Part shown: piece after piece, positions 1 through 64,000 of the stretch
Numbering within the stretch: position 1 is the stretch's first letter
Layout of the letters: every line of letters starts with the position of its first letter
Position numbers and translations under genes: made by a program
Assembly: GCA_043803225.1 (NCBI GenBank)
Contig: JAZDKF010000012.1
Location: 54,143 to 118,142, forward strand
Direction of reading: 5' to 3'
Length of the DNA: 64,000 bases
From: Candidatus Beckwithbacteria bacterium
GTDB taxonomy: Bacteria; Patescibacteriota; Microgenomatia; UBA1400; CG1-02-47-37
The notes under the pieces: model-generated
The model's input: the letters and a program-made list of their open reading frames with translations, nothing else
Told to the model about the DNA's origin: nothing
The model's database searches: none

Positions 1-125
1 CATCTTTGCCGGCCAAAACCACGTCGCCCTGAAAGTTGTTTCTTCCCCCGAAGAACATGCCTTAATTACTTCCGACCCTAAAGATATTATCAAACCCATC
101 ATCCCGCCCGCTGCAAAAACTCCAG

Positions 126-1100
126 TTATGCCAGCGACGCCACCAGTTGCCGCCGCGTCTCTGGTGTCAACACCATCATCTCCACATCCTCGGGTTTAAC
201 TTTTCTTGTCCCGCCAAATCTATTAGACACCGCTTGCGAATCCAAACAATGAAATTTTTGTACTGCTTCCGGTAAAATACTTAACTTCCAAAATGGCAGT
301 CCGGTTTTTCTCCGAAACAATGGCACCAAATGACTAATTCCTACAATTACCGCCGTCCGCACCTCCCTTAAAGTCGCTTGCTGATCCAATTTTAAACTGT
401 TTAGAAACTCATCATTATCCAACAAACCAAAAAGGCCTATTAAATCTTGTTTCATTCTTTGCACTTTTTCTAAGGGAGATATTTTACTCAACTCTCTCTG
501 TTGCCTATTTAAGTGAATAAATGCCAGATTGTCTTGTGGTTGAATTTCAACCAACTGTTCTCCTTGAGAGTTTTTAATCCTATATGGCTCTTGTCCAGAA
601 AATTTTATTAAATTTATGCTCGCCGTCCCAAGGTTAATATTTCTTTTCCCCATCTTGACCTCCCTCTTATTATATTCTGGCATCCCATTTCTTGAGAATT
701 CCCAAAAGTGAGACGAAGAAAAAAAAGAAACACGACTAAACTTAAGCGAATCCTCCCATCCAAGAATTATGGACGCTGCCAACACAGACGATCCAATCCA
801 ATAGAGTGAAGCCGGATCATTAGAAAGCTCCCTTGTAAAACTATTATCAAATAAAACACTAATGGTTGTTTTTCCAAGGTTATTTGCTTGTTGCTCGGTA
901 GAACTCGATAAACTCGACGAGGCCAAAAATGGACCCACAGAATTCATTGTATTTAATGCAATGCTCACCAACAACAGTCCATAGGGGTGCCCCATATCTT
1001 TAAGAAAACTAAAAAGATTCGGATCAACTAAGGCCCGTTGAACCTCAAGTGCCGACTTAATAAAATTTCCCGATGATTGAATTATTTCTGGATTAGGCAT
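126..1100 (-). CDS. hypothetical protein, paralog A of a tandem pair (324 aa)
   Basis: Long ORF. Shares N-terminal 'EIIQS...GHPYGLLL' and C-terminal 'ISHLVPLFRRKTGLPFWKL.ILPE...FH..DSQAVS..FGGTRKVKP.DVEMMV.TP' blocks with the adjacent upstream ORF, and a 'F(S/Q)GQEP' loop. No recognisable family. Confidence 0.6.
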   Translation of the reverse strand: MPNPEIIQSSGNFIKSALEVQRALVDPNLFSFLKDMGHPYGLLLVSIALNTMNSVGPFLASSSLSSSTEQQANNLGKTTISVLFDNSFTRELSNDPASLYWIGSSVLAASIILGWEDSLKFSRVSFFSSSHFWEFSRNGMPEYNKREVKMGKRNINLGTASINLIKFSGQEPYRIKNSQGEQLVEIQPQDNLAFIHLNRQQRELSKISPLEKVQRMKQDLIGLFGLLDNDEFLNSLKLDQQATLREVRTAVIVGISHLVPLFRRKTGLPFWKLSILPEAVQKFHCLDSQAVSNRFGGTRKVKPEDVEMMVLTPETRRQLVASLA

Positions 1101-2331
1101 AGTTGGAAATTAGTTGTTGCCTCATTGTTGGCGTTATTACCATCATCTCCACATCCCCGGGCTTAACCTTCCTTGTCCCGCCAAAAGCTTTAGAAACAGC
1201 CTGAGAATCATGCTGATGGAATCGTTGCATCAATTCCGGCAATATGTCTAACTTCCAAGTTGGCAAGCTGGTTTTTCGGCCGAATAAACGCACTAAATGG
1301 CTGATACCGATAAAGATTGCTTGCTTTGCTTTCGCCAGCACTTCTTGTTGTTGCAGAGGTACCTCTCCCATTATTGGCTGATCAATAGCAGAAAAAAGGT
1401 CAATAAGGTCGTTAGTCATAATTGAAACTTTTTCCAGTGGCGATAACTGTCTAAGCTGACTAGCTTGGTGGCTTAAATGAATATGGCCAATCGGCTCGCC
1501 CGGATATATCTGTGCCAGCTCTTCTCCGCCAGGAAGTTTAATCGTGAATGGTTCCTGTCCCTGAAAAGTGGCAAATTTAACTGCGGCTGTCCCCAATCCC
1601 ACTCCATTCTTACCAACAACCAACTCTCTAACCCTCTCGGTTATTTCTTTTTCTCCCACTGCTCTTTTCGACAAAACCGGCACCAAAAACACCTGTTGAG
1701 TAAAAAGTTGTTCCAAGTTTGATTTGCGAGCCAAGTCTACATTGCTTTTTGCGCTTGACAAAACAAACGCTTTCGAAGCAACAGTTAAACCTGAACCCTT
1801 ACTAAAGTCTGTCATTATATTATCTACATCTGAACTTCTTTGGAAAGAGTATCCACTCATTCCCGAACTTTTTTCAAACGAATTGTGGAATTCATCTATT
1901 TCTTCATGCCTTACTTCGGGGACAAAACTCAACAAAGAAGGAAAAAAAGAATTTGCTAAAGACGAATTTAATAATGTTATGCTCCAAAAGGGAACCATTG
2001 CATCATCAGATACTCCTCCTGCCAAACTTGACGCAACAATAGATTTAGATGGAGAAAGAAGGGCCATAGAAACGCCCACCAGACCCTTGCTACCATCCTG
2101 TTTATACGCCGCCTTTGTTTCCACCTTTCTCTGGGGAAACTTGCTTTCGAAAAAGCCGTGAGAGAATTTGACCGAAGAAGAGTCGTTTGACTGACTCAAT
2201 AATAATCCATAAGGGTGTCCTGATTCAATAAGTTTTTGCAAGAGCTCGCTTCTCATTCCTGCATCAATCAACTCTTTTGCCTGGTGGACAACTTGTGGGG
2301 CAGACTGGATGATTTCGTGAAACCCAGCCAT
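1093..2331 (-). CDS. hypothetical protein, paralog B of a tandem pair (412 aa)
   Basis: Long ORF with an 8-nt start/stop overlap with paralog A. Same conserved N- and C-terminal blocks. The 3' ends are also similar at DNA level: 'accatcatctccacatcc(c/t)cgggtttaac(c/t)tt(c/t)cttgtcccgccaaa' occurs in both. Confidence 0.6.
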   Translation of the reverse strand: MAGFHEIIQSAPQVVHQAKELIDAGMRSELLQKLIESGHPYGLLLSQSNDSSSVKFSHGFFESKFPQRKVETKAAYKQDGSKGLVGVSMALLSPSKSIVASSLAGGVSDDAMVPFWSITLLNSSLANSFFPSLLSFVPEVRHEEIDEFHNSFEKSSGMSGYSFQRSSDVDNIMTDFSKGSGLTVASKAFVLSSAKSNVDLARKSNLEQLFTQQVFLVPVLSKRAVGEKEITERVRELVVGKNGVGLGTAAVKFATFQGQEPFTIKLPGGEELAQIYPGEPIGHIHLSHQASQLRQLSPLEKVSIMTNDLIDLFSAIDQPIMGEVPLQQQEVLAKAKQAIFIGISHLVRLFGRKTSLPTWKLDILPELMQRFHQHDSQAVSKAFGGTRKVKPGDVEMMVITPTMRQQLISNYA

Positions 2332-2394
2332 ATTTAAACTTAAAACAATTATAGGCCACAGGTCAAGTCTTTACTATTTATGCCCGCTGCCTAA

Positions 2395-3144
2395 TTATTT
2401 CCCCTGTCCGGCTTTCAACCCTACATAAAAATCCACCAGCGCCTGCGCAAATTGTTGTAGGCCTTCTGGAGAGGTTATAGAAATTGTATTGAACTTTCTA
2501 ATCTCTTTTCTACCACCATGGCGCCCCCACGTTAGTGGATTTATGCTTTTTTCAAAAGCTGGGGCTTTGGCACACTGTTGTTGGGTCAGTTGTAATAAAC
2601 CAGAATCATCAAAAACTACCCCCAACACATCACGCACCATCCTCGGACCCACATTGGCAATTTCCCTTTCTTCATTAAATTTCATGATTGTGGAAAACCC
2701 CCTCCCCGACACCCACCTCTCTACCCTCTCTATCTTTGTGTGACTTTTCCCGGTGGCTTCAAGTTGCACCCTTGCCTTATAGGTCAAAGCGTAGGCAATT
2801 TTACCATTTTTGGGCCCATAAGATCTCACTTGCCTCATTGGGGCAACTTTGTCTCTTAAAACTTCTAAATATTGTTTAATTGGAAACTGTGAAGCTAGTT
2901 GAAAAACTTCTTCATTTTTTTTCTTGTCTTTCCACCATTTAGTTTCTTCCACCGATTCTTTAATTCCCTTTGCAATTCCTTCAACTACCTGCCTCGGGGT
3001 TGCTCGCTTAATTCCTTCCCAAAATTCTGTTCTTTCTTTTTGTCGTCTTGATTTCTCTGCCATTATTTCATCTTGCTTGATTTGACGCCTAAAAGAGTCT
3101 CCTTCTTCCAATTGTTTCCGAAATTCTTCTACGTTTGACATCAA
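2395..3144 (-). CDS. hypothetical protein (249 aa), charged/coiled N-terminus
   Basis: Long ORF directly downstream of dnaN on the same strand. No recognisable motifs. Confidence 0.5.
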   Translation of the reverse strand: MMSNVEEFRKQLEEGDSFRRQIKQDEIMAEKSRRQKERTEFWEGIKRATPRQVVEGIAKGIKESVEETKWWKDKKKNEEVFQLASQFPIKQYLEVLRDKVAPMRQVRSYGPKNGKIAYALTYKARVQLEATGKSHTKIERVERWVSGRGFSTIMKFNEEREIANVGPRMVRDVLGVVFDDSGLLQLTQQQCAKAPAFEKSINPLTWGRHGGRKEIRKFNTISITSPEGLQQFAQALVDFYVGLKAGQGK

Positions 3145-3173
3145 GCCAAATTATACACTATAGGGTCAAAAAC

Positions 3174-4301
3174 CTACTCCTGCACGCGAACCGGCATGAT
3201 AATCTGAATTAAGCTCGCATCGCCCTTGGGTTTAAACACCCCCGGCGACAGCGGCCCGGAAATTTCCATCACTATCTGCTCGCTTTGCACCACATTCAGC
3301 ATTTCCAGCAAATACCGGCTGTTAAAGGCAATCTCTGCTTCCTCGCCGGTTTTCTTGCCGGAAACTTCAACTTCGTTTTCCCCTACTTGCGGCGCATTAG
3401 CCGAAATCACTAAACCTTTCTCGTTAATTTTAAACCTGACAATATTAGCGCTGTCTTTGGCAAACACTGCCGCTGCCCTGACTGCTTGTAATAGTTCTTC
3501 TGTTTCCAGCTCCACTGTGGTCGTGTGGCTTGTCGGAATTATCTTATCAAAATCCGGAAACTCTCCCTCTAAAAGTCTCGTTACCACTTCCACTTCTCCA
3601 TAAGCCATAATTAGTTGCCTCTCTTCGTCCGTGGCCGCCAAAGTAATTTCTTTTCCCTCGGCTTCTGAGGCATTTAAAGCCCTGACTAATTCCATTAACG
3701 CCTTGGCTGGAACCACCATCTCCTTGGCCTTCTTTACCCCTTTTAAACTGACTGTCTTCACCCCCAGCCGGTAACCGTCTGTCGCCGCCAATCTTAAAAT
3801 CTTTTCTTTCATTTCCAGTTTTACTCCGGTAAAAATCGGCCTGGATTCGTCCGTTGCCGCCGCCATCGCTATCTGGTTGATGCTTTCCTCAATCATTTCT
3901 TTGTCCAGTTGAATGGTTTCTTTGGCTGTTTTCCCGTCTCTAAACGAAGGCACTGCCGGAAACTCTTCTGCTCCGATTCCGTTTAATTTTGACTTAAACT
4001 TGCCGCAGCTGATCTTCAAACCCTCTCCCTCTTTTTCCAACACCACTGTTCCCGCCGGCAGCGATGCCACCGCCTCGCTTAAAATTCTCGCTGGTATGGT
4101 AATCTTCCCCTCGCCTTCTACCTTGCCGCCCAACCATAAATTCATGCCTGTTTCTAAGTTTGTCGCTGATAATTTTAACTTGCCGTTGTCTGTAGCCAAA
4201 AGAATATTAGCCAGCACCGGCAACTGGGTCTTATTTGCCACTACCCGGCTGACTAAATTAATTCCTTTGATTAAATTCTCTTGCAGTAAAGAAATTTTCA
4301 T
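3174..4301 (-). CDS. dnaN: DNA polymerase III beta sliding clamp
   Basis: 375 aa, three-domain clamp-like sequence ('MKISLLQENLIKGINLVSRVV...LPVLANILL'). Immediately downstream of dnaA. Confidence 0.9.
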   Translation of the reverse strand: MKISLLQENLIKGINLVSRVVANKTQLPVLANILLATDNGKLKLSATNLETGMNLWLGGKVEGEGKITIPARILSEAVASLPAGTVVLEKEGEGLKISCGKFKSKLNGIGAEEFPAVPSFRDGKTAKETIQLDKEMIEESINQIAMAAATDESRPIFTGVKLEMKEKILRLAATDGYRLGVKTVSLKGVKKAKEMVVPAKALMELVRALNASEAEGKEITLAATDEERQLIMAYGEVEVVTRLLEGEFPDFDKIIPTSHTTTVELETEELLQAVRAAAVFAKDSANIVRFKINEKGLVISANAPQVGENEVEVSGKKTGEEAEIAFNSRYLLEMLNVVQSEQIVMEISGPLSPGVFKPKGDASLIQIIMPVRVQE

Positions 4302-4489
4302 TTATCCCCCTTTTGTTTGTTAACTAACGGTTTAATTAGTAGTAGTTTTAGTAGGCGTTGTTGATAAGTGCATTATACAAGAATTTTTGTCTGTTTTCTT
4401 CTCTAAATATTCGCGTGCACAACCCCGAGGCGCTCTGTGGACAGACTTGTTGATAACTTGTGGATAATAACTTAACTTGTGGATAACTT
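4302..4489. promoter_or_regulatory. oriC segment (dnaA-dnaN intergenic): DnaA-box cluster plus AT-rich stretch
   Basis: Perfect TTATCCACA (as TGTGGATAA) at 4459-4467 and 4478-4486. One-mismatch boxes TGTTGATAA at 4448-4456 and ~4357-4365. A degenerate box CTGTCCACA (as TGTGGACAG) at ~4434-4442. AT-rich 'ttaattagtagtagttttag' at ~4331-4350 as a possible unwinding element. Confidence 0.7.
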
Positions 4490-5905
4490 CTATTTTTTCC
4501 CACTTTGATCCTCCAGTTGTCCACCGCCTTGGTAAATTATCTGCCTGATTCTGGTCATATCTAGTCTTAATTGTTCTGATTCTGCCAGCAATCTGGAAAT
4601 CTTATCCTCGCCGTGCATAATTGTCGTGTGGTCTCTGCCCCCCAGTACCTCCCCCGCCCCATCCAGGGAAAGCTGGAGCTCTCTTCGCAGTAAATACATT
4701 GCTATTTGTCTGGCGTTAACCAGCGATTTAATCCTCCGCACCCCCTTTAGCTCTTGGGGTTTAAGTTGGAAATAGTCGGCGACGCAATTTAAAATCTGTT
4801 TGGGTGTTGGCTTCTTGCCTCCGCTTCGCACCTCGCCATTAATTTTATTTAAAAGCGCCATCACCAACTCCTCGGTTAATGGTTCTTTTCTGGTCTCCTG
4901 CTCGGCCTTAAGCCGCATTAAAACCCCTTCAAGCTTTCTGGTTGATTCCACATTGGCGGCAATTGCCTGAGCCACCCTCATCGGTAAATCCACTCCCTTT
5001 TGCTGGGCTTTAATCAGCAGAATTGCTGTTCGCAGTTCAAATCCCGGCTTTTGTATATCCACTGTCATTCCGCCTTCAAACCTTGATTTTAATCGGTCTT
5101 CCAAGCCCTTAATTTCTGCTGGCAGTCTGTCTGAGGTTAACACAATTTGGCCGCCTTCTTTGTGGACAGCGTTGAAAGTATGGAAAAACTCTTCCTGAAC
5201 CGCTTCCTTGCCGGCAATAAACTGGACATCATCCAAAAGCAGCGCCCGCGCCCGCCGGTACTTTTGCCTAAACTGGGGTGTGGTTTTATTCCTGATTGCT
5301 TCAATTATTTCATTGGTAAACTCCTCGCCGGTACAGTAAACCAGCGCCCGGTCCGGATTTTTCTTTAAAATTTCATGCCCGACCGCCTGCATTAAATGAG
5401 TTTTTCCCACCCCCACCCCGCCGTAAATGAAAATTAAATGATAAACTTCGCCTGGCTTTTTTGCCGCGGTTTTTGCCGCCGCGTGCGCCACCTCATTGCT
5501 GGTTGAAACCGCAAAGTTGTCAAACGTCATTCCCGGAGTCAAACCCACTCGGCTCATTACCCGCTCATAAGCTTCGTCGGCAATCTTGGCGGTGTCAACC
5601 GAAAATAAATCATCTCTCGCCCCTTCTTTTTTTCTTTCTTCTTTGGCCTCAATCTGCAGCTTGATCTCGCACTTGTTTTTTAAATGCTTTTCCCCTAAAG
5701 TTTGAATTTGGCCTAAATATCTTTCAGCCACCTGGTTTTTATGGAATACTGACGGACAGCTTAAGCCCAAAACATAGCCTTGATTGTTTTTATCTAAACT
5801 AACGCTTTTTATCGGACTGATCCAAGTAGCAAAGTTTCCCGGCGACACTGACAATTCCATTTCTGCTAAAATTGACGACCAAAGAAAATTTCTGTCCATT
5901 CTCAA
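4490..5905 (-). CDS. dnaA: chromosomal replication initiator DnaA
   Basis: 471 aa. AAA+ Walker A 'GGVGVGKTHL', DnaA box-binding C-terminal domain, divergent from rpmH. Confidence 0.95.
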   Translation of the reverse strand: MRMDRNFLWSSILAEMELSVSPGNFATWISPIKSVSLDKNNQGYVLGLSCPSVFHKNQVAERYLGQIQTLGEKHLKNKCEIKLQIEAKEERKKEGARDDLFSVDTAKIADEAYERVMSRVGLTPGMTFDNFAVSTSNEVAHAAAKTAAKKPGEVYHLIFIYGGVGVGKTHLMQAVGHEILKKNPDRALVYCTGEEFTNEIIEAIRNKTTPQFRQKYRRARALLLDDVQFIAGKEAVQEEFFHTFNAVHKEGGQIVLTSDRLPAEIKGLEDRLKSRFEGGMTVDIQKPGFELRTAILLIKAQQKGVDLPMRVAQAIAANVESTRKLEGVLMRLKAEQETRKEPLTEELVMALLNKINGEVRSGGKKPTPKQILNCVADYFQLKPQELKGVRRIKSLVNARQIAMYLLRRELQLSLDGAGEVLGGRDHTTIMHGEDKISRLLAESEQLRLDMTRIRQIIYQGGGQLEDQSGKK

Positions 5906-5963
5906 TTAATATATAAGTTATCCACACTTTGTCAACAATCAAAAATTGTGCTATATTAAATTT
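5906..5963. promoter_or_regulatory. dnaA/rpmH divergent promoter region with DnaA box
   Basis: Perfect TTATCCACA at 5918-5926. 'tgctatattaaa' -10-like element just upstream of the rpmH ATG. Confidence 0.5.
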
Positions 5964-6101
5964 ATGCCTAAACGCACCTACCAGCCCTCCAAAGTTAAAC
6001 GCCAGCGTTCTCTTGGCTTTCGTTCTCGAAATCAATCGGCCGCTGGCCGCAAAGTATTAAAGCGCCGCCGCCTTAAAGGCCGCAAACGCCTGGCAGTCTA
6101 A
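5964..6101 (+). CDS. rpmH: 50S ribosomal protein L34
   Basis: Not in the ORF track (45 aa). Translation [45 protein letters not shown] is canonical L34, immediately upstream of rnpA. Confidence 0.9.
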
Positions 6102-6104
6102 CTC

Positions 6105-6401
6105 ATGCGCGGTTCTCAAATCCCTGAAATTCTTAAGTTAGGTAAAACCTTTTCTTCACCCCTATTCAACCTTAAATTTCTGTCTCAACCCAAAGGAATT
6201 GAAGTTGGTTTTATCGTTTCTCTTAAAACTGCCCCCCTGGCCGTTGACCGCAACCGGCTCAAGCGCCGCCTCCGCCACGCCTTTGCCCCGTTTGTTTCTC
6301 AGCTTCCTCCCGGCCGATATTTAATTCTGGCTAAGCCGGCTTTAAACTCCGCCAGTTACCAACAGCTCCTCCATGAAATCTCTGATCTTAAAATTAATTA
6401 A
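6105..6401 (+). CDS. rnpA: RNase P protein component
   Basis: 98 aa, 'NRLKRRLR' RnpA motif, rpmH-rnpA synteny. Confidence 0.85.
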   Translation: MRGSQIPEILKLGKTFSSPLFNLKFLSQPKGIEVGFIVSLKTAPLAVDRNRLKRRLRHAFAPFVSQLPPGRYLILAKPALNSASYQQLLHEISDLKIN

Positions 6402-6576
6402 GCTTTATCAAAGCCAGCCCCAAAGGTTTCCGGCTTGCCGCTTTTCCCCCACCTGTTCTGCCTATTCTTACCAAGCCATCGACAAGTATGGTATATTAAA
6501 AGGTGGCCTCTTGAGTCTCAAGAGGATTTTTAAATGCCATCCCTTCCACCCAGGCGGCGTTAATAATTTAAATTAA
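6373..6576 (+). CDS. yidD: membrane protein insertion efficiency factor YidD
   Basis: 67 aa, 'CRFSPTCSAYS' hallmark, between rnpA and yidC. Confidence 0.85.
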   Translation: MKSLILKLIKLYQSQPQRFPACRFSPTCSAYSYQAIDKYGILKGGLLSLKRIFKCHPFHPGGVNNLN

Positions 6577-6577
6577 T

Positions 6578-7366
6578 ATGTGGAACACAATCTTTTTTCA
6601 GCCTCTTTTAAATGGTTTGATCTTTGCCTATAACCTCCTGGGGCACAATTTGGGTTGGGCCATCATTGGCCTGACTGTTTTTATTCGCTTAGCTTTAACT
6701 CCCCTTACCACGCCCTCGCTTAAATCCAGCCAAAAAATGAAAGAACTTCAGCCTGAGTTAAATAAACTTAAAGAACAATATGGTGCCGACAAACAAACCT
6801 TTGCTAAAAAACAGCTTGAACTTTTTAAAAGCCGCGGGGTTAATCCGGCCGCCGGCTGTCTGCCCCAAATAATCCAACTGGTCGTCTTAATTGCCCTTTA
6901 CCAGGCCTTTAACTTAGTCTTAAAAGCTGACGGCAACTTGGTTGCTAACCTTAATCAGCTTCTTTATCCCGCCTTGCAGCTTCCTCCTGATTTTATCCTC
7001 AACACTAAATTTCTCTACTTAAATCTGGCCCAGCCGGATTTATTTATCATTCCCGGCATTAAGCTTGGCGGCTTTACCTTAAATAAACTTCCGGGCATCT
7101 TTTTAATCTTAGCTGCCGCTGTTCAATTCTTTTCCAGCAAAATGATGATGCCTGCGGCTAAAGCTGGCCAAAAACAAGCCGACAAAACCAAAGCCAAGAC
7201 CGATGATTTTGCCTCCAGCATGCAAACCCAGATGCTCTATCTTTTCCCCTTAATGACACTTTTTATCGGCTTTAACTTCCCCTCGGGTTTGGTGTTATAT
7301 TGGTTTACCTTTTCTCTCATTATGCTTATTCAACAATTGCTTTTAAACTATGGTAAAAAAAATTAA
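6578..7366 (+). CDS. yidC: membrane protein insertase YidC/Oxa1 (short form)
   Basis: 262 aa multi-TM protein, 'GCLPQIIQ' YidC motif, synteny. Confidence 0.85.
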   Translation: MWNTIFFQPLLNGLIFAYNLLGHNLGWAIIGLTVFIRLALTPLTTPSLKSSQKMKELQPELNKLKEQYGADKQTFAKKQLELFKSRGVNPAAGCLPQIIQLVVLIALYQAFNLVLKADGNLVANLNQLLYPALQLPPDFILNTKFLYLNLAQPDLFIIPGIKLGGFTLNKLPGIFLILAAAVQFFSSKMMMPAAKAGQKQADKTKAKTDDFASSMQTQMLYLFPLMTLFIGFNFPSGLVLYWFTFSLIMLIQQLLLNYGKKN

Positions 7367-7811
7367 GTCTTTAACCGAAGATTTTTTTAAGCAAATTGGC
7401 ATCAAACCAGAATCAATCACGGTTAAAGAATCTGAGGAAAAAACTTTTAAAATCGATCTTAAATTTTCTGCTGCTGACGCCGGTATTTTAATTGGCTATC
7501 ACGGCGACACCATCAGTGCTCTTCAGCTGATCTTAAACTTACTGGTTTATCATCAGCAGGGCGAGTGGTTAAAACTGATCGTTAACATTGGCGACTATCG
7601 TCAAAAGCGGGCCGAAGCCTTGGAAAAAATGGCCGAGGATGCCGCCCAAAGAGTTAAGTTCTCCGGCCAGCCGGTTGCCTTATTTAACCTGAATCCCTAC
7701 GAACGCCGCCTGATTCATGAATATCTTTCTACCAATCCCAGCGTGACCACTGAATCTGAAGGCGAAGCCAAAAACCGCCACTTGATTATTAAGCTTGCCC
7801 CGGTTAAATGA
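7350..7811 (+). CDS. jag: Jag/KhpB RNA-binding protein (KH + R3H)
   Basis: 153 aa, R3H-like 'LNPYERRLIHEYL', follows yidC as in most bacteria. Confidence 0.75.
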   Translation: MVKKIKSLTEDFFKQIGIKPESITVKESEEKTFKIDLKFSAADAGILIGYHGDTISALQLILNLLVYHQQGEWLKLIVNIGDYRQKRAEALEKMAEDAAQRVKFSGQPVALFNLNPYERRLIHEYLSTNPSVTTESEGEAKNRHLIIKLAPVK

Positions 7812-8224
7812 ATGACGCAGTTTTGAATATTTATACCGATGGCGGCTCCCGCGGCAATCCTGGTCCGGCCGCTATTGGCGTGGTCGTTAAAAACAGTTTA
7901 GGTAAAACTCTGGCCGCTTTTGGCAAGACTATTGGTTCAACCACTAACAATCAGGCAGAATATCAGGCCTTAATTGCTGCTCTTAATTGGTTAAAAAATC
8001 ACCCCGCGGTACAACAAGTCAATTTTTTTCTTGACTCTGTCCTGGTGGTTAATCAGCTTAATGGTCTCTGGAAGATTAAAAACGTCAATCTTCGCCGGCA
8101 ACTGATCACCATTAGGGAACTGGAAGCAGCCATTCCTGCTAAACTTTTTTACCAAGCCATTCCCCGAGAGCAAAACTTGCTCGCCGATCTTCAAGTTAAC
8201 TTGGCTTTAGACAAACTTCTTTAA
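7808..8224 (+). CDS. rnhA: ribonuclease H (RNase HI-like)
   Basis: 138 aa. 'YTDGGSRGNPGPAAIG' with DEDD residues (D..E 'AEYQAL'..D 'LDSVLV'..D 'ADLQ'). Confidence 0.75.
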   Translation: MNDAVLNIYTDGGSRGNPGPAAIGVVVKNSLGKTLAAFGKTIGSTTNNQAEYQALIAALNWLKNHPAVQQVNFFLDSVLVVNQLNGLWKIKNVNLRRQLITIRELEAAIPAKLFYQAIPREQNLLADLQVNLALDKLL

Positions 8225-8446
8225 GCTCTTTTTCTTTCACTATCGGACTTAAGCATAATCTAGTTTTACGCCTGTTAATTATTCATGTTAAAAAGTACTA
8301 ACGAAATATAATAAGTTTACTCAAGAAGATTTATTCATCGATTAGTCTGTTAACTCCTTAAATAGAAAATGTTAATACTTATTAAATAATATTCTAGGCC
8401 TTTTTTATTCCAGTAATAATTCCCGCTATTTTCCGCAAGCCCCAGC

Positions 8447-11400
8447 TTGCCGTTGAGACAAATATCCGCTAACATGAATACAATGCCCATCAAAGTTAAA
8501 TCAAAATCTAAAGTTAAAACCCATTCTCAGATTTCCCGCCAGCTGCCCTCGGCCTTGGTCGCCGGAGCCGCCGGTTTTATTGGCTCCCATCTTTGTGAGA
8601 CCCTTCTCTCTCAAAACTGCCAAGTCTATGCTATTGATAACTGGACCACGGCTAAGAAAAAAAACCTTGAGGCATTAATGGATAACGATCACTTTATTTT
8701 TATCGAACACAACCTGGAAAAATCCTTTGATGCCCCTGTTCCTAAAGTTGACTATATTTTTCACCTAGCCGGAGTCGAAGCTTATGTTAATGGTTTAGAT
8801 GTTAGTCTGGAAACCCTTTTAGTCAACTCACTTGGTACCAAAGAACTGTTGGAAATTGCTAAAGATCAGGGGGCAAAATTTCTGCTGGCCTCAACTGCTG
8901 ATATTTATTCCGGCCATCTCGCTTCAATCCAAAAAGACGAAACCTACTCGCATTATGAAGCCAAACGTTTTTCTGAAGCCATCACTTTTGAATATCTGGA
9001 TCGCTATCACCTTAATTCTCGGGTTGTCAGGCTCGGACTGGTTTACGGCCCGAGAATGGACTTGAGTTCAGGCAACGACATGGCTCAGTTGTTGCAGGCC
9101 GCCGCCAACAATCAACCATTAAAAATTTACGGCCAAGGCTTAACCACTCTTTACCCCACCCATATTAATGATGTTGTCTATGGCTTAACCAAAGCCATGT
9201 TTTCTCAAAGTTCCTCCGGTCACATTTATACCCTTATCGATCCGGAAAAAATTACCCTTTTAAACCTGGCTTATAAATTAAAGCAGCTTTTACCGGAAAA
9301 AAACTTAAAAGTCGAATTCGTCCCCGACTCTGATTCTGAAACCAATCTGGCTCTTGAATCAACCGCTTTAAGCTCTCAAACTGAACTGGGTTGGTCGCCA
9401 AAAGTTACCTTAGACCAAGGAATTTTATCCACCCTTAATTGGTTGAAAAACGGCAAAGTGCCAACCAAAACTAAACCAGAACCAGAAGCAACTGTTCCCG
9501 AACCAATTTATACTCCGGAAGAATTGGGGATTCAGCCTGCCAAAGCTCCGGAAATCTCGCTTCCGGTTGCTTCCCAACCCAAACTCAAACTTCTCAAATT
9601 TAAACTTAATCTGCCTAAATTTCCTAAATTCTCTTTGCCCAAGCCCAAGCTTTCTTTAAGACCAAGAAAACCCCAGCTGACCAAAAAAACAAAATTAATC
9701 CTTTTGAGCGCGGGCTTGTTATTTTTATATCTGCTTGCTCCTATAGTTTTACTCGTTTTTTCTTCTCTTGCCGGTGTTAAGCAGTTAAAAAGCCTTAGTC
9801 GTCAAATTGACTTTTCTCAAGTTGACCAACTCACTAAAACCACTGCCAAGGCTCAAAAAAACTTTACCTTAAGCCGTGAGTTACTGCGCCGCTCCCAATT
9901 TATATTATCTGTCTTTGGTTTAAAATCATTTAGTCAAAACCTTGACCAGTTATTATTTATTGCCAACAAGCTCAGCCAGGGCGCCGGTTATTTATTTTCC
10001 GCCGGCCAGTCGGGAACTGTCCTATCGCAAATTGTCTTTCACAATCAAGAGGGGAATCTGTCGCAGGCCTTAAAAGAAACTCGCCTTAGTCTGGACCAAG
10101 CCTACACCAACTTGTCTTTTGTTGATTCTGAGCTTCAGTCCGGCCGCGAACGCCAGTTGGACTTAACCGTCTCTCTGACCAAACAGCTGCAAAACTTAAC
10201 TGACAATCTCCCCCAAATCAGGCACAAAATTAATCAGGCGCGGACTCTTTTGCCCCTGATTCCCGGGTTTATTGCCCAGGATACTAAAAAAACCTATCTG
10301 GTTTTATTTCAAAATTCCGCCGAACTGCGCCCCACCGGCGGATTTATTGGCTCTTACGGCCTGCTGACCTTTGAAAAAGGCAAGCTTCTGGACTTTAACG
10401 TTCAGGATATCTATGAAGCCGACGGTCAGCTTAAAGGCTTTGTTGAACCCCCAAAGCCGATCACCCAGTTTTTTGGGAAAAACACCTGGTACTTTCGCGA
10501 TTCCAACTGGGATCCTGACTTTACTATCTCTGCCGCCCGCGCCGAATGGTTTTTGGGTAAAACCACCAATCGCAATGTTGATGGCGTTATTGCCATTAAT
10601 CTTCCGGCGGTTAAAGAATTATTGGCCGCCACCGGTCCGATTACTTTATCTGACTACAATGAAGAGGTGAGTAGTGACAATATTTTTGAACGCGCCGAGT
10701 ATCACTCAGAAATCGATTTTTTTCCCGGTTCTACCCAGAAAAAAGACTTTCTCGGCGCTCTGGCCAGGGAAATGTTTGACCGGCTGCAAAAATCATCAGC
10801 CTCAGATCTATTGAAACTGGCTCAAGCCCTGGAAACCTCGCTCAGCCAAAAACAAATTCTTCTTTACCTTCATGACACCGACAGTCAAAGACTGCTTTTA
10901 GAACAAAACTGGGCCGGCGCTCTTTACGCTCCACGCTTAGCCGCTGCCGACAACCGGCCGGTCACCAGCGACTATTCTTATCTGGTTGAAGCCAATTTAG
11001 GAATTAATAAAGCCAACTACTTTTTAAAACGGGAAATAGAACAGCAGTTAACTCTGCTTAAAAATCGGGAAATTTTATCCGTTACCACTATAAACTATCA
11101 GAACCAGAGCCCGGCCGACGCTTGGCCGGGTGGGGTTTACCGCTCCTATCTTCGCCACTATATCCCTTCAAACTCCATCCCTATCTCAGTCAAAGTTGGC
11201 GACACCAAGCTTGACCTTAAATCAGTTGACCAGACCATTATTAACGACAAGCTAATCTTGGGTTTTCCCATAACTGTTCCGGTCAAAAACTCGCTTTCAG
11301 TGGAAATTACTTACCGATTAAACCAGGCATTAAGCCTCACCGACCGTCAGGGCCGTTTAGCCGTGGTTATTCCCAAACAGCCTGGAACCATTGCCGATCT

Positions 11401-11542
11401 TTTAAAAGTAATTGTTAACTACCCCAGTTACTTATCAGTTGTCGCCGTATCTTCTCAGGGAATTGTTTCCCCTCAAGTCGTTACCCTTCAAACCGACTTA
11501 AGCCAGGACCGTCTTTTTACCATTGATTTTGTTGAACGCTGA
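8447..11542 (+). CDS. fusion protein: N-terminal NAD-dependent epimerase/dehydratase (extended SDR) - Pro/Lys-rich linker - TM helix - C-terminal DUF4012-like domain
   Basis: 1031 aa. Rossmann 'VAGAAGFIGSHLCETL' and 'LASTADIYSG'. Linker 'KPEPEATVPEP...LPKFPKFSLPKPKLSL'. TM 'LILLSAGLLFLYLLAPIVLLVF'. C-terminal block with 'ELRPTGGFIGSYG' typical of DUF4012. Confidence 0.7.
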   Translation: MPLRQISANMNTMPIKVKSKSKVKTHSQISRQLPSALVAGAAGFIGSHLCETLLSQNCQVYAIDNWTTAKKKNLEALMDNDHFIFIEHNLEKSFDAPVPKVDYIFHLAGVEAYVNGLDVSLETLLVNSLGTKELLEIAKDQGAKFLLASTADIYSGHLASIQKDETYSHYEAKRFSEAITFEYLDRYHLNSRVVRLGLVYGPRMDLSSGNDMAQLLQAAANNQPLKIYGQGLTTLYPTHINDVVYGLTKAMFSQSSSGHIYTLIDPEKITLLNLAYKLKQLLPEKNLKVEFVPDSDSETNLALESTALSSQTELGWSPKVTLDQGILSTLNWLKNGKVPTKTKPEPEATVPEPIYTPEELGIQPAKAPEISLPVASQPKLKLLKFKLNLPKFPKFSLPKPKLSLRPRKPQLTKKTKLILLSAGLLFLYLLAPIVLLVFSSLAGVKQLKSLSRQIDFSQVDQLTKTTAKAQKNFTLSRELLRRSQFILSVFGLKSFSQNLDQLLFIANKLSQGAGYLFSAGQSGTVLSQIVFHNQEGNLSQALKETRLSLDQAYTNLSFVDSELQSGRERQLDLTVSLTKQLQNLTDNLPQIRHKINQARTLLPLIPGFIAQDTKKTYLVLFQNSAELRPTGGFIGSYGLLTFEKGKLLDFNVQDIYEADGQLKGFVEPPKPITQFFGKNTWYFRDSNWDPDFTISAARAEWFLGKTTNRNVDGVIAINLPAVKELLAATGPITLSDYNEEVSSDNIFERAEYHSEIDFFPGSTQKKDFLGALAREMFDRLQKSSASDLLKLAQALETSLSQKQILLYLHDTDSQRLLLEQNWAGALYAPRLAAADNRPVTSDYSYLVEANLGINKANYFLKREIEQQLTLLKNREILSVTTINYQNQSPADAWPGGVYRSYLRHYIPSNSIPISVKVGDTKLDLKSVDQTIINDKLILGFPITVPVKNSLSVEITYRLNQALSLTDRQGRLAVVIPKQPGTIADLLKVIVNYPSYLSVVAVSSQGIVSPQVVTLQTDLSQDRLFTIDFVER

Positions 11543-11558
11543 TGCTACCATTCTCGTT

Positions 11559-12248
11559 ATGCCTGACAATCCAAAATTAAAAGTTGCCGCCAGAAACCTC
11601 ACCGGCCGAAAAGTTAAACAGCTTCGCCGCCAGGGGACTTTGCCGGCCAATCTTTATGGCAAGGGGATTAAGTCTGTTTCTATCCAACTCCCAATTAAAG
11701 ATTTTAACGCTGTTTTTGCCGTTGCCGGAGAAACCGGCATTATTGACCTTGCGGTTGCTAAAGAAACTAAAGTCAGACCGGTCTTAATTACCAATGTTCA
11801 TACTCATCCGGTGACTGATGAAATCATTCATGTTGATTTCCGCCAAGTTGATCTGACTAAGGCGATTATGGTTCACATTCCGGTTGAAATCATTGGTGAA
11901 TCTCCGGCCATCAGCAAAGGCGGAGTCTTAATTCAACTTATTAACGAAGTTGAAGTCGAAGCTCTGCCGGCCGATTTGCCGGAAAAATTTATTTTAGACG
12001 TTTCTCACTTAGAAGAAATTGGCCAGGGTTTAACTCTAAAAGACATCAAAGTTGATGCCAAAGTTAAACTCTTAGCCGAGAATCTGGAAGAGTTGGTAGT
12101 CAAGATTGAAAGCCCGACCAAAGAAGAGGAAGTCAAACCGGTTGAAGAAGTTCCCGTCGAAGGCGAAGCCATCCCTCCCGCTGAAGGCGAAAAACCAGCC
12201 GAAAAGAAAGAAGAACCAGCTAAACCCGTTAAAGAAGAGAAGAAATAA
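11559..12248 (+). CDS. rplY: 50S ribosomal protein L25 / general stress protein Ctc
   Basis: 'KLKVAARNLTGRKVKQLRRQGTLPANLYGKG' L25 N-terminus with acidic/Lys-rich C-tail. Start moved to ATG 11559, just after the upstream stop at 11540-11542. Confidence 0.85.
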   Translation: MPDNPKLKVAARNLTGRKVKQLRRQGTLPANLYGKGIKSVSIQLPIKDFNAVFAVAGETGIIDLAVAKETKVRPVLITNVHTHPVTDEIIHVDFRQVDLTKAIMVHIPVEIIGESPAISKGGVLIQLINEVEVEALPADLPEKFILDVSHLEEIGQGLTLKDIKVDAKVKLLAENLEELVVKIESPTKEEEVKPVEEVPVEGEAIPPAEGEKPAEKKEEPAKPVKEEKK

Positions 12249-12792
12249 TCTCTCCGACTTTTTGCACTTCTTGGTTATTCGGATCTAGATAATTAGCCTT
12301 TTCCCAATATAACTTAGCCTTATCATCGTTATACAAACTATAGTTTAATAAAGCTAATCTTAAATAAACATCCCGATACTCCGGTTTTGTCTCTAGAACC
12401 TTTTCCCATGACTCAATTTCCTGGCGGGTTTTCTCAAGTGAATTAACCGCTTCTTCGGCTTTTATTAAACTTGTTTTTGCCCGGTTTGATTTAATTATTA
12501 ATAGTTTATTTGCCAGCCGCAGCTCTTCTAGGGCCTTTTCCTCCCCGCCGCTATTAAACCATGCCAAAGCCATTTGGCTGTGGCTGGTCGACGACCAGGG
12601 CCACCAAGCCGCTCGTTCTTGAGCCTTATAGTTTTGATTCACCGGCCAAAAACAGCCGATTAGCAACAAGCCGATTAAACCGGTTAATACCTGCCAAAAC
12701 TTTATTTTTTTCACTAGGGGATTTACCAGCGGTTTTACCGGCCGATAAACCCTCTTTGACAGGAGTTTAATATATCGAATTAACTTGGCCAT
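12229..12792 (-). CDS. TPR-repeat membrane-anchored protein
   Basis: 187 aa, N-terminal TM 'VLTGLIGLLLIGCFW', TPR-like helices. Confidence 0.5.
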   Translation of the reverse strand: MAKLIRYIKLLSKRVYRPVKPLVNPLVKKIKFWQVLTGLIGLLLIGCFWPVNQNYKAQERAAWWPWSSTSHSQMALAWFNSGGEEKALEELRLANKLLIIKSNRAKTSLIKAEEAVNSLEKTRQEIESWEKVLETKPEYRDVYLRLALLNYSLYNDDKAKLYWEKANYLDPNNQEVQKVGEIISSLL

Positions 12793-14909
12793 TTGGCTGT
12801 AATCAATAACTTTTCTTTATTTTCCGCTAGCTGCTGCCAAACCGCTTCAGTCACAAACGGCACAAACGGATGTAGGAGTTTTAAAAATATTCTCAAGCCT
12901 TCAAGCATGGTTGCCCGGGAAATCTTTCCCTCTTTTGCCTCTTCAATTTTCTGATCGCAAAACCAATGCCAAAATTCGTTATAAACTGTTTCTGCCGCCA
13001 ACCCTAATTGATAATTTTCTAAATACTTCGTAACTTTATTAACGATTTCTTGGAGCTCTTTTCCCAGCGTCTGCTTACCCTGATTATCCGTCATATTAAT
13101 TACAAACCTTGCCGCATTCCAGATTTTATTAGTGAAATTCCTCATCCCTCTAACCTTGTCTTCTGACAAAATTACTTTTGAACTAGCACTTGTTCCAAAC
13201 AACAAGCTAATTCTAAACGCATCCACTCCGTATTTATCTGCTAGCTCAATTGGATTAATTACATTCCCTTTGCTCTTGCTCATTTTTTGCCCCTTAGCGT
13301 CTGCCACCATTGACCACAAATATACGTCTGTAAAAGGCACTTCCTTTTTCAAATACAGCGAAAACATCATCATTCTCGACACCCAAAATTTTAAAATGTC
13401 TGACAAGGTTCCCATTACGTCTGTTGGCAAAGTAGAGGCCGTTACCAATGGCCATTGGCCTGAAGAAAACCAGGTATCGAAAGTATCGGTTTCCTGTAAA
13501 TATTCTTTCCCGGGCTTTCCTTGGCTGATTAAATACTTTGCTTTGTTCATCGCTGTTAATGTTTGCAGGCCAGACTCAATTTCTGTCAAGGAAAATTGTT
13601 TTAATAAATCGCTGACTTTGCCGCTAGTTGACTTCTTATCTTTAGTTAAAAAAACCACATTTAAATCAGGGTTGTCTTTAACCGAATACCACACCGGAAT
13701 TCTGATGCCCCAGCAAATCTGCCGGCTGATCGGCCAGTCATGCATCATTTCCATCCAAGTCAAAATCTGTTTTTTAAATCTTGAGGGATAAAACTTGGTC
13801 TTATTGGCGTTTATTGCTTTTATTACCGCTGGCTTTAACGGCCCGACTTTTATAAACCAGTTGGGGATTATGGTTGGTTCTAAATCTCGCCCGCATTTAT
13901 AACAAACCGTTACTGTGTGCAAATAGTTATCATCAACCTTAACTAATAGCCCGGCTTTTTTTAAATCCTCAACCACGATTTCTCTGGCTTTATTTACTTT
14001 TAAACCCGTATACTTGCCTGCCAATTCAGTCAGTCGGCCGTTAATATCTATTGTTTTTTTTATTTCCAAATTATGTCTTTTACCAATTTCAAAATCATTC
14101 GGGTCATGAGCTGGCGTAATTTTGACTACGCCAGTACCAAACTCTCGATCAACATAATCATCAGCAATTACTTTTAACTTAAATTTTCCTAACAGTCCTT
14201 CCACCTCAATTTCTTTACCCACCCATTGACCGTACCGTTTGTCTTTAGGATGAACCGCTACGGCTGTATCTCCAAACTTAGTTTCCGGCCTGACCGTAGC
14301 TAAAACAAATGGTCCGTACTTGATGTAATACAACGGATCAATTCTTTCCAAGTGTTTTATTTCCAACTCAGCCAGAGAAGTACCGCAGTGGGTGCAGTAA
14401 TTCACCATATAATCGCCTCGGTAAACCAAATTTTCTTTCTCCATTTTCTTAAAGGTATTAAAAACTTGGATCACGACTTTTTTATCCAAAGAAAAAACAC
14501 TTTTCCCCCAATCTGCCGAAAATCCCAATCTTTTAAACTGTTCATAAATCAAACCCGAGTTTTTTTTAACAAACTTAAAAATGTTTTTATACAAAGTCTG
14601 TCGATCAAAATCCATCCTTGACTGACCTTGTTTAGCTAACTCTTTTTCATAAACAAATTGGGTTTCAAATCCGGCATGATCTGTTCCTGGCAGCCACTCA
14701 GCCGCAAACCCTTGCATTCTTTTCCAGCGGATTAACACATCATCGACCGTGTACATGCCGTGGCCGGCGTGCAGCGATGCATTCGCGTTTGGCGGCGGCA
14801 TGATAATTGTGTAGGGTTTTCCTTCTCCCGTCGGTTGAAACGCTCCCGATTTTTCCCACAGCTGATAAATCTTGTCTTCAAATTGGCCTGGCTGATACTG
14901 TTTATCCAT
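12780..14909 (-). CDS. valS: valyl-tRNA synthetase (reduced-length class I aaRS)
   Basis: HIGH region 'PPPNANASLHAGH' (ValRS-type PPPNxTGxLHxGH), KMSKS 'KMSKSKGNVI', editing/CP region present. 709 aa. Confidence 0.7.
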   Translation of the reverse strand: MDKQYQPGQFEDKIYQLWEKSGAFQPTGEGKPYTIIMPPPNANASLHAGHGMYTVDDVLIRWKRMQGFAAEWLPGTDHAGFETQFVYEKELAKQGQSRMDFDRQTLYKNIFKFVKKNSGLIYEQFKRLGFSADWGKSVFSLDKKVVIQVFNTFKKMEKENLVYRGDYMVNYCTHCGTSLAELEIKHLERIDPLYYIKYGPFVLATVRPETKFGDTAVAVHPKDKRYGQWVGKEIEVEGLLGKFKLKVIADDYVDREFGTGVVKITPAHDPNDFEIGKRHNLEIKKTIDINGRLTELAGKYTGLKVNKAREIVVEDLKKAGLLVKVDDNYLHTVTVCYKCGRDLEPTIIPNWFIKVGPLKPAVIKAINANKTKFYPSRFKKQILTWMEMMHDWPISRQICWGIRIPVWYSVKDNPDLNVVFLTKDKKSTSGKVSDLLKQFSLTEIESGLQTLTAMNKAKYLISQGKPGKEYLQETDTFDTWFSSGQWPLVTASTLPTDVMGTLSDILKFWVSRMMMFSLYLKKEVPFTDVYLWSMVADAKGQKMSKSKGNVINPIELADKYGVDAFRISLLFGTSASSKVILSEDKVRGMRNFTNKIWNAARFVINMTDNQGKQTLGKELQEIVNKVTKYLENYQLGLAAETVYNEFWHWFCDQKIEEAKEGKISRATMLEGLRIFLKLLHPFVPFVTEAVWQQLAENKEKLLITAKWPS

Positions 14910-14952
14910 GATCAGATTTTATCACAGCTCAACCTCGAACCCCCAACCTTAA

Positions 14953-15468
14953 TTAAATTTCCTTAAACATTTCCACTTGTTTAGTTGTATATCCACCCCT
15001 TTTATAAAACTCGATAGTTTTTGGATTACTAGCTGAAACCTCCACCATGAAATGTGTCACCCCCTGTTGTTTTAATTTTTCTTCTGCCTTTTTCATTAAT
15101 TGTTCACCAAAACCTTTTCCTCTTTCAACTTCAGTAATAAATAAATCAACCACTTCACCATAATCTTTAATAAGTGTCCCGGACCTAGCAATTCCTGGAC
15201 TCCTAGATACTTTTTCAAAAGTAATAAAGCCTACAGGTTTACTCTGATTTTCCGCAAGTAAAATTTGTAAACTCCCTTTCTCAATTGCCGCATCAAAATA
15301 TTTTTGGGCATTCATTAAAACCTCATCACTGGTTGGCTCATAATAGTCAGGATCAAGGTTTAAATGATAATTGTGTTGCTCTCTCCAAAGATTTACTAGA
15401 GTCTGGACATCTTTTCTTTCTGCCTCTCGGATTAAAATCTTACTTTTGGGCAATTCTTCTAAAGTCAT
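14953..15468 (-). CDS. GNAT family N-acetyltransferase
   Basis: 171 aa with acetyl-CoA binding 'RGKGFGEQLMKKAE' motif. Confidence 0.7.
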   Translation of the reverse strand: MTLEELPKSKILIREAERKDVQTLVNLWREQHNYHLNLDPDYYEPTSDEVLMNAQKYFDAAIEKGSLQILLAENQSKPVGFITFEKVSRSPGIARSGTLIKDYGEVVDLFITEVERGKGFGEQLMKKAEEKLKQQGVTHFMVEVSASNPKTIEFYKRGGYTTKQVEMFKEI

Positions 15469-16419
15469 CTATTTAACCTGATTAGTTACTTTACCCTTAA
15501 GAAAATTCTCCAAGTTTCCTACAAAAATTCCTTTTTTCAACGCTGTTGCCTCCTGAGTGGTATAGCCCAGCGGGGGATAAATCACGCAATTTTTATAGCC
15601 CTTAACTAAGCTTAATTGTTCTTTAGTCATTTCATCAGAATGATCCAGAATAAAATGTAAATCTTTATTTTTTAATCTTAACGTCAAGGCCTTTAAGTCA
15701 ATTAATTCCATCGGACTGGTATTGACCAATAACGTACCTTTTTTAATTAATTTAACCCGCTCTTTATTTAGGAAATTATTAGTTTGCGGATTAAGCGAAA
15801 GATTAAGAGTAATGATTTCCGATGATTTCAATAATTCATTAATAGTTTTATATTTAATCCCCATTTTTTCTAATCTCTTTTTTCTATTTCGCGACCAGTA
15901 TGAGACATTTGCTCCGAACGCTTTGGCAATTTCTGCCACCCGCGCGCCGATATTGCCCAATCCAATTACGCCAAAATTTTTACCCTTAATTTCTCTGCCG
16001 GTAAAAAAAGTTGCTTCCGAATAATCGGCTTTTTTAGCTTGTTGTTTTGCTCTCTCAAGTTCTCTTAAATAATCGATAATTGCACCAAAGGCGAACTCAG
16101 TCACGCCTTCAGTAGCATAATCTGTAATATTACAAATTGTAATCTTTTTCTTTTTAGCATAAGCCAAATCGATTCCGCCCACTCCAGTTCCTAACATGCC
16201 AATATATTTAAGTTGTGGCGCTTGATTTATTATTTCTTTACCAATTTTTGCTCCCAGCTTGACCAATAAACAATCTGTATCCCAAAGTTGTTTCTTCAGA
16301 TTTTTATCATCTGCAGCTAAAATAATTTTTTCTTCGCACAGCCTATCAATTCGATTCCAATATGATTTTTCCAGCTCTTTACCGGTGTAGTTTAAAAGTA
16401 AAATTTTTTTAAACTTCAT
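15469..16419 (-). CDS. D-isomer-specific 2-hydroxyacid dehydrogenase (NAD-binding)
   Basis: 'GVIGLGNIGARVAEIAKAFGANV' NAD motif, catalytic-domain blocks. Start set to MKFKK (ATG complement at 16417-16419) to avoid overlap with ruvC. Confidence 0.75.
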   Translation of the reverse strand: MKFKKILLLNYTGKELEKSYWNRIDRLCEEKIILAADDKNLKKQLWDTDCLLVKLGAKIGKEIINQAPQLKYIGMLGTGVGGIDLAYAKKKKITICNITDYATEGVTEFAFGAIIDYLRELERAKQQAKKADYSEATFFTGREIKGKNFGVIGLGNIGARVAEIAKAFGANVSYWSRNRKKRLEKMGIKYKTINELLKSSEIITLNLSLNPQTNNFLNKERVKLIKKGTLLVNTSPMELIDLKALTLRLKNKDLHFILDHSDEMTKEQLSLVKGYKNCVIYPPLGYTTQEATALKKGIFVGNLENFLKGKVTNQVK

Positions 16420-16449
16420 TGTTTGTATTTTACCACTTATAATTACCTT

Positions 16450-16938
16450 ATGCTTATTCTTGGTGTTGATCCTGGTACTGCCCGTTTGGGTTGGGGAATA
16501 GTAGTTGATAAAAACCACCAGCAGAAGGCTGGGGACTATGGCTGTCTGGAAACTAAAAAAACCCTGCCCGAATCCAAACGCCTACTGACTTTGTTTACCG
16601 GCCTTACCCAGCTTTGCCGTCGCCTCCGGCCAGACGCCGTCGCCGTTGAAGATTTATTTTTCTTTAAAAACCATAAAACTGTAATTAAAGTTAGCCAGGC
16701 TAGGGGAGTTGTCTTAGTCGTTGCTGAGCTATTAAATTTGCCGGTTTTTTCCTACACCCCGCTTCAGATCAAACAAGCCGTTACCGGTTACGGCCGGGCA
16801 GAAAAAATCCAGGTTCAGCAAATGGTTAAAAGTATTTTAAATCTAACTGCCATTCCCCGGCCTGATGATGCCGCCGATGCTTTAGCTGTCGCCTTGACCC
16901 ATGCTTTTTCCAGCCGAATGAAATCCAAACTTGGATAA
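16450..16938 (+). CDS. ruvC: Holliday junction resolvase RuvC
   Basis: 'MLILGVDPGTARLGWGIV', C-terminal 'DDAADALAVALTHA'. ruvC-ruvA-ruvB synteny. Confidence 0.85.
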   Translation: MLILGVDPGTARLGWGIVVDKNHQQKAGDYGCLETKKTLPESKRLLTLFTGLTQLCRRLRPDAVAVEDLFFFKNHKTVIKVSQARGVVLVVAELLNLPVFSYTPLQIKQAVTGYGRAEKIQVQQMVKSILNLTAIPRPDDAADALAVALTHAFSSRMKSKLG

Positions 16939-16952
16939 GCTATACTAGATTT

Positions 16953-17516
16953 ATGATTGCCAAGCTGACTGGTAAGCCGGAAATTTTAACCAAGGATTCC
17001 CTTATTCTCGATGTTAACAATGTTGGTTATAAAGTCTTTTTTAACCATAAGCCCGGCCAGCCCTTACCCACAGTTTTATACATTCACACTCACGTTAAAG
17101 ACGACGCTTTCGACCTTTACGGTTTTGTCTCCAAAGACGAACTTCAACTATTTAAACTCATGATTAGCATTTCCGGCATTGGTCCGAAAACTGCTATTAA
17201 TATTATGGATAAAGGCGTTTCGGCCATTACCCAAGCTGTTTCCAAAGGCGATGTGGACTTTTTTACTACCGTGCCCCGTCTGGGTCGGAAAAACGCTCAA
17301 AAACTCATCATCGAGCTTAAACCTAAACTGGGCAGTCTTACTGAACTGGATTTATCCTCAGACTCGTCTGACACCCAAGAAGTCTTAACCGCCTTAACCG
17401 GACTGGGTTTTTCCCGCGCTGAAGCCCGCCGGGCTTTAAATCAGATTACCGAGCCCAACCAAACCATTGATGTAAAGATTTCCTTGGCACTTAAATATTT
17501 GGGACAAAAAGCATGA
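16953..17516 (+). CDS. ruvA: Holliday junction branch migration protein RuvA
   Basis: 187 aa, 'MIAKLTGK...' OB fold plus HhH 'GIGPKTAINI'. Confidence 0.85.
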   Translation: MIAKLTGKPEILTKDSLILDVNNVGYKVFFNHKPGQPLPTVLYIHTHVKDDAFDLYGFVSKDELQLFKLMISISGIGPKTAINIMDKGVSAITQAVSKGDVDFFTTVPRLGRKNAQKLIIELKPKLGSLTELDLSSDSSDTQEVLTALTGLGFSRAEARRALNQITEPNQTIDVKISLALKYLGQKA

Positions 17517-18499
17517 AACCAATTTTAATACCTAATTTAAGAGTTGATGCCTGGGATGATTTTATCGGCCAGCCCAAAATAAAAAAAGCTTTAAAAGTCA
17601 CTTTAGCTGCTGCTAAAAAAAGAAAAGAAGCCGTGGAACATATCCTGCTTTACGGCCCTCCGGGACTGGGCAAAACCACCCTGGCTCATCTGATTGCCAA
17701 GGAATTAAAAGTCAACCTGCGCGCTTCATCCGGCCCGGCCATGGAACGAGCCGGCGACCTGGCTTCGATTTTAACTAACCTTAATTCCGGCGACATTTTT
17801 TTTATTGACGAAATCCACCGCTTGCCTAAAATCGTTGAAGAAACTCTTTATCCGGCCATGGAGGATTATCACTTGGATATTATCGTCGGCCAGGGCCCTT
17901 CCGCCCGGACTTTAAAACTCGATCTGCCCAAATTTACTCTTATCGGCGCCACCACTAAAATCGGGTCGATTGCCGCGCCTTTGCGCGATCGCTTTGGCAT
18001 TGTCCACCGCTTGACTTTTTATACACCCGAAGACTTAATGCAGGTTTTAACCACCGCCAGCCAGAAGTTAAAGATTAACCTGGAATCGGCCGTCGCCAAC
18101 CAGCTGGCCCGCCGCTCCCGCGGCACTCCCCGGATTGCCTTAAAGCTCTTAAAGCGCTGCCGCGACCTGGCCCAAATTCGCGGCCAAGCGGGGATTAGTC
18201 AGGCTGTTTTGACAGAATCCCTGGATTTATTAGAAGTTGACGATATGGGTCTGGATGCCAACGATCGCCGTTTGTTAAAGGCCTTAATTGACAAACACCA
18301 AGGTGGCCCCATCGGTCTGGATACTTTGGCTGCCACTATTGCCGAAGACAAAGACACCATTGAAGAGGTGATTGAGCCGTATTTATTGCAGCTGGGATTT
18401 TTAAAGCGCACTTCCCGCGGCCGTTATGCTACTCCCAAGGCCTACGCCCACTTTAATAAAAAGCCGCCCCTTTCCCTTTCCCAGCAAAAACTTATTTAA
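17513..18499 (+). CDS. ruvB: Holliday junction ATP-dependent helicase RuvB
   Basis: 328 aa, 'LLYGPPGLGKTTLAHLIA', sensor motifs. Confidence 0.95.
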   Translation: MKPILIPNLRVDAWDDFIGQPKIKKALKVTLAAAKKRKEAVEHILLYGPPGLGKTTLAHLIAKELKVNLRASSGPAMERAGDLASILTNLNSGDIFFIDEIHRLPKIVEETLYPAMEDYHLDIIVGQGPSARTLKLDLPKFTLIGATTKIGSIAAPLRDRFGIVHRLTFYTPEDLMQVLTTASQKLKINLESAVANQLARRSRGTPRIALKLLKRCRDLAQIRGQAGISQAVLTESLDLLEVDDMGLDANDRRLLKALIDKHQGGPIGLDTLAATIAEDKDTIEEVIEPYLLQLGFLKRTSRGRYATPKAYAHFNKKPPLSLSQQKLI

Positions 18500-18818
18500 T
18501 TTCTCCCTTTAGCCAATTAAAGTATTTTTTCCCTACGTATTTGACTAGCAGGGCAATAATGCACGGCACGTCATAAGTGTGGATTTTTATTATTTCTTTT
18601 TCTATTTGTTTATATTTTGTTTCTAAAGATTTAATTATCATTACCACCTCTTTTGACTCATCAATTTTCCCTGATTTTGGGGGCCAGAAAAACATCGGTA
18701 TCATCTCCGGATAAATATTAACGCAACCGCAAAGCCTTTTATCTAGCAAATGTTTAGCTGCTTTTTTTGCCTGCTCAACGCTTTCCCAGGTTGTATAAAT
18801 CATCAACATTTTTGTCAT
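18492..18818 (-). CDS. cutA: divalent-cation tolerance protein CutA
   Basis: 108 aa, CutA1-like 'TTWESVEQAKKAAKHLLDKRLCGCVNI'. Confidence 0.7.
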   Translation of the reverse strand: MTKMLMIYTTWESVEQAKKAAKHLLDKRLCGCVNIYPEMIPMFFWPPKSGKIDESKEVVMIIKSLETKYKQIEKEIIKIHTYDVPCIIALLVKYVGKKYFNWLKGEIK

Positions 18819-18825
18819 AATGGAA

Positions 18826-20286
18826 TTATACCGTTTTAAGTTTAAAAATAATTCCTAAACCGTCTTCCATCACAATTTCAAATCTCTCATCGTTTCTTAC
18901 CTGTTCGATTAACGCCCAAAAATAAATCTTGCCTGCATAGCCGTATCTAACCTTAAACACATTTTGTAAAGTTGCATAAGGATCTTTATCTGCCCCCAAA
19001 GCCACCAACCGATACTGCTGGTATAACTCTTTATTTTTATGCCACATATACACCGGATCCATGGCTACAAAATAATGGTTATCCGGGTTGACACCGATCA
19101 AATACTGCGGGTCCGACCAATTGGCGGTAAATATCAGCTCGTCTTTATTGGTATTTTCTTTAAGCCACTGGCCGACTTGAGCATAATGGTTCCCGAACAT
19201 TGTCTCACCGCGGGACCTTAAAATTATCTGCTGTAAGCTTCTGCCCAGTAGTAAAAAAATTACCACTGTTCCCAGCAGGATTATTCCGTTGCTGTATTTT
19301 TTTACCTTCTGCCATGAAGCCGCCCAAATCATAGTTGAGCTGAGAATAAAAAAACCAAAACCATGCACAATGTACCGCTGGGACTTAAACCCCATGATTA
19401 GAAAAATTGTGCTGATAATCAGCCATACTTTTGTCGCGTAATTTAATTTTGGCTTTAACCAAATCAAGCTTGCCCCTGTGACTAAAATTCCTAAAACTAT
19501 TACTCCGTATTCGGCTAAATACTGCTGCCAGCTTAAAGGAAAAAATTCCGCTCCCAGCTCCAGCACATTCCACCTGAATGCAAACCAAGGAACCAGCAAA
19601 CCATTTAAATAAAAGTAAAATAAGTTGTTGGGAAAATTAGGGTAAATTAGCTGCGACAACAGCACTCCTAAACCAACCACCACTGCCAACTTCCACCTTT
19701 TGGCTAACACTCCATAAACCGCTGCCAGCGGCGCGGTAATGTGCAGCCAGCCGTAAACAAAACTCGCCCAGAATACTTTGTTACCCTTTTTTTGTATCAG
19801 CCAGTGGATTAACCACAAACTTAAAGCCAAAGTTAAAACAATCGGTCTGGATTCCATAACCGCTCGGAGGAAATGGTCCGAACTGAAAAACAAACTCCCG
19901 GCTATAACCAGCCAAGGCCAAGTTAAGTATTTTTTCCCCACCAGGATTAAGCTGGAAAACAAGACACCGCTGCTGATCCAAGCCGCCCATTTAGCTCCGC
20001 TAAAAATATTTTTTCCTAAAGTGAAGGGAATCAGCAGTAGATGATACAACCAGTCTTTGTCGGAAAATCGGTCATTGAAATATGACAGTTCTGCCAGCGG
20101 CAGGGTTTTTAAGAAACCCTGATGTTTCATCATTTCCGCTAGCCTGATATGGAACCATCCGTCCGCTCCCCAAATTGCCGGCGTCAGCCATTGAATTAAC
20201 AATAATCCCAGCCAGCCGCTGATTAAAATCAATATCAGCTGCCGATTCTTTCGACTCATATGCCCCGTAAATACACCGCCCGCCAT
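18826..20286 (-). CDS. polytopic membrane protein (possible GT-C-like glycosyltransferase)
   Basis: 486 aa, at least 10 predicted TM helices. No diagnostic motif. Confidence 0.4.
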   Translation of the reverse strand: MAGGVFTGHMSRKNRQLILILISGWLGLLLIQWLTPAIWGADGWFHIRLAEMMKHQGFLKTLPLAELSYFNDRFSDKDWLYHLLLIPFTLGKNIFSGAKWAAWISSGVLFSSLILVGKKYLTWPWLVIAGSLFFSSDHFLRAVMESRPIVLTLALSLWLIHWLIQKKGNKVFWASFVYGWLHITAPLAAVYGVLAKRWKLAVVVGLGVLLSQLIYPNFPNNLFYFYLNGLLVPWFAFRWNVLELGAEFFPLSWQQYLAEYGVIVLGILVTGASLIWLKPKLNYATKVWLIISTIFLIMGFKSQRYIVHGFGFFILSSTMIWAASWQKVKKYSNGIILLGTVVIFLLLGRSLQQIILRSRGETMFGNHYAQVGQWLKENTNKDELIFTANWSDPQYLIGVNPDNHYFVAMDPVYMWHKNKELYQQYRLVALGADKDPYATLQNVFKVRYGYAGKIYFWALIEQVRNDERFEIVMEDGLGIIFKLKTV

Positions 20287-21989
20287 GGAGCATAGTTTGA
20301 GTAAAACGTTTTTTTCTGTAATACTTCGCCGTTCCTGGTCACCTGCCAGTCAAAGGCAGCCTTTGCCCCCCAGGCTGCCCAATCTACCTGCTGGACTTGA
20401 CCCGGCCCTAAGGTCGGATCGTCTTGATACAGTGCCTCCGGTGGCGGCGATTGATCCCAAAGCCTGATGTTGCTGATGGTGACTTTCCGGCCGTCGCTGG
20501 TGCCGTACAACTCAAACTTTAAATAAAGCTTAGCTGTATCCACCGTTGTCTGAATTAAAATATGTCCCGGCGTGTCATTTACAAACCTTAGATCAGAGCT
20601 GGGTGAATACACAGTTGCGTCAAAACCCGGCTTTGAATTTTGTTCATAATAACTTACCCGGTAAGCATGGGCATGTCTTTCAGTAATCTTTAAGCCGGCA
20701 TCCAAAATCGCCCTGAATAGGGTAGTCGAATCCTGGCAGACTCCGCCGCCATCATCCAAAACCGTTCGGCCTTCTTTAATAATATAGGCGGTCTTATAAC
20801 CGGTCGCCGCTGAAATATCGCCCACTGCCCGGTTAAAGGAAAATTCCTCACCTGGTGCAATTAAAATCCCGTTTAGCTTGTTGGCCGTTAACACCACATT
20901 GTGAATTCTTCCCGGGATTGAATGAAAAAAAGTTGACTCGCCTTTGCCGATTAACTCATTGATGCCTAAATCATTAACTTCTTTATTGCTGATTTTCGGT
21001 TCAGTTTTTTGCACGACCAATTCCACTTCTTCAGTTGTTGCTTCATTTTGAGTTAAATTTATTAATGCCTTTTTAATTAGTTCTGCCGTCATTACTTCAT
21101 TTACTCCCAACCCCGGTAGTGCCGGCTTAAATTCCACAATCCTTTCTCCTTTGAATTGAAACACTGCATTTTGGGCCGGCCGGTTTAAATCCGCTCCTAG
21201 ACTTGCCGCCAAAGTTGCTATCTTTTCTTCGTCAAACTCTGTTTTAAACCCCACCAGATTAATTATCCCCTCGCTCTTAATTGTTCTTGAAAAATTTTCA
21301 TACTTTAACTTTAAGCTTTTAGTTTTAATTTTTTCGGCTCTTTCCTGGGCTGCTGTCAATTCTTCACCCGATACCTGAATTTGCACTAGCTGAACCGGAA
21401 TCTCTACGGTTTCAAAGTCTAAATTTTTTATTTTAGTTAAAATCATCTGAACCAGTTTTTCTTTGTCAATTATCCGGCCGTTTTTCCCCGGTTCCAAACT
21501 AATCTTGCCATCTGCCGCTAAACTTAAACTCGGCATAATCGGTTCTTCCACCAATCCCGCTACCACTACTTCAACCAACTCTCTTAACTTATCTTCGTTT
21601 AGCTTTAACTCCATTTCTAAGTTTGCTCCCGCCCGCCACTGCTGCCACTTTAATTTTAAATCTTTAATAAATCCCTGGCTTCTACCCCTTAAATATATTT
21701 TTTCTGCAGTCAACTTTGGTTCATACTTAATCTCTAACTCATTTAAACTTAAAGGCCACTCTTGGTTGCTGAATCTTAACCGCATTTCTTTGGGTAATTC
21801 AGCTGTCACTTGCCCCAGCTTAACCTCTGCCTCAGCCAAACTGAAATTTGATAAATTTGTTCCGCCGACAAATATATACGGATAAATTTTTTGATTGTAA
21901 GCCAGATGGTATAAAGATAAAATTCCGCTGACTATAATCAGTAAACTTGAAACTGCGACTAAACCAATTTTAACCAAGTTGCTTCTCAT
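20256..21989 (-). CDS. VanW domain-containing protein (membrane-anchored)
   Basis: N-terminal TM. VanW core 'GILIAPGEEFSFNRAVGDISAATGYKTAYII...GGGVCQDSTTLF'. Confidence 0.75.
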   Translation of the reverse strand: MRSNLVKIGLVAVSSLLIIVSGILSLYHLAYNQKIYPYIFVGGTNLSNFSLAEAEVKLGQVTAELPKEMRLRFSNQEWPLSLNELEIKYEPKLTAEKIYLRGRSQGFIKDLKLKWQQWRAGANLEMELKLNEDKLRELVEVVVAGLVEEPIMPSLSLAADGKISLEPGKNGRIIDKEKLVQMILTKIKNLDFETVEIPVQLVQIQVSGEELTAAQERAEKIKTKSLKLKYENFSRTIKSEGIINLVGFKTEFDEEKIATLAASLGADLNRPAQNAVFQFKGERIVEFKPALPGLGVNEVMTAELIKKALINLTQNEATTEEVELVVQKTEPKISNKEVNDLGINELIGKGESTFFHSIPGRIHNVVLTANKLNGILIAPGEEFSFNRAVGDISAATGYKTAYIIKEGRTVLDDGGGVCQDSTTLFRAILDAGLKITERHAHAYRVSYYEQNSKPGFDATVYSPSSDLRFVNDTPGHILIQTTVDTAKLYLKFELYGTSDGRKVTISNIRLWDQSPPPEALYQDDPTLGPGQVQQVDWAAWGAKAAFDWQVTRNGEVLQKKTFYSNYAPWRAVYLRGI

Positions 21990-22016
21990 AATAAGGCTTG
22001 TTAAGATAATAACATA

Positions 22017-23495
22017 ATGCCCGACGATCCTCTAACCCCACCACCATCAACTACACCTGCTCCTGAACCCCCCTTTCCTATTCCGGTTGATGAAGCTAAT
22101 CCTTCCACACCAGCCGCAACCGCTCCGGCCGTTGATCTGCCTCCACCGCCCCCGCCGGCGCCAGCCGGAGAACCAGCCAAAGACACAACCGTCACCAAAC
22201 CTGTTTTTAAACGTTTGCTTCCGATTTTAATTGGTATCGGCCTTCTCCTTCTACTGATCCTCTTAGTGACTAAAGTAATCTTGCCCAAATTCCAAAAACC
22301 CAAAACCCCGGACATTATTACTTTAAAGTATTGGGGCCTTTGGGAACCGGAAAACTTAATGGCTGATGTGATTGCCGATTATCAAAAACAAAATCCCAAC
22401 GTCACCATTCAATATGTTCGTCAATCTTCCAAAGATTACCGCGAACGGCTTCAATCCAGTTTAGCCAAAGGCGACGGACCGGACATTTTCCGCTGGCACA
22501 ATACTTGGCTGCCAATGCTTAAAAGCGATCTAAGTCCGGTTCCGGATACGGCCTACACTCCTAATGAATTTGACACTACTTTCTATCCGATCGTAAAAAA
22601 AGACTCCTTTTTTAACGGCCGCTACTACGGCGTGCCCTTGATGTTTGACGCCCTGGCTCTTTATGTTAACGAAGATATTTTTCAAGCCGATTCCAGTTTA
22701 AAAGTTCCCACTACCTGGGACAATCTTCGTCAAACTGCCTATAAACTCACCCAGCGTGACAGCCGCGGCCAACCGGTTCGGGCAGGAATTGCCCTGGGCA
22801 CGGCTGCTAATGTCGACAACTTTTCCGACATCTTAGGTTTAATGATTTTGCAAAACTCTGGCGATCCGGGCAAACCTGACTCTGAAGCCGTCACCTCAGC
22901 TCTTAAGTTTTACACGCTTTTTGCTTCTCAGGATAAAACTTTCAGCGACCAACTGCCCAACTCCACCTACGCTTTTGCCACCAACAAAGCGGTAATGATG
23001 ATTGCTCCCTCTTGGCGGGCAATCGAGGTTAAAACGATAAATCCTCAGTTGAACTTTAAACTTTACGCTGTGCCGCAACTTCCGGGCACGAACATTACCT
23101 GGGCTACCTACTGGCTTGAAGGCGTTTCCAAAAAATCGCTCTTTCAAGAAGCCGCCTGGGCTTTTGTTAAATACCTAAGTTCCCGAGAAGTCTTAACCAA
23201 GATGTACACCGCTGCCTCCCAAACCCGTCTTTTTGGCGAACCTTACCCCCGCCAGGATATGGCCAGTTTGCTCCAAGCCGATCCTTTTGTCGGTGCCATT
23301 CTGTCTCAGGCTCTTTCGACTCAATCCTGGCCCTTGGCCTCCCGGACTTTTGACAATGGCTTAAACGATAAAATCATTCAGTATTATCATGATGCTATTA
23401 ACAGCTATCTTTCCGGCCAACCCGAAGCTGATATTACCAAAAACCTCTCCAAAGGCGTTACCCAAGTTCTGTCCCAATACGGTCTGACTAAATGA
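22017..23495 (+). CDS. extracellular solute-binding protein (sugar ABC transporter, family 1), TM-anchored with Pro-rich N-tail
   Basis: N-terminal 'PPPSTTPAPEPP...PPPPPPAPAGEP', TM 'LLPILIGIGLLLLLILLV', then SBP_bac_1-like 'ITLKYWGLWEP...DGPDIFRWHNTW'. Confidence 0.7.
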   Translation: MPDDPLTPPPSTTPAPEPPFPIPVDEANPSTPAATAPAVDLPPPPPPAPAGEPAKDTTVTKPVFKRLLPILIGIGLLLLLILLVTKVILPKFQKPKTPDIITLKYWGLWEPENLMADVIADYQKQNPNVTIQYVRQSSKDYRERLQSSLAKGDGPDIFRWHNTWLPMLKSDLSPVPDTAYTPNEFDTTFYPIVKKDSFFNGRYYGVPLMFDALALYVNEDIFQADSSLKVPTTWDNLRQTAYKLTQRDSRGQPVRAGIALGTAANVDNFSDILGLMILQNSGDPGKPDSEAVTSALKFYTLFASQDKTFSDQLPNSTYAFATNKAVMMIAPSWRAIEVKTINPQLNFKLYAVPQLPGTNITWATYWLEGVSKKSLFQEAAWAFVKYLSSREVLTKMYTAASQTRLFGEPYPRQDMASLLQADPFVGAILSQALSTQSWPLASRTFDNGLNDKIIQYYHDAINSYLSGQPEADITKNLSKGVTQVLSQYGLTK

Positions 23496-24715
23496 CGCTA
23501 ATAAACCAAGCGATCTATCAAACGCTGTGTTATGCGGATATTTTTGACTATCCTCTCTCTCGGTCGCAGTTGCACCGTTTTCTCATTTCCACCTCTCACG
23601 TGCCGCTGTCGGCGCTGCCCAAAAAACAATTCTTTTACCTTCCCGGCCGCCGTTCCTTGTTGGCTCTCCGCCGTTCCCGCCGGCGCTTTAGTCAATTAAA
23701 GTCTCAAAAACTTCAGCGTCGGCTTTGGTTGTTTAAACTTATTCCTTGGATCAAGTTAGTGGCTGTCTCCGGCGCTTTAACGATGAATAACTCGAATGCC
23801 GCTGACGACATCGACTTGTTAATTGTGACTGCTAAAAACCGCCTCTGGCTCACTCGTGCCTTATTATTGTTTTTTCCTTCCCGCCGCCGCTATCACCTCC
23901 GAGCGGCTAATAAATTTTGTTTTAATCTTTGGCTGGACGAAACCGTCCTCAGTTTGCCCCCAAGTCAGCGCAACCTTTATACTGCTCATGAACTGGCTCA
24001 GCTTAAGCCGGTTTTAAACCGCAATCAGACTTATCAAAAATTAATTCATGCCAACTTATGGCTTCAAGCCTTCTTACCCAACTGGACGCCTGTCCTGCAA
24101 GGTCCGACCTTGAAGGCTGAATCTTCAAAAAGGTCGGACCTTATTGAAATTCTTGAGATTTTTGCTTTTAAATTTCAATCTCTTTATATGAAGTCAAAGA
24201 AAACTTCAGAAAAGGTCGGTCGCCATTTTGCTTTTTTTCACCCTAGGCCAACCGGAAAAATCATTTTAACTGCTTACCGCTGCCGTTTACAAGGACAGAC
24301 CTTGAAGGTTTTAGTTACCGGTTGTTTTGATCTTCTTCATCCCATGCACCGTAGTTTATTACTGGCCGCCAAAAAACTTGGCGGCCAGCTTTTAGTTGGA
24401 TTGGAAACCGACCTGCGTGTTCGCCAGCTCAAAGGAAAAGACCGCCCCGTTAATTCTTTACCCATCCGTATTCAGAATCTTAAAAAGTTGGGGATTGCTG
24501 ATCAGGTTTTTAGCTTACCGGAAAAATTCTCTTCTGCCAAAGATCACCTTGCTTTCCTTAACCAGCTTAAACCTGATATCTTAGCTGTCTCTGCCTCCAC
24601 TCCCAACTTACCCGCTAAACGCCGCCTTCTGCGCCAGCTCCACGGTCACGTCATTGTCGTTCTGCCCTTTAACCCCAAAATCTCCACCACCAAACTGCTA
24701 AAATTAAAACAATGA
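23492..24715 (+). CDS. two-domain protein: N-terminal minimal nucleotidyltransferase-fold (LicD/pol-beta-like 'GS...DxD') + C-terminal TagD-like cytidylyltransferase (HxGH)
   Basis: N-terminal 'VSGALTMNNSNAADDIDLLIV' (hG[GS]-x~10-DxD). C-terminal 'KVLVTGCFDLLHPMH...NPKISTTKLL' parallels glycerol-3-phosphate cytidylyltransferase 'GTFDLLHxGH...ISTTKI'. Confidence 0.6.
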   Translation: MTLINQAIYQTLCYADIFDYPLSRSQLHRFLISTSHVPLSALPKKQFFYLPGRRSLLALRRSRRRFSQLKSQKLQRRLWLFKLIPWIKLVAVSGALTMNNSNAADDIDLLIVTAKNRLWLTRALLLFFPSRRRYHLRAANKFCFNLWLDETVLSLPPSQRNLYTAHELAQLKPVLNRNQTYQKLIHANLWLQAFLPNWTPVLQGPTLKAESSKRSDLIEILEIFAFKFQSLYMKSKKTSEKVGRHFAFFHPRPTGKIILTAYRCRLQGQTLKVLVTGCFDLLHPMHRSLLLAAKKLGGQLLVGLETDLRVRQLKGKDRPVNSLPIRIQNLKKLGIADQVFSLPEKFSSAKDHLAFLNQLKPDILAVSASTPNLPAKRRLLRQLHGHVIVVLPFNPKISTTKLLKLKQ

Positions 24716-25494
24716 ATAATTATCAGTTTCTTCGCGATTATCAGAATCTTCAATATTCCCTAATGTTTGATCAGTTAATAGAGCTTGGTTTTTGTAGAAT
24801 TAGTTACTGTGCTGGCGACAATTCTAATTTTTGGAATCAAGCCCTAACTAATCAACTTCTTTCATCAGAACAGCTTAAACAAATTGAATATAATTTAACA
24901 AAGTTAAATCGGCAATCAACAGTTTATTTTGAAAATAAAAAGACCTTAAACCAGTTAGCGATATTATTAAAAACTAACAAGTATAATTTTTCTTATGAAG
25001 ACAGTTGGCTATTTTATACAAAAAATAGTCTTGATTCTTCTCGATTTAAACAAGTTAAGAAAATATCTACAGAGAAAGAGTTGGAAACGTTTATTAAAAC
25101 ATTTAACTCTTGTTATCAAAAAAACGACCCCCAAAATGCCTATGGTGAACTTGGGGATTATTTAAAAGTAACAGAAGTGATTTGGGAAAAACATCATCAA
25201 AATAATCGTGTTGAATATTTTATTTGTTTTGAAAAAAACGAGCCTGTCGCGGTTTCCTCGTTAACTAATTATCAGCAAATAGGCTATATTTCCAACGTTG
25301 GGTCATTAAAAAAAGTCAGGGGAAAAGGTTTTGGTAAATTAGCAACTCTATATTGTGTGGCTGAATCGATAAAACAAGGCAACCAATATCACTGTTTAAC
25401 TACAGAAGAAAGCACCTATGCAGATGAGTTTTATAAACGAATTGGTTTTGAGAAAAAATTTTCTGCTGTTGCCTACACAAAAACTTCTCCTTGA
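24712..25494 (+). CDS. GNAT family acetyltransferase (low-GC gene)
   Basis: C-terminal 'VRGKGFGKLATLYCVAE...YKRIGFEK' GNAT motif. ATGA overlap with upstream gene. Visibly AT-rich codon usage. Confidence 0.6.
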   Translation: MNNYQFLRDYQNLQYSLMFDQLIELGFCRISYCAGDNSNFWNQALTNQLLSSEQLKQIEYNLTKLNRQSTVYFENKKTLNQLAILLKTNKYNFSYEDSWLFYTKNSLDSSRFKQVKKISTEKELETFIKTFNSCYQKNDPQNAYGELGDYLKVTEVIWEKHHQNNRVEYFICFEKNEPVAVSSLTNYQQIGYISNVGSLKKVRGKGFGKLATLYCVAESIKQGNQYHCLTTEESTYADEFYKRIGFEKKFSAVAYTKTSP

Positions 25495-25517
25495 CAAGAA
25501 AAAAACTATTCGATAAA

Positions 25518-25544
25518 CTAGCACTTGTTATCATTGAGTGATAA
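25518..25544. promoter_or_regulatory. CIRCE-like HrcA operator upstream of groES
   Basis: CTAGCACTT-N9-GAGTGATAA against consensus TTAGCACTC-N9-GAGTGCTAA. RBS 'aaggagga' at 25556-25563. Confidence 0.5.
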
Positions 25545-25568
25545 TATTATTTTTTAAGGAGGATATTT

Positions 25569-27523
<1,955 letters not shown>

Positions 27524-27546
27524 TGTAAAAATATTATAAATTCTCA

Positions 27547-27572
27547 AGCCCCGGCACTCCGCCGGGGCTTTT
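27547..27572 (+). terminator. rho-independent terminator after groEL
   Basis: AGCCCCGGC-ACTCC-GCCGGGGCT perfect 9-bp GC stem followed by TTTT. Confidence 0.6.
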
Positions 27573-27586
27573 GGTAGAATAAGTCT

Positions 27587-27946
27587 ATGGCGTTTCCTTT
27601 AGACCTAATTCAACTTATTGAAAAACACCCGGTAGCGATTGGCACGACTATGCCAGCCGGAAAGCCGAACATTACTCCGGTGGCTTATGTGAAAGTAGTT
27701 GGGGATAGCCAAATTCTAATTACTGACAACTTCATGAATCAGTTAATTAAAGATATTCAAAACAATCCGTCAGTTACTTTAGCAGTTTGGAATCCGGAAA
27801 TGAGCGGTTATAAATTAATTGGTCAGGCAGAATATTTTACTTCCGGCCCATGGTTTGAAAAAGTCAAATCCATTCCTGAGAACAAAAATATGCCCTGCAA
27901 GGGTGCAGTATTAGTAACAGTTACTAAGTTTTTCCCTACAAAATAA
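27587..27946 (+). CDS. pyridoxamine 5'-phosphate oxidase-like FMN-binding split-barrel protein
   Basis: 119 aa, 'AIGTTMPAGKPNITPVAYVKV' PNPOx-family pattern. Confidence 0.6.
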   Translation: MAFPLDLIQLIEKHPVAIGTTMPAGKPNITPVAYVKVVGDSQILITDNFMNQLIKDIQNNPSVTLAVWNPEMSGYKLIGQAEYFTSGPWFEKVKSIPENKNMPCKGAVLVTVTKFFPTK

Positions 27947-27950
27947 TTTT

Positions 27951-28106
27951 ATGCTTTCCCTTAAACTTTTAAAGCCCTACCTGATTGGCATTCTCGCCTC
28001 GATTGTTTTACTTCTGCTCGGTTTAGCCATCTTAGGCATCTCTTTAATTTCCGCCAACCGCGAGCAGGCCGCCACTATCCAGCCAGTCTTCACCCAGCCC
28101 CAATGA
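27951..28106 (+). CDS. small hydrophobic protein (51 aa), possible
   Basis: ATG-initiated ORF MLSLKLLKPYLIGILASIVLLLLGLAILGISLISANREQAATIQPVFTQPQ with ATGA overlap into the next gene. Below the track cutoff. Confidence 0.25.
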   Translation: MLSLKLLKPYLIGILASIVLLLLGLAILGISLISANREQAATIQPVFTQPQ

Positions 28107-28462
28107 CCGAATATCCGCTAGCGCCGCATCTAAATAGAAACACTGAAGTTCTGACAGTTACAGAAATTCTTCATCCGGGAAATTTTCGTCCGGAAATGAG
28201 CCTTGCCAGAATTGAATTAGACGGGGAAAATGTCAAAAACCGCAACCTTGAAGCCAGTTCCTTATATATTGTTGTTGATGGTGAAGGTAAATTTACAATT
28301 TTTGGTCAAAAAGGGGAGAAAGATAAAATCATCAAGGTTAAAAAAGGCGACTCAGTCTTTATTGCCAAAGGAACTTGGTATCAAGATTCAGGCAATATGA
28401 CAATGTATTCAATTTGCTCTCCGGCCTGGGATGGGAAAAAAGTTGAAATCGCTGCTGCTTAA
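28103..28462 (+). CDS. cupin domain protein
   Basis: 119 aa. Beta-barrel pattern 'LYIVVDGEGKFTI...KGDSVFIAKGTWYQ'. Confidence 0.55.
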   Translation: MTEYPLAPHLNRNTEVLTVTEILHPGNFRPEMSLARIELDGENVKNRNLEASSLYIVVDGEGKFTIFGQKGEKDKIIKVKKGDSVFIAKGTWYQDSGNMTMYSICSPAWDGKKVEIAAA

Positions 28463-29160
28463 ATCGAAAAATCCGGTAAAACCGTTTGCGGATCAATTGC
28501 CTTACCGTCTTGATAAATCTCTAAGTGTAAATGCGGTCCGGTTGTCCAGCCGGTCATACCCACTGTTCCCAGCACCAGCTCTTTTTCAATTACTTCACCT
28601 TCAATTACCCTGATTTGATTTAAGTGGGCATAACGCGACTTTAAGCCCTTTTCGTGTTCTACGACCACAGTGTTGCCCCAGCCAATCCTGCCAAAGCTAA
28701 CCTCAACCACGCGGCCTCTGGCAATCGGTCTCATCTCGGTGTCATAGGGAGCTAAAATATCAATCGCCCGATGGAAACCATGGAAGCCTTGGGCCACGAT
28801 CCCCTCAACCGGTTTTTGCAAAGTTTCCTGGGTAATAATTTGGCTTTCCGGCTGCATTAATATTGTCTGGTCGGTTGCCAAAGTTTCATTGGCCGCTAAA
28901 ATATTGCCCATTAAACCAAACAGCATAATTACGATAGTTAAACCCACTCCGACAAATCTTTTGGCCCTTTTATTCTCAAAAGCCTTGGTAAACACCTTGG
29001 AAATCGGGTGGCCGCCCGGTCTGCCTGGCTTTTTCTTCGGTATAAATACTCTATAGATCTGGTAGGGCAGCATTAAAGTCGCCAAAACCAGCTCGGAAAA
29101 GACGAGTTTTAAACTTCTCTTGCCAATAGTCGCGATCATTAACCCTTTCTGTTTACGCAT
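28459..29160 (-). CDS. M23 family metallopeptidase (LytM-like), membrane-anchored
   Basis: 'HRAIDILAP...GWTTGPHLHLEIY' M23 motifs. Start moved to MRKQKG (ATG complement 29158-29160), which has a GGAGGA RBS 7-13 nt upstream on the coding strand. Confidence 0.8.
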   Translation of the reverse strand: MRKQKGLMIATIGKRSLKLVFSELVLATLMLPYQIYRVFIPKKKPGRPGGHPISKVFTKAFENKRAKRFVGVGLTIVIMLFGLMGNILAANETLATDQTILMQPESQIITQETLQKPVEGIVAQGFHGFHRAIDILAPYDTEMRPIARGRVVEVSFGRIGWGNTVVVEHEKGLKSRYAHLNQIRVIEGEVIEKELVLGTVGMTGWTTGPHLHLEIYQDGKAIDPQTVLPDFSI

Positions 29161-29231
29161 AAAAAAATCCTCCATTACTTGGAGGACAATACCTGTCATT
29201 ATACCACAACACCCTATAATGTCAATTTTAG

Positions 29232-29302
29232 AGGCCTGGGCGGGATTTGCACCCACGTAAACGGTTTTGCAGACCGCGCCCTAACTACTCGGACACCAGG
29301 CC
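29232..29302 (-). tRNA. tRNA-Cys (anticodon GCA), candidate
   Basis: Minus-strand 71-nt cloverleaf GGCCTGG-TG-TCCGAGTAGTTAGGG-C-GCGGT-CTGCAAA-ACCGT-TTAC-GTGGG-TGCAAAT-CCCGC-CCAGGCC-T. Perfect 7-bp acceptor stem, 5-bp anticodon stem with U33 and anticodon GCA, U73 discriminator (a Cys identity element). The T-loop has G in place of the usual U55. Confidence 0.5.
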
Positions 29303-29345
29303 GCTCTATTTGTATTTTACCATTATTTTTGTTAAGATTTCTCTG

Positions 29346-30218
29346 ATGAAAAGAAAACTTCTGCTTTTAATCTGTTTCCTCACGATAACTGTTGTTTTAA
29401 CTGGTTGTACTTTTCCTGGCCGAAAAAAGTCAGCGCTCTCAGTTTCGACCATACCTCAGGCAACTATTTTCCTTGACGGCGAACATTTAGGCCAAACGCC
29501 CTATGTTAACGAAAAGCTTAAAGCCGGCGACTATGTTCTAAAAATCGTTCCCGAATCCTCCGGTCAGGCCTTAAGTCCCTGGGAAGGTCGGGTCACCTTA
29601 AGCCCGGGTATTTTAACTGTTGTTAATCGGGAACTGGGTTTAACCCAGGATGACTCTTCCGGAGAAATCCTGTCCTTTGAGCCCGGCGCTGATAAAAACT
29701 CTGCTTCGATTTCTGTTGTTACTACCCCCGATGGCACTTCAGTTTATCTGGATGGTGAACCGCGCGGTTTTTCCCCGATTTCTCTTGATAATGTCTCTGA
29801 AGGCGACCACTTGTTATTAATTACCTCTCCGGGATTTAAAGACAAAACCATTAAAGTTAAAACCGTCAAAGGCAATAAATTAATTGCCTCAATTCAGCTT
29901 GCCCGGGCTGTCATTGCTTCGCCGGTTGAAGACACGGCTGATTCTGAAGCTACTCCGGCCGCTTCCCCTAAAGCCAGCCCCAAAGCTTCGCCCACTGCCG
30001 GAGCTAATCTGGTCAAACCCTATGTGGTGATTGACTCACCCGATACTGGTTGGGTTCGGGTTCGCTCAGAAGCTTCCACTGCCGGTGAAGAGTTGGCCAA
30101 GGTCGATCACGGTACCAGTTTTCCTTTAAAAGACGAACAATCTGGTTGGTACGAGATTGAATATGAGACTGGTAAAACCGGCTGGATATCTGGGAAATAC
30201 GCCGAAAAATTCGAATAA
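29346..30218 (+). CDS. lipoprotein with PEGA domains and C-terminal SH3b domain
   Basis: Lipobox 'VVLTGC'. PEGA 'ISVVTTPDGTSVYLDGEPRGFSPISL'. C-terminal 'GWVRVRSEAST...SGWYEIEYETGKTGWISGKY'. Start moved from 29247 to avoid the tRNA. Confidence 0.7.
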   Translation: MKRKLLLLICFLTITVVLTGCTFPGRKKSALSVSTIPQATIFLDGEHLGQTPYVNEKLKAGDYVLKIVPESSGQALSPWEGRVTLSPGILTVVNRELGLTQDDSSGEILSFEPGADKNSASISVVTTPDGTSVYLDGEPRGFSPISLDNVSEGDHLLLITSPGFKDKTIKVKTVKGNKLIASIQLARAVIASPVEDTADSEATPAASPKASPKASPTAGANLVKPYVVIDSPDTGWVRVRSEASTAGEELAKVDHGTSFPLKDEQSGWYEIEYETGKTGWISGKYAEKFE

Positions 30219-30219
30219 C

Positions 30220-31146
30220 TTAACTTAAGTAATACAAAATTCCCACTATCATTAATCCCCAAATAGTGACGGTGATCAGCATCGGCCTGTCTGCAGTTAA
30301 GATTTTTTCCGGCGATTCGCCCTGGTTTTTCTCATAAATCAGCTGCAAATATCGCATCACCCCATAAATTACTACCGGAATTGTTAACATCAGCCATTTT
30401 TCCGAGCGGAAAGTATTGGGTAAGTATGACAGTAAAGTTAAGGCCTTCCCGCTGAAGCTAAACGCCGGGAACATAAAGGCAAACAAAGCATAAGTTAACC
30501 AAGTGGTGTTGGCAAACATCACCGTATACAGATCTAATAGTTTTTCTGGATATCGCCCTAAAACTTTTCTGGAAGCAATTTTACCCTGAAGCAAAGTTAG
30601 TTCGCTTCTGCGCTTGCCGATGGCCAAGAATAAAGCAAAAGAAATAATACATAAGAGCAGCCAAACATTAATGTGCGCCCCGATAATAAACGCTCCGCCA
30701 TAAACTCTCAAGAGAAATCCCAGGGCAATCGCCATTACATCCACAATCGGCCGGTGTTTGAGCACCGCCGTGTATATAAACTGCAACGCTAAATAGGCAA
30801 TCATCACCAAAAACAAGAAATACGATAATGACCAGCCCAGACCTAAACTAATCACCATGCCGCTTAAGCTGAAAAACAGCGCCACTCCAATCGGTAGTTT
30901 CCCTGACGCTATCGGCCTGAACTTTTTAAATGGGTGATTCCGGTCAGAATTAACATCCACAACGTCATTAAAAATATAAACCGAGCTGGTTAAAATCGAA
31001 AAAATCACCCAGGCAGCCGTTACTGTCCACAACTTTTCTCCCCAAAAAAGCCAGCCGGAAAACACCAGTCCCGTATATAAACTTAAATTTTTTAACCACT
31101 GTCGCGGTCTGGCTTCTTTAAAAAGTAGGTAGCCATACTGAGCCAT
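30220..31146 (-). CDS. UbiA-family prenyltransferase (decaprenyl-phosphate phosphoribosyltransferase-like)
   Basis: 'NDVVDVNSDRNHPFKKFRPIASGKL' (NDxxDxxxD plus KRFRPIA-type block), ~8 TM helices. Confidence 0.65.
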   Translation of the reverse strand: MAQYGYLLFKEARPRQWLKNLSLYTGLVFSGWLFWGEKLWTVTAAWVIFSILTSSVYIFNDVVDVNSDRNHPFKKFRPIASGKLPIGVALFFSLSGMVISLGLGWSLSYFLFLVMIAYLALQFIYTAVLKHRPIVDVMAIALGFLLRVYGGAFIIGAHINVWLLLCIISFALFLAIGKRRSELTLLQGKIASRKVLGRYPEKLLDLYTVMFANTTWLTYALFAFMFPAFSFSGKALTLLSYLPNTFRSEKWLMLTIPVVIYGVMRYLQLIYEKNQGESPEKILTADRPMLITVTIWGLMIVGILYYLS

Positions 31147-32183
31147 AACAAACTACCTCCGATCATCACTGCTAATAATATCATTGTATAGAATTTGAGT
31201 TGGCTGTTCAATTTCAATGCCAAAAATCCTAAAATTGCCGATACGATCCAGTAAAACACCGCTATTCTGCGTTTGCCCCAGCCCAAGTCCATTAAGCGAT
31301 GATGCAGATGACCCCGGTCTCCCCAGACAGGCGACTTGCCGCTTAAAACCCGGCGGATAATCGTATAGATTGCGTCCAGCATTGGCACTCCCAGCACTAA
31401 AATTGCCGTAGCTACTTTAGCCCCGGATAAAATTGCCAGCACCGCCAAAAAATATCCGGCCAGCACTCCGCCGCCATATCCGGGCATAATTTTTTGCGGA
31501 TAAAAGTTATAGGGCAAAAATCCCAAGTAAGCTCCGGCTAAAATAAACGCTAACACCAGTACCGGCCATTGAGTTATATCATCAACAAACCGTAAACTTA
31601 AGAAGCCGATGACTACGCCGGCCACCACCACGATTCCTGGCAGTTGGCCGTCTAACCCCTTGGCCCAATTGACAAAATTCATTGCTCCGACAATCCACAC
31701 CAAAGCCATCAAATCAGCCCAAACCCAGATTGTCCGCCACTTCCCCAAGAAAAAAAACGGAATTTGTAGGCCTGACAAATTAATAATCGCTCCGGCTTTA
31801 ATCGGGTTGCTGATATAAGGAATTCCAATTCCCACCCCAACCACCAGCCCGGCTGCAATTAATCCCCAAAACAACCGTTTATATGGGCTGATATTTTTAA
31901 CATCGTCAATCACGCCCACGATTGCCAATAATAATGCCCCGCCAAAAATTCCCAACCAATGCTTATCTACAGGCAAAAACAATAAACTAGCCATAAGCAT
32001 ACTGAAAAATATTACTGCCCCACCCCCTCTGGGTACGGGATATTGATGCACTACTTTTGGATGGTCTTGTTTTTTAGGATCATCCAGCCAACCCATCTTT
32101 TTATAAATGAGAATCACTATCGGCGTTACCCCTAATGAAATAATCATTGCCGTTATTAACGGTTTAATTAATTGAACTAACAT
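31092..32183 (-). CDS. polyprenyl-phosphate HexNAc-1-phosphate transferase (MraY/WecA family)
   Basis: 'VIDDVKNISPYKRL' and 'GDRGHLHHRLMDLGW' family motifs, polytopic. Confidence 0.8.
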   Translation of the reverse strand: MLVQLIKPLITAMIISLGVTPIVILIYKKMGWLDDPKKQDHPKVVHQYPVPRGGGAVIFFSMLMASLLFLPVDKHWLGIFGGALLLAIVGVIDDVKNISPYKRLFWGLIAAGLVVGVGIGIPYISNPIKAGAIINLSGLQIPFFFLGKWRTIWVWADLMALVWIVGAMNFVNWAKGLDGQLPGIVVVAGVVIGFLSLRFVDDITQWPVLVLAFILAGAYLGFLPYNFYPQKIMPGYGGGVLAGYFLAVLAILSGAKVATAILVLGVPMLDAIYTIIRRVLSGKSPVWGDRGHLHHRLMDLGWGKRRIAVFYWIVSAILGFLALKLNSQLKFYTMILLAVMIGGSLLWLSMATYFLKKPDRDSG

Positions 32184-32186
32184 AAT

Positions 32187-32573
32187 CTAGGTAACCAGCC
32201 AAGTAATCTTAATTAAACTTACCAGCCCCATTGCTACTATTAACATTGCCAGCCAAATTAACATTTGGGCTAACAGCCGGTCTTTTTCCAAGACATTTCC
32301 GGCTACCCGGATAGAAATCAGGCTGATTATTAAACTTGAACCAGGCAGCATCCATAAACCCCACTGGTTAATTAATCTGCCTTCGCCATATGCCCGGCTA
32401 AATAACATCGGCACTTCCGGCGGCAGTTTGTTCCACCACCAAGCCAGCCATAAAAAACTCAACCCCAGTCCTAAAAAAATCATCTTCAACCCTACCCTTA
32501 TGTTTGGATTTACTACTAAATTGTCAATTTGTTTTTTGACCATCAATAAACTCAACTGTTCGCTTTTTTTCAT
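32187..32573 (-). CDS. small membrane protein
   Basis: 128 aa, three or four TM helices, within glycan operon. Confidence 0.4.
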   Translation of the reverse strand: MKKSEQLSLLMVKKQIDNLVVNPNIRVGLKMIFLGLGLSFLWLAWWWNKLPPEVPMLFSRAYGEGRLINQWGLWMLPGSSLIISLISIRVAGNVLEKDRLLAQMLIWLAMLIVAMGLVSLIKITWLVT

Positions 32574-33970
32574 ATACTCTCCAATTTTCGGTATACATCT
32601 GCTCGTTCAATCTTTCCCGCAAAGACATAATCAGTTGCCAGCTTTAAATCCAGTTGTTTAAAAGGCCTTTGTTCATAGTCCATGACTATTACTACTCTTG
32701 GCGGTTGTTTGTCCCAGGCAATCATTACTTCTTCGTAACCATTAAAATCAACTATATGATAAGCCACCGTGTAGCGCCCAACCGGCAATCTGTCGGCTAA
32801 CGCATAAACTCCCGGCTCATCTCCCCAAATAAACACCCGATCATCCTTATTCGTGCTTTTTAGTAAATACTCTCCCAGTTTATAACTCTGGTTAACTCGC
32901 TTATCAAAGTAATTGCGATACTCAACTACGTCTTTCTGCCTGGCAATATACTTAATAAAATTTTCATAATAGCTAAATACAGGATAACTCCAAAATTTAA
33001 TTTGCCACCACCAATAACCGCTCAAAAATAATACTCCGGCAATCGCCAGTCTTAAACTCCATTTGCGGCTTTTAATCAACAGGCCTAACAACAGCACTGC
33101 CGGTATTGCCGGCTGGATTAAATAATGTAGATAAGGCCTGCCTGACAATAACGCCCCGAACAGTGCCATTAAAAACCAAATCAGAATTAAATTCGCCCAT
33201 CTGGAAAACTTATACTTTCTTCCCGCCCAAAAAACTAATCCCAAGGCTAAGATCGTAATTCCCAACCTGACCATTAAACCGTTGTTGCTTACTCCCCAGG
33301 AACTTAAGTATCCGATATTTTGCAGCAAAGCCGATCTGACATACCGTTCCAAGCCGCCGACTATTCCAAAGTAGCCGATTGTTATGGCAATCGGCAAACT
33401 GAAACCTAAAATTAACTTCCAAATTCTTTTATCAAAAATACCTTGCCCCGCTAGCCAAAGAATTAAAGCTGCCAGATCAAACGCCGCCGGCACTTTTAGC
33501 AAAAATCCAACTGAAAACAACAATCCTGCCTTAAACCAGCCCTTTCCGCTCGCTGCCAGCAGCATTGCCAGCGTTACCGGCAGCACAATGAAAATCTCTG
33601 CATTTGCCACATTGCCTTCAAAAATCGTCGTTAATCCGATCATTGTCAAAGTTAAACAATAGCTTAAAAATTTATTTTTCGGCCAAATGATTTTAGTTAG
33701 TTTTAAAAATACTGCCACACTCGCCCCAAACCAAACCATTAATATTAATCTGAAATAAAACACATTACCTGCCGCAGCCGCCAGCATGTAGAGCAATGGC
33801 GGTTTGTTATCATGAATATCCCGGTAAAATATCAACCCTTTTCTTAACCCCTGGCCTAAAACCAAATAAATTCCTTCATCGCCATACCAATACGGTTCAA
33901 ATAAAGACGGAATTCTTAACACTGCCACCAGCAGTAACAATAAAATCAAACCTTCATATTTTTTCCACAT
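32570..33970 (-). CDS. GT-C fold membrane glycosyltransferase (ArnT/PMT-like)
   Basis: 466 aa polytopic protein. First-loop acidic motif 'YWYGDEGIY' resembling the PMT/ArnT DE loop. Confidence 0.5.
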   Translation of the reverse strand: MWKKYEGLILLLLLVAVLRIPSLFEPYWYGDEGIYLVLGQGLRKGLIFYRDIHDNKPPLLYMLAAAAGNVFYFRLILMVWFGASVAVFLKLTKIIWPKNKFLSYCLTLTMIGLTTIFEGNVANAEIFIVLPVTLAMLLAASGKGWFKAGLLFSVGFLLKVPAAFDLAALILWLAGQGIFDKRIWKLILGFSLPIAITIGYFGIVGGLERYVRSALLQNIGYLSSWGVSNNGLMVRLGITILALGLVFWAGRKYKFSRWANLILIWFLMALFGALLSGRPYLHYLIQPAIPAVLLLGLLIKSRKWSLRLAIAGVLFLSGYWWWQIKFWSYPVFSYYENFIKYIARQKDVVEYRNYFDKRVNQSYKLGEYLLKSTNKDDRVFIWGDEPGVYALADRLPVGRYTVAYHIVDFNGYEEVMIAWDKQPPRVVIVMDYEQRPFKQLDLKLATDYVFAGKIERADVYRKLESI

Positions 33971-33990
33971 CCCCTTATTTTAGCATTATT

Positions 33991-35478
33991 TTAAACTTTT
34001 TCCGTCACCCGGTATTCCATGTATCTTCCCAGCAGCAGACGGGTATGGGCATCCAGTCCCGGTAAAGCCGTAAAGAAGAACCCGACTATTGGCAGGAGTA
34101 TAAACTCAAATGGGGCTAAAACCTTTCGCCATCTGGCCGTTCCCAGTGGCGCTTTTGGTTTTTGTCTCCAGTCCACGAATATCACCGCTGCCATCGCTAC
34201 TAGCGCTAAAGTTAAAATACTCGAGGAAACCTGGGGCAAAGTCTTGCCGATTATTGTTCTGGAAAAATCCTTATTTAAAAGCGGCGGAATGTTGGCTCCC
34301 AAGGTAATTGCAAACCAGTTAACCGGCCATAACACATGATCTTTTACTACATATAAAGATCTGATGGTTTTTTCTGTAAACGGCATTTTCGGCACTGTTA
34401 ACCACTTGAAAATAATATATGCGTCATCGCTGACTCCCCAGGCCCAGCGCTTGGTTTGTTCGTACTGATTTTTCATCGTCGGCCAAAACCCTTTTGCCTC
34501 GGCCGCATCGCAAAAAGACGGTAAAAATATCGGTTCAACTTCCACTTTGCCTTTAGTGGCATAAAACAGTTTAAAAAACATCCGGTAGTCTTCCGGAATT
34601 ACATCCGTGTCCCAATAGCCGACCTTGTCTACTAATTTTAAGCTGATCGAGTAAGTCGAAAAATTAATCAGCCGGTCTTTTCTAAGCAAAATTCCGGTCT
34701 GCACCACGCTCGACATGCGGTTATATGCCCTGGTTATTGTTGGCAGTTTCCAAATATTATTATAAAACTGAATTGCCGACTGCCAGGTCTTCGTGTAGCG
34801 GTGCGGATCATCTAAAAACTTGAAAGTTAAATAGGCAAAGTATTGCGGGTGGAGCAAAGCGTCCGCATCATTTGAAGTAATCGTAATATAGTCAATATCT
34901 TTCTTTTGCTCATCCACCAGTCTTTTTTTAGCCAATTTTGCCCCCCAGGCAATGTTCGACGACTTACCCTTAACTTCTCCTTCTAGATCAGGGTGAAATT
35001 CCATCATCAAGTTGCCAAAAATTCCTTTAAATTCAGTTTTTAACTTTTTCGCTTTTTCTCGGGCATTTATGCCTTCTCTGGCTTCAAACGCTACTACCAC
35101 GGTTAAATTTTCCTTAGGAAATGTTTGCTTGGATAAGTTTTTCAACGTTCTTCTTAAGGTATTTAGAGGTTCTTGATAGGTTGGAATCACAATAATATGG
35201 TGAACCCGCTTCCAGTCTAAAAAAGACTGCGCTTCGTTGAGCCAATCAAATAACTCTGCTGCCTTGATTCGATAATGGGCAAGTAAAGCCAGAGTTGCTG
35301 TCCATAACGATCGGTAAAGCCAGTAAACATCAAAAGCAATAATATAGTAGGCGACTAAAGCCGGCGCAAAAAAAGCCCCCCAGAATGGAAAAATAATTAA
35401 CGACCAGGAAGTCAGGCCGGGCAAAATCTCCAAAAATCTGATTACTTTTTTCTCGTGTTTTAACAGCCATTTTCTCAC
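33991..35478 (-). CDS. processive family-2 glycosyltransferase (cellulose/chitin-synthase-like)
   Basis: 'SNDADALL' (DxD), 'IPEDYRMFF' (ED), 'EQTKRWAWG' (QxxRW), flanking TM helices. Confidence 0.7.
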   Translation of the reverse strand: MRKWLLKHEKKVIRFLEILPGLTSWSLIIFPFWGAFFAPALVAYYIIAFDVYWLYRSLWTATLALLAHYRIKAAELFDWLNEAQSFLDWKRVHHIIVIPTYQEPLNTLRRTLKNLSKQTFPKENLTVVVAFEAREGINAREKAKKLKTEFKGIFGNLMMEFHPDLEGEVKGKSSNIAWGAKLAKKRLVDEQKKDIDYITITSNDADALLHPQYFAYLTFKFLDDPHRYTKTWQSAIQFYNNIWKLPTITRAYNRMSSVVQTGILLRKDRLINFSTYSISLKLVDKVGYWDTDVIPEDYRMFFKLFYATKGKVEVEPIFLPSFCDAAEAKGFWPTMKNQYEQTKRWAWGVSDDAYIIFKWLTVPKMPFTEKTIRSLYVVKDHVLWPVNWFAITLGANIPPLLNKDFSRTIIGKTLPQVSSSILTLALVAMAAVIFVDWRQKPKAPLGTARWRKVLAPFEFILLPIVGFFFTALPGLDAHTRLLLGRYMEYRVTEKV

Positions 35479-35489
35479 AAGGTACGTCC

Positions 35490-36287
35490 TTATTGGAATT
35501 TAAATAATCTTTCCGCACTCTTGGTAGTCTCAGTTTCAATTTTTGCTATTGAAACTTTTTTCAGCCTTGCCAAGCACTGAGCCACGATCTTAACACTTAT
35601 AGGCTCATTTCTCAAATCTCTCTTCGGCGCCGGTGATAACCAGGGCGCATCTGTTTCTAGCAACATCCGCTCTAGAGGTGTCAATTTAGCTAAAATCTTC
35701 ACTTCCTGGCTGTAGGTTACATTTCCATCAATGCCAATATAAAAACCCATCTCTAAAATCTTGCTTAAAAGTTTTTTACTCCCGGAGATGCAATGGAATA
35801 CGCCTTTAGGATACTGGCCGTCACTGGTGCAAAAGTGCTTAATCGTATCCAGGGTCTCTTCGCCTGTTTCGCGGTTGTGGATAATCATCGCTAGCTTAAG
35901 TTTTTTTGCCAGTTGAATCTGTTGACCAAAGAGTTTTTTTTGAGCTGTTTTCACCTCCGGAGAAATCTCTTTCTTCTCATACTTGCTTTTTTGATAAACA
36001 TGAAAGTCCAAACCGCACTCGCCAATTGCTGCCACTTTTTCCTCTTTTGCCAGCTTCTCCAGTTTTTTCCAATTAATCTCGCTTAAACCGTGGTGAGGAT
36101 GAACACCTACTGCTGCCCATAGATTTTTATGTTTTTTTGCCAACTTAACTGCCCTGGCGCTTGTTTCTAAATCCGCCCCTACCACAATCATTTTGGTTAC
36201 TCCGGCCTTAACTGCTCGATCTGCCACCCTTTGCCAGTCAGCTTCAAAAGCCTTAAAATTCAAATGGCAATGCGTATCAATATACAT
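35490..36287 (-). CDS. tatD: TatD family metal-dependent DNase/hydrolase
   Basis: 'MYIDTHCHLNF' plus conserved His/Glu/Asp positions. metG-tatD synteny. Confidence 0.85.
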   Translation of the reverse strand: MYIDTHCHLNFKAFEADWQRVADRAVKAGVTKMIVVGADLETSARAVKLAKKHKNLWAAVGVHPHHGLSEINWKKLEKLAKEEKVAAIGECGLDFHVYQKSKYEKKEISPEVKTAQKKLFGQQIQLAKKLKLAMIIHNRETGEETLDTIKHFCTSDGQYPKGVFHCISGSKKLLSKILEMGFYIGIDGNVTYSQEVKILAKLTPLERMLLETDAPWLSPAPKRDLRNEPISVKIVAQCLARLKKVSIAKIETETTKSAERLFKFQ

Positions 36288-36297
36288 AAGCCGCTAA

Positions 36298-37713
36298 TTA
36301 TAGTCTCGGGAACAACGATTCCTTTATCTTAATTGTATCGCCGCCAAAAATCTTGGCAATTTTTTCTGCTGTTTGGGGCAAAAATATCTGCAGCTGCCAG
36401 TTAAAGGCCAGTAATTTTTTTACATAACCGACTAGCTTATCTTTTCTCTCATCTGCACTTTGTTTCCAGGGTTCATCCTGAGAAATCTGCAGATCCAATT
36501 CCCTGATTTCTTCCCATAATTTAATTAAAGCTTGATTAAACTCATATTTTCCCAGCTCGCCGCTGACAGTAATTTTTTTCTCAAAATCTTTAATCCCCGC
36601 CAAACCGTCTTTTTCTGCCATCTTCGCCACCCGGGAAACCACATTCCCCAAACCATTAGCCAAATCCGCGTTATATACCTCTTTAAATCGCTCATGAGTA
36701 AAATCTCCGTCTGACTGGGTCGGAATCTCTTTTAATAAAAAATACCTGACCGCGTCAGCACCGTACTGTTTAACAATTTTTTCAGGATTAATCGTGTTGC
36801 CTAAAGACTTTGCCATTTTTTGGCCATTGGCAGTAATATAGCCGTGGACTAAAACTGCTGCTGGAAGGGGGAGTTTCGCTGACAGCAGCATTGCCGGCCA
36901 ATAAACTGTGTGAAACCGGTAAATTCCCTTGCCGATCACATGTACTTGCGCCGGCCACCACTTTTTCCATAAGTTCAAATCATAATTCCAACCCACCGCC
37001 GTCATATACACCGTTAAGGCATCAAACCACACATACATTATCTGGGTCGGATCATCTGGCACGGGAATACCCCAATTGCCTAAGCGGACTGCTGGCCGGG
37101 AAACTGAAAAATCTTTCAGGCCTTGTTTAATAAATCCCAAAGTTTCGTTCTTTCTGATTTCAGGAAATACTTTTAGTTCATCCTTTTCAATTAACTCTTC
37201 CAGTTGCTTTTGATATTTGGATAATTTAAAAAAGTAATTTTCTTCTTCGATCAATTCCGGCACTCGGTTGTGTTCAGGGCATTTTCCTTTAACCAACTCG
37301 TCCTTTGTATAAAACTGTTCACAGCCGACACAGTAAAGCCCTTGGTACTTTTTCTTGTAAATATCTCCGTTTTTAACACACCGATTCCACAACTCGATTA
37401 CTCCCGGCCAATGATATTTTTTATCTGTTGCTCTCCGCCAAACATCAAACTCTACCCCAAGCTGTTCAGCGTGTTTAATAAAGGCTTGAGTATTTTTATC
37501 CGCCAGTTCTTGAGACTCTAGCTTTTCTTCTTTTGCCGCCTCTAAAATTTTTTGTCCGTTTTCGTCTGATCCGGAAACGCAAAATACCTGCTTACCTTCA
37601 AGTTTTTGCCACCGCCTGATTACATCGGTTTGAATAAACTCAAGAGAGTGGCCAAGGTGCGGAAATCCGTTTACATATGGAATCGCCGCCGTTACATAAA
37701 ATTTATCTGCCAT
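36298..37713 (-). CDS. metG: methionyl-tRNA synthetase (minimal core form)
   Basis: 'PYVNGFPHLGHS' HIGH region, zinc knuckle 'CVGCEQFYTKDELVKGKCPEH', 'KMAKSLGN' KMSKS. 471 aa. Confidence 0.85.
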   Translation of the reverse strand: MADKFYVTAAIPYVNGFPHLGHSLEFIQTDVIRRWQKLEGKQVFCVSGSDENGQKILEAAKEEKLESQELADKNTQAFIKHAEQLGVEFDVWRRATDKKYHWPGVIELWNRCVKNGDIYKKKYQGLYCVGCEQFYTKDELVKGKCPEHNRVPELIEEENYFFKLSKYQKQLEELIEKDELKVFPEIRKNETLGFIKQGLKDFSVSRPAVRLGNWGIPVPDDPTQIMYVWFDALTVYMTAVGWNYDLNLWKKWWPAQVHVIGKGIYRFHTVYWPAMLLSAKLPLPAAVLVHGYITANGQKMAKSLGNTINPEKIVKQYGADAVRYFLLKEIPTQSDGDFTHERFKEVYNADLANGLGNVVSRVAKMAEKDGLAGIKDFEKKITVSGELGKYEFNQALIKLWEEIRELDLQISQDEPWKQSADERKDKLVGYVKKLLAFNWQLQIFLPQTAEKIAKIFGGDTIKIKESLFPRL

Positions 37714-37731
37714 CAGCCTATTTTAGCTGAT

Positions 37732-38367
37732 TTATCCTAACTTTTCTGCCACTAAAAATAAACTTCCGGCAGCATAGGGTTTGGGGCTTTTATAATACTT
37801 CATCTTTAATCCGGGAAAACCATCTTTTGCTAAAACTTGAAATAACTTCTGTCTTGAACTGTCATCTTCAATAAAACTCAATATCAACAATCCGCCATCA
37901 GTTAATAATCGGCCGGCCTGTTGAATTAAATTTGTAAAATCTTGTTTTTCCAATCCAGATTCATTAAAAATATTAAACCAGGTAATTAATCCTAATTTCT
38001 CGTCACCCACATCTTTTTGAATTTGGGATAAAGCATCATTTCTCTGCTGTCGAATTATTTTTACCGCAGTTGATTTTTGTGCCATTGCCTCTAAAACCGG
38101 ATCAATTAAATCATCATGATGGCCTCCTGCGTCTATTGGCTCCGCCGCAAATAACACTTTTGGATTATAGTTTAAAAAACAAGGAATTTCTGCTCCGTAT
38201 TCTACATCCAAACAAGCAATTCCCAATTTTTCTATAAAATTATTAATTTTTTGGCAAGAATAACCGGTCCCATTTAATAAATTTTCAAAACTCCATTTCA
38301 GCTTTGCTCCATTAGTTTCTGTTTTAGCAATTTTGTCTTGGACAGTTCCTGGAATCAATTCAGTCAT
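37732..38367 (-). CDS. hypothetical protein (211 aa)
   Basis: Long ORF in metG operon. Weak methyltransferase-like 'LLTDGGLLILSF' but no glycine-rich SAM motif. Confidence 0.45.
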   Translation of the reverse strand: MTELIPGTVQDKIAKTETNGAKLKWSFENLLNGTGYSCQKINNFIEKLGIACLDVEYGAEIPCFLNYNPKVLFAAEPIDAGGHHDDLIDPVLEAMAQKSTAVKIIRQQRNDALSQIQKDVGDEKLGLITWFNIFNESGLEKQDFTNLIQQAGRLLTDGGLLILSFIEDDSSRQKLFQVLAKDGFPGLKMKYYKSPKPYAAGSLFLVAEKLG

Positions 38368-38738
38368 TATTTTTTGAATACGTCCCGGACTGCTTTCGAT
38401 ACCTTACTGGCCATTTCTCCAGCCCACTCATCCGCCTCAATTGCCTTTAATGCCAGCCTTAAACCTTCATTATCTTCTTCCAGCCACTTTTGCACACTGG
38501 CAATTGTTGCTGAAGACACCTTTAAATCCTGCCGGATTACCTCGTAAGATCTCTCTTTATTTAAATAAACTGCGATTCCTAACCGTTTTGCCAGCACCGT
38601 TTTTTCTGTTTTGCTTAACACATCCTCTAAAAACATTTCTATATCTTTAGGTCGTTTTAAATCCGCCAGCACCTGATACAAAGCTTTAAAAATCTTTTTT
38701 TCTATTTGCTTATTAACATTCCTTTTTGACACTTGCAT
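38367..38738 (-). CDS. TrpR-like protein, YerC/YecD family
   Basis: 123 aa. 'VLAKRLGIAVYLNKERSYEVIRQDLKVSSATIASVQKWL' HTH pattern typical of YerC/YecD. Confidence 0.55.
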   Translation of the reverse strand: MQVSKRNVNKQIEKKIFKALYQVLADLKRPKDIEMFLEDVLSKTEKTVLAKRLGIAVYLNKERSYEVIRQDLKVSSATIASVQKWLEEDNEGLRLALKAIEADEWAGEMASKVSKAVRDVFKK

Positions 38739-38753
38739 GTTTAATTAATTAAA

Positions 38754-39080
38754 CTATTCCTTGAAATATCTGTCAACTGCCACCACAATTCCGGCAATTA
38801 AAATTAAGTTCAACCAATTCTCCAGCCGATACACTCTAAGGATCAATGCTCCGGTTAACCCTAGGCTGATTAACAAGCCTCGCCTGGAGTCGCCTAAAAT
38901 CACTGCCAAAGTTAAAAAGATCGCCGGAAAGAACAACATAAAAAAAGGCAGGTATAACCCGTCAATTAATATATCCTTAATCAGTTTTGGCTCCACCCAG
39001 ATAATCAATGCTCCCAGCAATCCCCATAAAATCACCATCGTCATTAACGCTGGCAAATAGTTTTTTCGTCTTTTGTTCAT
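38754..39080 (-). CDS. small membrane protein
   Basis: 108 aa, three TM helices. Confidence 0.4.
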   Translation of the reverse strand: MNKRRKNYLPALMTMVILWGLLGALIIWVEPKLIKDILIDGLYLPFFMLFFPAIFLTLAVILGDSRRGLLISLGLTGALILRVYRLENWLNLILIAGIVVAVDRYFKE

Positions 39081-39106
39081 TGCTTTATGTTACAATTTAT
39101 TTAACT

Positions 39107-40111
39107 ATGACTCCAGAGACATATCTTATCGCCGCCTTATTAATTGCCGGATTTGCTCTGATTATCTGGCTTTTTTCCCGTAAGAAAGAAGATTCAACCT
39201 TACTTGAATGGGCTAAAACCACCCAGAAAGACATTAAAGACCTGCAAACCGTTCTGACCAGCTCTCTTCAGACCTCCAATCAACATATGATTAACACTTT
39301 GCTGCAGTCATCCAACACTTTAAATAAACGTCTTGATAAAGCCGCCGAAGTCATCTCCGGTCTGCAAAAAGAAGCGGGGGAGTTTACTGAAGTTTCCCGT
39401 TCCATGAAAGAACTAAACGAATTTTTACGATCCCCGAAGTTAAGGGGCAACATTGGCGAACAGGTTTTAAAAGATTTAATTTCCCAGATGTTTCCTAAAA
39501 AATCTTTTCATCTTCAGTACAGTTTTAAATCCGGTGATAAAGTCGATGCCGCCATTCAGACTGACGCCGGCATTCTGCCGATCGACTCCAAATTCCCCAT
39601 GGAAAACTTTCAAAAAATCGTCAAAGCCAAAGATAAAGCTGAGCAAGCGGTTTTCCGGAAAGCCTTTAGCCTTGATGTTAAAAAACACATCAAATCGATT
39701 GCTCAAAAATACATCCTTCCCGAAGAAGGCACTCTGGATTTTGCCCTGATGTATATCCCTTCCGAGTCGGTTTACTATGAACTGGTCAATTTAACTGAAG
39801 TTATGGAGTTTGCCAAAACTAACCGTATTTATCCGGTTTCTCCCTCTACCCTTTATGCCCATTTACAGATGATCTTGCTTTCCTTTGAAGGTAAGAAAAT
39901 TGAACGCAAATCCCGGGAAATCTTTGCCCTGATTCGGGCGATTCAAACCGACTATGACAAAGTTGATGAAAAACTCTCTATCCTCGGTAGCCACATCCTC
40001 AATGCTCATAATAAATTCTCTGAAGTTCATTCGGCTTACAACACCATTGGCCAAAAGCTTCGCTTCGGTCGCGAGCTTACCACCGATTCCGACCTGCCCA
40101 AGCTAAAATGA
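39107..40111 (+). CDS. rmuC: DNA recombination protein RmuC
   Basis: N-terminal TM, coiled coil, C-terminal 'PIDSKFPMENF...FALMYIPSESVYYE' RmuC block. Start at ATG 39107 with 'tacaat' -10 upstream. Confidence 0.75.
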   Translation: MTPETYLIAALLIAGFALIIWLFSRKKEDSTLLEWAKTTQKDIKDLQTVLTSSLQTSNQHMINTLLQSSNTLNKRLDKAAEVISGLQKEAGEFTEVSRSMKELNEFLRSPKLRGNIGEQVLKDLISQMFPKKSFHLQYSFKSGDKVDAAIQTDAGILPIDSKFPMENFQKIVKAKDKAEQAVFRKAFSLDVKKHIKSIAQKYILPEEGTLDFALMYIPSESVYYELVNLTEVMEFAKTNRIYPVSPSTLYAHLQMILLSFEGKKIERKSREIFALIRAIQTDYDKVDEKLSILGSHILNAHNKFSEVHSAYNTIGQKLRFGRELTTDSDLPKLK

Positions 40112-40647
40112 AAACGATTATCACGAAAACCGGTAAAAAAATTACTTTTGCCTCGCCAAAATCTTCGGATTTAACTGCTATCTATCAATGGGTAAAAACC
40201 ATCGAAAAAGAGGACACTTTTATTTTATTAAATTACCGCGAACCGGTTTTTTTTAAAGAAGAAAAAGAGTTTTTAACCGGTTTATTAAAAAAAATTAAAA
40301 CCAATAAATCTATTTTTATCTCAGTTTTTGATCAGCACAAATATCTTGGTAGTTGTTCAATTGACAAACTCGGTAAACGTCAAGGCCATGTTGGCAGTTT
40401 TGGTATTGCCCTGCTTAAATCTTATCGAGCCGAGGGAATCGGTTATCAACTGGCTCAGTATGCTATCCAACAGGCCAAGGAAAAACTTAAACTAAAACAA
40501 ATTATTCTTGGCTGTTTTGCTAATAATCTTGTTGGTCTTAAGCTTTACCAAAAACTAGGCTTTACTCAGTACGGCATTCACCCCAAGGCCATTTTTTATC
40601 AGGGTAAATATCTTGACGAAATCTTATTTTATAAGAATTTGAAATGA
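40108..40647 (+). CDS. GNAT family N-acetyltransferase
   Basis: 179 aa, 'YRAEGIGYQLAQYAIQQAK' acetyl-CoA motif. Confidence 0.7.
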   Translation: MKTIITKTGKKITFASPKSSDLTAIYQWVKTIEKEDTFILLNYREPVFFKEEKEFLTGLLKKIKTNKSIFISVFDQHKYLGSCSIDKLGKRQGHVGSFGIALLKSYRAEGIGYQLAQYAIQQAKEKLKLKQIILGCFANNLVGLKLYQKLGFTQYGIHPKAIFYQGKYLDEILFYKNLK

Positions 40648-43583
40648 AACTTAACCCAAACCAGCAGTTAGCCGTTGACACGATTGACGGCCCGGTCATG
40701 GTCATTGCCGGTCCGGGGACTGGTAAAACCCAGATTATTGCCGAGCGGATTGCCCAAATCCTGAAAAAAACCGATACTGCCCCGGATTCAATCCTGGCCT
40801 TGTCTTTTACCGAGTCCGGTGTCAAAGCCATGCGCGAGCGGTTGATCGCCACCATTGGCGCTACCGCTTACTATGTCAATATCTTTACCTTTCACTCATT
40901 CTGCTCCTCAGTGATTCAGGAATTTCCTGACAAATTTATTATTTCTCCTCAAGTTGAACCTCTTTCTGACCTGGAGCGGGTGCAAATTTTTCAAACCATT
41001 ATTGATTCTTTAAATCTCGATTATTTAAAACCTGCCCATCAGCCCTATTTTTACATCCCTAGCCTTATCCAGGCCATTCAGGATCTAAAGCGCGAAGCCG
41101 TTTCCCCCGATGATCTTAAAGCTTTAATCACCGACCCTAAAGCCGCCAAACTGCCTGAACTGGTTAAAATCTACCGTCGCTATCAAAAGGCATTAGCCGA
41201 AGTCGGCCGTTATGATTTTGAAGACATGATTAACTTGGTGGCTCAGGCCTTTAAGGCCGATTCCGAACTGTTATTAACTTTTCAGGAGCGCTTCCACTAC
41301 TTTTTAGTTGATGAATACCAGGATACTAACTCGGCGCAAAATCAGGTGGTTAACCTGCTGGCTTCCTATTGGGGTGATCAGGCCAATGTCTTTGTGGTTG
41401 GCGACATCAACCAATCGATCTTTAAATTCCAGGGCGCCTCTTTGGAAAATGTTATCGGTTTTACTAAAACTTATCCTCGGACAAAAATAATTACCTTAGA
41501 TCAAAACTACCGTTCCACCCAAACTATTTTAACTGCCAGCCACCACCTGATCCAAAACAACCACTTTCACATCGAATCAGTGGTTAATACTGCCAAAACC
41601 AAACTTACCAGCCAAAAAACTCATCCGGAAAAACCGCTTTATATAATTAAACTGCCTTCAGAAATTATCGAAACTTATTGGATTGCCCAAAAAATTAAAA
41701 AGTTAATTAACCAAGGGGTCAAGGCGGAATCGATTGCCGTGCTTTACCGTCACAATGCCGATGCTGCTGGCCTGGCTGATATTTTTGCCAAACTGCATAT
41801 CCCCGTGGACATTGAAGGCGGCGCTAATATCTTAGAAGACCCCACCATTATTAAGCTTTTAACTTTATTAAAAGCCATTAGTTTAAGCCCCAGCAGCCTT
41901 GAAGATCTGGATTTATTCACTCTGCTTCATTATGAGTTTTTACATCTCGACTCTCTGGATATTTTAAAACTTAGCCGCCAGGCATCCCAGTCCAACACTT
42001 CCATTATTGATCTGATTCTTTCCACTTCGTTTCCGGCCTTAAAGCTTAAAAGCCAGGAGCGGATTTTAGATTTTATCCGCCGGCTGGCTTCTTGGCAGCA
42101 GCTGGACAGCCAATTAAACTTTTCCCAATTTTTTGAAACCTTAGTGAAACAGTCAGGTTTTTTTGACTGGCTGATCAGCTGCCCGGACGCTTTAGAAAAA
42201 CTTAACCGTTTAAACTCGCTTTTTAGCGCCATTAAGCGTTTAAACCAGGCCGATCATCAGTTAAATCTGCACTCCTTTTTAAATGCCCTTCAGTTAATGG
42301 AACTCAATCACTTAAAGCTGGCTGAAACCGACTTGGATATTAAAACCAAAGCCGTTACCTTAACCACTGCCCACAAAGCCAAAGGCAAAGAATGGGAATA
42401 TGTTTTTATTATCAAAGCCATCGATGGCAAGTGGGGGAATAATCGCACCCGGGAAATGATTAAACTGCCTTCAGGCATTTTAAAATATTCCCAGATTGAT
42501 AAAAAAGAAAAAAACGAAGACGAACGCCGCCTCTTTTATGTCTGTCTTACCCGGGCTAAGAAAAAACTTTATCTTACTTTTGCCGATCGCTATGCCAGGT
42601 TTGGTCATTCTACCGAAGCTGTCCCTACGATGTTTATCTCTGAGTTGCCCCAACCACTGGTAAAAACCCTCCAGCCAAAATCCTTAAATCCCCAAACAAT
42701 CTTAACTTTAAGTTTTTCTGCCCCGTCAGCGCCCCGACCTACCTTAGTTGAAGCCGATTACTTTAACTTTATTCTTAACGGCTTCAAGCTGTCGCCGACT
42801 GCCCTTAACACTTATCTTACCTGCCCCTATAAATTTAAACTCAATAACTTAATCCGGGTGCCCCGCGCCAAGCAAACCTATTTTAGTTTTGGCACTGCCG
42901 TGCACAAAGCCTTAGAACTTTTCCATCGCCAGTTTATTAAAAACGATAAACATCCGGCTAAGCAGTTTTTAATCGATCAATTTGGAAAAGCTTTAGCCAA
43001 AGAAGTTTTAACCGCATCCGAACTAAAGCTGATGTTAAAAAAAGGTCAGAAGCTGTTAAGTTTTTACTATGATTATTACCAGGATAACTTGGTTAAACCC
43101 CTATTTACCGAGAAATTTTTTGGCTACGGTATGTCTAAAACTTATCTGGACGACATTCCTTTAGCCGGAAAGATCGACCGTATCGACCTGCTTTCTGTTT
43201 CTAAGAAAACAGTGAAGGTTGTTGATTATAAAACAGGATCCCCTAAATCGCGGAATCAGATTTTGGGCAAAACCCAGGAAGCCAATGCTGACTATTATCG
43301 CCAGCTGGTTTTTTACCGCCTTTTAAGCCAGCTGGATCGAAGTTTTAAGCTTAAAGTGAGTGAAGCTGAACTGGAGTTTGTTGAACCCACGCCGTCCGGT
43401 AAACTGAAAAAAGAAAACTTTATTATTTCCGACCAGGACGTCGCTGACTTAAAAGAAACTATCCGTCAATCTATGAAAGCCATCCGCTGTTTAAATTTTT
43501 CCAAAACCTCCACCTATAGCCATTGTTTACGCTGCGAATATTTAAACCACTGTTGGCCCGAAGGTCTGCCTCAACCTGGCTAA
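40644..43583 (+). CDS. UvrD/PcrA-type SF1 helicase fused to C-terminal PD-(D/E)xK nuclease with Cas4/AddB-like Cys cluster
   Basis: Helicase motifs 'AGPGTGKT', 'DEYQDTN', 'VGDINQSIFKFQGAS', 'DQNYRST', 'TAHKAKGKEWEYVFI', 'VCLTRAKK'. Nuclease 'IDRIDLL...VVDYKTG', 'YRQLVFY'. Cysteines 'CPYKF' plus 'CLRCEYLNHC'. Confidence 0.8.
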   Translation: MKLNPNQQLAVDTIDGPVMVIAGPGTGKTQIIAERIAQILKKTDTAPDSILALSFTESGVKAMRERLIATIGATAYYVNIFTFHSFCSSVIQEFPDKFIISPQVEPLSDLERVQIFQTIIDSLNLDYLKPAHQPYFYIPSLIQAIQDLKREAVSPDDLKALITDPKAAKLPELVKIYRRYQKALAEVGRYDFEDMINLVAQAFKADSELLLTFQERFHYFLVDEYQDTNSAQNQVVNLLASYWGDQANVFVVGDINQSIFKFQGASLENVIGFTKTYPRTKIITLDQNYRSTQTILTASHHLIQNNHFHIESVVNTAKTKLTSQKTHPEKPLYIIKLPSEIIETYWIAQKIKKLINQGVKAESIAVLYRHNADAAGLADIFAKLHIPVDIEGGANILEDPTIIKLLTLLKAISLSPSSLEDLDLFTLLHYEFLHLDSLDILKLSRQASQSNTSIIDLILSTSFPALKLKSQERILDFIRRLASWQQLDSQLNFSQFFETLVKQSGFFDWLISCPDALEKLNRLNSLFSAIKRLNQADHQLNLHSFLNALQLMELNHLKLAETDLDIKTKAVTLTTAHKAKGKEWEYVFIIKAIDGKWGNNRTREMIKLPSGILKYSQIDKKEKNEDERRLFYVCLTRAKKKLYLTFADRYARFGHSTEAVPTMFISELPQPLVKTLQPKSLNPQTILTLSFSAPSAPRPTLVEADYFNFILNGFKLSPTALNTYLTCPYKFKLNNLIRVPRAKQTYFSFGTAVHKALELFHRQFIKNDKHPAKQFLIDQFGKALAKEVLTASELKLMLKKGQKLLSFYYDYYQDNLVKPLFTEKFFGYGMSKTYLDDIPLAGKIDRIDLLSVSKKTVKVVDYKTGSPKSRNQILGKTQEANADYYRQLVFYRLLSQLDRSFKLKVSEAELEFVEPTPSGKLKKENFIISDQDVADLKETIRQSMKAIRCLNFSKTSTYSHCLRCEYLNHCWPEGLPQPG

Positions 43584-44022
43584 TTACAATCGCTGCGGCC
43601 ACCTCGACATTCAATGACCCTTTCTTGCCCTGCCGGGGGATCTCCACAATTTCTTCTGCCGCCGCCAACACTTCTTGACTGACCCCCTCAACTTCATTCC
43701 CAAATACTAACACCGAGTCTTTTTCCGCCTGCCATTTATCAATCTTCACACTTCTTTTATCCTGTTCAATGGCGATTAACTTTAACCCTTTCTTTCTTGT
43801 CAGCTTTACCAGTTCTTCACTATTTTTAACAAACTTAATTTCAAAATCTTTTTCCGCCCCCAAAGCTGTCTTTTTGACTTTTTCATGCAGCTGATTTACT
43901 CCCGGTCTGGCTCTGCCTGAATAACCTACCAGCAGCACTTTTTTTATCCCAAAAAAACTTGCCGTCCGGAAAATCGACCCGACATTATACAAGCTTCTGA
44001 TGTTTTCTAACCCTAAATACAT
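43471..44022 (-). CDS. SpoU/TrmH-family RNA 2'-O-methyltransferase
   Basis: 'VLVFGNEVEGVSQEV' and 'IPRQGKKGSLNVEVAAAIVI' SPOUT motifs. Its 3' end overlaps the convergent helicase gene. Confidence 0.75.
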   Translation of the reverse strand: MYLGLENIRSLYNVGSIFRTASFFGIKKVLLVGYSGRARPGVNQLHEKVKKTALGAEKDFEIKFVKNSEELVKLTRKKGLKLIAIEQDKRSVKIDKWQAEKDSVLVFGNEVEGVSQEVLAAAEEIVEIPRQGKKGSLNVEVAAAIVISQVEADLRANSGLNIRSVNNGYRWRFWKNLNSGWLS

Positions 44023-44219
44023 TATTTATCTGCTTTAAAACCAATTTTAATATGGGAACCGTCGCAAAATGGCTTGTTCTTCGAAGCGCCGCAACGGCAC
44101 AACCAGACTGTTTCATCTCCCTTAACCGTTTGCTCATTGCCTTGAGCATCTTTGATTTCTTCCGGACCGTACACTTTATACGGTCCGTTTTTTATTGCTG
44201 TTATTTTGGCCATACCCAC
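44022..44219 (-). CDS. CDGSH iron-sulfur domain protein
   Basis: 65 aa, 'CRCGASKNKPFCDGSH'. Confidence 0.75.
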   Translation of the reverse strand: MGMAKITAIKNGPYKVYGPEEIKDAQGNEQTVKGDETVWLCRCGASKNKPFCDGSHIKIGFKADK

Positions 44220-44998
44220 TCCTTTATAAACAATTTTTTAACTGGTTGTCTATATTCTACCTCTCTTCCGCCGAAACTTTTTTTAAACCGGGTGAATCCG
44301 GGCCAGAGCTTATCGTCAATCCCATCAAAATCAAACAGTCTGCACTTAAGTTTTTTCGCCAATCTTATTGCCTTCCACGCTAATCTGCTGGGTACCATTT
44401 TTTTTCTGCCTTCCTGACTGCTGGCATTATGAGAATAATAGGCAACCTGATTATGAATTAAAACTATCAGTCCGCCGCCTTCTGCCATTAGCAGCCAGGC
44501 CTTTCCCCCAAACGATTTAAGCAAACTCTTTAATTGTTTAAAGTTTAATCCCCAGAATTTTTGTTTTTTACAGTTTTGCCGGTAAATCTTAAAAAAATCT
44601 TTCAGTTGTTTATCCGAAACTTTATCTCCCCGAATCATCTTTACTTTTCCTGAATACTTTCTTAAGTTATACCTGGTTTTGTAATGCATTTCTTTTAATA
44701 GCTGATTCTCGCTCTTTGTTAAATCCAGCCAAATAGTTTTTGTTGGTAGCATCGGTGTTTTATCTTCTTTAAACCCCCACCGGCCGTAGTTGAAATTATC
44801 ATCAATGGCTGGTTCAATCTTTACCAATACCGCCCGGTATTTTTTTACCAACAAATCTAAATCGTCGATTTTTTTCTGCCTCTGAATCTTAATAAAACTG
44901 ATTCCTAGCAGTTTTTTAATAAATGCCCCCTCATCCACCAGCCAGCCCAAACTTTTCATCCACAGCTCGTATTCTTTAGCTTGTCTTAAATCGCTCAT
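44201..44998 (-). CDS. FemAB-like / GNAT-fold peptidyltransferase family protein
   Basis: 265 aa, similarity in architecture to the C-half of FemX-type proteins. Adjacent to a clearer FemAB gene. Confidence 0.45.
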   Translation of the reverse strand: MSDLRQAKEYELWMKSLGWLVDEGAFIKKLLGISFIKIQRQKKIDDLDLLVKKYRAVLVKIEPAIDDNFNYGRWGFKEDKTPMLPTKTIWLDLTKSENQLLKEMHYKTRYNLRKYSGKVKMIRGDKVSDKQLKDFFKIYRQNCKKQKFWGLNFKQLKSLLKSFGGKAWLLMAEGGGLIVLIHNQVAYYSHNASSQEGRKKMVPSRLAWKAIRLAKKLKCRLFDFDGIDDKLWPGFTRFKKSFGGREVEYRQPVKKLFIKEWVWPK

Positions 44999-46098
44999 TT
45001 AGATTCAAATGCTCTTGCCAGATTGTCTATTGTTTGGCTTAGTCCGGTTTTCACTCGGACAGCTCCGGTCCTAGCCTTCAGCCACTTCCACCGCGCTTCT
45101 TCTAAGATTCTTAAAATCCGGTACTGCCCCGGCTGCAGTACTAGGTCATAACTGCCGACAAACTCCATCAAGGTTGCTCCGTAGCCTTGTTTAAACCGAT
45201 GAAATCCATACCAAGGATCATTTTTGTTTGGATTAGGCCCTAACGCTCCCCACATATCTAATTCAGTGCAATTTAAACTTTTCCCCAATTTAATTACTTC
45301 CCACATTAACAAATTTGGCGCCATCAGTTCTTTAAGCTCCCGGGTCGAGGCGCCGTATGGATAATAGATTTTTTTATTAAACACAAAACATAAAAAAGCT
45401 GACAAGGTTTTACCCTCAAACTCAGCCCTTAATAGTTGAACCATTCCCACCGGCCTTAGCTGCTGCCACATCTTTTTAAAGTAATCCGGAGTATGGCTAT
45501 AAAATCCCTGGCGTTTAATTGTTTCGTCAAACAGCAGTTTTAAAAATAACTCAAAACTCGCCGCGCTGTTGTCTAATTTAACCTTGACGCCTTTTTTTTC
45601 TGCCAGCCGCAAGTTATATCTGGTTTTGGAATGCATTTTAGCTAATAAATCTGCCTCTGCCGGTGTTAGATCAAGAGAAAAGGTGTATTTTGTAAACAGC
45701 GGTCGGCCTTTCTGGCAGCCCCTTTTAAGTAAAAACTCTTCTATTTGGATCCAGGCGCTGGATTGAATCTGATCTTTCTTAACCGCCGCGCTGATATTCG
45801 GCTCCAACTTAATATAAACGCAGTTATTTTCTTTTCCGATCTGTTTTAAAGCTTCCAGCTGGACCTCATCAGGCATCGGTCCTTTAGGAAAGTAGCCCAA
45901 AGTCCAACCGAGTTTTGGCACCCGGTGAATCGTCAGTTGCATTGGCATCACCAGCTTTTGGCCTTCAAATACCCCTTTGCGGATTACCTTTATTCCGGTT
46001 AACTCCCTAAACTCACCCCACTCATAGGTTTGCAGTGGGTGGCCGGCAACCTGATTAAACCTTGCTTTATCATTAAGAACGACTTCTCTAATAATCAT
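44995..46098 (-). CDS. FemAB family aminoacyl-tRNA-dependent peptidoglycan peptidyltransferase
   Basis: 367 aa. N-terminal 'QTYEWGEF', twin GNAT-like halves with a ~100-aa spacing typical of FemX/FemA. Confidence 0.6.
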   Translation of the reverse strand: MIIREVVLNDKARFNQVAGHPLQTYEWGEFRELTGIKVIRKGVFEGQKLVMPMQLTIHRVPKLGWTLGYFPKGPMPDEVQLEALKQIGKENNCVYIKLEPNISAAVKKDQIQSSAWIQIEEFLLKRGCQKGRPLFTKYTFSLDLTPAEADLLAKMHSKTRYNLRLAEKKGVKVKLDNSAASFELFLKLLFDETIKRQGFYSHTPDYFKKMWQQLRPVGMVQLLRAEFEGKTLSAFLCFVFNKKIYYPYGASTRELKELMAPNLLMWEVIKLGKSLNCTELDMWGALGPNPNKNDPWYGFHRFKQGYGATLMEFVGSYDLVLQPGQYRILRILEEARWKWLKARTGAVRVKTGLSQTIDNLARAFESK

Positions 46099-47851
46099 GG
46101 ATTAATTCTAGCAAACTTTCTTCAATATCGCCCAAGAACCGGCTGACCGCATTGCTGGCCGTGATGCCGAAATATAATCTTCTCCGGGAATAAGTTAGAA
46201 ATAAATTCTCCCTTGCCCTAGTCATTCCCACATAGCACAAACGCCTTTCTTCTTCTAACTCTTCCCGGTCCATTAATGATCGTGAATGGGGGAACAGTCC
46301 TTCTTCCATCCCGATTATAAATACATTTTTAAACTCCAAACCCTTTGAAGCGTGCAGGGTCATTAAAGTTACCGCCTTTTGATTGGCTTTTAACTTATCC
46401 GTTTCTTCCACCAAAGCCGTGTTTTGTAAAAACTCTTCCAGCACCGGATACATTTGCCCTACACTCATCAATTCCTTAATGTTTTCCAACCGGCTTAAGT
46501 CTTCCTCGTCTTTCAGATCAAACCGCTTTAAATATTCGGTTGTGTCCAGGATTAATTCTAAAGTCTCTTTAGTGGTTAACTTCACTCCGTCTAATTTTAC
46601 AAACTTTTCTAACTGCCTTTTGCCCAGCTTTTCTACTCTTTTATAACTTAAACGGTCTTTGGGGTTATAAATCAGCCTTAAATAAGCCAAGCAGTCTTTA
46701 ATTTCTTTCCGGTTATAAAATTTTACTCCGCCCACCAGAACATAGGGTATGTTTGCCTTAATTAAGGCCTCTTCAATGGTTCTTGATTGAGCGTTAGTCC
46801 GGTATAAAACGGCACAGTCTTGATAATCAAATTGACCGATAGTTTTTACCACAAACTCGGCTTCTTCTTTTTCATCTACTCCTTCAAAGATTTTAATTTT
46901 CGCTCCCTTTTGACTCTCTGCCCACAATTTTAATATCGGATGCAGGGTATTTTTGGCAATTACCTGGTTAGCTGCCTCTAAGATATTTTTTGTCGATCGG
47001 TAGTTTTGCTCCATGTTCACCACCACCAGTCCGGGAAAATCGTTTTTTAAATTATTTAAATTACGAAAATCAGCCCCGCGGAAACTGTAAATTGATTGGG
47101 AAAAATCGCCCACGGCGGTTAAATTCTTCCACTTTTTCGTCAGCAGTTTGGTCAGCTCATACTGGGCCCGGTTAGTATCCTGGTACTCGTCCACTAAAAC
47201 ACTTAAATATTTTTCCTGATATTTTTTAGCCACCCGGTCGCTGTGATTTAATAGTTTAACTGCTAGCAGCAGCAAGTCGTCAAAATCCAGAGCCTCATAT
47301 GTGGTCATCAGCCTTTGGTACTCCCGGTAAACCTGAGCGACTATCTCTGCCGCATTGCCTCTGATTAACCGGCTATACTCCCAATGGTTAATCAGTTCGT
47401 TTTTTGCCCCTGAAATCGCTGCCTTTATCACTCTTGGTTTATAGACTTGAGTGTCCAGGTTTAAATTTTTCATTGCCTGTTTTATCGTCGCCAGCGAATC
47501 ATCTTCGTCATAAATTAAAAACTTATTGCTCAGGCCGATTTCTTTGCCTTCAATTCGAAGCAGCCGGGCATTAAAACTATGAAAGGTTCCGGTCCAGGGT
47601 ATTGCCGCTGTTTTTTCTCCGAGAAGTTTTAAAATTCTACCCTTCATTTCCTTAGCCGCTTTATTGGTAAATGTGACTAATAAAATTCTTCCTGGATCTA
47701 CGCCTTTTTCTTTAATTAAATAGGCTGCCCGGTAAGTTAACGCCCGCGTTTTTCCTGATCCGGCTCCGGCCAGGATTAATAATGGGCCGTCGCCAAAGGT
47801 GACTGCCCGTCTTTGTTCTCGATTTAAGGCTTTCAGCCAATCTGCCGCCAT
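46088..47851 (-). CDS. pcrA: ATP-dependent DNA helicase UvrD/PcrA (short form)
   Basis: 'LAGAGSGKTRALT', 'DEYQDTN', 'GDFSQSIYSFRGA', 'NYRST', 'TLHASKGLEF', 'VGMTRA'. Confidence 0.9.
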   Translation of the reverse strand: MAADWLKALNREQRRAVTFGDGPLLILAGAGSGKTRALTYRAAYLIKEKGVDPGRILLVTFTNKAAKEMKGRILKLLGEKTAAIPWTGTFHSFNARLLRIEGKEIGLSNKFLIYDEDDSLATIKQAMKNLNLDTQVYKPRVIKAAISGAKNELINHWEYSRLIRGNAAEIVAQVYREYQRLMTTYEALDFDDLLLLAVKLLNHSDRVAKKYQEKYLSVLVDEYQDTNRAQYELTKLLTKKWKNLTAVGDFSQSIYSFRGADFRNLNNLKNDFPGLVVVNMEQNYRSTKNILEAANQVIAKNTLHPILKLWAESQKGAKIKIFEGVDEKEEAEFVVKTIGQFDYQDCAVLYRTNAQSRTIEEALIKANIPYVLVGGVKFYNRKEIKDCLAYLRLIYNPKDRLSYKRVEKLGKRQLEKFVKLDGVKLTTKETLELILDTTEYLKRFDLKDEEDLSRLENIKELMSVGQMYPVLEEFLQNTALVEETDKLKANQKAVTLMTLHASKGLEFKNVFIIGMEEGLFPHSRSLMDREELEEERRLCYVGMTRARENLFLTYSRRRLYFGITASNAVSRFLGDIEESLLELIHDY

Positions 47852-47871
47852 GTTAGAATCATAACATCTTT

Positions 47872-48906
47872 ATGCTTTCCGCCGTTAAACGCCGTTTCTA
47901 TAAATATCTTCTGCCTTTTCGCCCGTTAATCTATCTGGCAGTTATCGGTCTGGTCTGCTTAATTTTAGTTTTAATCATTCCTAAACTGGCCGCTTCTTTT
48001 AAAAAAATTATTCAACTTTCTACGATTACCCGGCTTGACTCTTTCCGCAATCGGACCAATATTCTGCTTCTTGGCGCCAGTGGCGGAACTCACCCCGGAG
48101 CTGATTTAACTGACAGCATCATGTTAATTTCAGTTAATCTTTCTACCTCAGATACGGTCTTAATTTCTCTGCCTCGGGACATTTGGGTTGAATCTTTATC
48201 TGCCAAACTTAATACTGCCTATCATTTTGGCGAAACCAAGCAGCCCGGCGGCGGCCTGATTATGGCTAAAGCCGCGGTTGCCGAAATCATCAACCAGCCG
48301 GTCCATTATGCTGCACTCTTGGATTTTTCCGGTTTTGAAACCGCCATCGACGTCCTTGGTGGTTTGGATCTGAATGTGCCCCATGGCTTTATCGACGCCA
48401 AGTATCCGCTTCCTGGCCAGGAAAATGCTCCCGATGAAACCGCCCGCTATGAAATCCTGCAGTTTCATTCTGGCTTTCAACACTTTGACGGTTCCATGGC
48501 CTTAAAATATGTTCGTTCCCGCCAGTCAGAAGGTGAAGAAGGGACTGATTTTGCCCGCAGCCAGCGTCAGCAATTGGTTTTGTTGAGTTTTAAAGATAAA
48601 GTTTTGTCTCTAAAAACTTTGCTTAATCCGTTTAAACTTAAAGCCCTCTATCAAGCTTTTAAAGCCGCTGTTACCACCGATCTTGAACCAAAAATCTATC
48701 CGGATTTAGTTAAGCTGGTTTTTAAAATTAAACCTGATTCGCTTCGTACAGGCATCATTGACCAGGGCAGTGACAACGAAGAAATTCCCGCCTTGCTCTA
48801 CAACCCGCCGGCCGAACAATACGGCCAATGGGTTTTATTGCCGCTTAATAACAACTGGCAGGCTGTTTATGATTACCTTGAAGAAATTATCTACCAAAAT
48901 CAATAG
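47872..48906 (+). CDS. LytR-CpsA-Psr (LCP) family cell-wall glycopolymer transferase
   Basis: N-terminal TM. 'ILLLGASGG...DSIMLISVN...ISLPRDIWV' LCP core. Confidence 0.8.
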   Translation: MLSAVKRRFYKYLLPFRPLIYLAVIGLVCLILVLIIPKLAASFKKIIQLSTITRLDSFRNRTNILLLGASGGTHPGADLTDSIMLISVNLSTSDTVLISLPRDIWVESLSAKLNTAYHFGETKQPGGGLIMAKAAVAEIINQPVHYAALLDFSGFETAIDVLGGLDLNVPHGFIDAKYPLPGQENAPDETARYEILQFHSGFQHFDGSMALKYVRSRQSEGEEGTDFARSQRQQLVLLSFKDKVLSLKTLLNPFKLKALYQAFKAAVTTDLEPKIYPDLVKLVFKIKPDSLRTGIIDQGSDNEEIPALLYNPPAEQYGQWVLLPLNNNWQAVYDYLEEIIYQNQ

Positions 48907-50122
48907 GCCAATACTAGTTCTAACCACTGTATTAGTTATATCGATTCTCTACTGGCAAGCACTTAATCCCTTATGGCGCGGCCATTTAGAAATTGATGTT
49001 TGGAGTTGGTTTCTGCGAATGGAATATTTTTTTAAACACAACTCTTTTACAGGTCTAGACGGCAATGAAATTCTTCCCACGACGCTTATTTATATTTTTA
49101 TCCCTCGCTTGTTAGCTGGCTGGAAAAATCTTTCTTATATTTCTTATCTTTCAGCTGCGACGTTAGTTAATTTATTGGTAATTTTTCTCACCCTCGTTGT
49201 AGTGAAAAAGAAATCATCTTCACTTCAATCTTGGCTATTTTTAATCTTAGTCTTAGCCATTGGCCCAATCCTTCTTTTTCGCTTTGACACAATCGTCGCC
49301 CTCTTCGTCCTTTTAAGCCTATATTTGTTTTCAAAAAAAAGAATAATCTCATCTGCTATTTTCTTAAGTTTGGCCACCTCCATGAAAATATATCCGATTA
49401 TTTTATTACCCTACCTGGGATTAATTCTTATGTATCAAAAAAGTTTTAAACGCATTTTAATTTACTTATTTTATTTTCTCCTATTTATGGCCTTGCCGAT
49501 AATAATATTTTTCCTTCTCGGTGGAAATCTTAAGCAAATTTTATCTGCTATGGAATTTCACGGTCTTAAATATGTTAGTATCGAAAGTCTGCCGGGAAGT
49601 TTATTAACCGCCTCTTCGCTGATTTTTAACCATCGCCCTCCAGATTTATTAGGGGGTTATGGAATTTGGGGAATTACTACGCCGCTGATTAAAACTCTTG
49701 GTCTAAAAGTTTTTAATTATTTTTGGGTTTTACCAGTTAGTTTTTTTTATCTCTTTATCATCAAAAACAGAAAATATCTAGCTAAACTTTATCCTTCAGT
49801 TTGTTTCTCATTGGTTTTATTCTTTCTAGTCTTTTCTAAAAATCTACACCCTCAATACATTTGGTGGTTTCTATCCATTTTTCCCTTTATTAAAATTACT
49901 GCCTTCAACCGCTATAAATATTTATTTATGTTTATTTTGTTGGTATTTATCAGTATTTTCAACCAATTAGTTTATCCGTTGTTTTACACTCAGTTTATAG
50001 ACGATTTTTTCCAGCATAATCGTTACTATGAAGTTTTTTACGCCCTTTTAATTAGAAACTTTTTAATTGTTTGTCTATTAATAGTTAGTTTGAAAAATGA
50101 ATTTCCTAAAAAAACACTTTAA
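48869..50122 (+). CDS. polytopic membrane protein, GT-C-like (DUF2029/GT87-like) glycosyltransferase, putative
   Basis: At least 10 TM helices, low-GC. Start uncertain (the track ORF begins at 48758 inside the LCP gene; 48869 ATG chosen). Confidence 0.45.
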   Translation: MITLKKLSTKINRPILVLTTVLVISILYWQALNPLWRGHLEIDVWSWFLRMEYFFKHNSFTGLDGNEILPTTLIYIFIPRLLAGWKNLSYISYLSAATLVNLLVIFLTLVVVKKKSSSLQSWLFLILVLAIGPILLFRFDTIVALFVLLSLYLFSKKRIISSAIFLSLATSMKIYPIILLPYLGLILMYQKSFKRILIYLFYFLLFMALPIIIFFLLGGNLKQILSAMEFHGLKYVSIESLPGSLLTASSLIFNHRPPDLLGGYGIWGITTPLIKTLGLKVFNYFWVLPVSFFYLFIIKNRKYLAKLYPSVCFSLVLFFLVFSKNLHPQYIWWFLSIFPFIKITAFNRYKYLFMFILLVFISIFNQLVYPLFYTQFIDDFFQHNRYYEVFYALLIRNFLIVCLLIVSLKNEFPKKTL

Positions 50123-51332
50123 TTTAAAAACACTAATTCTTTTAGTGTTTATTTTACGATCAGCGCTTTCTTTGTTGCCGCCAATGGCCATCGATCAAAG
50201 TTGTTGGCGTGCCTGGAGCCAAAGACTGGTTGACTTAGGCCCCGCCGAATTTTATTCAGAAACTGTGTTTACCGCTAACCCTCCTGGCTTTCTTTATGTT
50301 TTTTGGCTGCTGGGAGAAATTAAAAATAGTTTATTCCCTCAAATATCTTTTTCTTCTTCCGGCTATGACTGGTTCCTTAAACTGCCCAATAATCTGGCCG
50401 ATATTGCTGCCGGGGTGCTTATTTACCTGTTAATTAAGACAAAAAGGGGAATCGGCATAGCCAAACTTGGGTTTCTTCTTTACACCCTAAATCCAATAAC
50501 TTGGTTTAACTCATCAGTTTATGGCCAATTTGATGGCTCAGCTGCATTTTTTGGTTTACTCGCAGTGTACTTATTATTAACTAAGCGAAAACTATCCTTG
50601 TCTGCTGCTGTTTTCGCCCTCGCCTGGGCCATAAAACCGCAATTGATTGCTTTGGCTCCGGCTTTGGGATTATTAGCTATCTTTCGCTTTAAGCCAATTG
50701 ATTGGTTTAAAGCCGCCTTAGCCTTTATATCAACCACCTTAATAATCTACTGGCCGTTTTTCCCCGGAAATCCTGTTAAGGGGATAATCTCTGTTTTTCA
50801 GCAAATGGCCAACCTTTACTCTTGCGCTTCCTGTTTTACTTTTAATTTCTGGGGTCTTTGGGGCAATTGGTTCCCCGATACCACTGTATTGCTTGGTCTA
50901 TCGTTTATGTCTTGGGGGATTATTCTTGTCGGCTTGAATCTGATTGTTGTCTTGTTGCTTAAACCGCTTAAACTTCGCTATCGTTTACCCTATCTTTACC
51001 TTACTATTGCGATCTCAATTTTATCCTTTAATATGTTGGTTACCCGAATGCACGAGCGTTATGTTTTTCCCTTTTTTGCCTTTTTCCTTTTAGCTGCCAT
51101 TCTCATGAAATCAAGACTGTTATTTGTTTTTTATCTGATTTTTTCTATTTTTAATACCTTTAATGTTTACTATCCTTACTCTTATTACAATCCGGATTTT
51201 CACTTAACCCCGGCTTTAATTAACTGGCTTAATCAAAACTTTCAGTTGCTGTCCGTAATTGGCTTAGCTATTTATTTGATATTATTAACTCACTTTTTAA
51301 TTACTTTAAAAAGATTAAGAAAAAAATCATGA
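50097..51332 (+). CDS. polytopic membrane protein, GT-C-like glycosyltransferase, putative
   Basis: 411 aa, at least 10 TM helices. Same operon, overlapping starts and stops. Confidence 0.45.
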   Translation: MNFLKKHFNLKTLILLVFILRSALSLLPPMAIDQSCWRAWSQRLVDLGPAEFYSETVFTANPPGFLYVFWLLGEIKNSLFPQISFSSSGYDWFLKLPNNLADIAAGVLIYLLIKTKRGIGIAKLGFLLYTLNPITWFNSSVYGQFDGSAAFFGLLAVYLLLTKRKLSLSAAVFALAWAIKPQLIALAPALGLLAIFRFKPIDWFKAALAFISTTLIIYWPFFPGNPVKGIISVFQQMANLYSCASCFTFNFWGLWGNWFPDTTVLLGLSFMSWGIILVGLNLIVVLLLKPLKLRYRLPYLYLTIAISILSFNMLVTRMHERYVFPFFAFFLLAAILMKSRLLFVFYLIFSIFNTFNVYYPYSYYNPDFHLTPALINWLNQNFQLLSVIGLAIYLILLTHFLITLKRLRKKS

Positions 51333-52501
51333 AACAAAATCACCTTAAACTGCTGTTTCTTCTCTTTATTATTTCTATTTTCTTCCGCACTTTTCGTCTT
51401 TCACAGCCAAAGGCCTATGTTTTTGACGAGGTTTATCATACTTTTACCGCCCAGGAAATGGCCAAAGGGAACCAGCATGCCTGGGAATGGTGGGTTCCTT
51501 CACCGCCTGGGGTAGCTTATGAATGGACTCATCCGCCTTTAGCTAAACTGGCCATGGCCGGATCAATCAGCTTATTGGGTGATCGTAGTTTTGCCTGGCG
51601 TTTTCCCAGTGCGGTTTTCGGCACCTTATCAGTTGCCGTAGTTTATTTTATTGGTAAACAATTATTTAAAAACAATCATCTCGCTCTTTTAGCCGCCGCG
51701 ATTTTTAGTTTTGACGGCCTGCAATTAACTATGTCTCGAGTCGGCATGGCCGACAGCCTTTTAACCCTATTAATGCTTCTGGCCTGTTTATTTTTTTATC
51801 AGTCAAAATTCCGCTTAACCGGAATTTTTCTGGGATTAGCTTTAGCCACCAAATGGTCAGCTGTTTTGCTGTATCCGGTCTTTGGTATCTTATTATTGCC
51901 TAAAATAATTAAAAATACCCAGAAAGTTAAGTTTTTCTTCCAGCTGGCTTATAGCTTTTTGCTTACGCCTTTAGTAATTTATTTTTTAACCTTTATTCCT
52001 TTTTTTAATACCGGACATACTTTAGCTCAGTGGTGGGAACTGCAAAGACAAATGTATTATTATCACTCCCACTTAAACGCCACTCATCAGTACCAATCAA
52101 TGGCTTGGCAGTGGCCGCTTCTTGTCCGGCCGGTTTGGTTTTATGTGGATTATGCGAAAAATTCAATTGCTAATATTTATAATCTCGGCAACCCGGCAAT
52201 TTTCTGGGGCGGGTTAGTCGCTTTATTTTTTAGCCGCAATTTTACTTTATTAATCTCTTACTTTCTCCTTTTTTTCCCTTTTGTCTTTTCTCCCCGGATT
52301 ATGTTTTTACACCACTATCTGCCTGCTTTGCCGTTTTTGTGTCTGATTATTGCCCAGGCAATTTATCAGCATAAATTACTGGCAAAGTATTACCTCCTAT
52401 TAGTTATCCTGTTATTTTTATTCTTCTATCCCCTTAATACTGCCATTTCTTTACCGGTGAATTTAGTTAAATATTGGTTTTGGCTGCCAACTTGGAAGTA
52501 A
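51329..52501 (+). CDS. protein O-mannosyltransferase-like GT39 (PMT family)
   Basis: First-loop 'YVFDEVYHTFTAQE' (DE motif of PMT/GT39). Polytopic. Confidence 0.7.
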   Translation: MKQNHLKLLFLLFIISIFFRTFRLSQPKAYVFDEVYHTFTAQEMAKGNQHAWEWWVPSPPGVAYEWTHPPLAKLAMAGSISLLGDRSFAWRFPSAVFGTLSVAVVYFIGKQLFKNNHLALLAAAIFSFDGLQLTMSRVGMADSLLTLLMLLACLFFYQSKFRLTGIFLGLALATKWSAVLLYPVFGILLLPKIIKNTQKVKFFFQLAYSFLLTPLVIYFLTFIPFFNTGHTLAQWWELQRQMYYYHSHLNATHQYQSMAWQWPLLVRPVWFYVDYAKNSIANIYNLGNPAIFWGGLVALFFSRNFTLLISYFLLFFPFVFSPRIMFLHHYLPALPFLCLIIAQAIYQHKLLAKYYLLLVILLFLFFYPLNTAISLPVNLVKYWFWLPTWK

Positions 52502-52506
52502 GTAAA

Positions 52507-53211
52507 ATGAAACAATTTAAACAATTATCAATATTTTTTCCTGCGTTCAACGAAGAGTTTGTGATTCAGAAAACAATCGCTGCTGCAATCAAGGTCGCCC
52601 GGGAAGTTGCCGAAACTTATGAGATTATCGTGATTAACGACGGTTCAACTGACAGAACCGGGGAGATGATTGAAGCCATGATCAGCCGCAATCCTAGCAT
52701 TAGACTTATCTCTCACCCTATTAATCAGGGTTATGGCGCGGCGATAAAATCTGGCCTTGCGGCCGTCCGTTATCCGTGGGTAATTGCCTGTGATTCTGAC
52801 GGCCAGTTTGATTTAACCGAAATAAAAAAATTTACTCCCTATATGAACAACCACGATTTAATTATTGGTTATCGTTTAAAAAGGAGCGACAGCCGCTATC
52901 GTCGCTTCATGGCATTTATTCTGAAACTGGTTAACTTAATCTTGTTTAAAATAAATTTTAAAGATATTGATTGCGGCTTTAAGTTGTTTAAAAAAGAAGT
53001 GATTGCCGCGGTGGGCCCCCTAGCTACTAATAGTGCCATTACTGTTACCGAATTTATTGCTAAATCCCTTCATCAGGGTTTTAAGATTAAAGAAATTGGC
53101 GTCCACCATCATAGCCGTTCTGGTGGTCAACAAACCGGAGGTAAGCCTTCAGTGGTTATTAAAGGCGCCAAAGAAGCGATTAGGCTTTGGTTAAAACAAC
53201 AGCGCCCCTAA
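52507..53211 (+). CDS. polyprenol-phosphate mannose/glucose synthase (Dpm1-like GT2)
   Basis: 'LSIFFPAFNEE...IIVINDGSTDRTGE...IACDSDGQFD' GT2 DXD architecture of Dpm1/GtrB type. Confidence 0.8.
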   Translation: MKQFKQLSIFFPAFNEEFVIQKTIAAAIKVAREVAETYEIIVINDGSTDRTGEMIEAMISRNPSIRLISHPINQGYGAAIKSGLAAVRYPWVIACDSDGQFDLTEIKKFTPYMNNHDLIIGYRLKRSDSRYRRFMAFILKLVNLILFKINFKDIDCGFKLFKKEVIAAVGPLATNSAITVTEFIAKSLHQGFKIKEIGVHHHSRSGGQQTGGKPSVVIKGAKEAIRLWLKQQRP

Positions 53212-53883
53212 GATTAACAGCAGTCCGATTGAAACTCCTAAAACTACGCCGGTAGTGCTGCCTGCCTGGGGCAGTTCCGGCTGGCCGCCTTTAGTCTGCG
53301 CCACTAAAGTTGGCGAAGGCATTGTTCCGCCTTTAGCTATTGATGAAGGCGAGGGGGATAATAAGCCTGTGGGACAACTGCAGTCTGTTTCTTCGCTGCA
53401 GTTGGGATTAACACAGCGCTTATCGCTTCCTACGGTCAGACATCTTAAATTATCGCTGCATTCACTGTCATTCTCGCATTCATCAAAACAGCCGATTAGT
53501 TGAGGCGAAGCCGATGGTGATGGGGAAGGCGAAAGGCTCGGACTTGGTGAAGGCGACCCAGACGGGCTGGGACTCGGACTTGGGGAAGGTGACGGTGAAG
53601 GCGACCCCGATGGGCTCGGCGAAAGGCTCGGACTTGGTGAAGGTGAACCCCCCACTGTAAAACTTAACTCGCAAACTCCTTCGGTTTTGACTTCTTCAAC
53701 CGGCACGGTTTGAGGCTTAGTTGTTGGTTTAGGCGTTGGTGCCGGTGTTGGTTTTTTTAACTGGAAGAACAGGACTATGGCCGTAATCAGCAGAATTGCG
53801 GTAAATCCCAGCAAGCCCCACAACAGCCACTTTTTGTCTTTTTTGGTATTAGCAATAGTAGTATTAGTGTTTATCTGTTCCAT
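53191..53883 (-). CDS. membrane-anchored Cys-module protein with (SP)n repeat tract and C-terminal LPQAG-hydrophobic tail
   Basis: N-terminal TM. 'SPSPSPSLSPSPSGSPSPSPSPSPSPSPSGSPSPSPSLSPSPSPSASP'. Cys module 'CVNPNCSEETDCSCP'. C-terminus 'LPQAGSTTGVVLGVSIGLLLILGALLF'. Confidence 0.6.
   Translation of the reverse strand: MEQINTNTTIANTKKDKKWLLWGLLGFTAILLITAIVLFFQLKKPTPAPTPKPTTKPQTVPVEEVKTEGVCELSFTVGGSPSPSPSLSPSPSGSPSPSPSPSPSPSPSGSPSPSPSLSPSPSPSASPQLIGCFDECENDSECSDNLRCLTVGSDKRCVNPNCSEETDCSCPTGLLSPSPSSIAKGGTMPSPTLVAQTKGGQPELPQAGSTTGVVLGVSIGLLLILGALLF
53490..53650. repeat. short imperfect tandem repeats (GGNGAAGGNGA-type hexamer/12-mer units) encoding the (SP)n tract
   Basis: Visible periodicity 'ggcgaaggcga..ggtgaaggcgac..ggggaaggtgacggtgaaggcgacc'. 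Confidence 0.5.
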
Positions 53884-55085
53884 CTTAAATCCCCTGGCAC
53901 CCCAGGCTGTTGAGATATATTAGCTTTGCCCCACTCAGTGCAGTAAGTTTTAGAGCTGCTCCAGCAGACCCGGCACTGGACTGTCCAAATACCGCTTTGA
54001 TTAATAACCATTTGCTTGCTGGCTTTATTATTCATAGTTGCATAAGACATATTGATTGGGTAAGCAGTTGGATCTTCGATATACTCGGCTGTTCCGACTT
54101 TATGCCTAAAATATGCTACCGGCCCCGGCACTATGGAAAAATTCATTCCCTCACAGGTAAATGTGACCGTGTCATTTAACTGCGGTGCCGCCACGTCTTT
54201 GGTTAAACTCACACAGGTTAAGGGAGGGGAGTACGGCGGCTCTGACGGGCTTGGCGACGGGCTTGTTCCTGCTGATGGGCTCGGGCTACTAGCCGAGCCG
54301 CAATTACAATCAGGGTCTTGAGGGCATTGAGGGTTAACGCAGACATTATTTATACATGACGATCCTTGGCAAGTCCACTGATATATACCATCTATATTTA
54401 CCATACATGATTCGCCACACAAGCGAGGAGGTATTGTCGATGCTGATGCTGACGGCGACGGCGACGATGATGCTGACGGCGATGGCGATGCTGACGGCTC
54501 CGGTTCTGATGATTGCAACGGCGTCCCTGAACAATCATCAGTCAGGTTTACTGGTTCATCAGTGTTTGGCATCTGACAGTAAACACCATTATTATCAAGC
54601 GGATCAATCTGCCCGCACTCATTGGTTCCCAATGACAAACTTCCGCAGTTAGCTGTTGGACCATAATAGGCATTGTCGTCTTTTTCATCACAAAAGCCGT
54701 CTTCGTGAGTATCACCAGTAGGACAATAAATAATTACACAGTTGCCACTAAAGGAGGCGCCAGCGGTATTTATACAGTTAGTCCCCACTTGCGCACTAAT
54801 CGCTGCTTTTTTCTCTACCCTTGTTTGTTCCCCAATTGACTTCACTCCCAGCATCACTCCGCCCACAATTAACGCTAACATCAGCAACCCGCCAACCAAT
54901 TTTAAACCCTTCTTTTTAACAGTTTTTCCAAATTGGTGTGTCGGTTTGGTTATAATTGGTTCTTCTTTAGGCACTGGGGGGATTGGGGTTAATGGCGGAA
55001 TCGGGGACACTGGTGGAGTTGGCGGCACAGGCGGTGGTGGTGTTGGTGGGATTGGGGGCGGGGGCTGCAGGCCAAAGTTATCCAT
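53871..55085 (-). CDS. membrane-anchored poly-Pro / Cys-module / Ser-Pro repeat protein (paralog of the downstream gene)
   Basis: N-terminal 'PPPPIPPTPPPPVPPTPPVSPIPP', TM, then about 30 Cys including 'CVNPQCPQDPDCNCG', interleaved with 'SASPSPSASSSPSPSAS' and 'SPSPSAGTSPSPSPS'. Confidence 0.6.
   Translation of the reverse strand: MDNFGLQPPPPIPPTPPPPVPPTPPVSPIPPLTPIPPVPKEEPIITKPTHQFGKTVKKKGLKLVGGLLMLALIVGGVMLGVKSIGEQTRVEKKAAISAQVGTNCINTAGASFSGNCVIIYCPTGDTHEDGFCDEKDDNAYYGPTANCGSLSLGTNECGQIDPLDNNGVYCQMPNTDEPVNLTDDCSGTPLQSSEPEPSASPSPSASSSPSPSASASTIPPRLCGESCMVNIDGIYQWTCQGSSCINNVCVNPQCPQDPDCNCGSASSPSPSAGTSPSPSPSEPPYSPPLTCVSLTKDVAAPQLNDTVTFTCEGMNFSIVPGPVAYFRHKVGTAEYIEDPTAYPINMSYATMNNKASKQMVINQSGIWTVQCRVCWSSSKTYCTEWGKANISQQPGVPGDLRWNR
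54438..54500. repeat. short tandem repeats (GCTGAYGGCGAY units) encoding SASPSPS tract
   Basis: 'gatgctgatgctgacggcgacggcgacgatgatgctgacggcgatggcgatgctgacggc'. Confidence 0.5.
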
Positions 55086-55103
55086 ATATATGTTTATCTA
55101 TAT

Positions 55104-56429
55104 TTATACACTTTTTTTTAATTTCCAGCCACCGATTAATAAACCAATGCCGGTTAAAATCATCAGCAAGGTCACTTCAAACGTTCCCGGACTAGGCACG
55201 CCGGCATCAGTTGCCGGCATTGACGTTCTTTCTCCTGACGGTGTCGCTGTAATTGCCGGAACGGTTGTTTCTCCGGCTTGGGCAATCACAAAATTTCGAG
55301 ATAAAGTTTGTTCTTCCCCCTGGCTGTCAATATAGCTGATGGTGACTGAATGTTCTCCCGGCTCCAGTCCTGACGGCGGCGTAAACTCCCAGTTGCCGTC
55401 TTCATCGATTGTCGCTGAACCGGTAAAAGTTTCGGGCGAATTAATCTCGATTGCCAAAACTATTCCGCTTGGACCGGTTCCCATAAAGGCCGGTTGGGTG
55501 GCATTAATCACTTCGCCTTCAAACGACGGATTATCTAAAGTCACCTCGCCGCTTTCAGTAGCCACTTCGGAAATCAGCGGATTTAAAGCTTCAAACCCGC
55601 TCTTTTCCGCCACTTGTCCGCCCGGGCTGGCGGTCAGCGATTCGGTTGTCTCCGTTGGGTTAGGCAAACTGGCCACTCTAAAGTCAGCTGACTTGCCCAA
55701 AGTAATATCTGGCACCGGACTGTCATTGGCAGTCGTGGTAATTGCCGAAGCCGTTCCTTGCTGTCCGCCCTGGACTAATAAATTTACAATTGTTGCTTGG
55801 GTGTCATAGGTTAGATAACCGCCCAAATCTATAGTTCTGGCCGTCGCCAGCGATAAGGCCCAGCTGCCTTGGTTTTTTACTAAAGCCGATAAAGGCGCGC
55901 CATTGGCCACGTTAATATAGACCACCACTGCTTCTGCCGGGGTGCCGGCTTGGGACAAGATTGTGCCGTAAATCGGATCTGCCGCCGGCGGATTGCCTAA
56001 GGTAGCTCCGGTGGTTATTTCAAACGGCTTGCCTTTATTATCATACTGTTTATTATTTGACTCGATCTTAAAATAATACTTGGTTTGCGGAGTTAAATTT
56101 TTAGCTGTGACATGGTGGACTTCTGTGCTGACTGCTCCGCCCGACAATTGATCCCGGTCATCTAAAACCGTTTGTTTTAAATCTGTCGGCTGCATGCCCA
56201 GTTTAATTGAGCCGGTGCTGGTTTTCCCGGTAATCCAGGAAACCGAAAAACCCGTGTCGCTGACATTAGTAATTCTGACTTGTTCCGGCGTGCTGGCAGT
56301 TTCGGTTTTCGGTTGTACTCCGCTTCTGGTTTTAAACCAAAAAATTCCCGCCCCGATAAATAGAAATAACAGCAATAAGCCTAATGCCGTGGGGAAGTGA
56401 ATTTTATTGACTTTATTTTTTTGCATCAT
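55104..56429 (-). CDS. cell-surface protein with FN3-like and Ig-like domains, N-terminal signal anchor and C-terminal TM plus basic tail
   Basis: 'VRITNVSDTGFSVSWITGK...YYFKIESNN' FN3 pattern. C-terminus 'TLLMILTGIGLLIGGWKLKKSV'. Confidence 0.55.
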   Translation of the reverse strand: MMQKNKVNKIHFPTALGLLLLFLFIGAGIFWFKTRSGVQPKTETASTPEQVRITNVSDTGFSVSWITGKTSTGSIKLGMQPTDLKQTVLDDRDQLSGGAVSTEVHHVTAKNLTPQTKYYFKIESNNKQYDNKGKPFEITTGATLGNPPAADPIYGTILSQAGTPAEAVVVYINVANGAPLSALVKNQGSWALSLATARTIDLGGYLTYDTQATIVNLLVQGGQQGTASAITTTANDSPVPDITLGKSADFRVASLPNPTETTESLTASPGGQVAEKSGFEALNPLISEVATESGEVTLDNPSFEGEVINATQPAFMGTGPSGIVLAIEINSPETFTGSATIDEDGNWEFTPPSGLEPGEHSVTISYIDSQGEEQTLSRNFVIAQAGETTVPAITATPSGERTSMPATDAGVPSPGTFEVTLLMILTGIGLLIGGWKLKKSV

Positions 56430-56433
56430 AACT

Positions 56434-56772
56434 TTATTCCTGTTGTCCGCTTGGGCTAGCTTCAGCGCTTTGGCTTGCCTCGCCCTGCGGGCTGCTGACC
56501 GGCGGCACCAGTAAAACTGCCGGCTGGGCCGGTTTCAGACTGTCCCAATCAGCGCTGGGAACTGCTTCCCTCCGGCTGATCATTTTCATTGTGTCAAGAT
56601 CTAGGGTTGACGTCAAGGGTGTTAGTAGTTTTTTTACCTCCGGCCTAATTTGGCTCTTGGTAAAAGCTTTATAAGTAACCATTCCTAGCCAGACTATGGT
56701 AGTTATGATTGTTAACACCGCCAGTTTGAAAAAATCTTTTTTAAACCTTTGTTCGAAGCGTTCACTGATCAT
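56434..56772 (-). CDS. small membrane protein in pilN/pilO operon (PilP-like position)
   Basis: 112 aa, one TM, Pro/Ser-rich tail. Confidence 0.4.
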   Translation of the reverse strand: MISERFEQRFKKDFFKLAVLTIITTIVWLGMVTYKAFTKSQIRPEVKKLLTPLTSTLDLDTMKMISRREAVPSADWDSLKPAQPAVLLVPPVSSPQGEASQSAEASPSGQQE

Positions 56773-57407
56773 TATTGCCCTCCTGTTAGGGGTAAATAAA
56801 ACCCGGCCAGCTTTAAATTAACGGTAAGTTTGTTGGAAATCTTCGAATTTTTATTGCTCAAACTTAAATCAACAATCGTCAGCAGCCGGTCAATTGCCGC
56901 AATTTTGGTGACAAAGTTTTTTACCTGCTGGTAATTGCCGCTTATAGTTAAGTTTACTGTCAACTCCACCGGCTTGCCTGGCTCTGCTCTTTGGTTTAAT
57001 AAATTAAATTCACCCAAACTGCCTGAGGTAATTTCTACTCCAGCCTGTTGAGCCACCCAGTAAATCTGCCAGACTAATCTTTCAAACCTTTCTGATTCTG
57101 GCAACACTTCTTTAATTTCCGGTAAATTGTTAACAATGGCAGCAAAGTTAGTTTCCGCCGCCTTCAAGCTGACAATCTTTTGGGTCAGCTTGCTGTCAAC
57201 CGTTTCCTGATCGCTGATTTCCCTGTTAAGCGTCGCAATGGTTCTAGAGGTAGGTAGAATCGCTACCATCAGAAAAAAAGCAATCGTAAAAACAGTTAAA
57301 CTGGCCAGGCCGGATACTCTTACATCTGGTTTCTGGGTCCAAAGTTTAAAACGCTTGTAGTATCGGTCATAGTTTCTGGCGATGGTTAATCTTTGATTTA
57401 AGCTCAT
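56772..57407 (-). CDS. pilO: type IV pilus assembly protein PilO-like
   Basis: 211 aa. Cytoplasmic N-terminus, TM 'LASLTVFTIAFFLMVAIL', coiled coil, C-terminal alpha/beta domain. Overlaps pilN by 4 nt. Confidence 0.55.
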   Translation of the reverse strand: MSLNQRLTIARNYDRYYKRFKLWTQKPDVRVSGLASLTVFTIAFFLMVAILPTSRTIATLNREISDQETVDSKLTQKIVSLKAAETNFAAIVNNLPEIKEVLPESERFERLVWQIYWVAQQAGVEITSGSLGEFNLLNQRAEPGKPVELTVNLTISGNYQQVKNFVTKIAAIDRLLTIVDLSLSNKNSKISNKLTVNLKLAGFYLPLTGGQ

Positions 57408-57973
57408 TTGTTTTTATACTCTAAGGTCATTTTAAAAATAATTCCGCTGATGTTGCTCTTGCTTGAATCAACACTTTCTAGAGAAACTCCGCTGAACTTT
57501 TGGCTTTCTTGGGCTTTACTTAGCAAGGTCGCCAAGCCTGTTTCTGACAGCACCACGCCCTGCAATCCCACCTCTTCATTATTAATCGTAATCGAGTCAT
57601 AAATCGCGTCCATAGGAGTAATCAAGCTTAATTCATCTAAAACTTCGGTTACCTTAAGACTTTCTGTTTCAGCGGTTTTAACCACCTCCAGCTGTTGTTG
57701 AACCTGTCTGAATTTCGCTTCAAAATCACCAAAGCTTACTACCACCGCCACTTTTTGTTTAATTTTTTCGTTTAAATCAGTCAGTTTTCGGTCTAGGGAA
57801 AACCTGAACAGAAAAGCCAAAATCACCGCCAACTCTACAAACACCACTACATATTTGCCGACTGTCAGCACCCACTTGACTAACTTACCCAGCAAGCCTA
57901 CTTCCCACGGATCTTTTGGTAATAAATTAATTTCTTTACGCTCTTTTTTCCGGGCAGGCATACTTAAGTTCAA
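57404..57973 (-). CDS. pilN: type IV pilus assembly protein PilN
   Basis: N-terminal 'EINLLPKD' (the PilN INLLP PilM-binding motif), TM, coiled coil. Confidence 0.7.
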   Translation of the reverse strand: MNLSMPARKKERKEINLLPKDPWEVGLLGKLVKWVLTVGKYVVVFVELAVILAFLFRFSLDRKLTDLNEKIKQKVAVVVSFGDFEAKFRQVQQQLEVVKTAETESLKVTEVLDELSLITPMDAIYDSITINNEEVGLQGVVLSETGLATLLSKAQESQKFSGVSLESVDSSKSNISGIIFKMTLEYKNK

Positions 57974-57980
57974 GTATATA

Positions 57981-58229
57981 TTATTTCTTTTTCGTCTGCT
58001 TCTTCAGTCTCATTAATCTGGACTTAAGCCTGGATGCCTTATTTTTATGAATGACTTTTTTCTTGGCGGCTTTATCTAAAGCCGAATAAGCCGCGGTTAT
58101 GGTTTTAGCCGTTTTTTCTTTTCTGGCGAGTTTTACTGCTAGGCGTAATTTTTCCCGGTAAAGATTATTTACCTGAGTTCTTTTTTTATCCTGCTTTAAT
58201 TTTTTTATGGCTGACTTAAGTATAGGCAT
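57981..58229 (-). CDS. rpsT: 30S ribosomal protein S20
   Basis: 82 aa, 'ILKSAIKKLKQDKKRTQVNNLYREKLR' S20 pattern. Confidence 0.85.
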   Translation of the reverse strand: MPILKSAIKKLKQDKKRTQVNNLYREKLRLAVKLARKEKTAKTITAAYSALDKAAKKKVIHKNKASRLKSRLMRLKKQTKKK

Positions 58230-58266
58230 GGTCTGTATTCTATATATTTGTTATACTCGCGTCAAG

Positions 58267-59901
58267 ATGGTTAGTACAATATTAAATCGCGGCCAAAGCT
58301 TGTTTAACCGGCGCCAGAGTAGCACCCTTTCTGCTGCCAGCATCTTAATGGCGGCGGTGTTTTTATCTAGGATTTTAGGTCTGCTCCGCGACCGGTTTTT
58401 AGCCGGCGCCTTTTTTGATGCCACTACATCCTGGCAGCTGGATATCTACTTTGCCGCCTTTCGGCTTCCCGATATGATTTTTCAGCTTCTGGTAGTCGGC
58501 GCTCTTTCGGCTGCTTTTATTCCGGTTTTTTCTAAGTATTTATTTAAAAAACAAACTGAGGCTTGGCATATTGCCTCTAGTGTTATTACCATTGGTCTGG
58601 TTTTATTTCTTATCCTGGGTTCGGTCTTGGCGATTTTTAGTCTGCCTTTAAGCCGTTTAATTGCCCCTTCGTTTACCCCTGCCAATCTGCAGTTAATGGC
58701 CAATTTAACCCGGGTCTTAATTCTGGCCCAGGCTTTTTTCTTAATCTCTAACTTTTTAACCGGAATTTTACAATCGCATCACTACTTTTTAGTTCCAGCC
58801 TTAGCCCCGGTCGCTTATAACTTAGGCATTATCTTCGGCACAGTTTGTTTAAGCCCGATTTTAGGGATTTACGGTCCGGCTGTCGGCGTTATTCTTGGTG
58901 CCTTTCTTCATTTTTTAGTTCAAGTGCCTTTAACTAAAAGTCTCGGCTTTCGCTATCAGCCAATTATTGACCTTCATCACCCCGGTGTTCGCCGCATTGG
59001 CCGCTTAATGCTGCCGCGGGCGATTGCCTTAGCTGTCAGCCAGATTGAACTGACCGTGGCGGTGTTCTTGGCCACTTCTTTGCCTGCCGGTTCTTTGGCC
59101 ATCTTTTACTTTGCCCAACATTTAAATGCTCTGCCGGTGGGTTTATTTGGCGCCACTATCGGTCAGGCCGCTCTGCCAAGCTTAGCCCAAAACTTTTCCG
59201 TTAAGTCTTTTCTGGCTTCCTTAAACCAAGTTCTTTATTTAAGTCTTCCCGCTGGCATGATTCTTTTAATTCTTCGGCTGCCGATTGTCCGCTTGGCTTT
59301 TGGTACTAAAAACTTTCCTTGGCAAGCCACTCTTTTAACTGGTCAAGCCGTCGCTTTGTTTGCCGTCTCCGTTTTTGCCCAGGCCGCTATTCAAATTTTA
59401 GTTCGCGGCTTTTACGCTCTGTCAAACACCCGCACTCCGCTTTATTTGGCCGCAGTGGCCGTCTTTACCAACGTAGCTTTAAGCTTTGTTTTTGTTTATT
59501 CTTTTGGCTTAGGAATTTTAGGCTTAGCCTTAGCCTTGTCTATTGCCAGCTTTATCCACTCTGGCCTGCTGCTTTTCTTTCTCGCCCGCCAAGTCAATGG
59601 CTTTCCCCGGCCCGACCTGCTTATTCCTTTTATCAAAATGTCTTTTGCTGCTTTAATTACCGGCTTTAGTCTTTGGGTGCCCTTGCGCCTTCTAGACCGC
59701 TATATCTTAAACACCACCAAAACCTTAGATTTGATTATCCTTAGTTTAATTACCGGCTTGATTGGTTTTAGTGTTTACTTACTGCTATCTAAACTATTAA
59801 AAATTAAAGAATTGGACAGTTTTCTTGGGTTAATAAAACGATTTTTGCACTTGCCCAAACTTTTATCTCAAACCGACCAGATCCTTAATAATGAACTCTA
59901 A
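58267..59901 (+). CDS. murJ: lipid II flippase MurJ
   Basis: 'AASILMAAVFLSRILGLLRDRFLAGAF...' MurJ/MviN N-terminus, 14 TM. Start set at MVSTIL (ATG 58267). Confidence 0.85.
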   Translation: MVSTILNRGQSLFNRRQSSTLSAASILMAAVFLSRILGLLRDRFLAGAFFDATTSWQLDIYFAAFRLPDMIFQLLVVGALSAAFIPVFSKYLFKKQTEAWHIASSVITIGLVLFLILGSVLAIFSLPLSRLIAPSFTPANLQLMANLTRVLILAQAFFLISNFLTGILQSHHYFLVPALAPVAYNLGIIFGTVCLSPILGIYGPAVGVILGAFLHFLVQVPLTKSLGFRYQPIIDLHHPGVRRIGRLMLPRAIALAVSQIELTVAVFLATSLPAGSLAIFYFAQHLNALPVGLFGATIGQAALPSLAQNFSVKSFLASLNQVLYLSLPAGMILLILRLPIVRLAFGTKNFPWQATLLTGQAVALFAVSVFAQAAIQILVRGFYALSNTRTPLYLAAVAVFTNVALSFVFVYSFGLGILGLALALSIASFIHSGLLLFFLARQVNGFPRPDLLIPFIKMSFAALITGFSLWVPLRLLDRYILNTTKTLDLIILSLITGLIGFSVYLLLSKLLKIKELDSFLGLIKRFLHLPKLLSQTDQILNNEL

Positions 59902-61684
59902 TCTTGCCTTGATTCGAAACTTCTGCGTTATCAGCCACATTGATCATGGTAAAACTACCCTAACCGACCGTTTTTTAGAACTGACTCATACTTTATCCTC
60001 ATCTAAGCTCAAAGAGCGGATTTTAGACTCCAATCCCATTGAACAGGAACGGGGGATTACGATTAAACTCGCTCCGGTCAGGCTGAAATATACCCTAAAT
60101 TCAAAAGTCTATCAGCTTAATCTTATCGACACTCCCGGCCATGTTGATTTTTCTTACGAAGTTTCCCGCTCCTTGGCGGCTTGTGAAGGCGCCATCCTTT
60201 TAGTTGATGCCACTCAGGGAATTCAAGCCCAAACTCTGGCCAATGCCAACTTAGCTTTAGCCAGTGGTCTGGAATTAATTCCGGTGATTAATAAAATCGA
60301 TATTCCCAACTTAGATCTTGATCAAATCAGCCGTCAGCTTCAGGATACTTTTGGTTTTACTCAACCAGAAATTATTTTTGTCTCTGCCAAAACCGGTCAA
60401 AACGTAGTTCAATTAATTGAAGCGGTAATCGACCGCCTGCCCCCGCCCCAAGGCGATGCCCAGGCTCCGCTTCAAGCTTTAATTTTTAACTCTTTTTACC
60501 ATTCTCACCACGGCGTCATTGCCTCGGTCCGGCTGGTTAACGGCCAGGTTGTAAAAAACCAAACTTTAAAGTTTTTTTCAAACCTTACCAGCTTTAAACC
60601 CGTGGATATCGGCTACTACGCGCCAATCTTTAAATCAGTTGACCGCTTAACTAGCGGTGAAGTTGGCTTTATCGCCACCGGCTTAAAAGACATTTCCCTT
60701 TGCCGGGTTGGCGACACCTTGACTACGGTTGATCATCCGACCGCCGCCCCACTGCCCGGTTATCACGAACCTCAACCAGTAGTTTATATGGATTTTTATC
60801 CTCTAGAGAATCATGACTTTTTTAAATTAAAAACTTCCCTGGAGAAATTCTGCCTTATCGACTCCAGCTTGCATTACTCGCTGGTTAACTCATCAATATT
60901 AGGCAGTGGCTATAAAATCGGCTTTCAGGGTTTGCTTCATGCTGAAATTGTCCAGGAACGTTTAGAGCGCGAGTTTGGCCTGGAGCTGATTACTACCAGC
61001 CCTTCAGTCGAATACCAGGTCGAGTTAAAGAAAAAAAACCAAAAAGTTTCGCTCTTTTCCCCGGCTGACTTTCCTGATCCGTCATTAATTTCTCAAAGCT
61101 TTGAACCGTTTATTGAAATTACCCTTTTTACCCCGATTACTTACTTAGGCCCGGTCATGGATCTTGCCTCTGACTACCGTTCTAAGTTAATCTCCCAGGA
61201 ATTTTTCTCCTCTCAGGTTAAGCTGGTTTATTCTATGCCTTTACAGGAGTTAATCAGTGGCTTTTTTGATGCTCTCAAGTCCGTCTCTTCAGGCTTTGCC
61301 AGCTTAAACTGGCAGTTTAAAGGCTTTGTTTTAAGCGACATTGTTAAGCTGGAAGTTTGGCTTAACCGCCAGGTGATAGAACCTTTATCAGTGTTAACCA
61401 TTCGTTCCAAAGCTCAAAAACTGGCCCTGTCTTTAGCTAAAAAATTAAAATCCGCTCTGCCGCGCCAGCAGTTTGAAGTTCCGATTCAGGTCGCCTTGGG
61501 CGGTAAAGTCTTAGCCCGCGAAACCCTAAAAGCTTATCGTAAAGATGTCACTGTTAAACTCCACGCCTCCGATTTAAGCCGCAAAGCCAAGCTTTTGGAA
61601 AAACAGAAAAAAGGCAAAAAAAGACTGAAGGCCTTTGGCCGGGTCACCCTCAATCAGGACGCTTTTTTAGCGGTTATTCGTTAA
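59891..61684 (+). CDS. lepA: elongation factor 4 (LepA)
   Basis: 'IRNFCVISHIDHGKTTLTDR', 'DTPGHVDF', LepA-specific C-terminal domain. Confidence 0.95.
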   Translation: MNSNLALIRNFCVISHIDHGKTTLTDRFLELTHTLSSSKLKERILDSNPIEQERGITIKLAPVRLKYTLNSKVYQLNLIDTPGHVDFSYEVSRSLAACEGAILLVDATQGIQAQTLANANLALASGLELIPVINKIDIPNLDLDQISRQLQDTFGFTQPEIIFVSAKTGQNVVQLIEAVIDRLPPPQGDAQAPLQALIFNSFYHSHHGVIASVRLVNGQVVKNQTLKFFSNLTSFKPVDIGYYAPIFKSVDRLTSGEVGFIATGLKDISLCRVGDTLTTVDHPTAAPLPGYHEPQPVVYMDFYPLENHDFFKLKTSLEKFCLIDSSLHYSLVNSSILGSGYKIGFQGLLHAEIVQERLEREFGLELITTSPSVEYQVELKKKNQKVSLFSPADFPDPSLISQSFEPFIEITLFTPITYLGPVMDLASDYRSKLISQEFFSSQVKLVYSMPLQELISGFFDALKSVSSGFASLNWQFKGFVLSDIVKLEVWLNRQVIEPLSVLTIRSKAQKLALSLAKKLKSALPRQQFEVPIQVALGGKVLARETLKAYRKDVTVKLHASDLSRKAKLLEKQKKGKKRLKAFGRVTLNQDAFLAVIR

Positions 61685-63043
61685 GCTGATTCTGATGATT
61701 TCATTAACTCCCATTAATACCGAACCGGTCCACGTCCCTTGAGTGATTTGAACCTTCCGGCTTTCCGCGTTCCCATTAAAATTTTCAATCACTACTTCGT
61801 AAGCTCCCGGTGCCAGGTTTTTAATGATCACCGGCACAGTTTCGGTGTGGAAATTATTGGCATCATAATTAACCAAATCTACCTGAATCTTGTCGCCCCT
61901 TTTACTCCCCACTCCCTTAACAAAACTGCCCTCGCCGGTTAAGTACAACCGGATATCTCCTAACTGATTTAACCAGCTAAAGACCTTATATCTTGGTTTG
62001 GCTACTAAGCCGGTACTCTCATGACTCAACAGCCCAAACCTGCCCCAGAAAGTTTTCCCTTCACTGTCTAGCCCGTCCACAATCTCAAAACTAAACGCCT
62101 TGCTGATCCCGCCTAGCATTTCTATCACACTGGCAACCGTATGGCTTGCTCCGAAGTTATTGTCATAACCAGGATTGTTTTTTGCATCCAAGCCCCACTC
62201 AGTCACAATCTTTTCCTTTAACGCCAGCTTTGGGTAGCTTTGCATCAACTGGTTAACTGTTTCAATGTCGTCGTTGAACTCCTCCGGCCTCAGGCTGTAC
62301 CGGTGCCAGGAGATAAAATCTAAGCGCAAATTTTCCTCATTAACTAATCTAAACACTGCCTCAATCCAGTTCCGGTACATTCCCGTTGTTCCCGGTCCTC
62401 CCAGTTTAAAGCTTAATACCTCAACAGCTTGTTCTGCTCCAAGGGCTGTCTGGCGGTAAAGCTGGAGATAATCTTTATCTCTCCCAATCTTCCAATCACC
62501 GAATAAATCCGGTTCATTCCAAACCTCATAGTAAACTTTATCGATGTTTTTTCCCTTTTTACCCGAATAGTGTTCAATGGTTGCCTTGACTAATGTCTGC
62601 CACTCGTTCCAGTCGCTTGGCTGGTCAGTCACGCCGCTTCCTAAAGCCGGCGGCATATATGATAAAGCCAGTAACGGTTTTGCCCCCATCTTTAAAATCG
62701 CCTCCACTTCTTTATCCAGTTTTTCCCAGTTAAACCTTAAACTCCCATTATCTTTCTCCACCACTGAATAAAAATCATAAATATGGTCAATTCTGATATA
62801 ACTGGGGGATAAAGCTCTCATGGCGGTGATTGTTGGTGCCAGCATGCCGTTGCTGCTTTCTCCGCCTTGAGCAAAATTCGTCCAAGGTCTGGGCATCGGC
62901 CCTAACTGCCTGTCAGCTTCGACCACAATCTCAGCCTTTTTCCCGGTTGCCTCTGATAATAGTTGACTGACTTTTGCCCCCAAATCTAAACTTAATCCCA
63001 AAGCCACTAATAATAGTATTAATCCGGCAATTTTTAACTTCAT
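61667..63043 (-). CDS. secreted glycoside hydrolase, clan GH-A TIM barrel (GH39/GH5-like)
   Basis: Signal peptide 'MKLKIAGLILLLVALGLSL'. Catalytic acid/base-type 'VYYEVWNEPDL'. Confidence 0.5.
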   Translation of the reverse strand: MKLKIAGLILLLVALGLSLDLGAKVSQLLSEATGKKAEIVVEADRQLGPMPRPWTNFAQGGESSNGMLAPTITAMRALSPSYIRIDHIYDFYSVVEKDNGSLRFNWEKLDKEVEAILKMGAKPLLALSYMPPALGSGVTDQPSDWNEWQTLVKATIEHYSGKKGKNIDKVYYEVWNEPDLFGDWKIGRDKDYLQLYRQTALGAEQAVEVLSFKLGGPGTTGMYRNWIEAVFRLVNEENLRLDFISWHRYSLRPEEFNDDIETVNQLMQSYPKLALKEKIVTEWGLDAKNNPGYDNNFGASHTVASVIEMLGGISKAFSFEIVDGLDSEGKTFWGRFGLLSHESTGLVAKPRYKVFSWLNQLGDIRLYLTGEGSFVKGVGSKRGDKIQVDLVNYDANNFHTETVPVIIKNLAPGAYEVVIENFNGNAESRKVQITQGTWTGSVLMGVNEIIRISLTNNR

Positions 63044-63077
63044 TCACTCATTATATCAATAAGCTCTTGACACCTGC

Positions 63078-63104
63078 TTAGCAGTCGTGGTAGCATACTG
63101 CTAA
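63078..63104. promoter_or_regulatory. CIRCE element overlapping hrcA promoter
   Basis: TTAGCAGTC-N9-TACTGCTAA inverted repeat. 'ttgaca' -35 at 63067-63072 and 'tagcat' -10-like element inside the spacer. Confidence 0.55.
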
Positions 63105-63105
63105 T

Positions 63106-63831
63106 ATGAATTTAACTGATAGGCAAGCGCATATTCTAAAAGCCGTCATTGACGAATTTACTTCTACTGCTGAACCTGTCGGCAGCGTTACCCTGGAAAA
63201 AAAATATAACCTCGGCATCTCTCCGGCCACAATTCGCAATGAAATGATGGCCCTTACCAAATCCGGCTTTTTAAAACAGCCCCATACCTCAGCCGGCCGC
63301 ATCCCTACCCCGGTTGCCCTGAAATACTACATCCGCGAACTGGTTAAAGAAGAAGAACTGTCTGTGGCTGACGAAGTCGCGGTTAAGGAAAAAGTCTGGG
63401 ACAACCGTTTTCAGATCGAAAAAACTTTGCAAACTCTGACTAAAGCCTTGGCTGATAAAACCAAAACTTTGGCCGTTGCTTGTACTTCTACCGGCGGCCT
63501 GTTTCATTCCGGCGCCGGCCACATTTTAGACAATCCTGAGTTCTATGATATTGATGTTGCCCGGGAAGTTTTATCTATGGTTGATGAATTCAACCAGATA
63601 AACTCAATTTTTTCCAAAGCCAGCGGTGATGATCCAATTCATATTTTAGTCGGTGATGATTTTGACATCGACCTTTTCGAATCCTTAAGCATGGTTTTCG
63701 TTGACTTTTCTTCTCCTAAACTTTCCGGTTCATTAGGCGTTATCGGTCCCTCCCGCTTGGCTTATCAAAGTATCGTCCCGACTGTCCGTTACTTCGGTAA
63801 CTTAATTACTGAAATTTCTCAAAATTGGTAA
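63106..63831 (+). CDS. hrcA: heat-inducible transcription repressor HrcA (short form)
   Basis: 'MNLTDRQAHILKAVIDEFTSTAEPVGSVTLEKKYNLGISPATIRNEMMALT' wHTH. hrcA-grpE synteny. Confidence 0.85.
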   Translation: MNLTDRQAHILKAVIDEFTSTAEPVGSVTLEKKYNLGISPATIRNEMMALTKSGFLKQPHTSAGRIPTPVALKYYIRELVKEEELSVADEVAVKEKVWDNRFQIEKTLQTLTKALADKTKTLAVACTSTGGLFHSGAGHILDNPEFYDIDVAREVLSMVDEFNQINSIFSKASGDDPIHILVGDDFDIDLFESLSMVFVDFSSPKLSGSLGVIGPSRLAYQSIVPTVRYFGNLITEISQNW

Positions 63832-63835
63832 AAAT

Positions 63836-64000
63836 ATGTCTAAATTATCCAAAAATCAGCTCTTAGAAAATCAACTTAAACGGACTTTAGCCGACTATCA
63901 AAACCTGCAAAAACGAATCGTCAGCGATCAGGTCGAATTCGTTAAATTCGCTAATGCCTCCCTAATCTCCAAACTGCTGCCGATTTTAGATGATTTAAAG
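63836..64000 (+). CDS. grpE: nucleotide exchange factor GrpE (5' partial, runs off window)
   Basis: 'LKRTLADYQNLQKRIVSDQVEFVKFANASLISKLLPILDDL' GrpE N-terminal coiled-coil region. Confidence 0.8.
   Translation, partial: MSKLSKNQLLENQLKRTLADYQNLQKRIVSDQVEFVKFANASLISKLLPILDDLK

Follow-up and report, generated by a model that had tools for sequence, protein, structure and literature searches.

The analysed window, a stretch of 64,000 nt from Candidatus Beckwithbacteria (Microgenomates, CPR), contains five close-set ORFs on the plus strand at positions 47872–53211 (Table 1). These ORFs and their coordinates are present as described in a first-pass annotation of the same DNA, and also its family assignments (an LCP protein, two GT-C proteins, a PMT/GT39 and a Dpm1-like GT2) all hold according to Pfam, NCBIfam, profile and fold searches. 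The gene spacing fits an operon, as ORF2 and ORF3 overlap by 26 nt, ORF3 and ORF4 share an ATGA and ORF4 is separated from ORF5 by a gap of 5 nt. The mechanical ORF2 begins with a TTG at 48758, with the ATG at 48869 being the likelier start, and the true start of ORF5 is the ATG at 52507, resulting in a protein of 234 aa. The convergent overlap at 53191–53211 is real: read from the sequence, the 3' ends of the GT2 gene and of its minus-strand neighbour share 21 nt. Cell-wall genes encoding FemAB and MurJ flank the locus. For comparison we used loci from 80 Microgenomates species, and the arrangement of ORF3 and GT39 was counted over the 76 loci in which it could be assessed.

Table 1: Genes of the locus and of the convergent operon (positions in the window).
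Feature	Position	Strand	Evidence
LCP phosphotransferase	47872..48906	+	PF03816, TIGR00350
GT87/PIG-M-like GT-C (ORF2, GTC2)	48869..50122 (mechanical ORF from 48758)	+	GT87, family profile
ALG6/PIG-M/PimE-like GT-C (ORF3, GTC3)	50097..51332	+	family profile, AF2/Foldseek
GT39 PMT homologue (ORF4)	51329..52501	+	PMT, PMT_4TMC, PMT_2, fold
GT2, polyprenol-phosphate sugar synthase type (ORF5)	52507..53211	+	PF00535
Candidate acceptor 1, 230 aa	53191..53883	-	S/P/T tracts, LPQAG tail
Candidate acceptor 2, 404 aa	53871..55085	-	S/P/A tracts, 21 Cys
Ig-like/fn3 surface protein (Big_13)	55104..56429	-	Big_13, Pur_ac_phosph_N, fn3
Bitopic membrane protein, 112 aa, conserved	56434..56772	-	no family
PilO (56772-57407) and PilN (57404-57973)	56772..57973	-	PF04350, PF05137; head of convergent operon

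GT39, its GT-C partner and the other enzymes

From sequence and model, ORF4 is robustly predicted to be a GT39 protein O-mannosyltransferase homologue. This compact protein of 390 aa matches PMT (8.1e-18), PMT_4TMC (3e-20) and PMT_2 (2.1e-14), all passing the cut-offs, lacks a MIR domain and shows a DE motif at residues 33–34 inside the sequence FDEVYH (residues 32–37, nt 51422–51439). Its residues D33, E34 and R91 align with D77, E78 and R138 of yeast Pmt1 and are invariant across the relatives. When the GT39 family profile was compared with the PDB, Pmt1, Pmt2 and Pmt4 were the sole matches (6e-29 to 1e-11), and the AF2 model (pLDDT 86.9) reached a TMq of 0.77–0.84 to PMTs vs 0.57 to ArnT. 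The first-pass annotation had named ArnT as the family that could overturn its PMT assignment; both profile and fold favour PMTs over ArnT, and the assignment withstood this check. As ORF4 scores 62 bits on the equivalog model of the actinobacterial Pmt, for which the cut-off is 800, it is not assignable as an ortholog of a characterised bacterial Pmt.

ORF3 is listed as hypothetical in the public annotation and by itself gave no Pfam match and passed no Pfam or CAZy-type family threshold. Its family profile matched GPI mannosyltransferase I (GPI-MT-I, 4.8e-11) and ALG6 (4.8e-6), and ALG6 was also the top Foldseek match (TMq 0.75) of its AF2 model (pLDDT 93.2). These and its further structural relatives ALG3 and PimE use Dol-P or polyprenol-P hexoses. 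Among the assessable loci, 47 encode ORF3 and GT39 as a single fusion protein of about 800 aa and 18 have the two genes adjacent (65/76 together), and fusions account for 46/150 of the best cluster representatives. Two such fusions share just 35% identity. Both modules retain their invariant residues across 88 fusion proteins, with D33, K180 and H319-E320-R321 of ORF3 being kept in 83–87 of them. ORF3 is the true obligate partner of GT39, overlooked in the first-pass annotation, and the conserved core of the cassette consists of this ALG6-like GT-C and GT39.

ORF2 just missed the Pfam cut-off for GT87 (24.3 bits vs 25; 3e-5) and matched ALG3 with 8e-4, and its family profile led to GPI mannosyltransferase I (2.8e-5). 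A relative in another locus (L002) carries GT87 on record, and the first-loop residues H39 and D43 are invariant. Homologues of ORF2 came up as best matches in 10/80 species loci, mostly in close relatives.

Judged by its sequence relatives, ORF5 is a GT2 of the DPM1/Ppm1/GtrB/ArnC-like polyprenol-phosphate sugar synthase type. It matches PF00535 (3.4e-27), no TM helices are predicted, and its nearest solved relatives, headed by ArnC (7.5e-13), GtrB (2.5e-10) and the DPM synthase from Pyrococcus (3.6e-7), are all polyprenyl-phosphate glycosyltransferases. In NCBIfam the top matches were PgfS (best), PpgS, ArnC and a haloarchaeal Dol-P-hexose transferase, all far under their cut-offs. A GT2 homologue is found at most 10 kb from GT39 in just 5 of the 80 loci, a count that weighs against the module proposed below, and the two genes stand side by side in four arrangements (window, L004 and L005; L037; L055; L066). 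With GT2 so rarely nearby and the GT87-like GT-C mainly in close relatives, the five genes do not form the conserved unit that had been suggested.

The LCP protein is named ‘LCP family protein’ by NCBI, matches PF03816 (1.1e-27) and TIGR00350 (82.2 bits vs a cut-off of 62.3) and combines a catalytic domain on the extracytoplasmic side with a TM anchor at its N-terminus, the top solved relatives being MsrR, TagV, TagT, BrpA and Cps2A.

The convergent surface-protein genes

Both candidate acceptor genes are conserved in relatives and thus are real genes and not chance ORFs. Their S/P/T tracts, already noticed in the first pass, reach 19/20 in acceptor 1 and 17/20 in acceptor 2, and among the 61 genes of the window just these two reach at least 15/20. 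The tracts are predicted to lie outside the membrane; that they could be mere wall-spanning spacers was counted against glycosylation by the cassette. Acceptor 1, for which a Pfam search gave no significant family, is composed of an N-terminal TM, a P/T linker, an (SP)n tract, an 8-Cys module, a second S/P tract, LPQAG and a hydrophobic C-terminal tail, which scores 15.5 bits on TIGR01167 (cut-off 15.9). Counterparts were assigned by position and motif: in 45 of the 49 loci holding both GT39 and Big_13 genes, a gene located between them and convergent to GT39 encodes a Cys-module protein that is rich in S/T/P and has a C-terminal LPx[AS]G tail. The richest tracts of these proteins average 31% T, 26% S and 27% P, and the basic residues that classical sorting signals have are missing from the tails. 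An S/P/T-rich gene is located immediately downstream of GT39 in 34/71 loci vs a background of 73/1191 genes.

Acceptor 2 (SP404) shows a Pro-rich N-terminus, a TM, a Cys-rich ectodomain and S/P/A tracts, belongs to no family in Pfam or NCBIfam and was found by phmmer in 7 ORFs only. Most related loci have a Cys-rich second gene at its position, usually with a conserved C-terminal domain. The Ig-like/fn3 protein encoded next to it (Big_13 1.4e-11, Pur_ac_phosph_N 5.1e-11, fn3 7.1e-7) shares an operon with both candidate acceptors and ends in MPATD, a TM and a basic tail; its gene is convergent in 45 of 59 loci, and the tail of the orthologue from L001 reaches 16.1 bits on TIGR01167, for which the cut-off is 15.9. 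For the 112-aa protein phmmer found 33 ORFs across the loci, all adjoining the PilO gene. PilO (4.3e-14) and PilN (3.7e-8, with EINLLP at its N-terminus) are syntenic in about 50 loci.

A possible protein O-glycosylation module

On balance we favour, with some reserve, a reading of the locus as an extracytoplasmic protein O-glycosylation module that follows the logic of actinobacterial and eukaryotic O-mannosylation, with the convergent S/T/P proteins as the likeliest dedicated clients. The gene families, fold, conserved catalytic residues, fusion and neighbourhood are as observed above, whereas the sugar, the acceptors, the sequence of steps and the part played by the LCP protein are inferred. 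The TM-less GT2 would put a hexose, most likely mannose, on polyprenol phosphate at the cytoplasmic face and, after flipping of the lipid-linked sugar, GT39 would move it as the first sugar to Ser/Thr of exported proteins, at unfolded linkers rich in S/T/P. ORF3 would then attach another sugar, again taken from a lipid donor of this kind, and ORF2 may lengthen the glycan further in Beckwithbacteria. The clients would be the S/T/P-rich surface proteins with disulfide modules and LPx[AS]G tails, and judging from the sequences it is plausible that those next to the cassette are glycosylated by it. The LCP protein most likely joins a polyprenyl-PP-linked wall glycopolymer to peptidoglycan and might, with lower probability, transfer a polymer onto the S/T/P-rich proteins. 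The first-pass interpretation as a whole is partly supported.

A doubtful but possible alternative is a housekeeping O-mannosylation, in which GT39 (with ORF3) modifies many exported proteins, its neighbours represent frozen CPR gene order and the S/P tracts may be unglycosylated linkers. The block from FemAB to LepA is syntenic as a whole, with the unrelated genes UvrD, S20/rpsT, lepA and hrcA equally so, which confounds the linkage between GT39 and the S/P proteins. To our knowledge, pmt in Actinobacteria is not clustered with its substrates. Moreover, the adjacency is broken both ways in some lineages: both LCP and Big13 are missing from 19 loci, in 16 of which no ORF up to 10 kb away is S/P/T-rich or carries an LPx[AS]G tail, with L020 alone having such an ORF adjoining GT39, two further loci likewise show a broken adjacency, and in L086 the S/P-protein cluster is present without GT39 adjoining it. 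The co-occurrence that the first pass had proposed to check is visible in the 45 of 49 loci but is weakened by these loci and by the synteny of unrelated genes. Against a mere housekeeping role, the convergent partner is kept down to about 39% PMT identity, with the 3' ends just 2–20 nt apart in many loci, and the tracts keep their composition (S+T 57%, P 27%) but not their sequence, as would be expected of glycosylated mucin-like linkers, although this is no proof.

We regard it as unlikely that the locus encodes a wall-glycopolymer or glycolipid pathway, in which the three GT-C proteins including the GT39-like one would build or decorate an outer-face polyprenol-linked or wall-bound glycan, the LCP protein would ligate the product to peptidoglycan and the S/P proteins would be bystanders. 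The mycobacterial enzymes for LM/LAM and arabinogalactan work in such an outer-face, polyprenol-P-sugar mode. In favour of this pathway are the same-strand LCP gene directly upstream of GT39 in 41/65 related loci, the flanking FemAB and MurJ genes and the closest relatives of ORF3 and ORF2 (ALG6, GPI-MT-I, ALG3, PimE), which all glycosylate lipid-linked glycans. A separate cluster in the window (30220–35478), encoding a DPPR-synthase-like UbiA, a WecA-like transferase, a GT-C-like membrane protein and a membrane GT2, also points to it and suggests an ordinary glycopolymer substrate of the LCP protein unrelated to the S/P proteins. However, the GT39 signature is specific (PMT and PMT_4TMC, DE motif, equivalent of Pmt1 R138, PMT fold), the GTC3-GT39 pair is kept without LCP in Daviesbacteria-type loci, and every characterised GT39 we know of is a protein Ser/Thr mannosyltransferase.

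It is highly improbable that ORF3 is a non-catalytic structural mate of GT39 and no second glycosyltransferase, similar to the obligatory Pmt1-Pmt2 or Pmt4-Pmt4 dimers: the frequent fusion or adjacency, the end-to-end homology of ORF3 and GT39 (hhalign, 98% probability) and the dimeric solved eukaryotic PMTs (6p25, 9i5k) would agree with it, but the first-loop Asp and the K...HER set are retained in nearly all fusions as for active GT-C, and the top folds of ORF3 are ALG6 and GPI-MT-I and not PMTs.

Comparison with known systems

The proposed O-glycosylation module resembles actinobacterial Ppm1 and Pmt (M. tuberculosis Rv1002c, C. glutamicum Cg_1014, S. coelicolor Pmt) in its GT2 lipid-sugar synthase and MIR-less GT39 with DE motif, as well as in the exported acceptors with S/T(P)-rich linkers (candidates here) and the monoderm-type envelope (PMC11727336, PMC5882110). 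Actinobacterial GT39s heavily mannosylate S/T-rich linkers and have many unlinked targets (PMC11727336). The window GT39 differs in its phylum, its length of about 390 aa and its distance to the Pmt equivalog model, and by the pairing or fusion with an ALG6-like GT-C, the LCP usually upstream and the convergent candidate substrate genes, the last three of which we did not find described in the literature on actinobacterial O-mannosylation (PMC11727336, PMC5882110). With eukaryotic PMT1, PMT2 and PMT4 (PDB 6p25, 9e61, 9i5k) it shares the TM core fold, the DE motif, the R138 equivalent and the PMT_4TMC region, but it has no luminal MIR domain and about half the length, and its donor would be bacterial polyprenol phosphate instead of dolichol phosphate.

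Streptococcal Pgf (PgfS, PgfM1, PgfE, PgfM2) and GtrB-PgtC2 also combine an Und-P-sugar GT2 with one or two GT-C and glycosylate extracytoplasmic S/T-rich disordered regions, including those of the LPXTG adhesins Cnm and WapA (PMC12041528, PMC5856776). They differ from the window in using GT-C of the YfhO/PgfM family and not GT39, in transferring Glc or GalNAc and in operons without LCP, and a two-module GT-C fusion is not described for them. A tie between an LCP and a sortase-type surface protein is known from Actinomyces oris, where LcpA mediates glycosylation of the wall-anchored GspA (PMC6381275); no GT39 is implicated there, whereas in the window the link between LCP and the proteins is gene proximity only and the tails are without the classical basic sorting residues.

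ORF3 and ORF2 share the fold, the first-loop acidic residue and probably polyprenol-P-hexose donors with ALG6 (GT57), PIG-M (GT50), ALG3 (GT58) and mycobacterial PimE (GT87). That the known relatives of ORF3 work on lipid-linked glycans and not on glycoproteins was counted against the module. The acceptors of these four enzymes are lipid-linked oligosaccharides or glycolipids, whereas ORF3 is fused to the PMT in most relatives.

The GT39 enzyme and its ALG6-like partner

The five plus strand ORFs that the first-pass annotation had described as a protein O-mannosylation-like cassette are all present where it had placed them, and their packing is operon-like, with ORF2 and ORF3 overlapping by 26 nt, ORF3 and ORF4 sharing an ATGA, and the ATG of ORF5 at 52507 lying 5 nt past the ORF4 stop. 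Its convergent overlap at 53191–53211 was also found, as ORF5 runs 21 nt into the 3' end of the gene for a 230-aa S/P-rich protein before its stop (53209–53211). Promoter and terminator scans gave the same counts as in shuffled sequence and were uninformative. At NCBI the protein with 100% identity to ORF4 belongs to a Candidatus Beckwithbacteria MAG and bears the name 'phospholipid carrier-dependent glycosyltransferase'; its neighbours are recorded as 'LCP family protein', 'glycosyltransferase family 2 protein' and 'Ig-like domain-containing protein', with ORF3 as 'hypothetical protein'.

ORF4 is a GT39 and, by sequence and fold, a predicted protein O-mannosyltransferase. The N-terminal PMT domain PF02366 reached 65.3 bits (cut-off 22.7, residues 11–227), the PMT-specific C-terminal four-TM region PF16192 (PMT_4TMC) 73 bits (cut-off 32.4) and PMT_2 likewise exceeded its cut-off; PF16192 was also recorded for every listed ORF4 homologue. 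Pairwise alignment equates D33-E34 of ORF4, an Asp-Glu motif placed in the first extracytoplasmic loop, with D77-E78 of yeast Pmt1, and R91 with R138; all three residues are invariant in 23 homologues and kept in 87–88 of 88 fused relatives. Using a 23-sequence family profile as query against 177,635 PDB sequences, only Pmt1, Pmt2 and Pmt4 from yeast and Chaetomium were found at E ≤ 1 (6e-29 to 1e-11). The AF2 model (pLDDT 86.9, pTM 0.90) showed PMTs as its seven best Foldseek matches (TM score, TMq, 0.77–0.84), followed by ArnT and PglB (0.56). An ArnT-type lipid A transferase, which the first-pass annotation had named as the alternative to a PMT, can be dismissed because the profile has no ArnT match and the fold similarity is 0.57 compared with 0.84. 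The Pfam scan found no MIR domain in ORF4 (390 aa); since this domain, placed in the large luminal loop of eukaryotic PMTs, is also missing from bacterial GT39s, the membership of ORF4 in GT39 is unaffected. ORF4 is no equivalog of the actinobacterial Pmt, for which NF058602 gave 62.2 bits against a cut-off of 800 and covered the N-terminal 140 residues only.

The true partner of the GT39 is the ALG6-like ORF3 (GTC3). Window ORF3 itself matches no Pfam model, and among 19 of its relatives PMT_2 was found in 7, GT87 in 6 and Alg6_Alg8 in 3. Its family profile matched GPI-MT-I (4.8e-11) and ALG6 (4.8e-6), and Foldseek with the AF2 model (pLDDT 93.2) returned ALG6 (TMq 0.75), GPI-MT-I (0.60) and PimE (0.59), with ALG3 also listed. 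D33, the conserved acidic residue of the first outer loop, is invariant. From these profile and model data we are confident in predicting a GT-C fold for ORF3. ORF2 appears GT87/PIG-M-like: PF09594 (GT87) scored 24.3 bits with a gathering cut-off of 25, GT87 was recorded for its relatives and its family profile matched GPI-MT-I at 2.8e-5. The three GT-C families represented by ORF2, ORF3 and ORF4 are mutually homologous yet distinct.

To follow the pairing we scanned one genome per GTDB species, which gave at least 570 encoded relatives, and analyzed the best 80 loci with 21 kb examined for each. The ORF3-type module is fused N-terminally to GT39 in 47 of them, forming an ORF of about 800 aa. 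It lies next to GT39 as a separate gene in 18 loci, is missing from 11 and could not be assessed in 4. The fused architecture was also present in 46 of the 150 best representatives from a library of 1.84 billion proteins. Two such fusions share only 35% identity, and the invariant residues of both modules are kept in 88 fusions. The window and the related locus L005 carry the split form, and L004, which is 83% identical, the fused one. A sequencing frameshift of a fused gene is an unlikely origin of the split, which looks genuine because the junction differs from that of L004 over many bases, the ATGA is clean and L005 is split too; a small chance of an assembly error is left. No description of a two-module GT-C protein of the ORF3-GT39 type was found in the searchable literature.

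Coordinates of the features discussed; window positions unless a related locus from another genome (L number) is named
Feature	Position	Strand	Remark
ORF1, predicted LCP enzyme	47872–48906	+	
ORF2, GT87/PIG-M-like GT-C	48869–50122	+	mechanical ORF from 48758
ORF3 (GTC3), ALG6-like GT-C	50097–51332	+	
ORF4, GT39/PMT	51329–52501	+	
ORF5, predicted GT2	52507–53211	+	
Split GTC3-GT39	50097–52501	+	
Fused GTC3-GT39	L004:7340–9733; L087:13656–16136; L073:7788–10268		examples
GTC3-GT39 converging on ABC transporter	L084:11200–14041; L085:11212–14103		Daviesbacteria-type
230-aa S/P protein	53191–53883	−	
LPx[AS]G-x-x-(W)-P-T tail	53191–53280; L017:6625–7170; L019:11138–11737		L017 and L019, orthologues
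8-Cys module	53430–53560; L087:12782–13654; L086:12085–13152	− (window)	window copy within 230-aa gene
404-aa Cys-rich protein	53871–55085	−	
Big_13/Ig-like protein	55104–56429	−	
p112, 112-aa membrane protein	56434–56772	−	
PilO	56772–57407	−	
PilN	57404–57973	−	
'...GGFYLSPA' protein	L016:11128–11394; L025:11201–11488; L028:2047–2367; L039:11200–11487; L046:11187–11474		
Second glycan cluster	30220–35478	−	five genes in the rows below
UbiA-family decaprenyl-phosphate phosphoribosyltransferase-like gene	in 30220–35478	−	NF008977, 224 bits, cut-off 234
WecA/MraY-family transferase	in 30220–35478	−	
128-aa membrane protein	in 30220–35478	−	
466-aa polytopic protein	in 30220–35478	−	matches no family; N-terminal 'YWYGDEGIY', GT-C-like
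495-aa membrane GT2	in 30220–35478	−	
1031-aa PF01370-DUF4012 protein	8447–11542	+	
UvrD/PDDEXK helicase	40644–43583; L001:1–1984		intein (PF14890) in L001 only

Predicted donor synthase, LCP enzyme and second glycan cluster

By family, ORF5 is a predicted polyprenol-phosphate sugar synthase, and the Dpm1-like assignment made earlier agrees with its closest solved relatives, which are lipid-phosphate glycosyltransferases (ArnC 7.5e-13, GtrB 2.5e-10, Pyrococcus DPMS 3.6e-7). PF00535 (GT2) reached 95.9 bits against a cut-off of 23.3, and the translation contains the DXD motif as 'DSD' within 'VIACDSDGQFD'. The best NCBIfam matches were PgfS, PpgS, ArnC and Dol-P-hexose transferase, all below cut-off, and none of the 21 NCBIfam matches passed its curated equivalog threshold (best PgfS, 71 bits compared with 500). 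With 234 aa ORF5 ends soon after the catalytic domain and has none of the C-terminal TM helices that GtrB, ArnC and archaeal DPMS possess; in its sequence it resembles the TM-less DPM1/Ppm1 catalytic type. The proposed LCP assignment of ORF1 holds on family grounds, as both PF03816 (97.5 bits, cut-off 24.6, 1.1e-27) and TIGR00350 (82.2 bits, cut-off 62.3) exceed their cut-offs. Solved relatives of this predicted LCP enzyme are MsrR, TagT, TagV and Cps2A, and its translation starts with a hydrophobic segment as membrane anchor.

A second glycan cluster is present on the minus strand of the window. Its gene content suggests an arabinan/ribose-type lipid-linked wall polymer pathway as a possible substrate source for LCP, and the cluster could provide an ordinary polyprenyl-PP-linked wall polymer for the ORF1 enzyme. 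Elsewhere in the window an N-terminal NAD-dependent sugar epimerase/dehydratase domain (PF01370) is fused to DUF4012 in a 1031-aa protein.

Convergent S/P-rich proteins and their putative sorting signals

Only two of the 61 window genes reach at least 15 S/P/T per 20-residue window, and these are the convergent genes which the first-pass annotation had singled out for their long S/P tracts. The 230-aa protein begins with an N-terminal TM and a P/T linker; its single 8-Cys module lies between an (SP)n tract and a second S/P tract, and LPQAG with a hydrophobic end forms the C-terminus. The 404-aa protein is Pro-rich at its N-terminus and has a TM and a Cys-rich ectodomain that carries S/P/A tracts. 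Both genes share an operon with the Ig-like/fn3 protein, the 112-aa membrane protein, PilO and PilN. A tandem-repeat search of the S/P genes gave weak short-period arrays at 54445–54498 only; the (SP)n tract in the 230-aa gene had none, and slippage-prone perfect repeats are thus unsupported. The 8-Cys module, with the approximate consensus C-x-[DE]-x-C-x4-[DE]-C-x3-L-x-C-x6-9-C-V-N-x2-C-x2-E-x-D-C-x-C-P, occurs in one to four copies between S/T/P linkers, with recurring Cys counts of 9, 17 and 25 (1+8n). We could assign neither this module nor the second Cys-rich protein to a known family, as there was no Pfam or NCBIfam match and WAP and EB were sub-threshold only. Identity of the convergent operon with the CPR 'Pam' pilus operon was unsupported in a comparison by description; the defining features of the Pam operon are donor-strand pilins, chaperones and an ATP-synthase neighbourhood, with PilN/PilO and glycosylation unmentioned (bioRxiv 10.64898/2026.03.03.709456).

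In 45 of the 49 loci with GT39 and Big_13 the intervening minus strand ORF ends with LPx[AS]G-x-x-x-P-T and about 20 hydrophobic residues. Among 48 tails the L is kept in 46 and the P and G in all 48, position 4 holds A, S or V but in no case T, and K or R is missing from the last six residues of every one (0/48). TIGR01167 (LPXTG_anchor) scored 15.1–15.5 bits on these tails, with a cut-off of 15.9. The richest tracts of the tail-bearing ORFs have a mean composition of 31% T, 26% S and 27% P. The Ig-like protein of the operon ends differently, with [LM]P[AS]T[DEG] ahead of a TM and a tail rich in Lys, and one operon thus appears to encode two sorting-signal types. No sortase was found among the scanned window ORFs; the sortase family is reported to be near-ubiquitous in Microgenomates (PMC6744442). 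Several loci, two of them titled Woesebacteria, carry a small membrane protein of about 90–105 aa ending with '...GGFYLSPA' between the GT39 and LPx[AS]G genes.

Conservation in Microgenomates and a proposed glycosylation pathway

All of the best 80 loci among the at least 570 relatives are Microgenomates-like (Woese-, Beckwith-, Davies-, Ames-, Curtiss- and Chisholmbacteria). When the window proteins were mapped onto the ORFs of these loci, about 50 of them showed a common block, which runs from FemAB, UvrD, LCP and (GT-C) to GT39 and continues with the convergent S/P protein, the Cys-rich protein, Big_13, p112, PilO and PilN, then MurJ and LepA. A same-strand LCP gene lies upstream of GT39 in 41 of 65 loci, and 45 of 59 have a convergent Big_13 operon. 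Within 10 kb of GT39 a GT2 homologue was found in only 5 of 80 loci, in four different arrangements. As unrelated genes are equally within the synteny, the loci are not independent evidence for linkage.

Nineteen loci of the Daviesbacteria/Curtissbacteria type lack both LCP and Big_13; most of them still have GTC3 together with GT39, and some have only GT39. In 16 of them no S/P/T-rich or LPx[AS]G-tail ORF was found within 10 kb; in the exceptions it lies directly downstream (L020) or several kb away (L065, L079). In another locus (L086) the operon from PilN to an LPKAG protein with T/P linkers is kept and GT39 is not beside it. Neither an LCP nor an obvious S/P gene was seen in L084 and L085, where the GTC3-GT39 pair converges not on S/P proteins but on an ABC transporter (two ABC2_membrane_6 genes and an ATPase, with an embedded Trp-repressor-like gene). 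This transporter could be an alternative functional partner, for example an exporter or flippase. As dedicated clients of the GT39, the LPx[AS]G proteins encoded beside it are the most probable candidates.

For their glycosylation we propose that ORF5 would synthesize a polyprenol-P-hexose. Mannose is the best guess for the hexose, because every characterized GT39 uses it to our knowledge, as do GPI-MT-I, PimE and ALG3. On the outer side of the membrane the GT39 module would then attach the first sugar to Ser/Thr in S/T/P linkers that are unfolded, and the ALG6-like module would add the second, and in Beckwithbacteria the GT87-like ORF2 may extend the chain further. We know of no firmly identified enzyme extending bacterial O-mannose chains outside the membrane, and GTC3, a second lipid-sugar-dependent GT-C almost always paired or fused with GT39, is a concrete candidate for this elongating step.

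All elements could be joined to a dedicated Microgenomates surface-glycoprotein maturation line of a kind not known from any cultured bacterium, although we consider it unlikely that they hold together. In such a line the two-module GT-C (ALG6-like and GT39, fused in most species) may equip the S/T/P linkers of the conserved disulfide-module protein family with a di- or oligo-hexose, and the co-transcribed LCP may then load these glycoproteins with a polyprenyl-PP-linked wall polymer or couple them to the wall, similar to Actinomyces LcpA acting on GspA. The atypical LPx[AS]G..PT tail without basic residues may direct anchoring, and the whole set including the PilN/PilO-associated Ig-like protein may be deployed as a host-contact structure. 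The genes and their arrangement seen in the first-pass annotation were confirmed and its glycoprotein-maturation reading is supported in part.

Among bacteria, protein O-mannosylation by GT39 has been characterized in Actinobacteria only, where S/T-rich linkers receive tens of hexoses from these enzymes (PMC11727336). In streptococci, disordered regions rich in S/T and LPXTG adhesins are glycosylated by systems of GT2 and GT-C enzymes (PMC12041528, PMC5856776), and in Actinomyces oris a sortase substrate is glycosylated by way of an LCP enzyme (PMC6381275). No paper connecting Microgenomates or Woesebacteria with GT39 or mannosyltransferases was found in the searchable literature. GT39 chemistry is already known and public records name the genes as GT39, GT2 and LCP; new are the lineage, a large uncultured group, the compactness of the GT39 it carries, the nearly obligate presence of an ALG6-like GT-C paired with or fused to this enzyme, and a conserved neighbourhood in which the GTC3-GT39 pair adjoins specific candidate clients and an LCP enzyme. 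With the core chemistry known and the genes annotated, the advance lies in a variant and in a hypothesis that can be tested, and no new principle is involved. As CPR bacteria spend their life attached to other cells, their surface glycoproteins probably matter for host contact. With 3–5 genes and one client the system is small and within reach of the existing C. glutamicum pmt-deletion platform.

By gene content and synteny many loci (L004, L005, L008, L010, L013–L015 and many more) plainly belong to Microgenomates, but in INSDC they are titled, for example, 'uncultured Pseudomonadales bacterium', 'uncultured Gammaproteobacteria bacterium', 'Alphaproteobacteria' (L030) or 'Dehalococcoidia' (L055), and look like mislabelled MAG records. 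The UvrD/PDDEXK helicase orthologue on a Beckwithbacteria contig (L001) contains an intein that the window copy lacks. The plus strand GC skew is negative in nearly every 2-kb bin of the window (1–64000, about −0.1 to −0.3), independent of gene orientation and with unchanged sign around dnaA/dnaN (3174–5905); an unusual strand composition disparity has reportedly been seen in one Microgenomates genome.

Follow-up and report, generated by a model that had tools for sequence, protein, structure and literature searches.

The locus described here lies on the minus strand of a 64-kb stretch of DNA (64,000 nucleotides, hereafter the window) from the tiny genome of a CPR bacterium, Candidatus Beckwithbacteria. 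It is an operon (58229-55104) in which rpsT is followed by pilN, pilO, a gene coding for a 112-aa protein with a single transmembrane (TM) helix and a gene coding for a 441-aa protein, named here the stalk protein; all of these ORFs are found at the coordinates given in a first-pass annotation of the same DNA. The operon extends past the stalk gene with two further genes for surface proteins (55085-53871 and 53883-53191), which were absent from that annotation. pilN and pilO overlap by 4 nt, pilO and the gene of the small protein have one base in common, the latter is separated from the stalk gene by 4 nt, and the spacing between rpsT and pilN is 7-19 nt, depending on the start assigned to pilN. 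No terminator-like site was found between rpsT and pilN. A sigma-70-like promoter candidate (TTGACG-17-TAGAAT; 58265-58237, minus strand) is located just upstream of rpsT, in the intergenic region between the divergent rpsT and murJ genes; as a consensus match only, it agrees with the consensus at 10 of 12 positions and is the best minus-strand site between 52800 and 58700. The genes for PilN, PilO, the small protein and the stalk protein are probably co-transcribed, and their translation is probably coupled, because the coding regions overlap or abut.

The first operon gene, rpsT (57981-58229), codes for the ribosomal protein S20 (82 aa), which belongs to the Pfam family Ribosomal_S20p (PF01649; 57.9 bits, cut-off 29.5) and to the equivalog TIGR00029 (62.6 bits, cut-off 33). 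It is followed by pilN (57404-57973), whose product consists of an N-terminus with the INLLP motif, a TM helix, a coiled coil and a C-terminal PilN domain. In the ORF read from the TTG at 57973 the sequence EINLLPKD occupies residues 14-21; however, the true start is probably the ATG at 57961 (185 aa), because the orthologues begin with MPA..K.EINLLP. The C-terminal ferredoxin-like domain (aa 111-184) matches PF05137 with 33.7 bits (cut-off 22.8), and a PilN profile retrieves PilN of M. xanthus from the PDB (3jc8, E=4e-5 to 9e-5). The N-terminus (MPARKKERKEINLLPKDPWE) forms a short cytoplasmic part with INLLP, and it is followed by the single TM helix, which has a conserved Glu. Both the motif and the TM region are conserved in the orthologues, and the cytoplasmic stretch [KE]-I-N-L-L-P-K-[DE]-P-[WF] ranks with the most conserved segments of the protein. 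INLLP is kept in most orthologues; one clade has IEF[IL]P instead, and a considerable minority of the PilN-family representatives carry S, A, L, E or G where the Pro would stand. It is this short N-terminus that PilM clamps in the systems characterised so far (PMC5285504; PMC7613929, citing PDB 2YCH).

Directly after pilN, and on the same strand, pilO (56772-57407) codes for a bitopic protein of 211 aa named 'type 4a pilus biogenesis protein PilO' at NCBI (MFH0942773.1). It matches PF04350 with 53.3 bits (cut-off 22), and a phmmer search of the PDB aligns residues 16-192, near its full length, with PilO of M. xanthus (3jc8, E=1e-7). The assignments of PilN and PilO made from sequence are sound, the M. 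xanthus proteins being the best PDB matches of both, and the first-pass identification of S20, of PilN by its INLLP motif and of PilO, the last having been named as one of the points on which that annotation could fail, is thus confirmed by scores above the Pfam cut-offs.

The 112-aa protein (56434-56772, minus strand) is a lineage-specific bitopic protein. An alignment of its orthologues reveals one TM helix, in which a Trp is conserved, an extracytoplasmic PL(N/T)PxLD segment that is likewise conserved, and a low-complexity tail. It has no match in Pfam or NCBIfam, a profile search of the PDB found nothing, and 20 of its orthologues gave neither PilP at E<=1 nor any other Pfam match. The AF2 model, obtained from a shallow alignment, contains a helix (residues 2-41) and low-confidence coil elsewhere. 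The identity with PilP (PF04351) was considered and rejected on the grounds that there is no profile match, that a TM anchor and not a lipobox forms the N-terminus, and that the model, although of low confidence, shows no beta-sandwich HR domain. The 'PilP position' attributed to this protein in the first-pass annotation therefore holds solely as a position in the gene order.

The stalk protein (55104-56429, minus strand) begins with a TM anchor (HFPTALGL...), which is followed by an FN3 domain, a second beta-sandwich, a disordered linker and a Big_13 domain, and it ends with RTSMPATDAGVPSPG, a TM segment and KLKKSV. Pfam places Pur_ac_phosph_N/fn3 at aa 46-140 (PF16656, 43.4 bits, cut-off 30; PF00041, 29.8 bits, cut-off 25) and Big_13 at aa 306-381 (PF19077, 45.2 bits, cut-off 27). 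In the AF2 model (mean pLDDT 79.8) the TM helices are predicted at residues 14-37 and 417-440, the latter preceding KLKKSV, and three beta-sandwiches at 49-140, 150-250 and 296-382, with pLDDT above 90. The FN3-like and Ig-like domains and the C-terminal TM segment with basic tail had been described from the letters alone and prove correct; the middle beta-sandwich is an addition to that description. A foldseek search with the model returned generic multi-FN3/Ig stalks only. In current databases the protein is labelled just 'Ig-like domain-containing protein'. There are 253 homologues at 40-79% identity. The N-terminal TM segment carries a conserved motif and resembles an uncleaved anchor rather than a signal peptide.

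The tail of the stalk protein is conserved as R-T-x-[MLQ]-P-[AS]-T-x-x-G-[VI]-P-x-[PS]-G followed by a TM segment and basic residues. In the window the motif reads VPSPG, preceded by MPAT, whereas distant orthologues have LPKAG, LPTVG or VPDSG at this position. The LPXTG_anchor model (TIGR01167) does not match the tail of the window protein, and it gives 14.1 bits with an orthologue carrying LPKAG, below the cut-off of 15.9; only a paralogue in locus L081 (LPATG) passes, with 20.2 bits. When the window and the 10-kb flanks of the related loci were read, a sortase gene was seen in one locus only (L003), about 7 kb from the module. Taken literally, the early description of this tail as 'not LPXTG' is right for the window protein; nevertheless, the tail is a conserved element that resembles a sorting signal.

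The two remaining operon genes, called here X and Y, code for variable Cys-rich surface proteins with LPxAG-type tails. X (53871-55085, minus strand; 404 aa) has a Pro-rich N-terminus, a TM segment, Cys-rich modules, Ser/Pro linkers and a conserved C-terminal domain, without any match in Pfam, and in many related loci an X-like gene comes after the stalk gene. Y (53191-53883, minus strand; 230 aa), the last operon gene, is convergent with a GT2 gene, and its product contains an N-terminal TM segment, an SPSPSP linker, a Cys-rich module and LPQAG with a hydrophobic C-terminus; TIGR01167 scores it with 15.2 bits, just below the cut-off. On the other side of the operon, murJ (58207-59901, plus strand) codes for a lipid II flippase homologue whose orthologues carry the MurJ domain PF03023, and since the longest ORF runs into rpsT, translation of murJ probably begins downstream of 58207. 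The neighbourhood in the window is one of wall biogenesis, with murJ, two FemAB genes, LCP, PMT and GT2/glycosyltransferase genes.

The order pilN, pilO, small gene, stalk gene recurs in 109 independent Microgenomatia loci (33 from genomes and 76 from metagenomes) and is kept down to about 30% PilN identity. Where the contig is long enough, PilO is present in 85 of 87 loci, the small protein in 71 of 71 and the stalk protein in 46 of 47; one locus (L114) has pilN-pilO-small-X-Y, without the stalk gene. Start and stop codons of the module genes overlap or abut in independent gene calls as well. The module adjoins rpsT and/or murJ, with the exception of L012, L032 and L073, which have lost rpsT/murJ yet keep the gene order. 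Among the 63 loci with enough upstream sequence, rpsT is directly upstream of pilN in 43 and murJ is adjacent in 60, and in another branch (15 loci) murJ itself immediately precedes pilN and is read in the same direction. One inversion of the murJ-rpsT pair converts either of the two main arrangements into the other; lepA, hrcA and a GH39 gene are further conserved neighbours. The arrangement is common to the whole Microgenomatia lineage, and apparently it has not been described previously.

The absence of pilM from this operon, which the first-pass annotation had pointed out, is a conserved feature of the lineage. In the 64-kb window, ORF reading and a motif scan revealed neither pilM nor the motifs of a GspE-type ATPase or a prepilin, and the 10-kb flanks of the 109 loci likewise contain no pilM, GspE-type Walker A or prepilin motif; genes for PilB, PilT, PilC and PilD are equally missing from these sequences. 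Here pilN lacks the adjacent pilM known from other systems. That misassembly removed pilM, or that the gene escaped notice inside an adjacent ORF or as a fusion with one, is hardly credible: nothing was found in support of such an artefact and the comparative data refute it, since 109 loci have these junctions, with rpsT or murJ immediately ahead of pilN at gaps of 7-45 nt, in independent assemblies from NCBI, JGI, ENA and Logan that include contigs of 0.3-1.3 Mb. Besides, there is no PilM-sized ORF between rpsT/murJ and pilN, and the top 150 PilN-family representatives (102-255 aa) include no long fusion protein and no fusion with PilM. Members of the PilM, PilN and PilO families occur widely among CPR bacteria, and PilQ is absent (PMC6744442), in agreement with the first-pass view of a monoderm in which no secretin is expected. 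The complete genome of Ch65, from the same order (UBA1400), has been described with one pilus locus containing PilA, minor pilins, PilD, PilB, PilT, PilC and PilM, in which PilN and PilO are not listed (PMC7143001).

The closest known system is the PilM-PilN-PilO-PilP(-PilQ) assembly of type IVa pili in P. aeruginosa and M. xanthus (PDB 3jc8/3jc9), with which the Microgenomatia operon shares homologous PilN and PilO, the INLLP peptide and the presence of further envelope proteins encoded right after pilO. However, the Microgenomatia operon is headed by rpsT or murJ and not by pilM, and it encodes neither a secretin nor PilP, the lipoprotein whose HR domain is a beta-sandwich; instead, the downstream genes code for an unrelated small bitopic protein and an FN3/beta-sandwich/Ig-like stalk with a sorting-like tail. 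In P. aeruginosa it is PilP, together with the AMIN domains of PilQ, that links PilMNOP to the peptidoglycan of the septum (PMC5285504). Nanosynbacter lyticus TM7x also belongs to the Patescibacteria, with a monoderm-like envelope and no PilQ, and in both organisms PilN/PilO would be the membrane scaffold of the pilus, as is proposed below for Microgenomatia; nevertheless, in TM7x loci 1 and 2 pilM, pilN and pilO are contiguous and lie with pilB and pilC (PMC12206443), whereas the Microgenomatia pair is detached and has gained the small and stalk partners. In the type II secretion system, GspL and GspM are relatives of PilM+PilN and PilO (weak GspM matches appeared in our profile searches), and GspC is a further bitopic protein extending the platform outwards. 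The logic, a scaffold pair with an outward bitopic connector, is the same, although neither an HR nor a PDZ domain is present in the stalk protein, which has no sequence relationship with GspC and no secretin to join. Finally, the stalk C-terminus is tripartite like that of sortase-anchored Gram-positive surface proteins (Pro/Gly motif, TM segment, Lys/Arg), and the LPKAG of some orthologues, the LPQAG of Y and the sortase gene of L003 add to the likeness; unlike LPXTG proteins, the window stalk has VPSPG, no LPXTG_anchor match and a conserved, anchor-like N-terminus.

The explanation that we consider moderately probable is that the locus codes for a relocated PilN-PilO alignment subcomplex with two lineage-specific envelope partners, which may tie it to the wall, and with PilM supplied in trans. 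PilN and PilO would form the membrane alignment pair in the type IV pilus machine of this Ca. Beckwithbacteria bacterium, and in Microgenomatia pilN and pilO would have been split from pilM and the remaining pilus genes and placed beside rpsT/murJ. PilN, PilO, the small protein and the stalk protein are predicted to have N-terminal membrane anchors and their bulk outside the cell, and they may assemble via TM and juxtamembrane parts into one scaffold; for the small and stalk proteins it is synteny that suggests this association. PilM, encoded elsewhere with pilB, pilT and pilC, would clamp the cytoplasmic INLLP peptide of PilN in trans, and the description of Ch65 together with parsimony points to this and to a genome with no second canonical pilN/pilO pair. 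The stalk (about 445 aa across the lineage, with three beta-sandwich domains) would project through the wall, and its C-terminal tail may either stay in the membrane or be cleaved by a sortase-like enzyme that joins it to the wall. In this way it could give a secretin-less monoderm the wall connection that PilP-PilQ provide in diderms through AMIN domains. Sequence conservation argues that the stalk protein behaves like a core component: in near relatives its identity is 72%, against 64% for PilN and 49% for PilO, in distant relatives 35-40%, against 33-40% and 26-31%, and its conservation is about the level of MurJ. This argues for a structural partner and not for a fast-evolving adhesin, so that of the two roles offered in the first-pass annotation 'alignment-complex accessory' fits better, whereas 'adhesin' agrees poorly with its slow divergence and its presence in nearly all loci. 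Several observations count against the favoured explanation: wall-biogenesis genes, instead of pilus genes, lie within 10 kb of the 109 loci, L114 has no stalk gene, the INLLP Pro is replaced in a considerable minority of the family representatives, one clade has IEF[IL]P in place of INLLP, and the window tail fails to match LPXTG_anchor.

Some of these observations would be accounted for if a PilN/PilO-like pair had been co-opted, along with the small and stalk proteins, for a non-pilus envelope scaffold (peptidoglycan, surface layer or division), with the PilN peptide binding an FtsA-like actin homologue instead of PilM. The near-constant adjacency of murJ, co-directional with pilN in one branch, the wall-biogenesis neighbours, the lack of pilus genes within 10 kb and the frequent loss of the INLLP Pro are in line with this, and in FtsA the N-terminal peptide of the bitopic FtsN is bound in the interdomain cleft that corresponds to the PilN-binding cleft of PilM (PMC7613929). 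We regard it as unlikely, nevertheless: lepA, hrcA and the GH39 gene are also conserved neighbours, so the linkage to murJ may simply be inherited from an ancestral gene order, and only one inversion of the murJ-rpsT pair separates the main arrangements. By sequence, the two proteins match PilN and PilO and not components of the divisome, paralogous machineries are seldom retained in small CPR genomes, and the pilus locus of Ch65, listed with PilM but without PilN and PilO, suggests that the rpsT/murJ-linked pair are the pilus copies.

It also seems doubtful that PilN and PilO form an ordinary pilus scaffold while the small protein, the stalk, X and Y are surface or wall proteins (for host attachment or wall architecture) merely co-transcribed with them from a strong rpsT promoter. 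The resemblance of the stalk to generic multi-FN3/Ig adhesin and S-layer stalks, the variable X and Y with their LPxAG-type tails and the locus that retains pilN-pilO-small-X-Y would agree with such an arrangement; on the other hand, the gene order survives great divergence and even the loss of rpsT/murJ, the contact between coding regions suggests coupled translation, the stalk evolves more slowly than PilN/PilO, unlike adhesins, and a conserved motif in its N-terminal TM segment would be unusual for a mere signal peptide. Less probable still is that the module is a lineage-specific wall-spanning basal structure, with the stalk anchored in the membrane by its N-terminus and fixed, covalently or otherwise firmly, in peptidoglycan by its conserved sorting-like tail, and with its installation coupled to lipid II export by the neighbouring MurJ; in a stronger version, the module would be independent of PilM and would work with the wall-synthesis or division machinery. 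If a wall-spanning module of this kind were real, it would be the monoderm way to thread and fix the pilus machine, comparable to the AMIN domains of PilP-PilQ in diderms.

Host attachment and DNA uptake by the ultrasmall CPR bacteria are believed to depend largely on type IV pili. For annotation, the relocated PilN-PilO subcomplex that we favour means that Microgenomatia pilN and pilO are missed if the main pilus locus alone is inspected. With pilM separated from pilN/pilO, these bacteria offer a natural test case for the question whether the components of the alignment complex have to be translated together. The stalk protein, conserved, slow-evolving and linked to pilN-pilO, and the small protein are candidates for the part of the envelope machinery that crosses the wall of a secretin-less monoderm.

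The genes from rpsT to Y form a compact row of seven genes on the minus strand of the window (58229-53191, as read from the ORFs): rpsT, coding for ribosomal protein S20 (58229-57981, 82 aa), pilN (57973 or 57961 to 57404, 189 or 185 aa), pilO (57407-56772, 211 aa), a small ORF (56772-56434, 112 aa), the stalk ORF (56429-55104, 441 aa) and two surface-protein genes, X (55085-53871, 404 aa) and Y (53883-53191, 230 aa). Comparison with orthologues makes the ATG at 57961 the likely start of pilN. The window belongs to a Candidatus Beckwithbacteria MAG (Patescibacteria/CPR, class Microgenomatia); its PilO, 112-aa protein and 441-aa protein are identical to MFH0942773.1, MFH0942772.1 (V1810_01220) and MFH0942771.1, respectively, from a contig of 183,468 bp. 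The best-scoring promoter-like site is located directly upstream of rpsT, no terminator-like site was found between rpsT and pilN, and the Rfam search of 52800-58700 gave no RNA elements. Between 58207 and 58267 the longest ORF of murJ (the gene of a lipid II flippase homologue), which begins at 58207, covers the first rpsT codons on the opposite strand and also the promoter-like site of rpsT, so that murJ probably has its actual start further downstream.

The products of rpsT, pilN and pilO score above the curated profile cut-offs. The first-pass annotation had recognised PilN by its INLLP motif, which is indeed present (the protein starts MPARKKERKEINLLPKDPWE), and its assignment of 57407-56772 to PilO is borne out by a nearly full-length match to the PilO of Myxococcus xanthus (E=1e-7) in 3jc8, the model of the type IVa pilus machine; the PilN chain of the same model is matched by the PilN profile. 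PilN and PilO are ordinary members of their families. The cytoplasmic N-terminus of PilN is strongly conserved across the lineage, which points to a conserved partner in the cytoplasm; in the systems studied this partner of the N-terminal peptide is PilM, which acts as a clamp (PMC5285504; PMC7613929). The substitution of the INLLP proline in a sizeable minority of PilN family representatives speaks against a simple picture. Besides, the transmembrane (TM) helix of PilN (57800-57870) contains a glutamate (..FTEL..), unusual for a single-pass anchor and conserved in more than 90% of 22 aligned orthologues, through which PilN could touch the small or the stalk protein within the membrane.

Scans with the PilN alignment yielded 109 loci, 33 of them on one-genome-per-species contigs and 76 in metagenomes, in which ORFs were called and compared with the reference proteins. 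The scan pattern is a family-specific N-terminal motif, so these loci sample this orthologous group and the scan is blind to a second canonical pilN elsewhere. Counting the loci long enough to judge, PilO follows PilN in 85 of 87, the small gene is present in all 71 and the stalk gene in 46 of 47. Immediately upstream of pilN stands rpsT in 43 of 63 loci and a co-directional murJ in 15, two have a divergent murJ with rpsT not in between and three have something else; one main layout turns into the other when the murJ-rpsT pair is inverted. The genes of the module overlap or abut, and the pilN-pilO-small-stalk set is kept together even after loss of rpsT and murJ. Long contigs carrying stalk homologues (including GCA_026397255.1 and a 777-kb JGI contig) have the identical row with murJ divergent, as does a 233-kb contig whose stalk protein is just 41% identical. 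In one related locus (L114, 9615-13104) pilN, pilO, the small gene, X and Y are retained and the stalk gene is absent. Many of the records L007-L039 bear the title 'uncultured Pseudomonadales', 'uncultured Gammaproteobacteria' or 'Candidatus Bathyarchaeia archaeon' despite a clear Microgenomatia gene row, and they look like mislabelled or mis-binned MAGs.

Within the module, conservation is highest in the stalk protein: its identity to the window is 72% in near relatives (PilN 64%, PilO 49%) and 35-40% in distant ones (PilN 33-40%, PilO 26-31%), the distant stalk values resembling those of MurJ. This conservation fits a part of a structural core, not a diversifying adhesin.

The absence of pilM from the operon, also proposed in the first-pass annotation, is real, since none of the 109 loci has pilM beside pilN. 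Within 10 kb, neither a PilM-like gene nor a Walker A of a GspE-type ATPase nor a prepilin motif was found in any of them. In an exhaustive phmmer search with PilN as query among 1.84 billion representatives, 926 representative clusters were matched, 551 of them at E<=1e-10, and none of the best 150 of the 926 matches is a PilM-PilN fusion, because all are 102-255 aa long. The closest published evidence on the site of pilM is the complete genome of Ch65, which belongs to the order UBA1400 as Beckwithbacteria do: PilA, minor pilins, PilD, PilB, PilT, PilC and PilM are reported from a single locus, and PilN and PilO are not among the genes that its authors list there (PMC7143001). PilQ is lacking from CPR bacteria in general, in which the PilM, PilN and PilO families are widespread (PMC6744442). 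Whereas pilM, pilN and pilO are contiguous in Saccharibacteria (PMC12206443), pilN-pilO is detached from pilM in Microgenomatia, and pilM is presumably sited elsewhere in this genome.

The 112-aa protein had been described as occupying the position of PilP. The orthologue alignment reveals a single TM helix with a conserved Trp, followed by a short conserved extracytoplasmic PL-x-P-x-LD segment and a low-complexity tail. No match to PilP or other meaningful Pfam match was obtained among 20 orthologues, the PDB profile search with the family gave no match, and the AF2 model (from a shallow alignment of 3 sequences) consists of a long helix and low-confidence coil. A PilP identity is therefore rejected, and the protein is PilP-like solely by the position of its gene.

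The domain prediction for the 441-aa protein agrees with the FN3-like N-terminal part, the Ig-like C-terminal part and the C-terminal TM segment with basic tail read previously. In the AF2 model (45-sequence alignment, mean pLDDT 79.8), a conserved HFPTALGL motif precedes the N-terminal TM helix (residues 14-37), an FN3 domain (49-140) and a second beta-sandwich (150-250) pack together, a disordered linker leads to an Ig-like Big_13 domain (296-382), and a second linker to the C-terminal TM helix (417-440), which ends in KLKKSV. The only Foldseek matches in the PDB are generic stalks with FN3/Ig domains in tandem, from adhesins and S-layer proteins, and no specific fold is assigned.

The tails of close relatives read R-T-x-[MLQ]-P-[AS]-T-x-x-G-[VI]-P-x-[PS]-G, followed by a TM segment and basic residues; in distant orthologues this place is taken by LPKAG, LPTVG, VPDSG or LPVSG. 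Ten tails were tried against LPXTG, PEP-CTERM, PGF-CTERM and other NCBIfam sorting-domain models. The window tail matched none of them, one orthologue (VPEPG) gave PEP-CTERM-like matches below threshold only, and against the LPXTG_anchor cut-off of 15.9 bits an LPKAG orthologue (14.1) and the window Y (LPQAG, 15.2) fall slightly short. For these reasons the tail is called sorting-signal-like, with a putative sortase dependence. In roughly 1 Mb of related DNA, stalk orthologues alone carry the PxT..G[VI]PxxG tail, which offers no evidence of a shared sorting signal. A further stalk-like paralogue, outside the module in L081 (Ga0265292_1000005), has a bona fide LPATG tail (TIGR01167, 20.2 bits, above cut-off).

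X and Y complete the operon (53191-55085, minus strand), and many related loci have similar genes 3' of the stalk gene. X begins with a conserved MDNxGLQP and a Pro-rich N-terminal part; a TM segment and Cys-rich modules follow, and its C-terminal domain is conserved. In Y, a TM segment is combined with an SPSPSP linker, a Cys-rich module and, at the C-terminus, LPQAG with a hydrophobic stretch. Genes for a PMT-family mannosyltransferase and a GT2 glycosyltransferase adjoin, which, with the Ser/Pro linkers, may hint at O-glycosylated wall proteins. The operon is located amid dense cell-envelope genes (44201-53211 and 58207-59901), which also include two of the FemAB family, an LCP (LytR-CpsA-Psr) gene, two for large polytopic membrane proteins and murJ; this neighbourhood is largely conserved in related loci. 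GC skew is negative throughout the window (1-64000) and does not flip at dnaA/dnaN (3174-5905), a pattern already known, since it matches the one-strand C-enrichment published for Beckwithbacteria, Collierbacteria and Ch65 genomes (PMC7143001). Just beyond dnaN (126-2331, minus strand), two adjacent paralogous ORFs of 324 and 412 aa, with no function assigned, share the C-terminal region ..GISHLV.LF.RKT.LP.WKL.ILPE..GGTRKVKP.DVEMMV.TP..

PilN, PilO, the small protein and the stalk are all anchored N-terminally with their bulk extracytoplasmic. On balance we favour, by a modest degree, the reading that PilN-PilO is a pilus alignment pair on which PilM would act in trans, extended by two partners, the small bitopic protein and a stalk passing through the wall. 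The C-terminal tail of the stalk would either re-insert into the membrane or be processed for wall attachment. In Pseudomonas aeruginosa the wall connection is given by PilP and the AMIN domains of PilQ (PMC5285504), whereas here the stalk, as their proposed counterpart, would supply it.

It seems unlikely that the module has instead an envelope or division role, independent of the pilus and linked to MurJ, in which FtsA would be a possible partner of the PilN peptide. We are equally doubtful that the small and stalk proteins are unrelated surface proteins merely co-expressed with pilN-pilO. An assembly artefact behind the missing pilM is refuted by the comparative data, the 109 loci contradicting it.

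The arrangement differs from every described system found in the lineage-wide detachment from pilM, the two recruited partner genes and the fixed rpsT/murJ adjacency, and the literature search found no paper describing the pilN-pilO-small-stalk module. On the present basis of synteny and conservation, the module is a candidate for the wall-crossing part of CPR pili.
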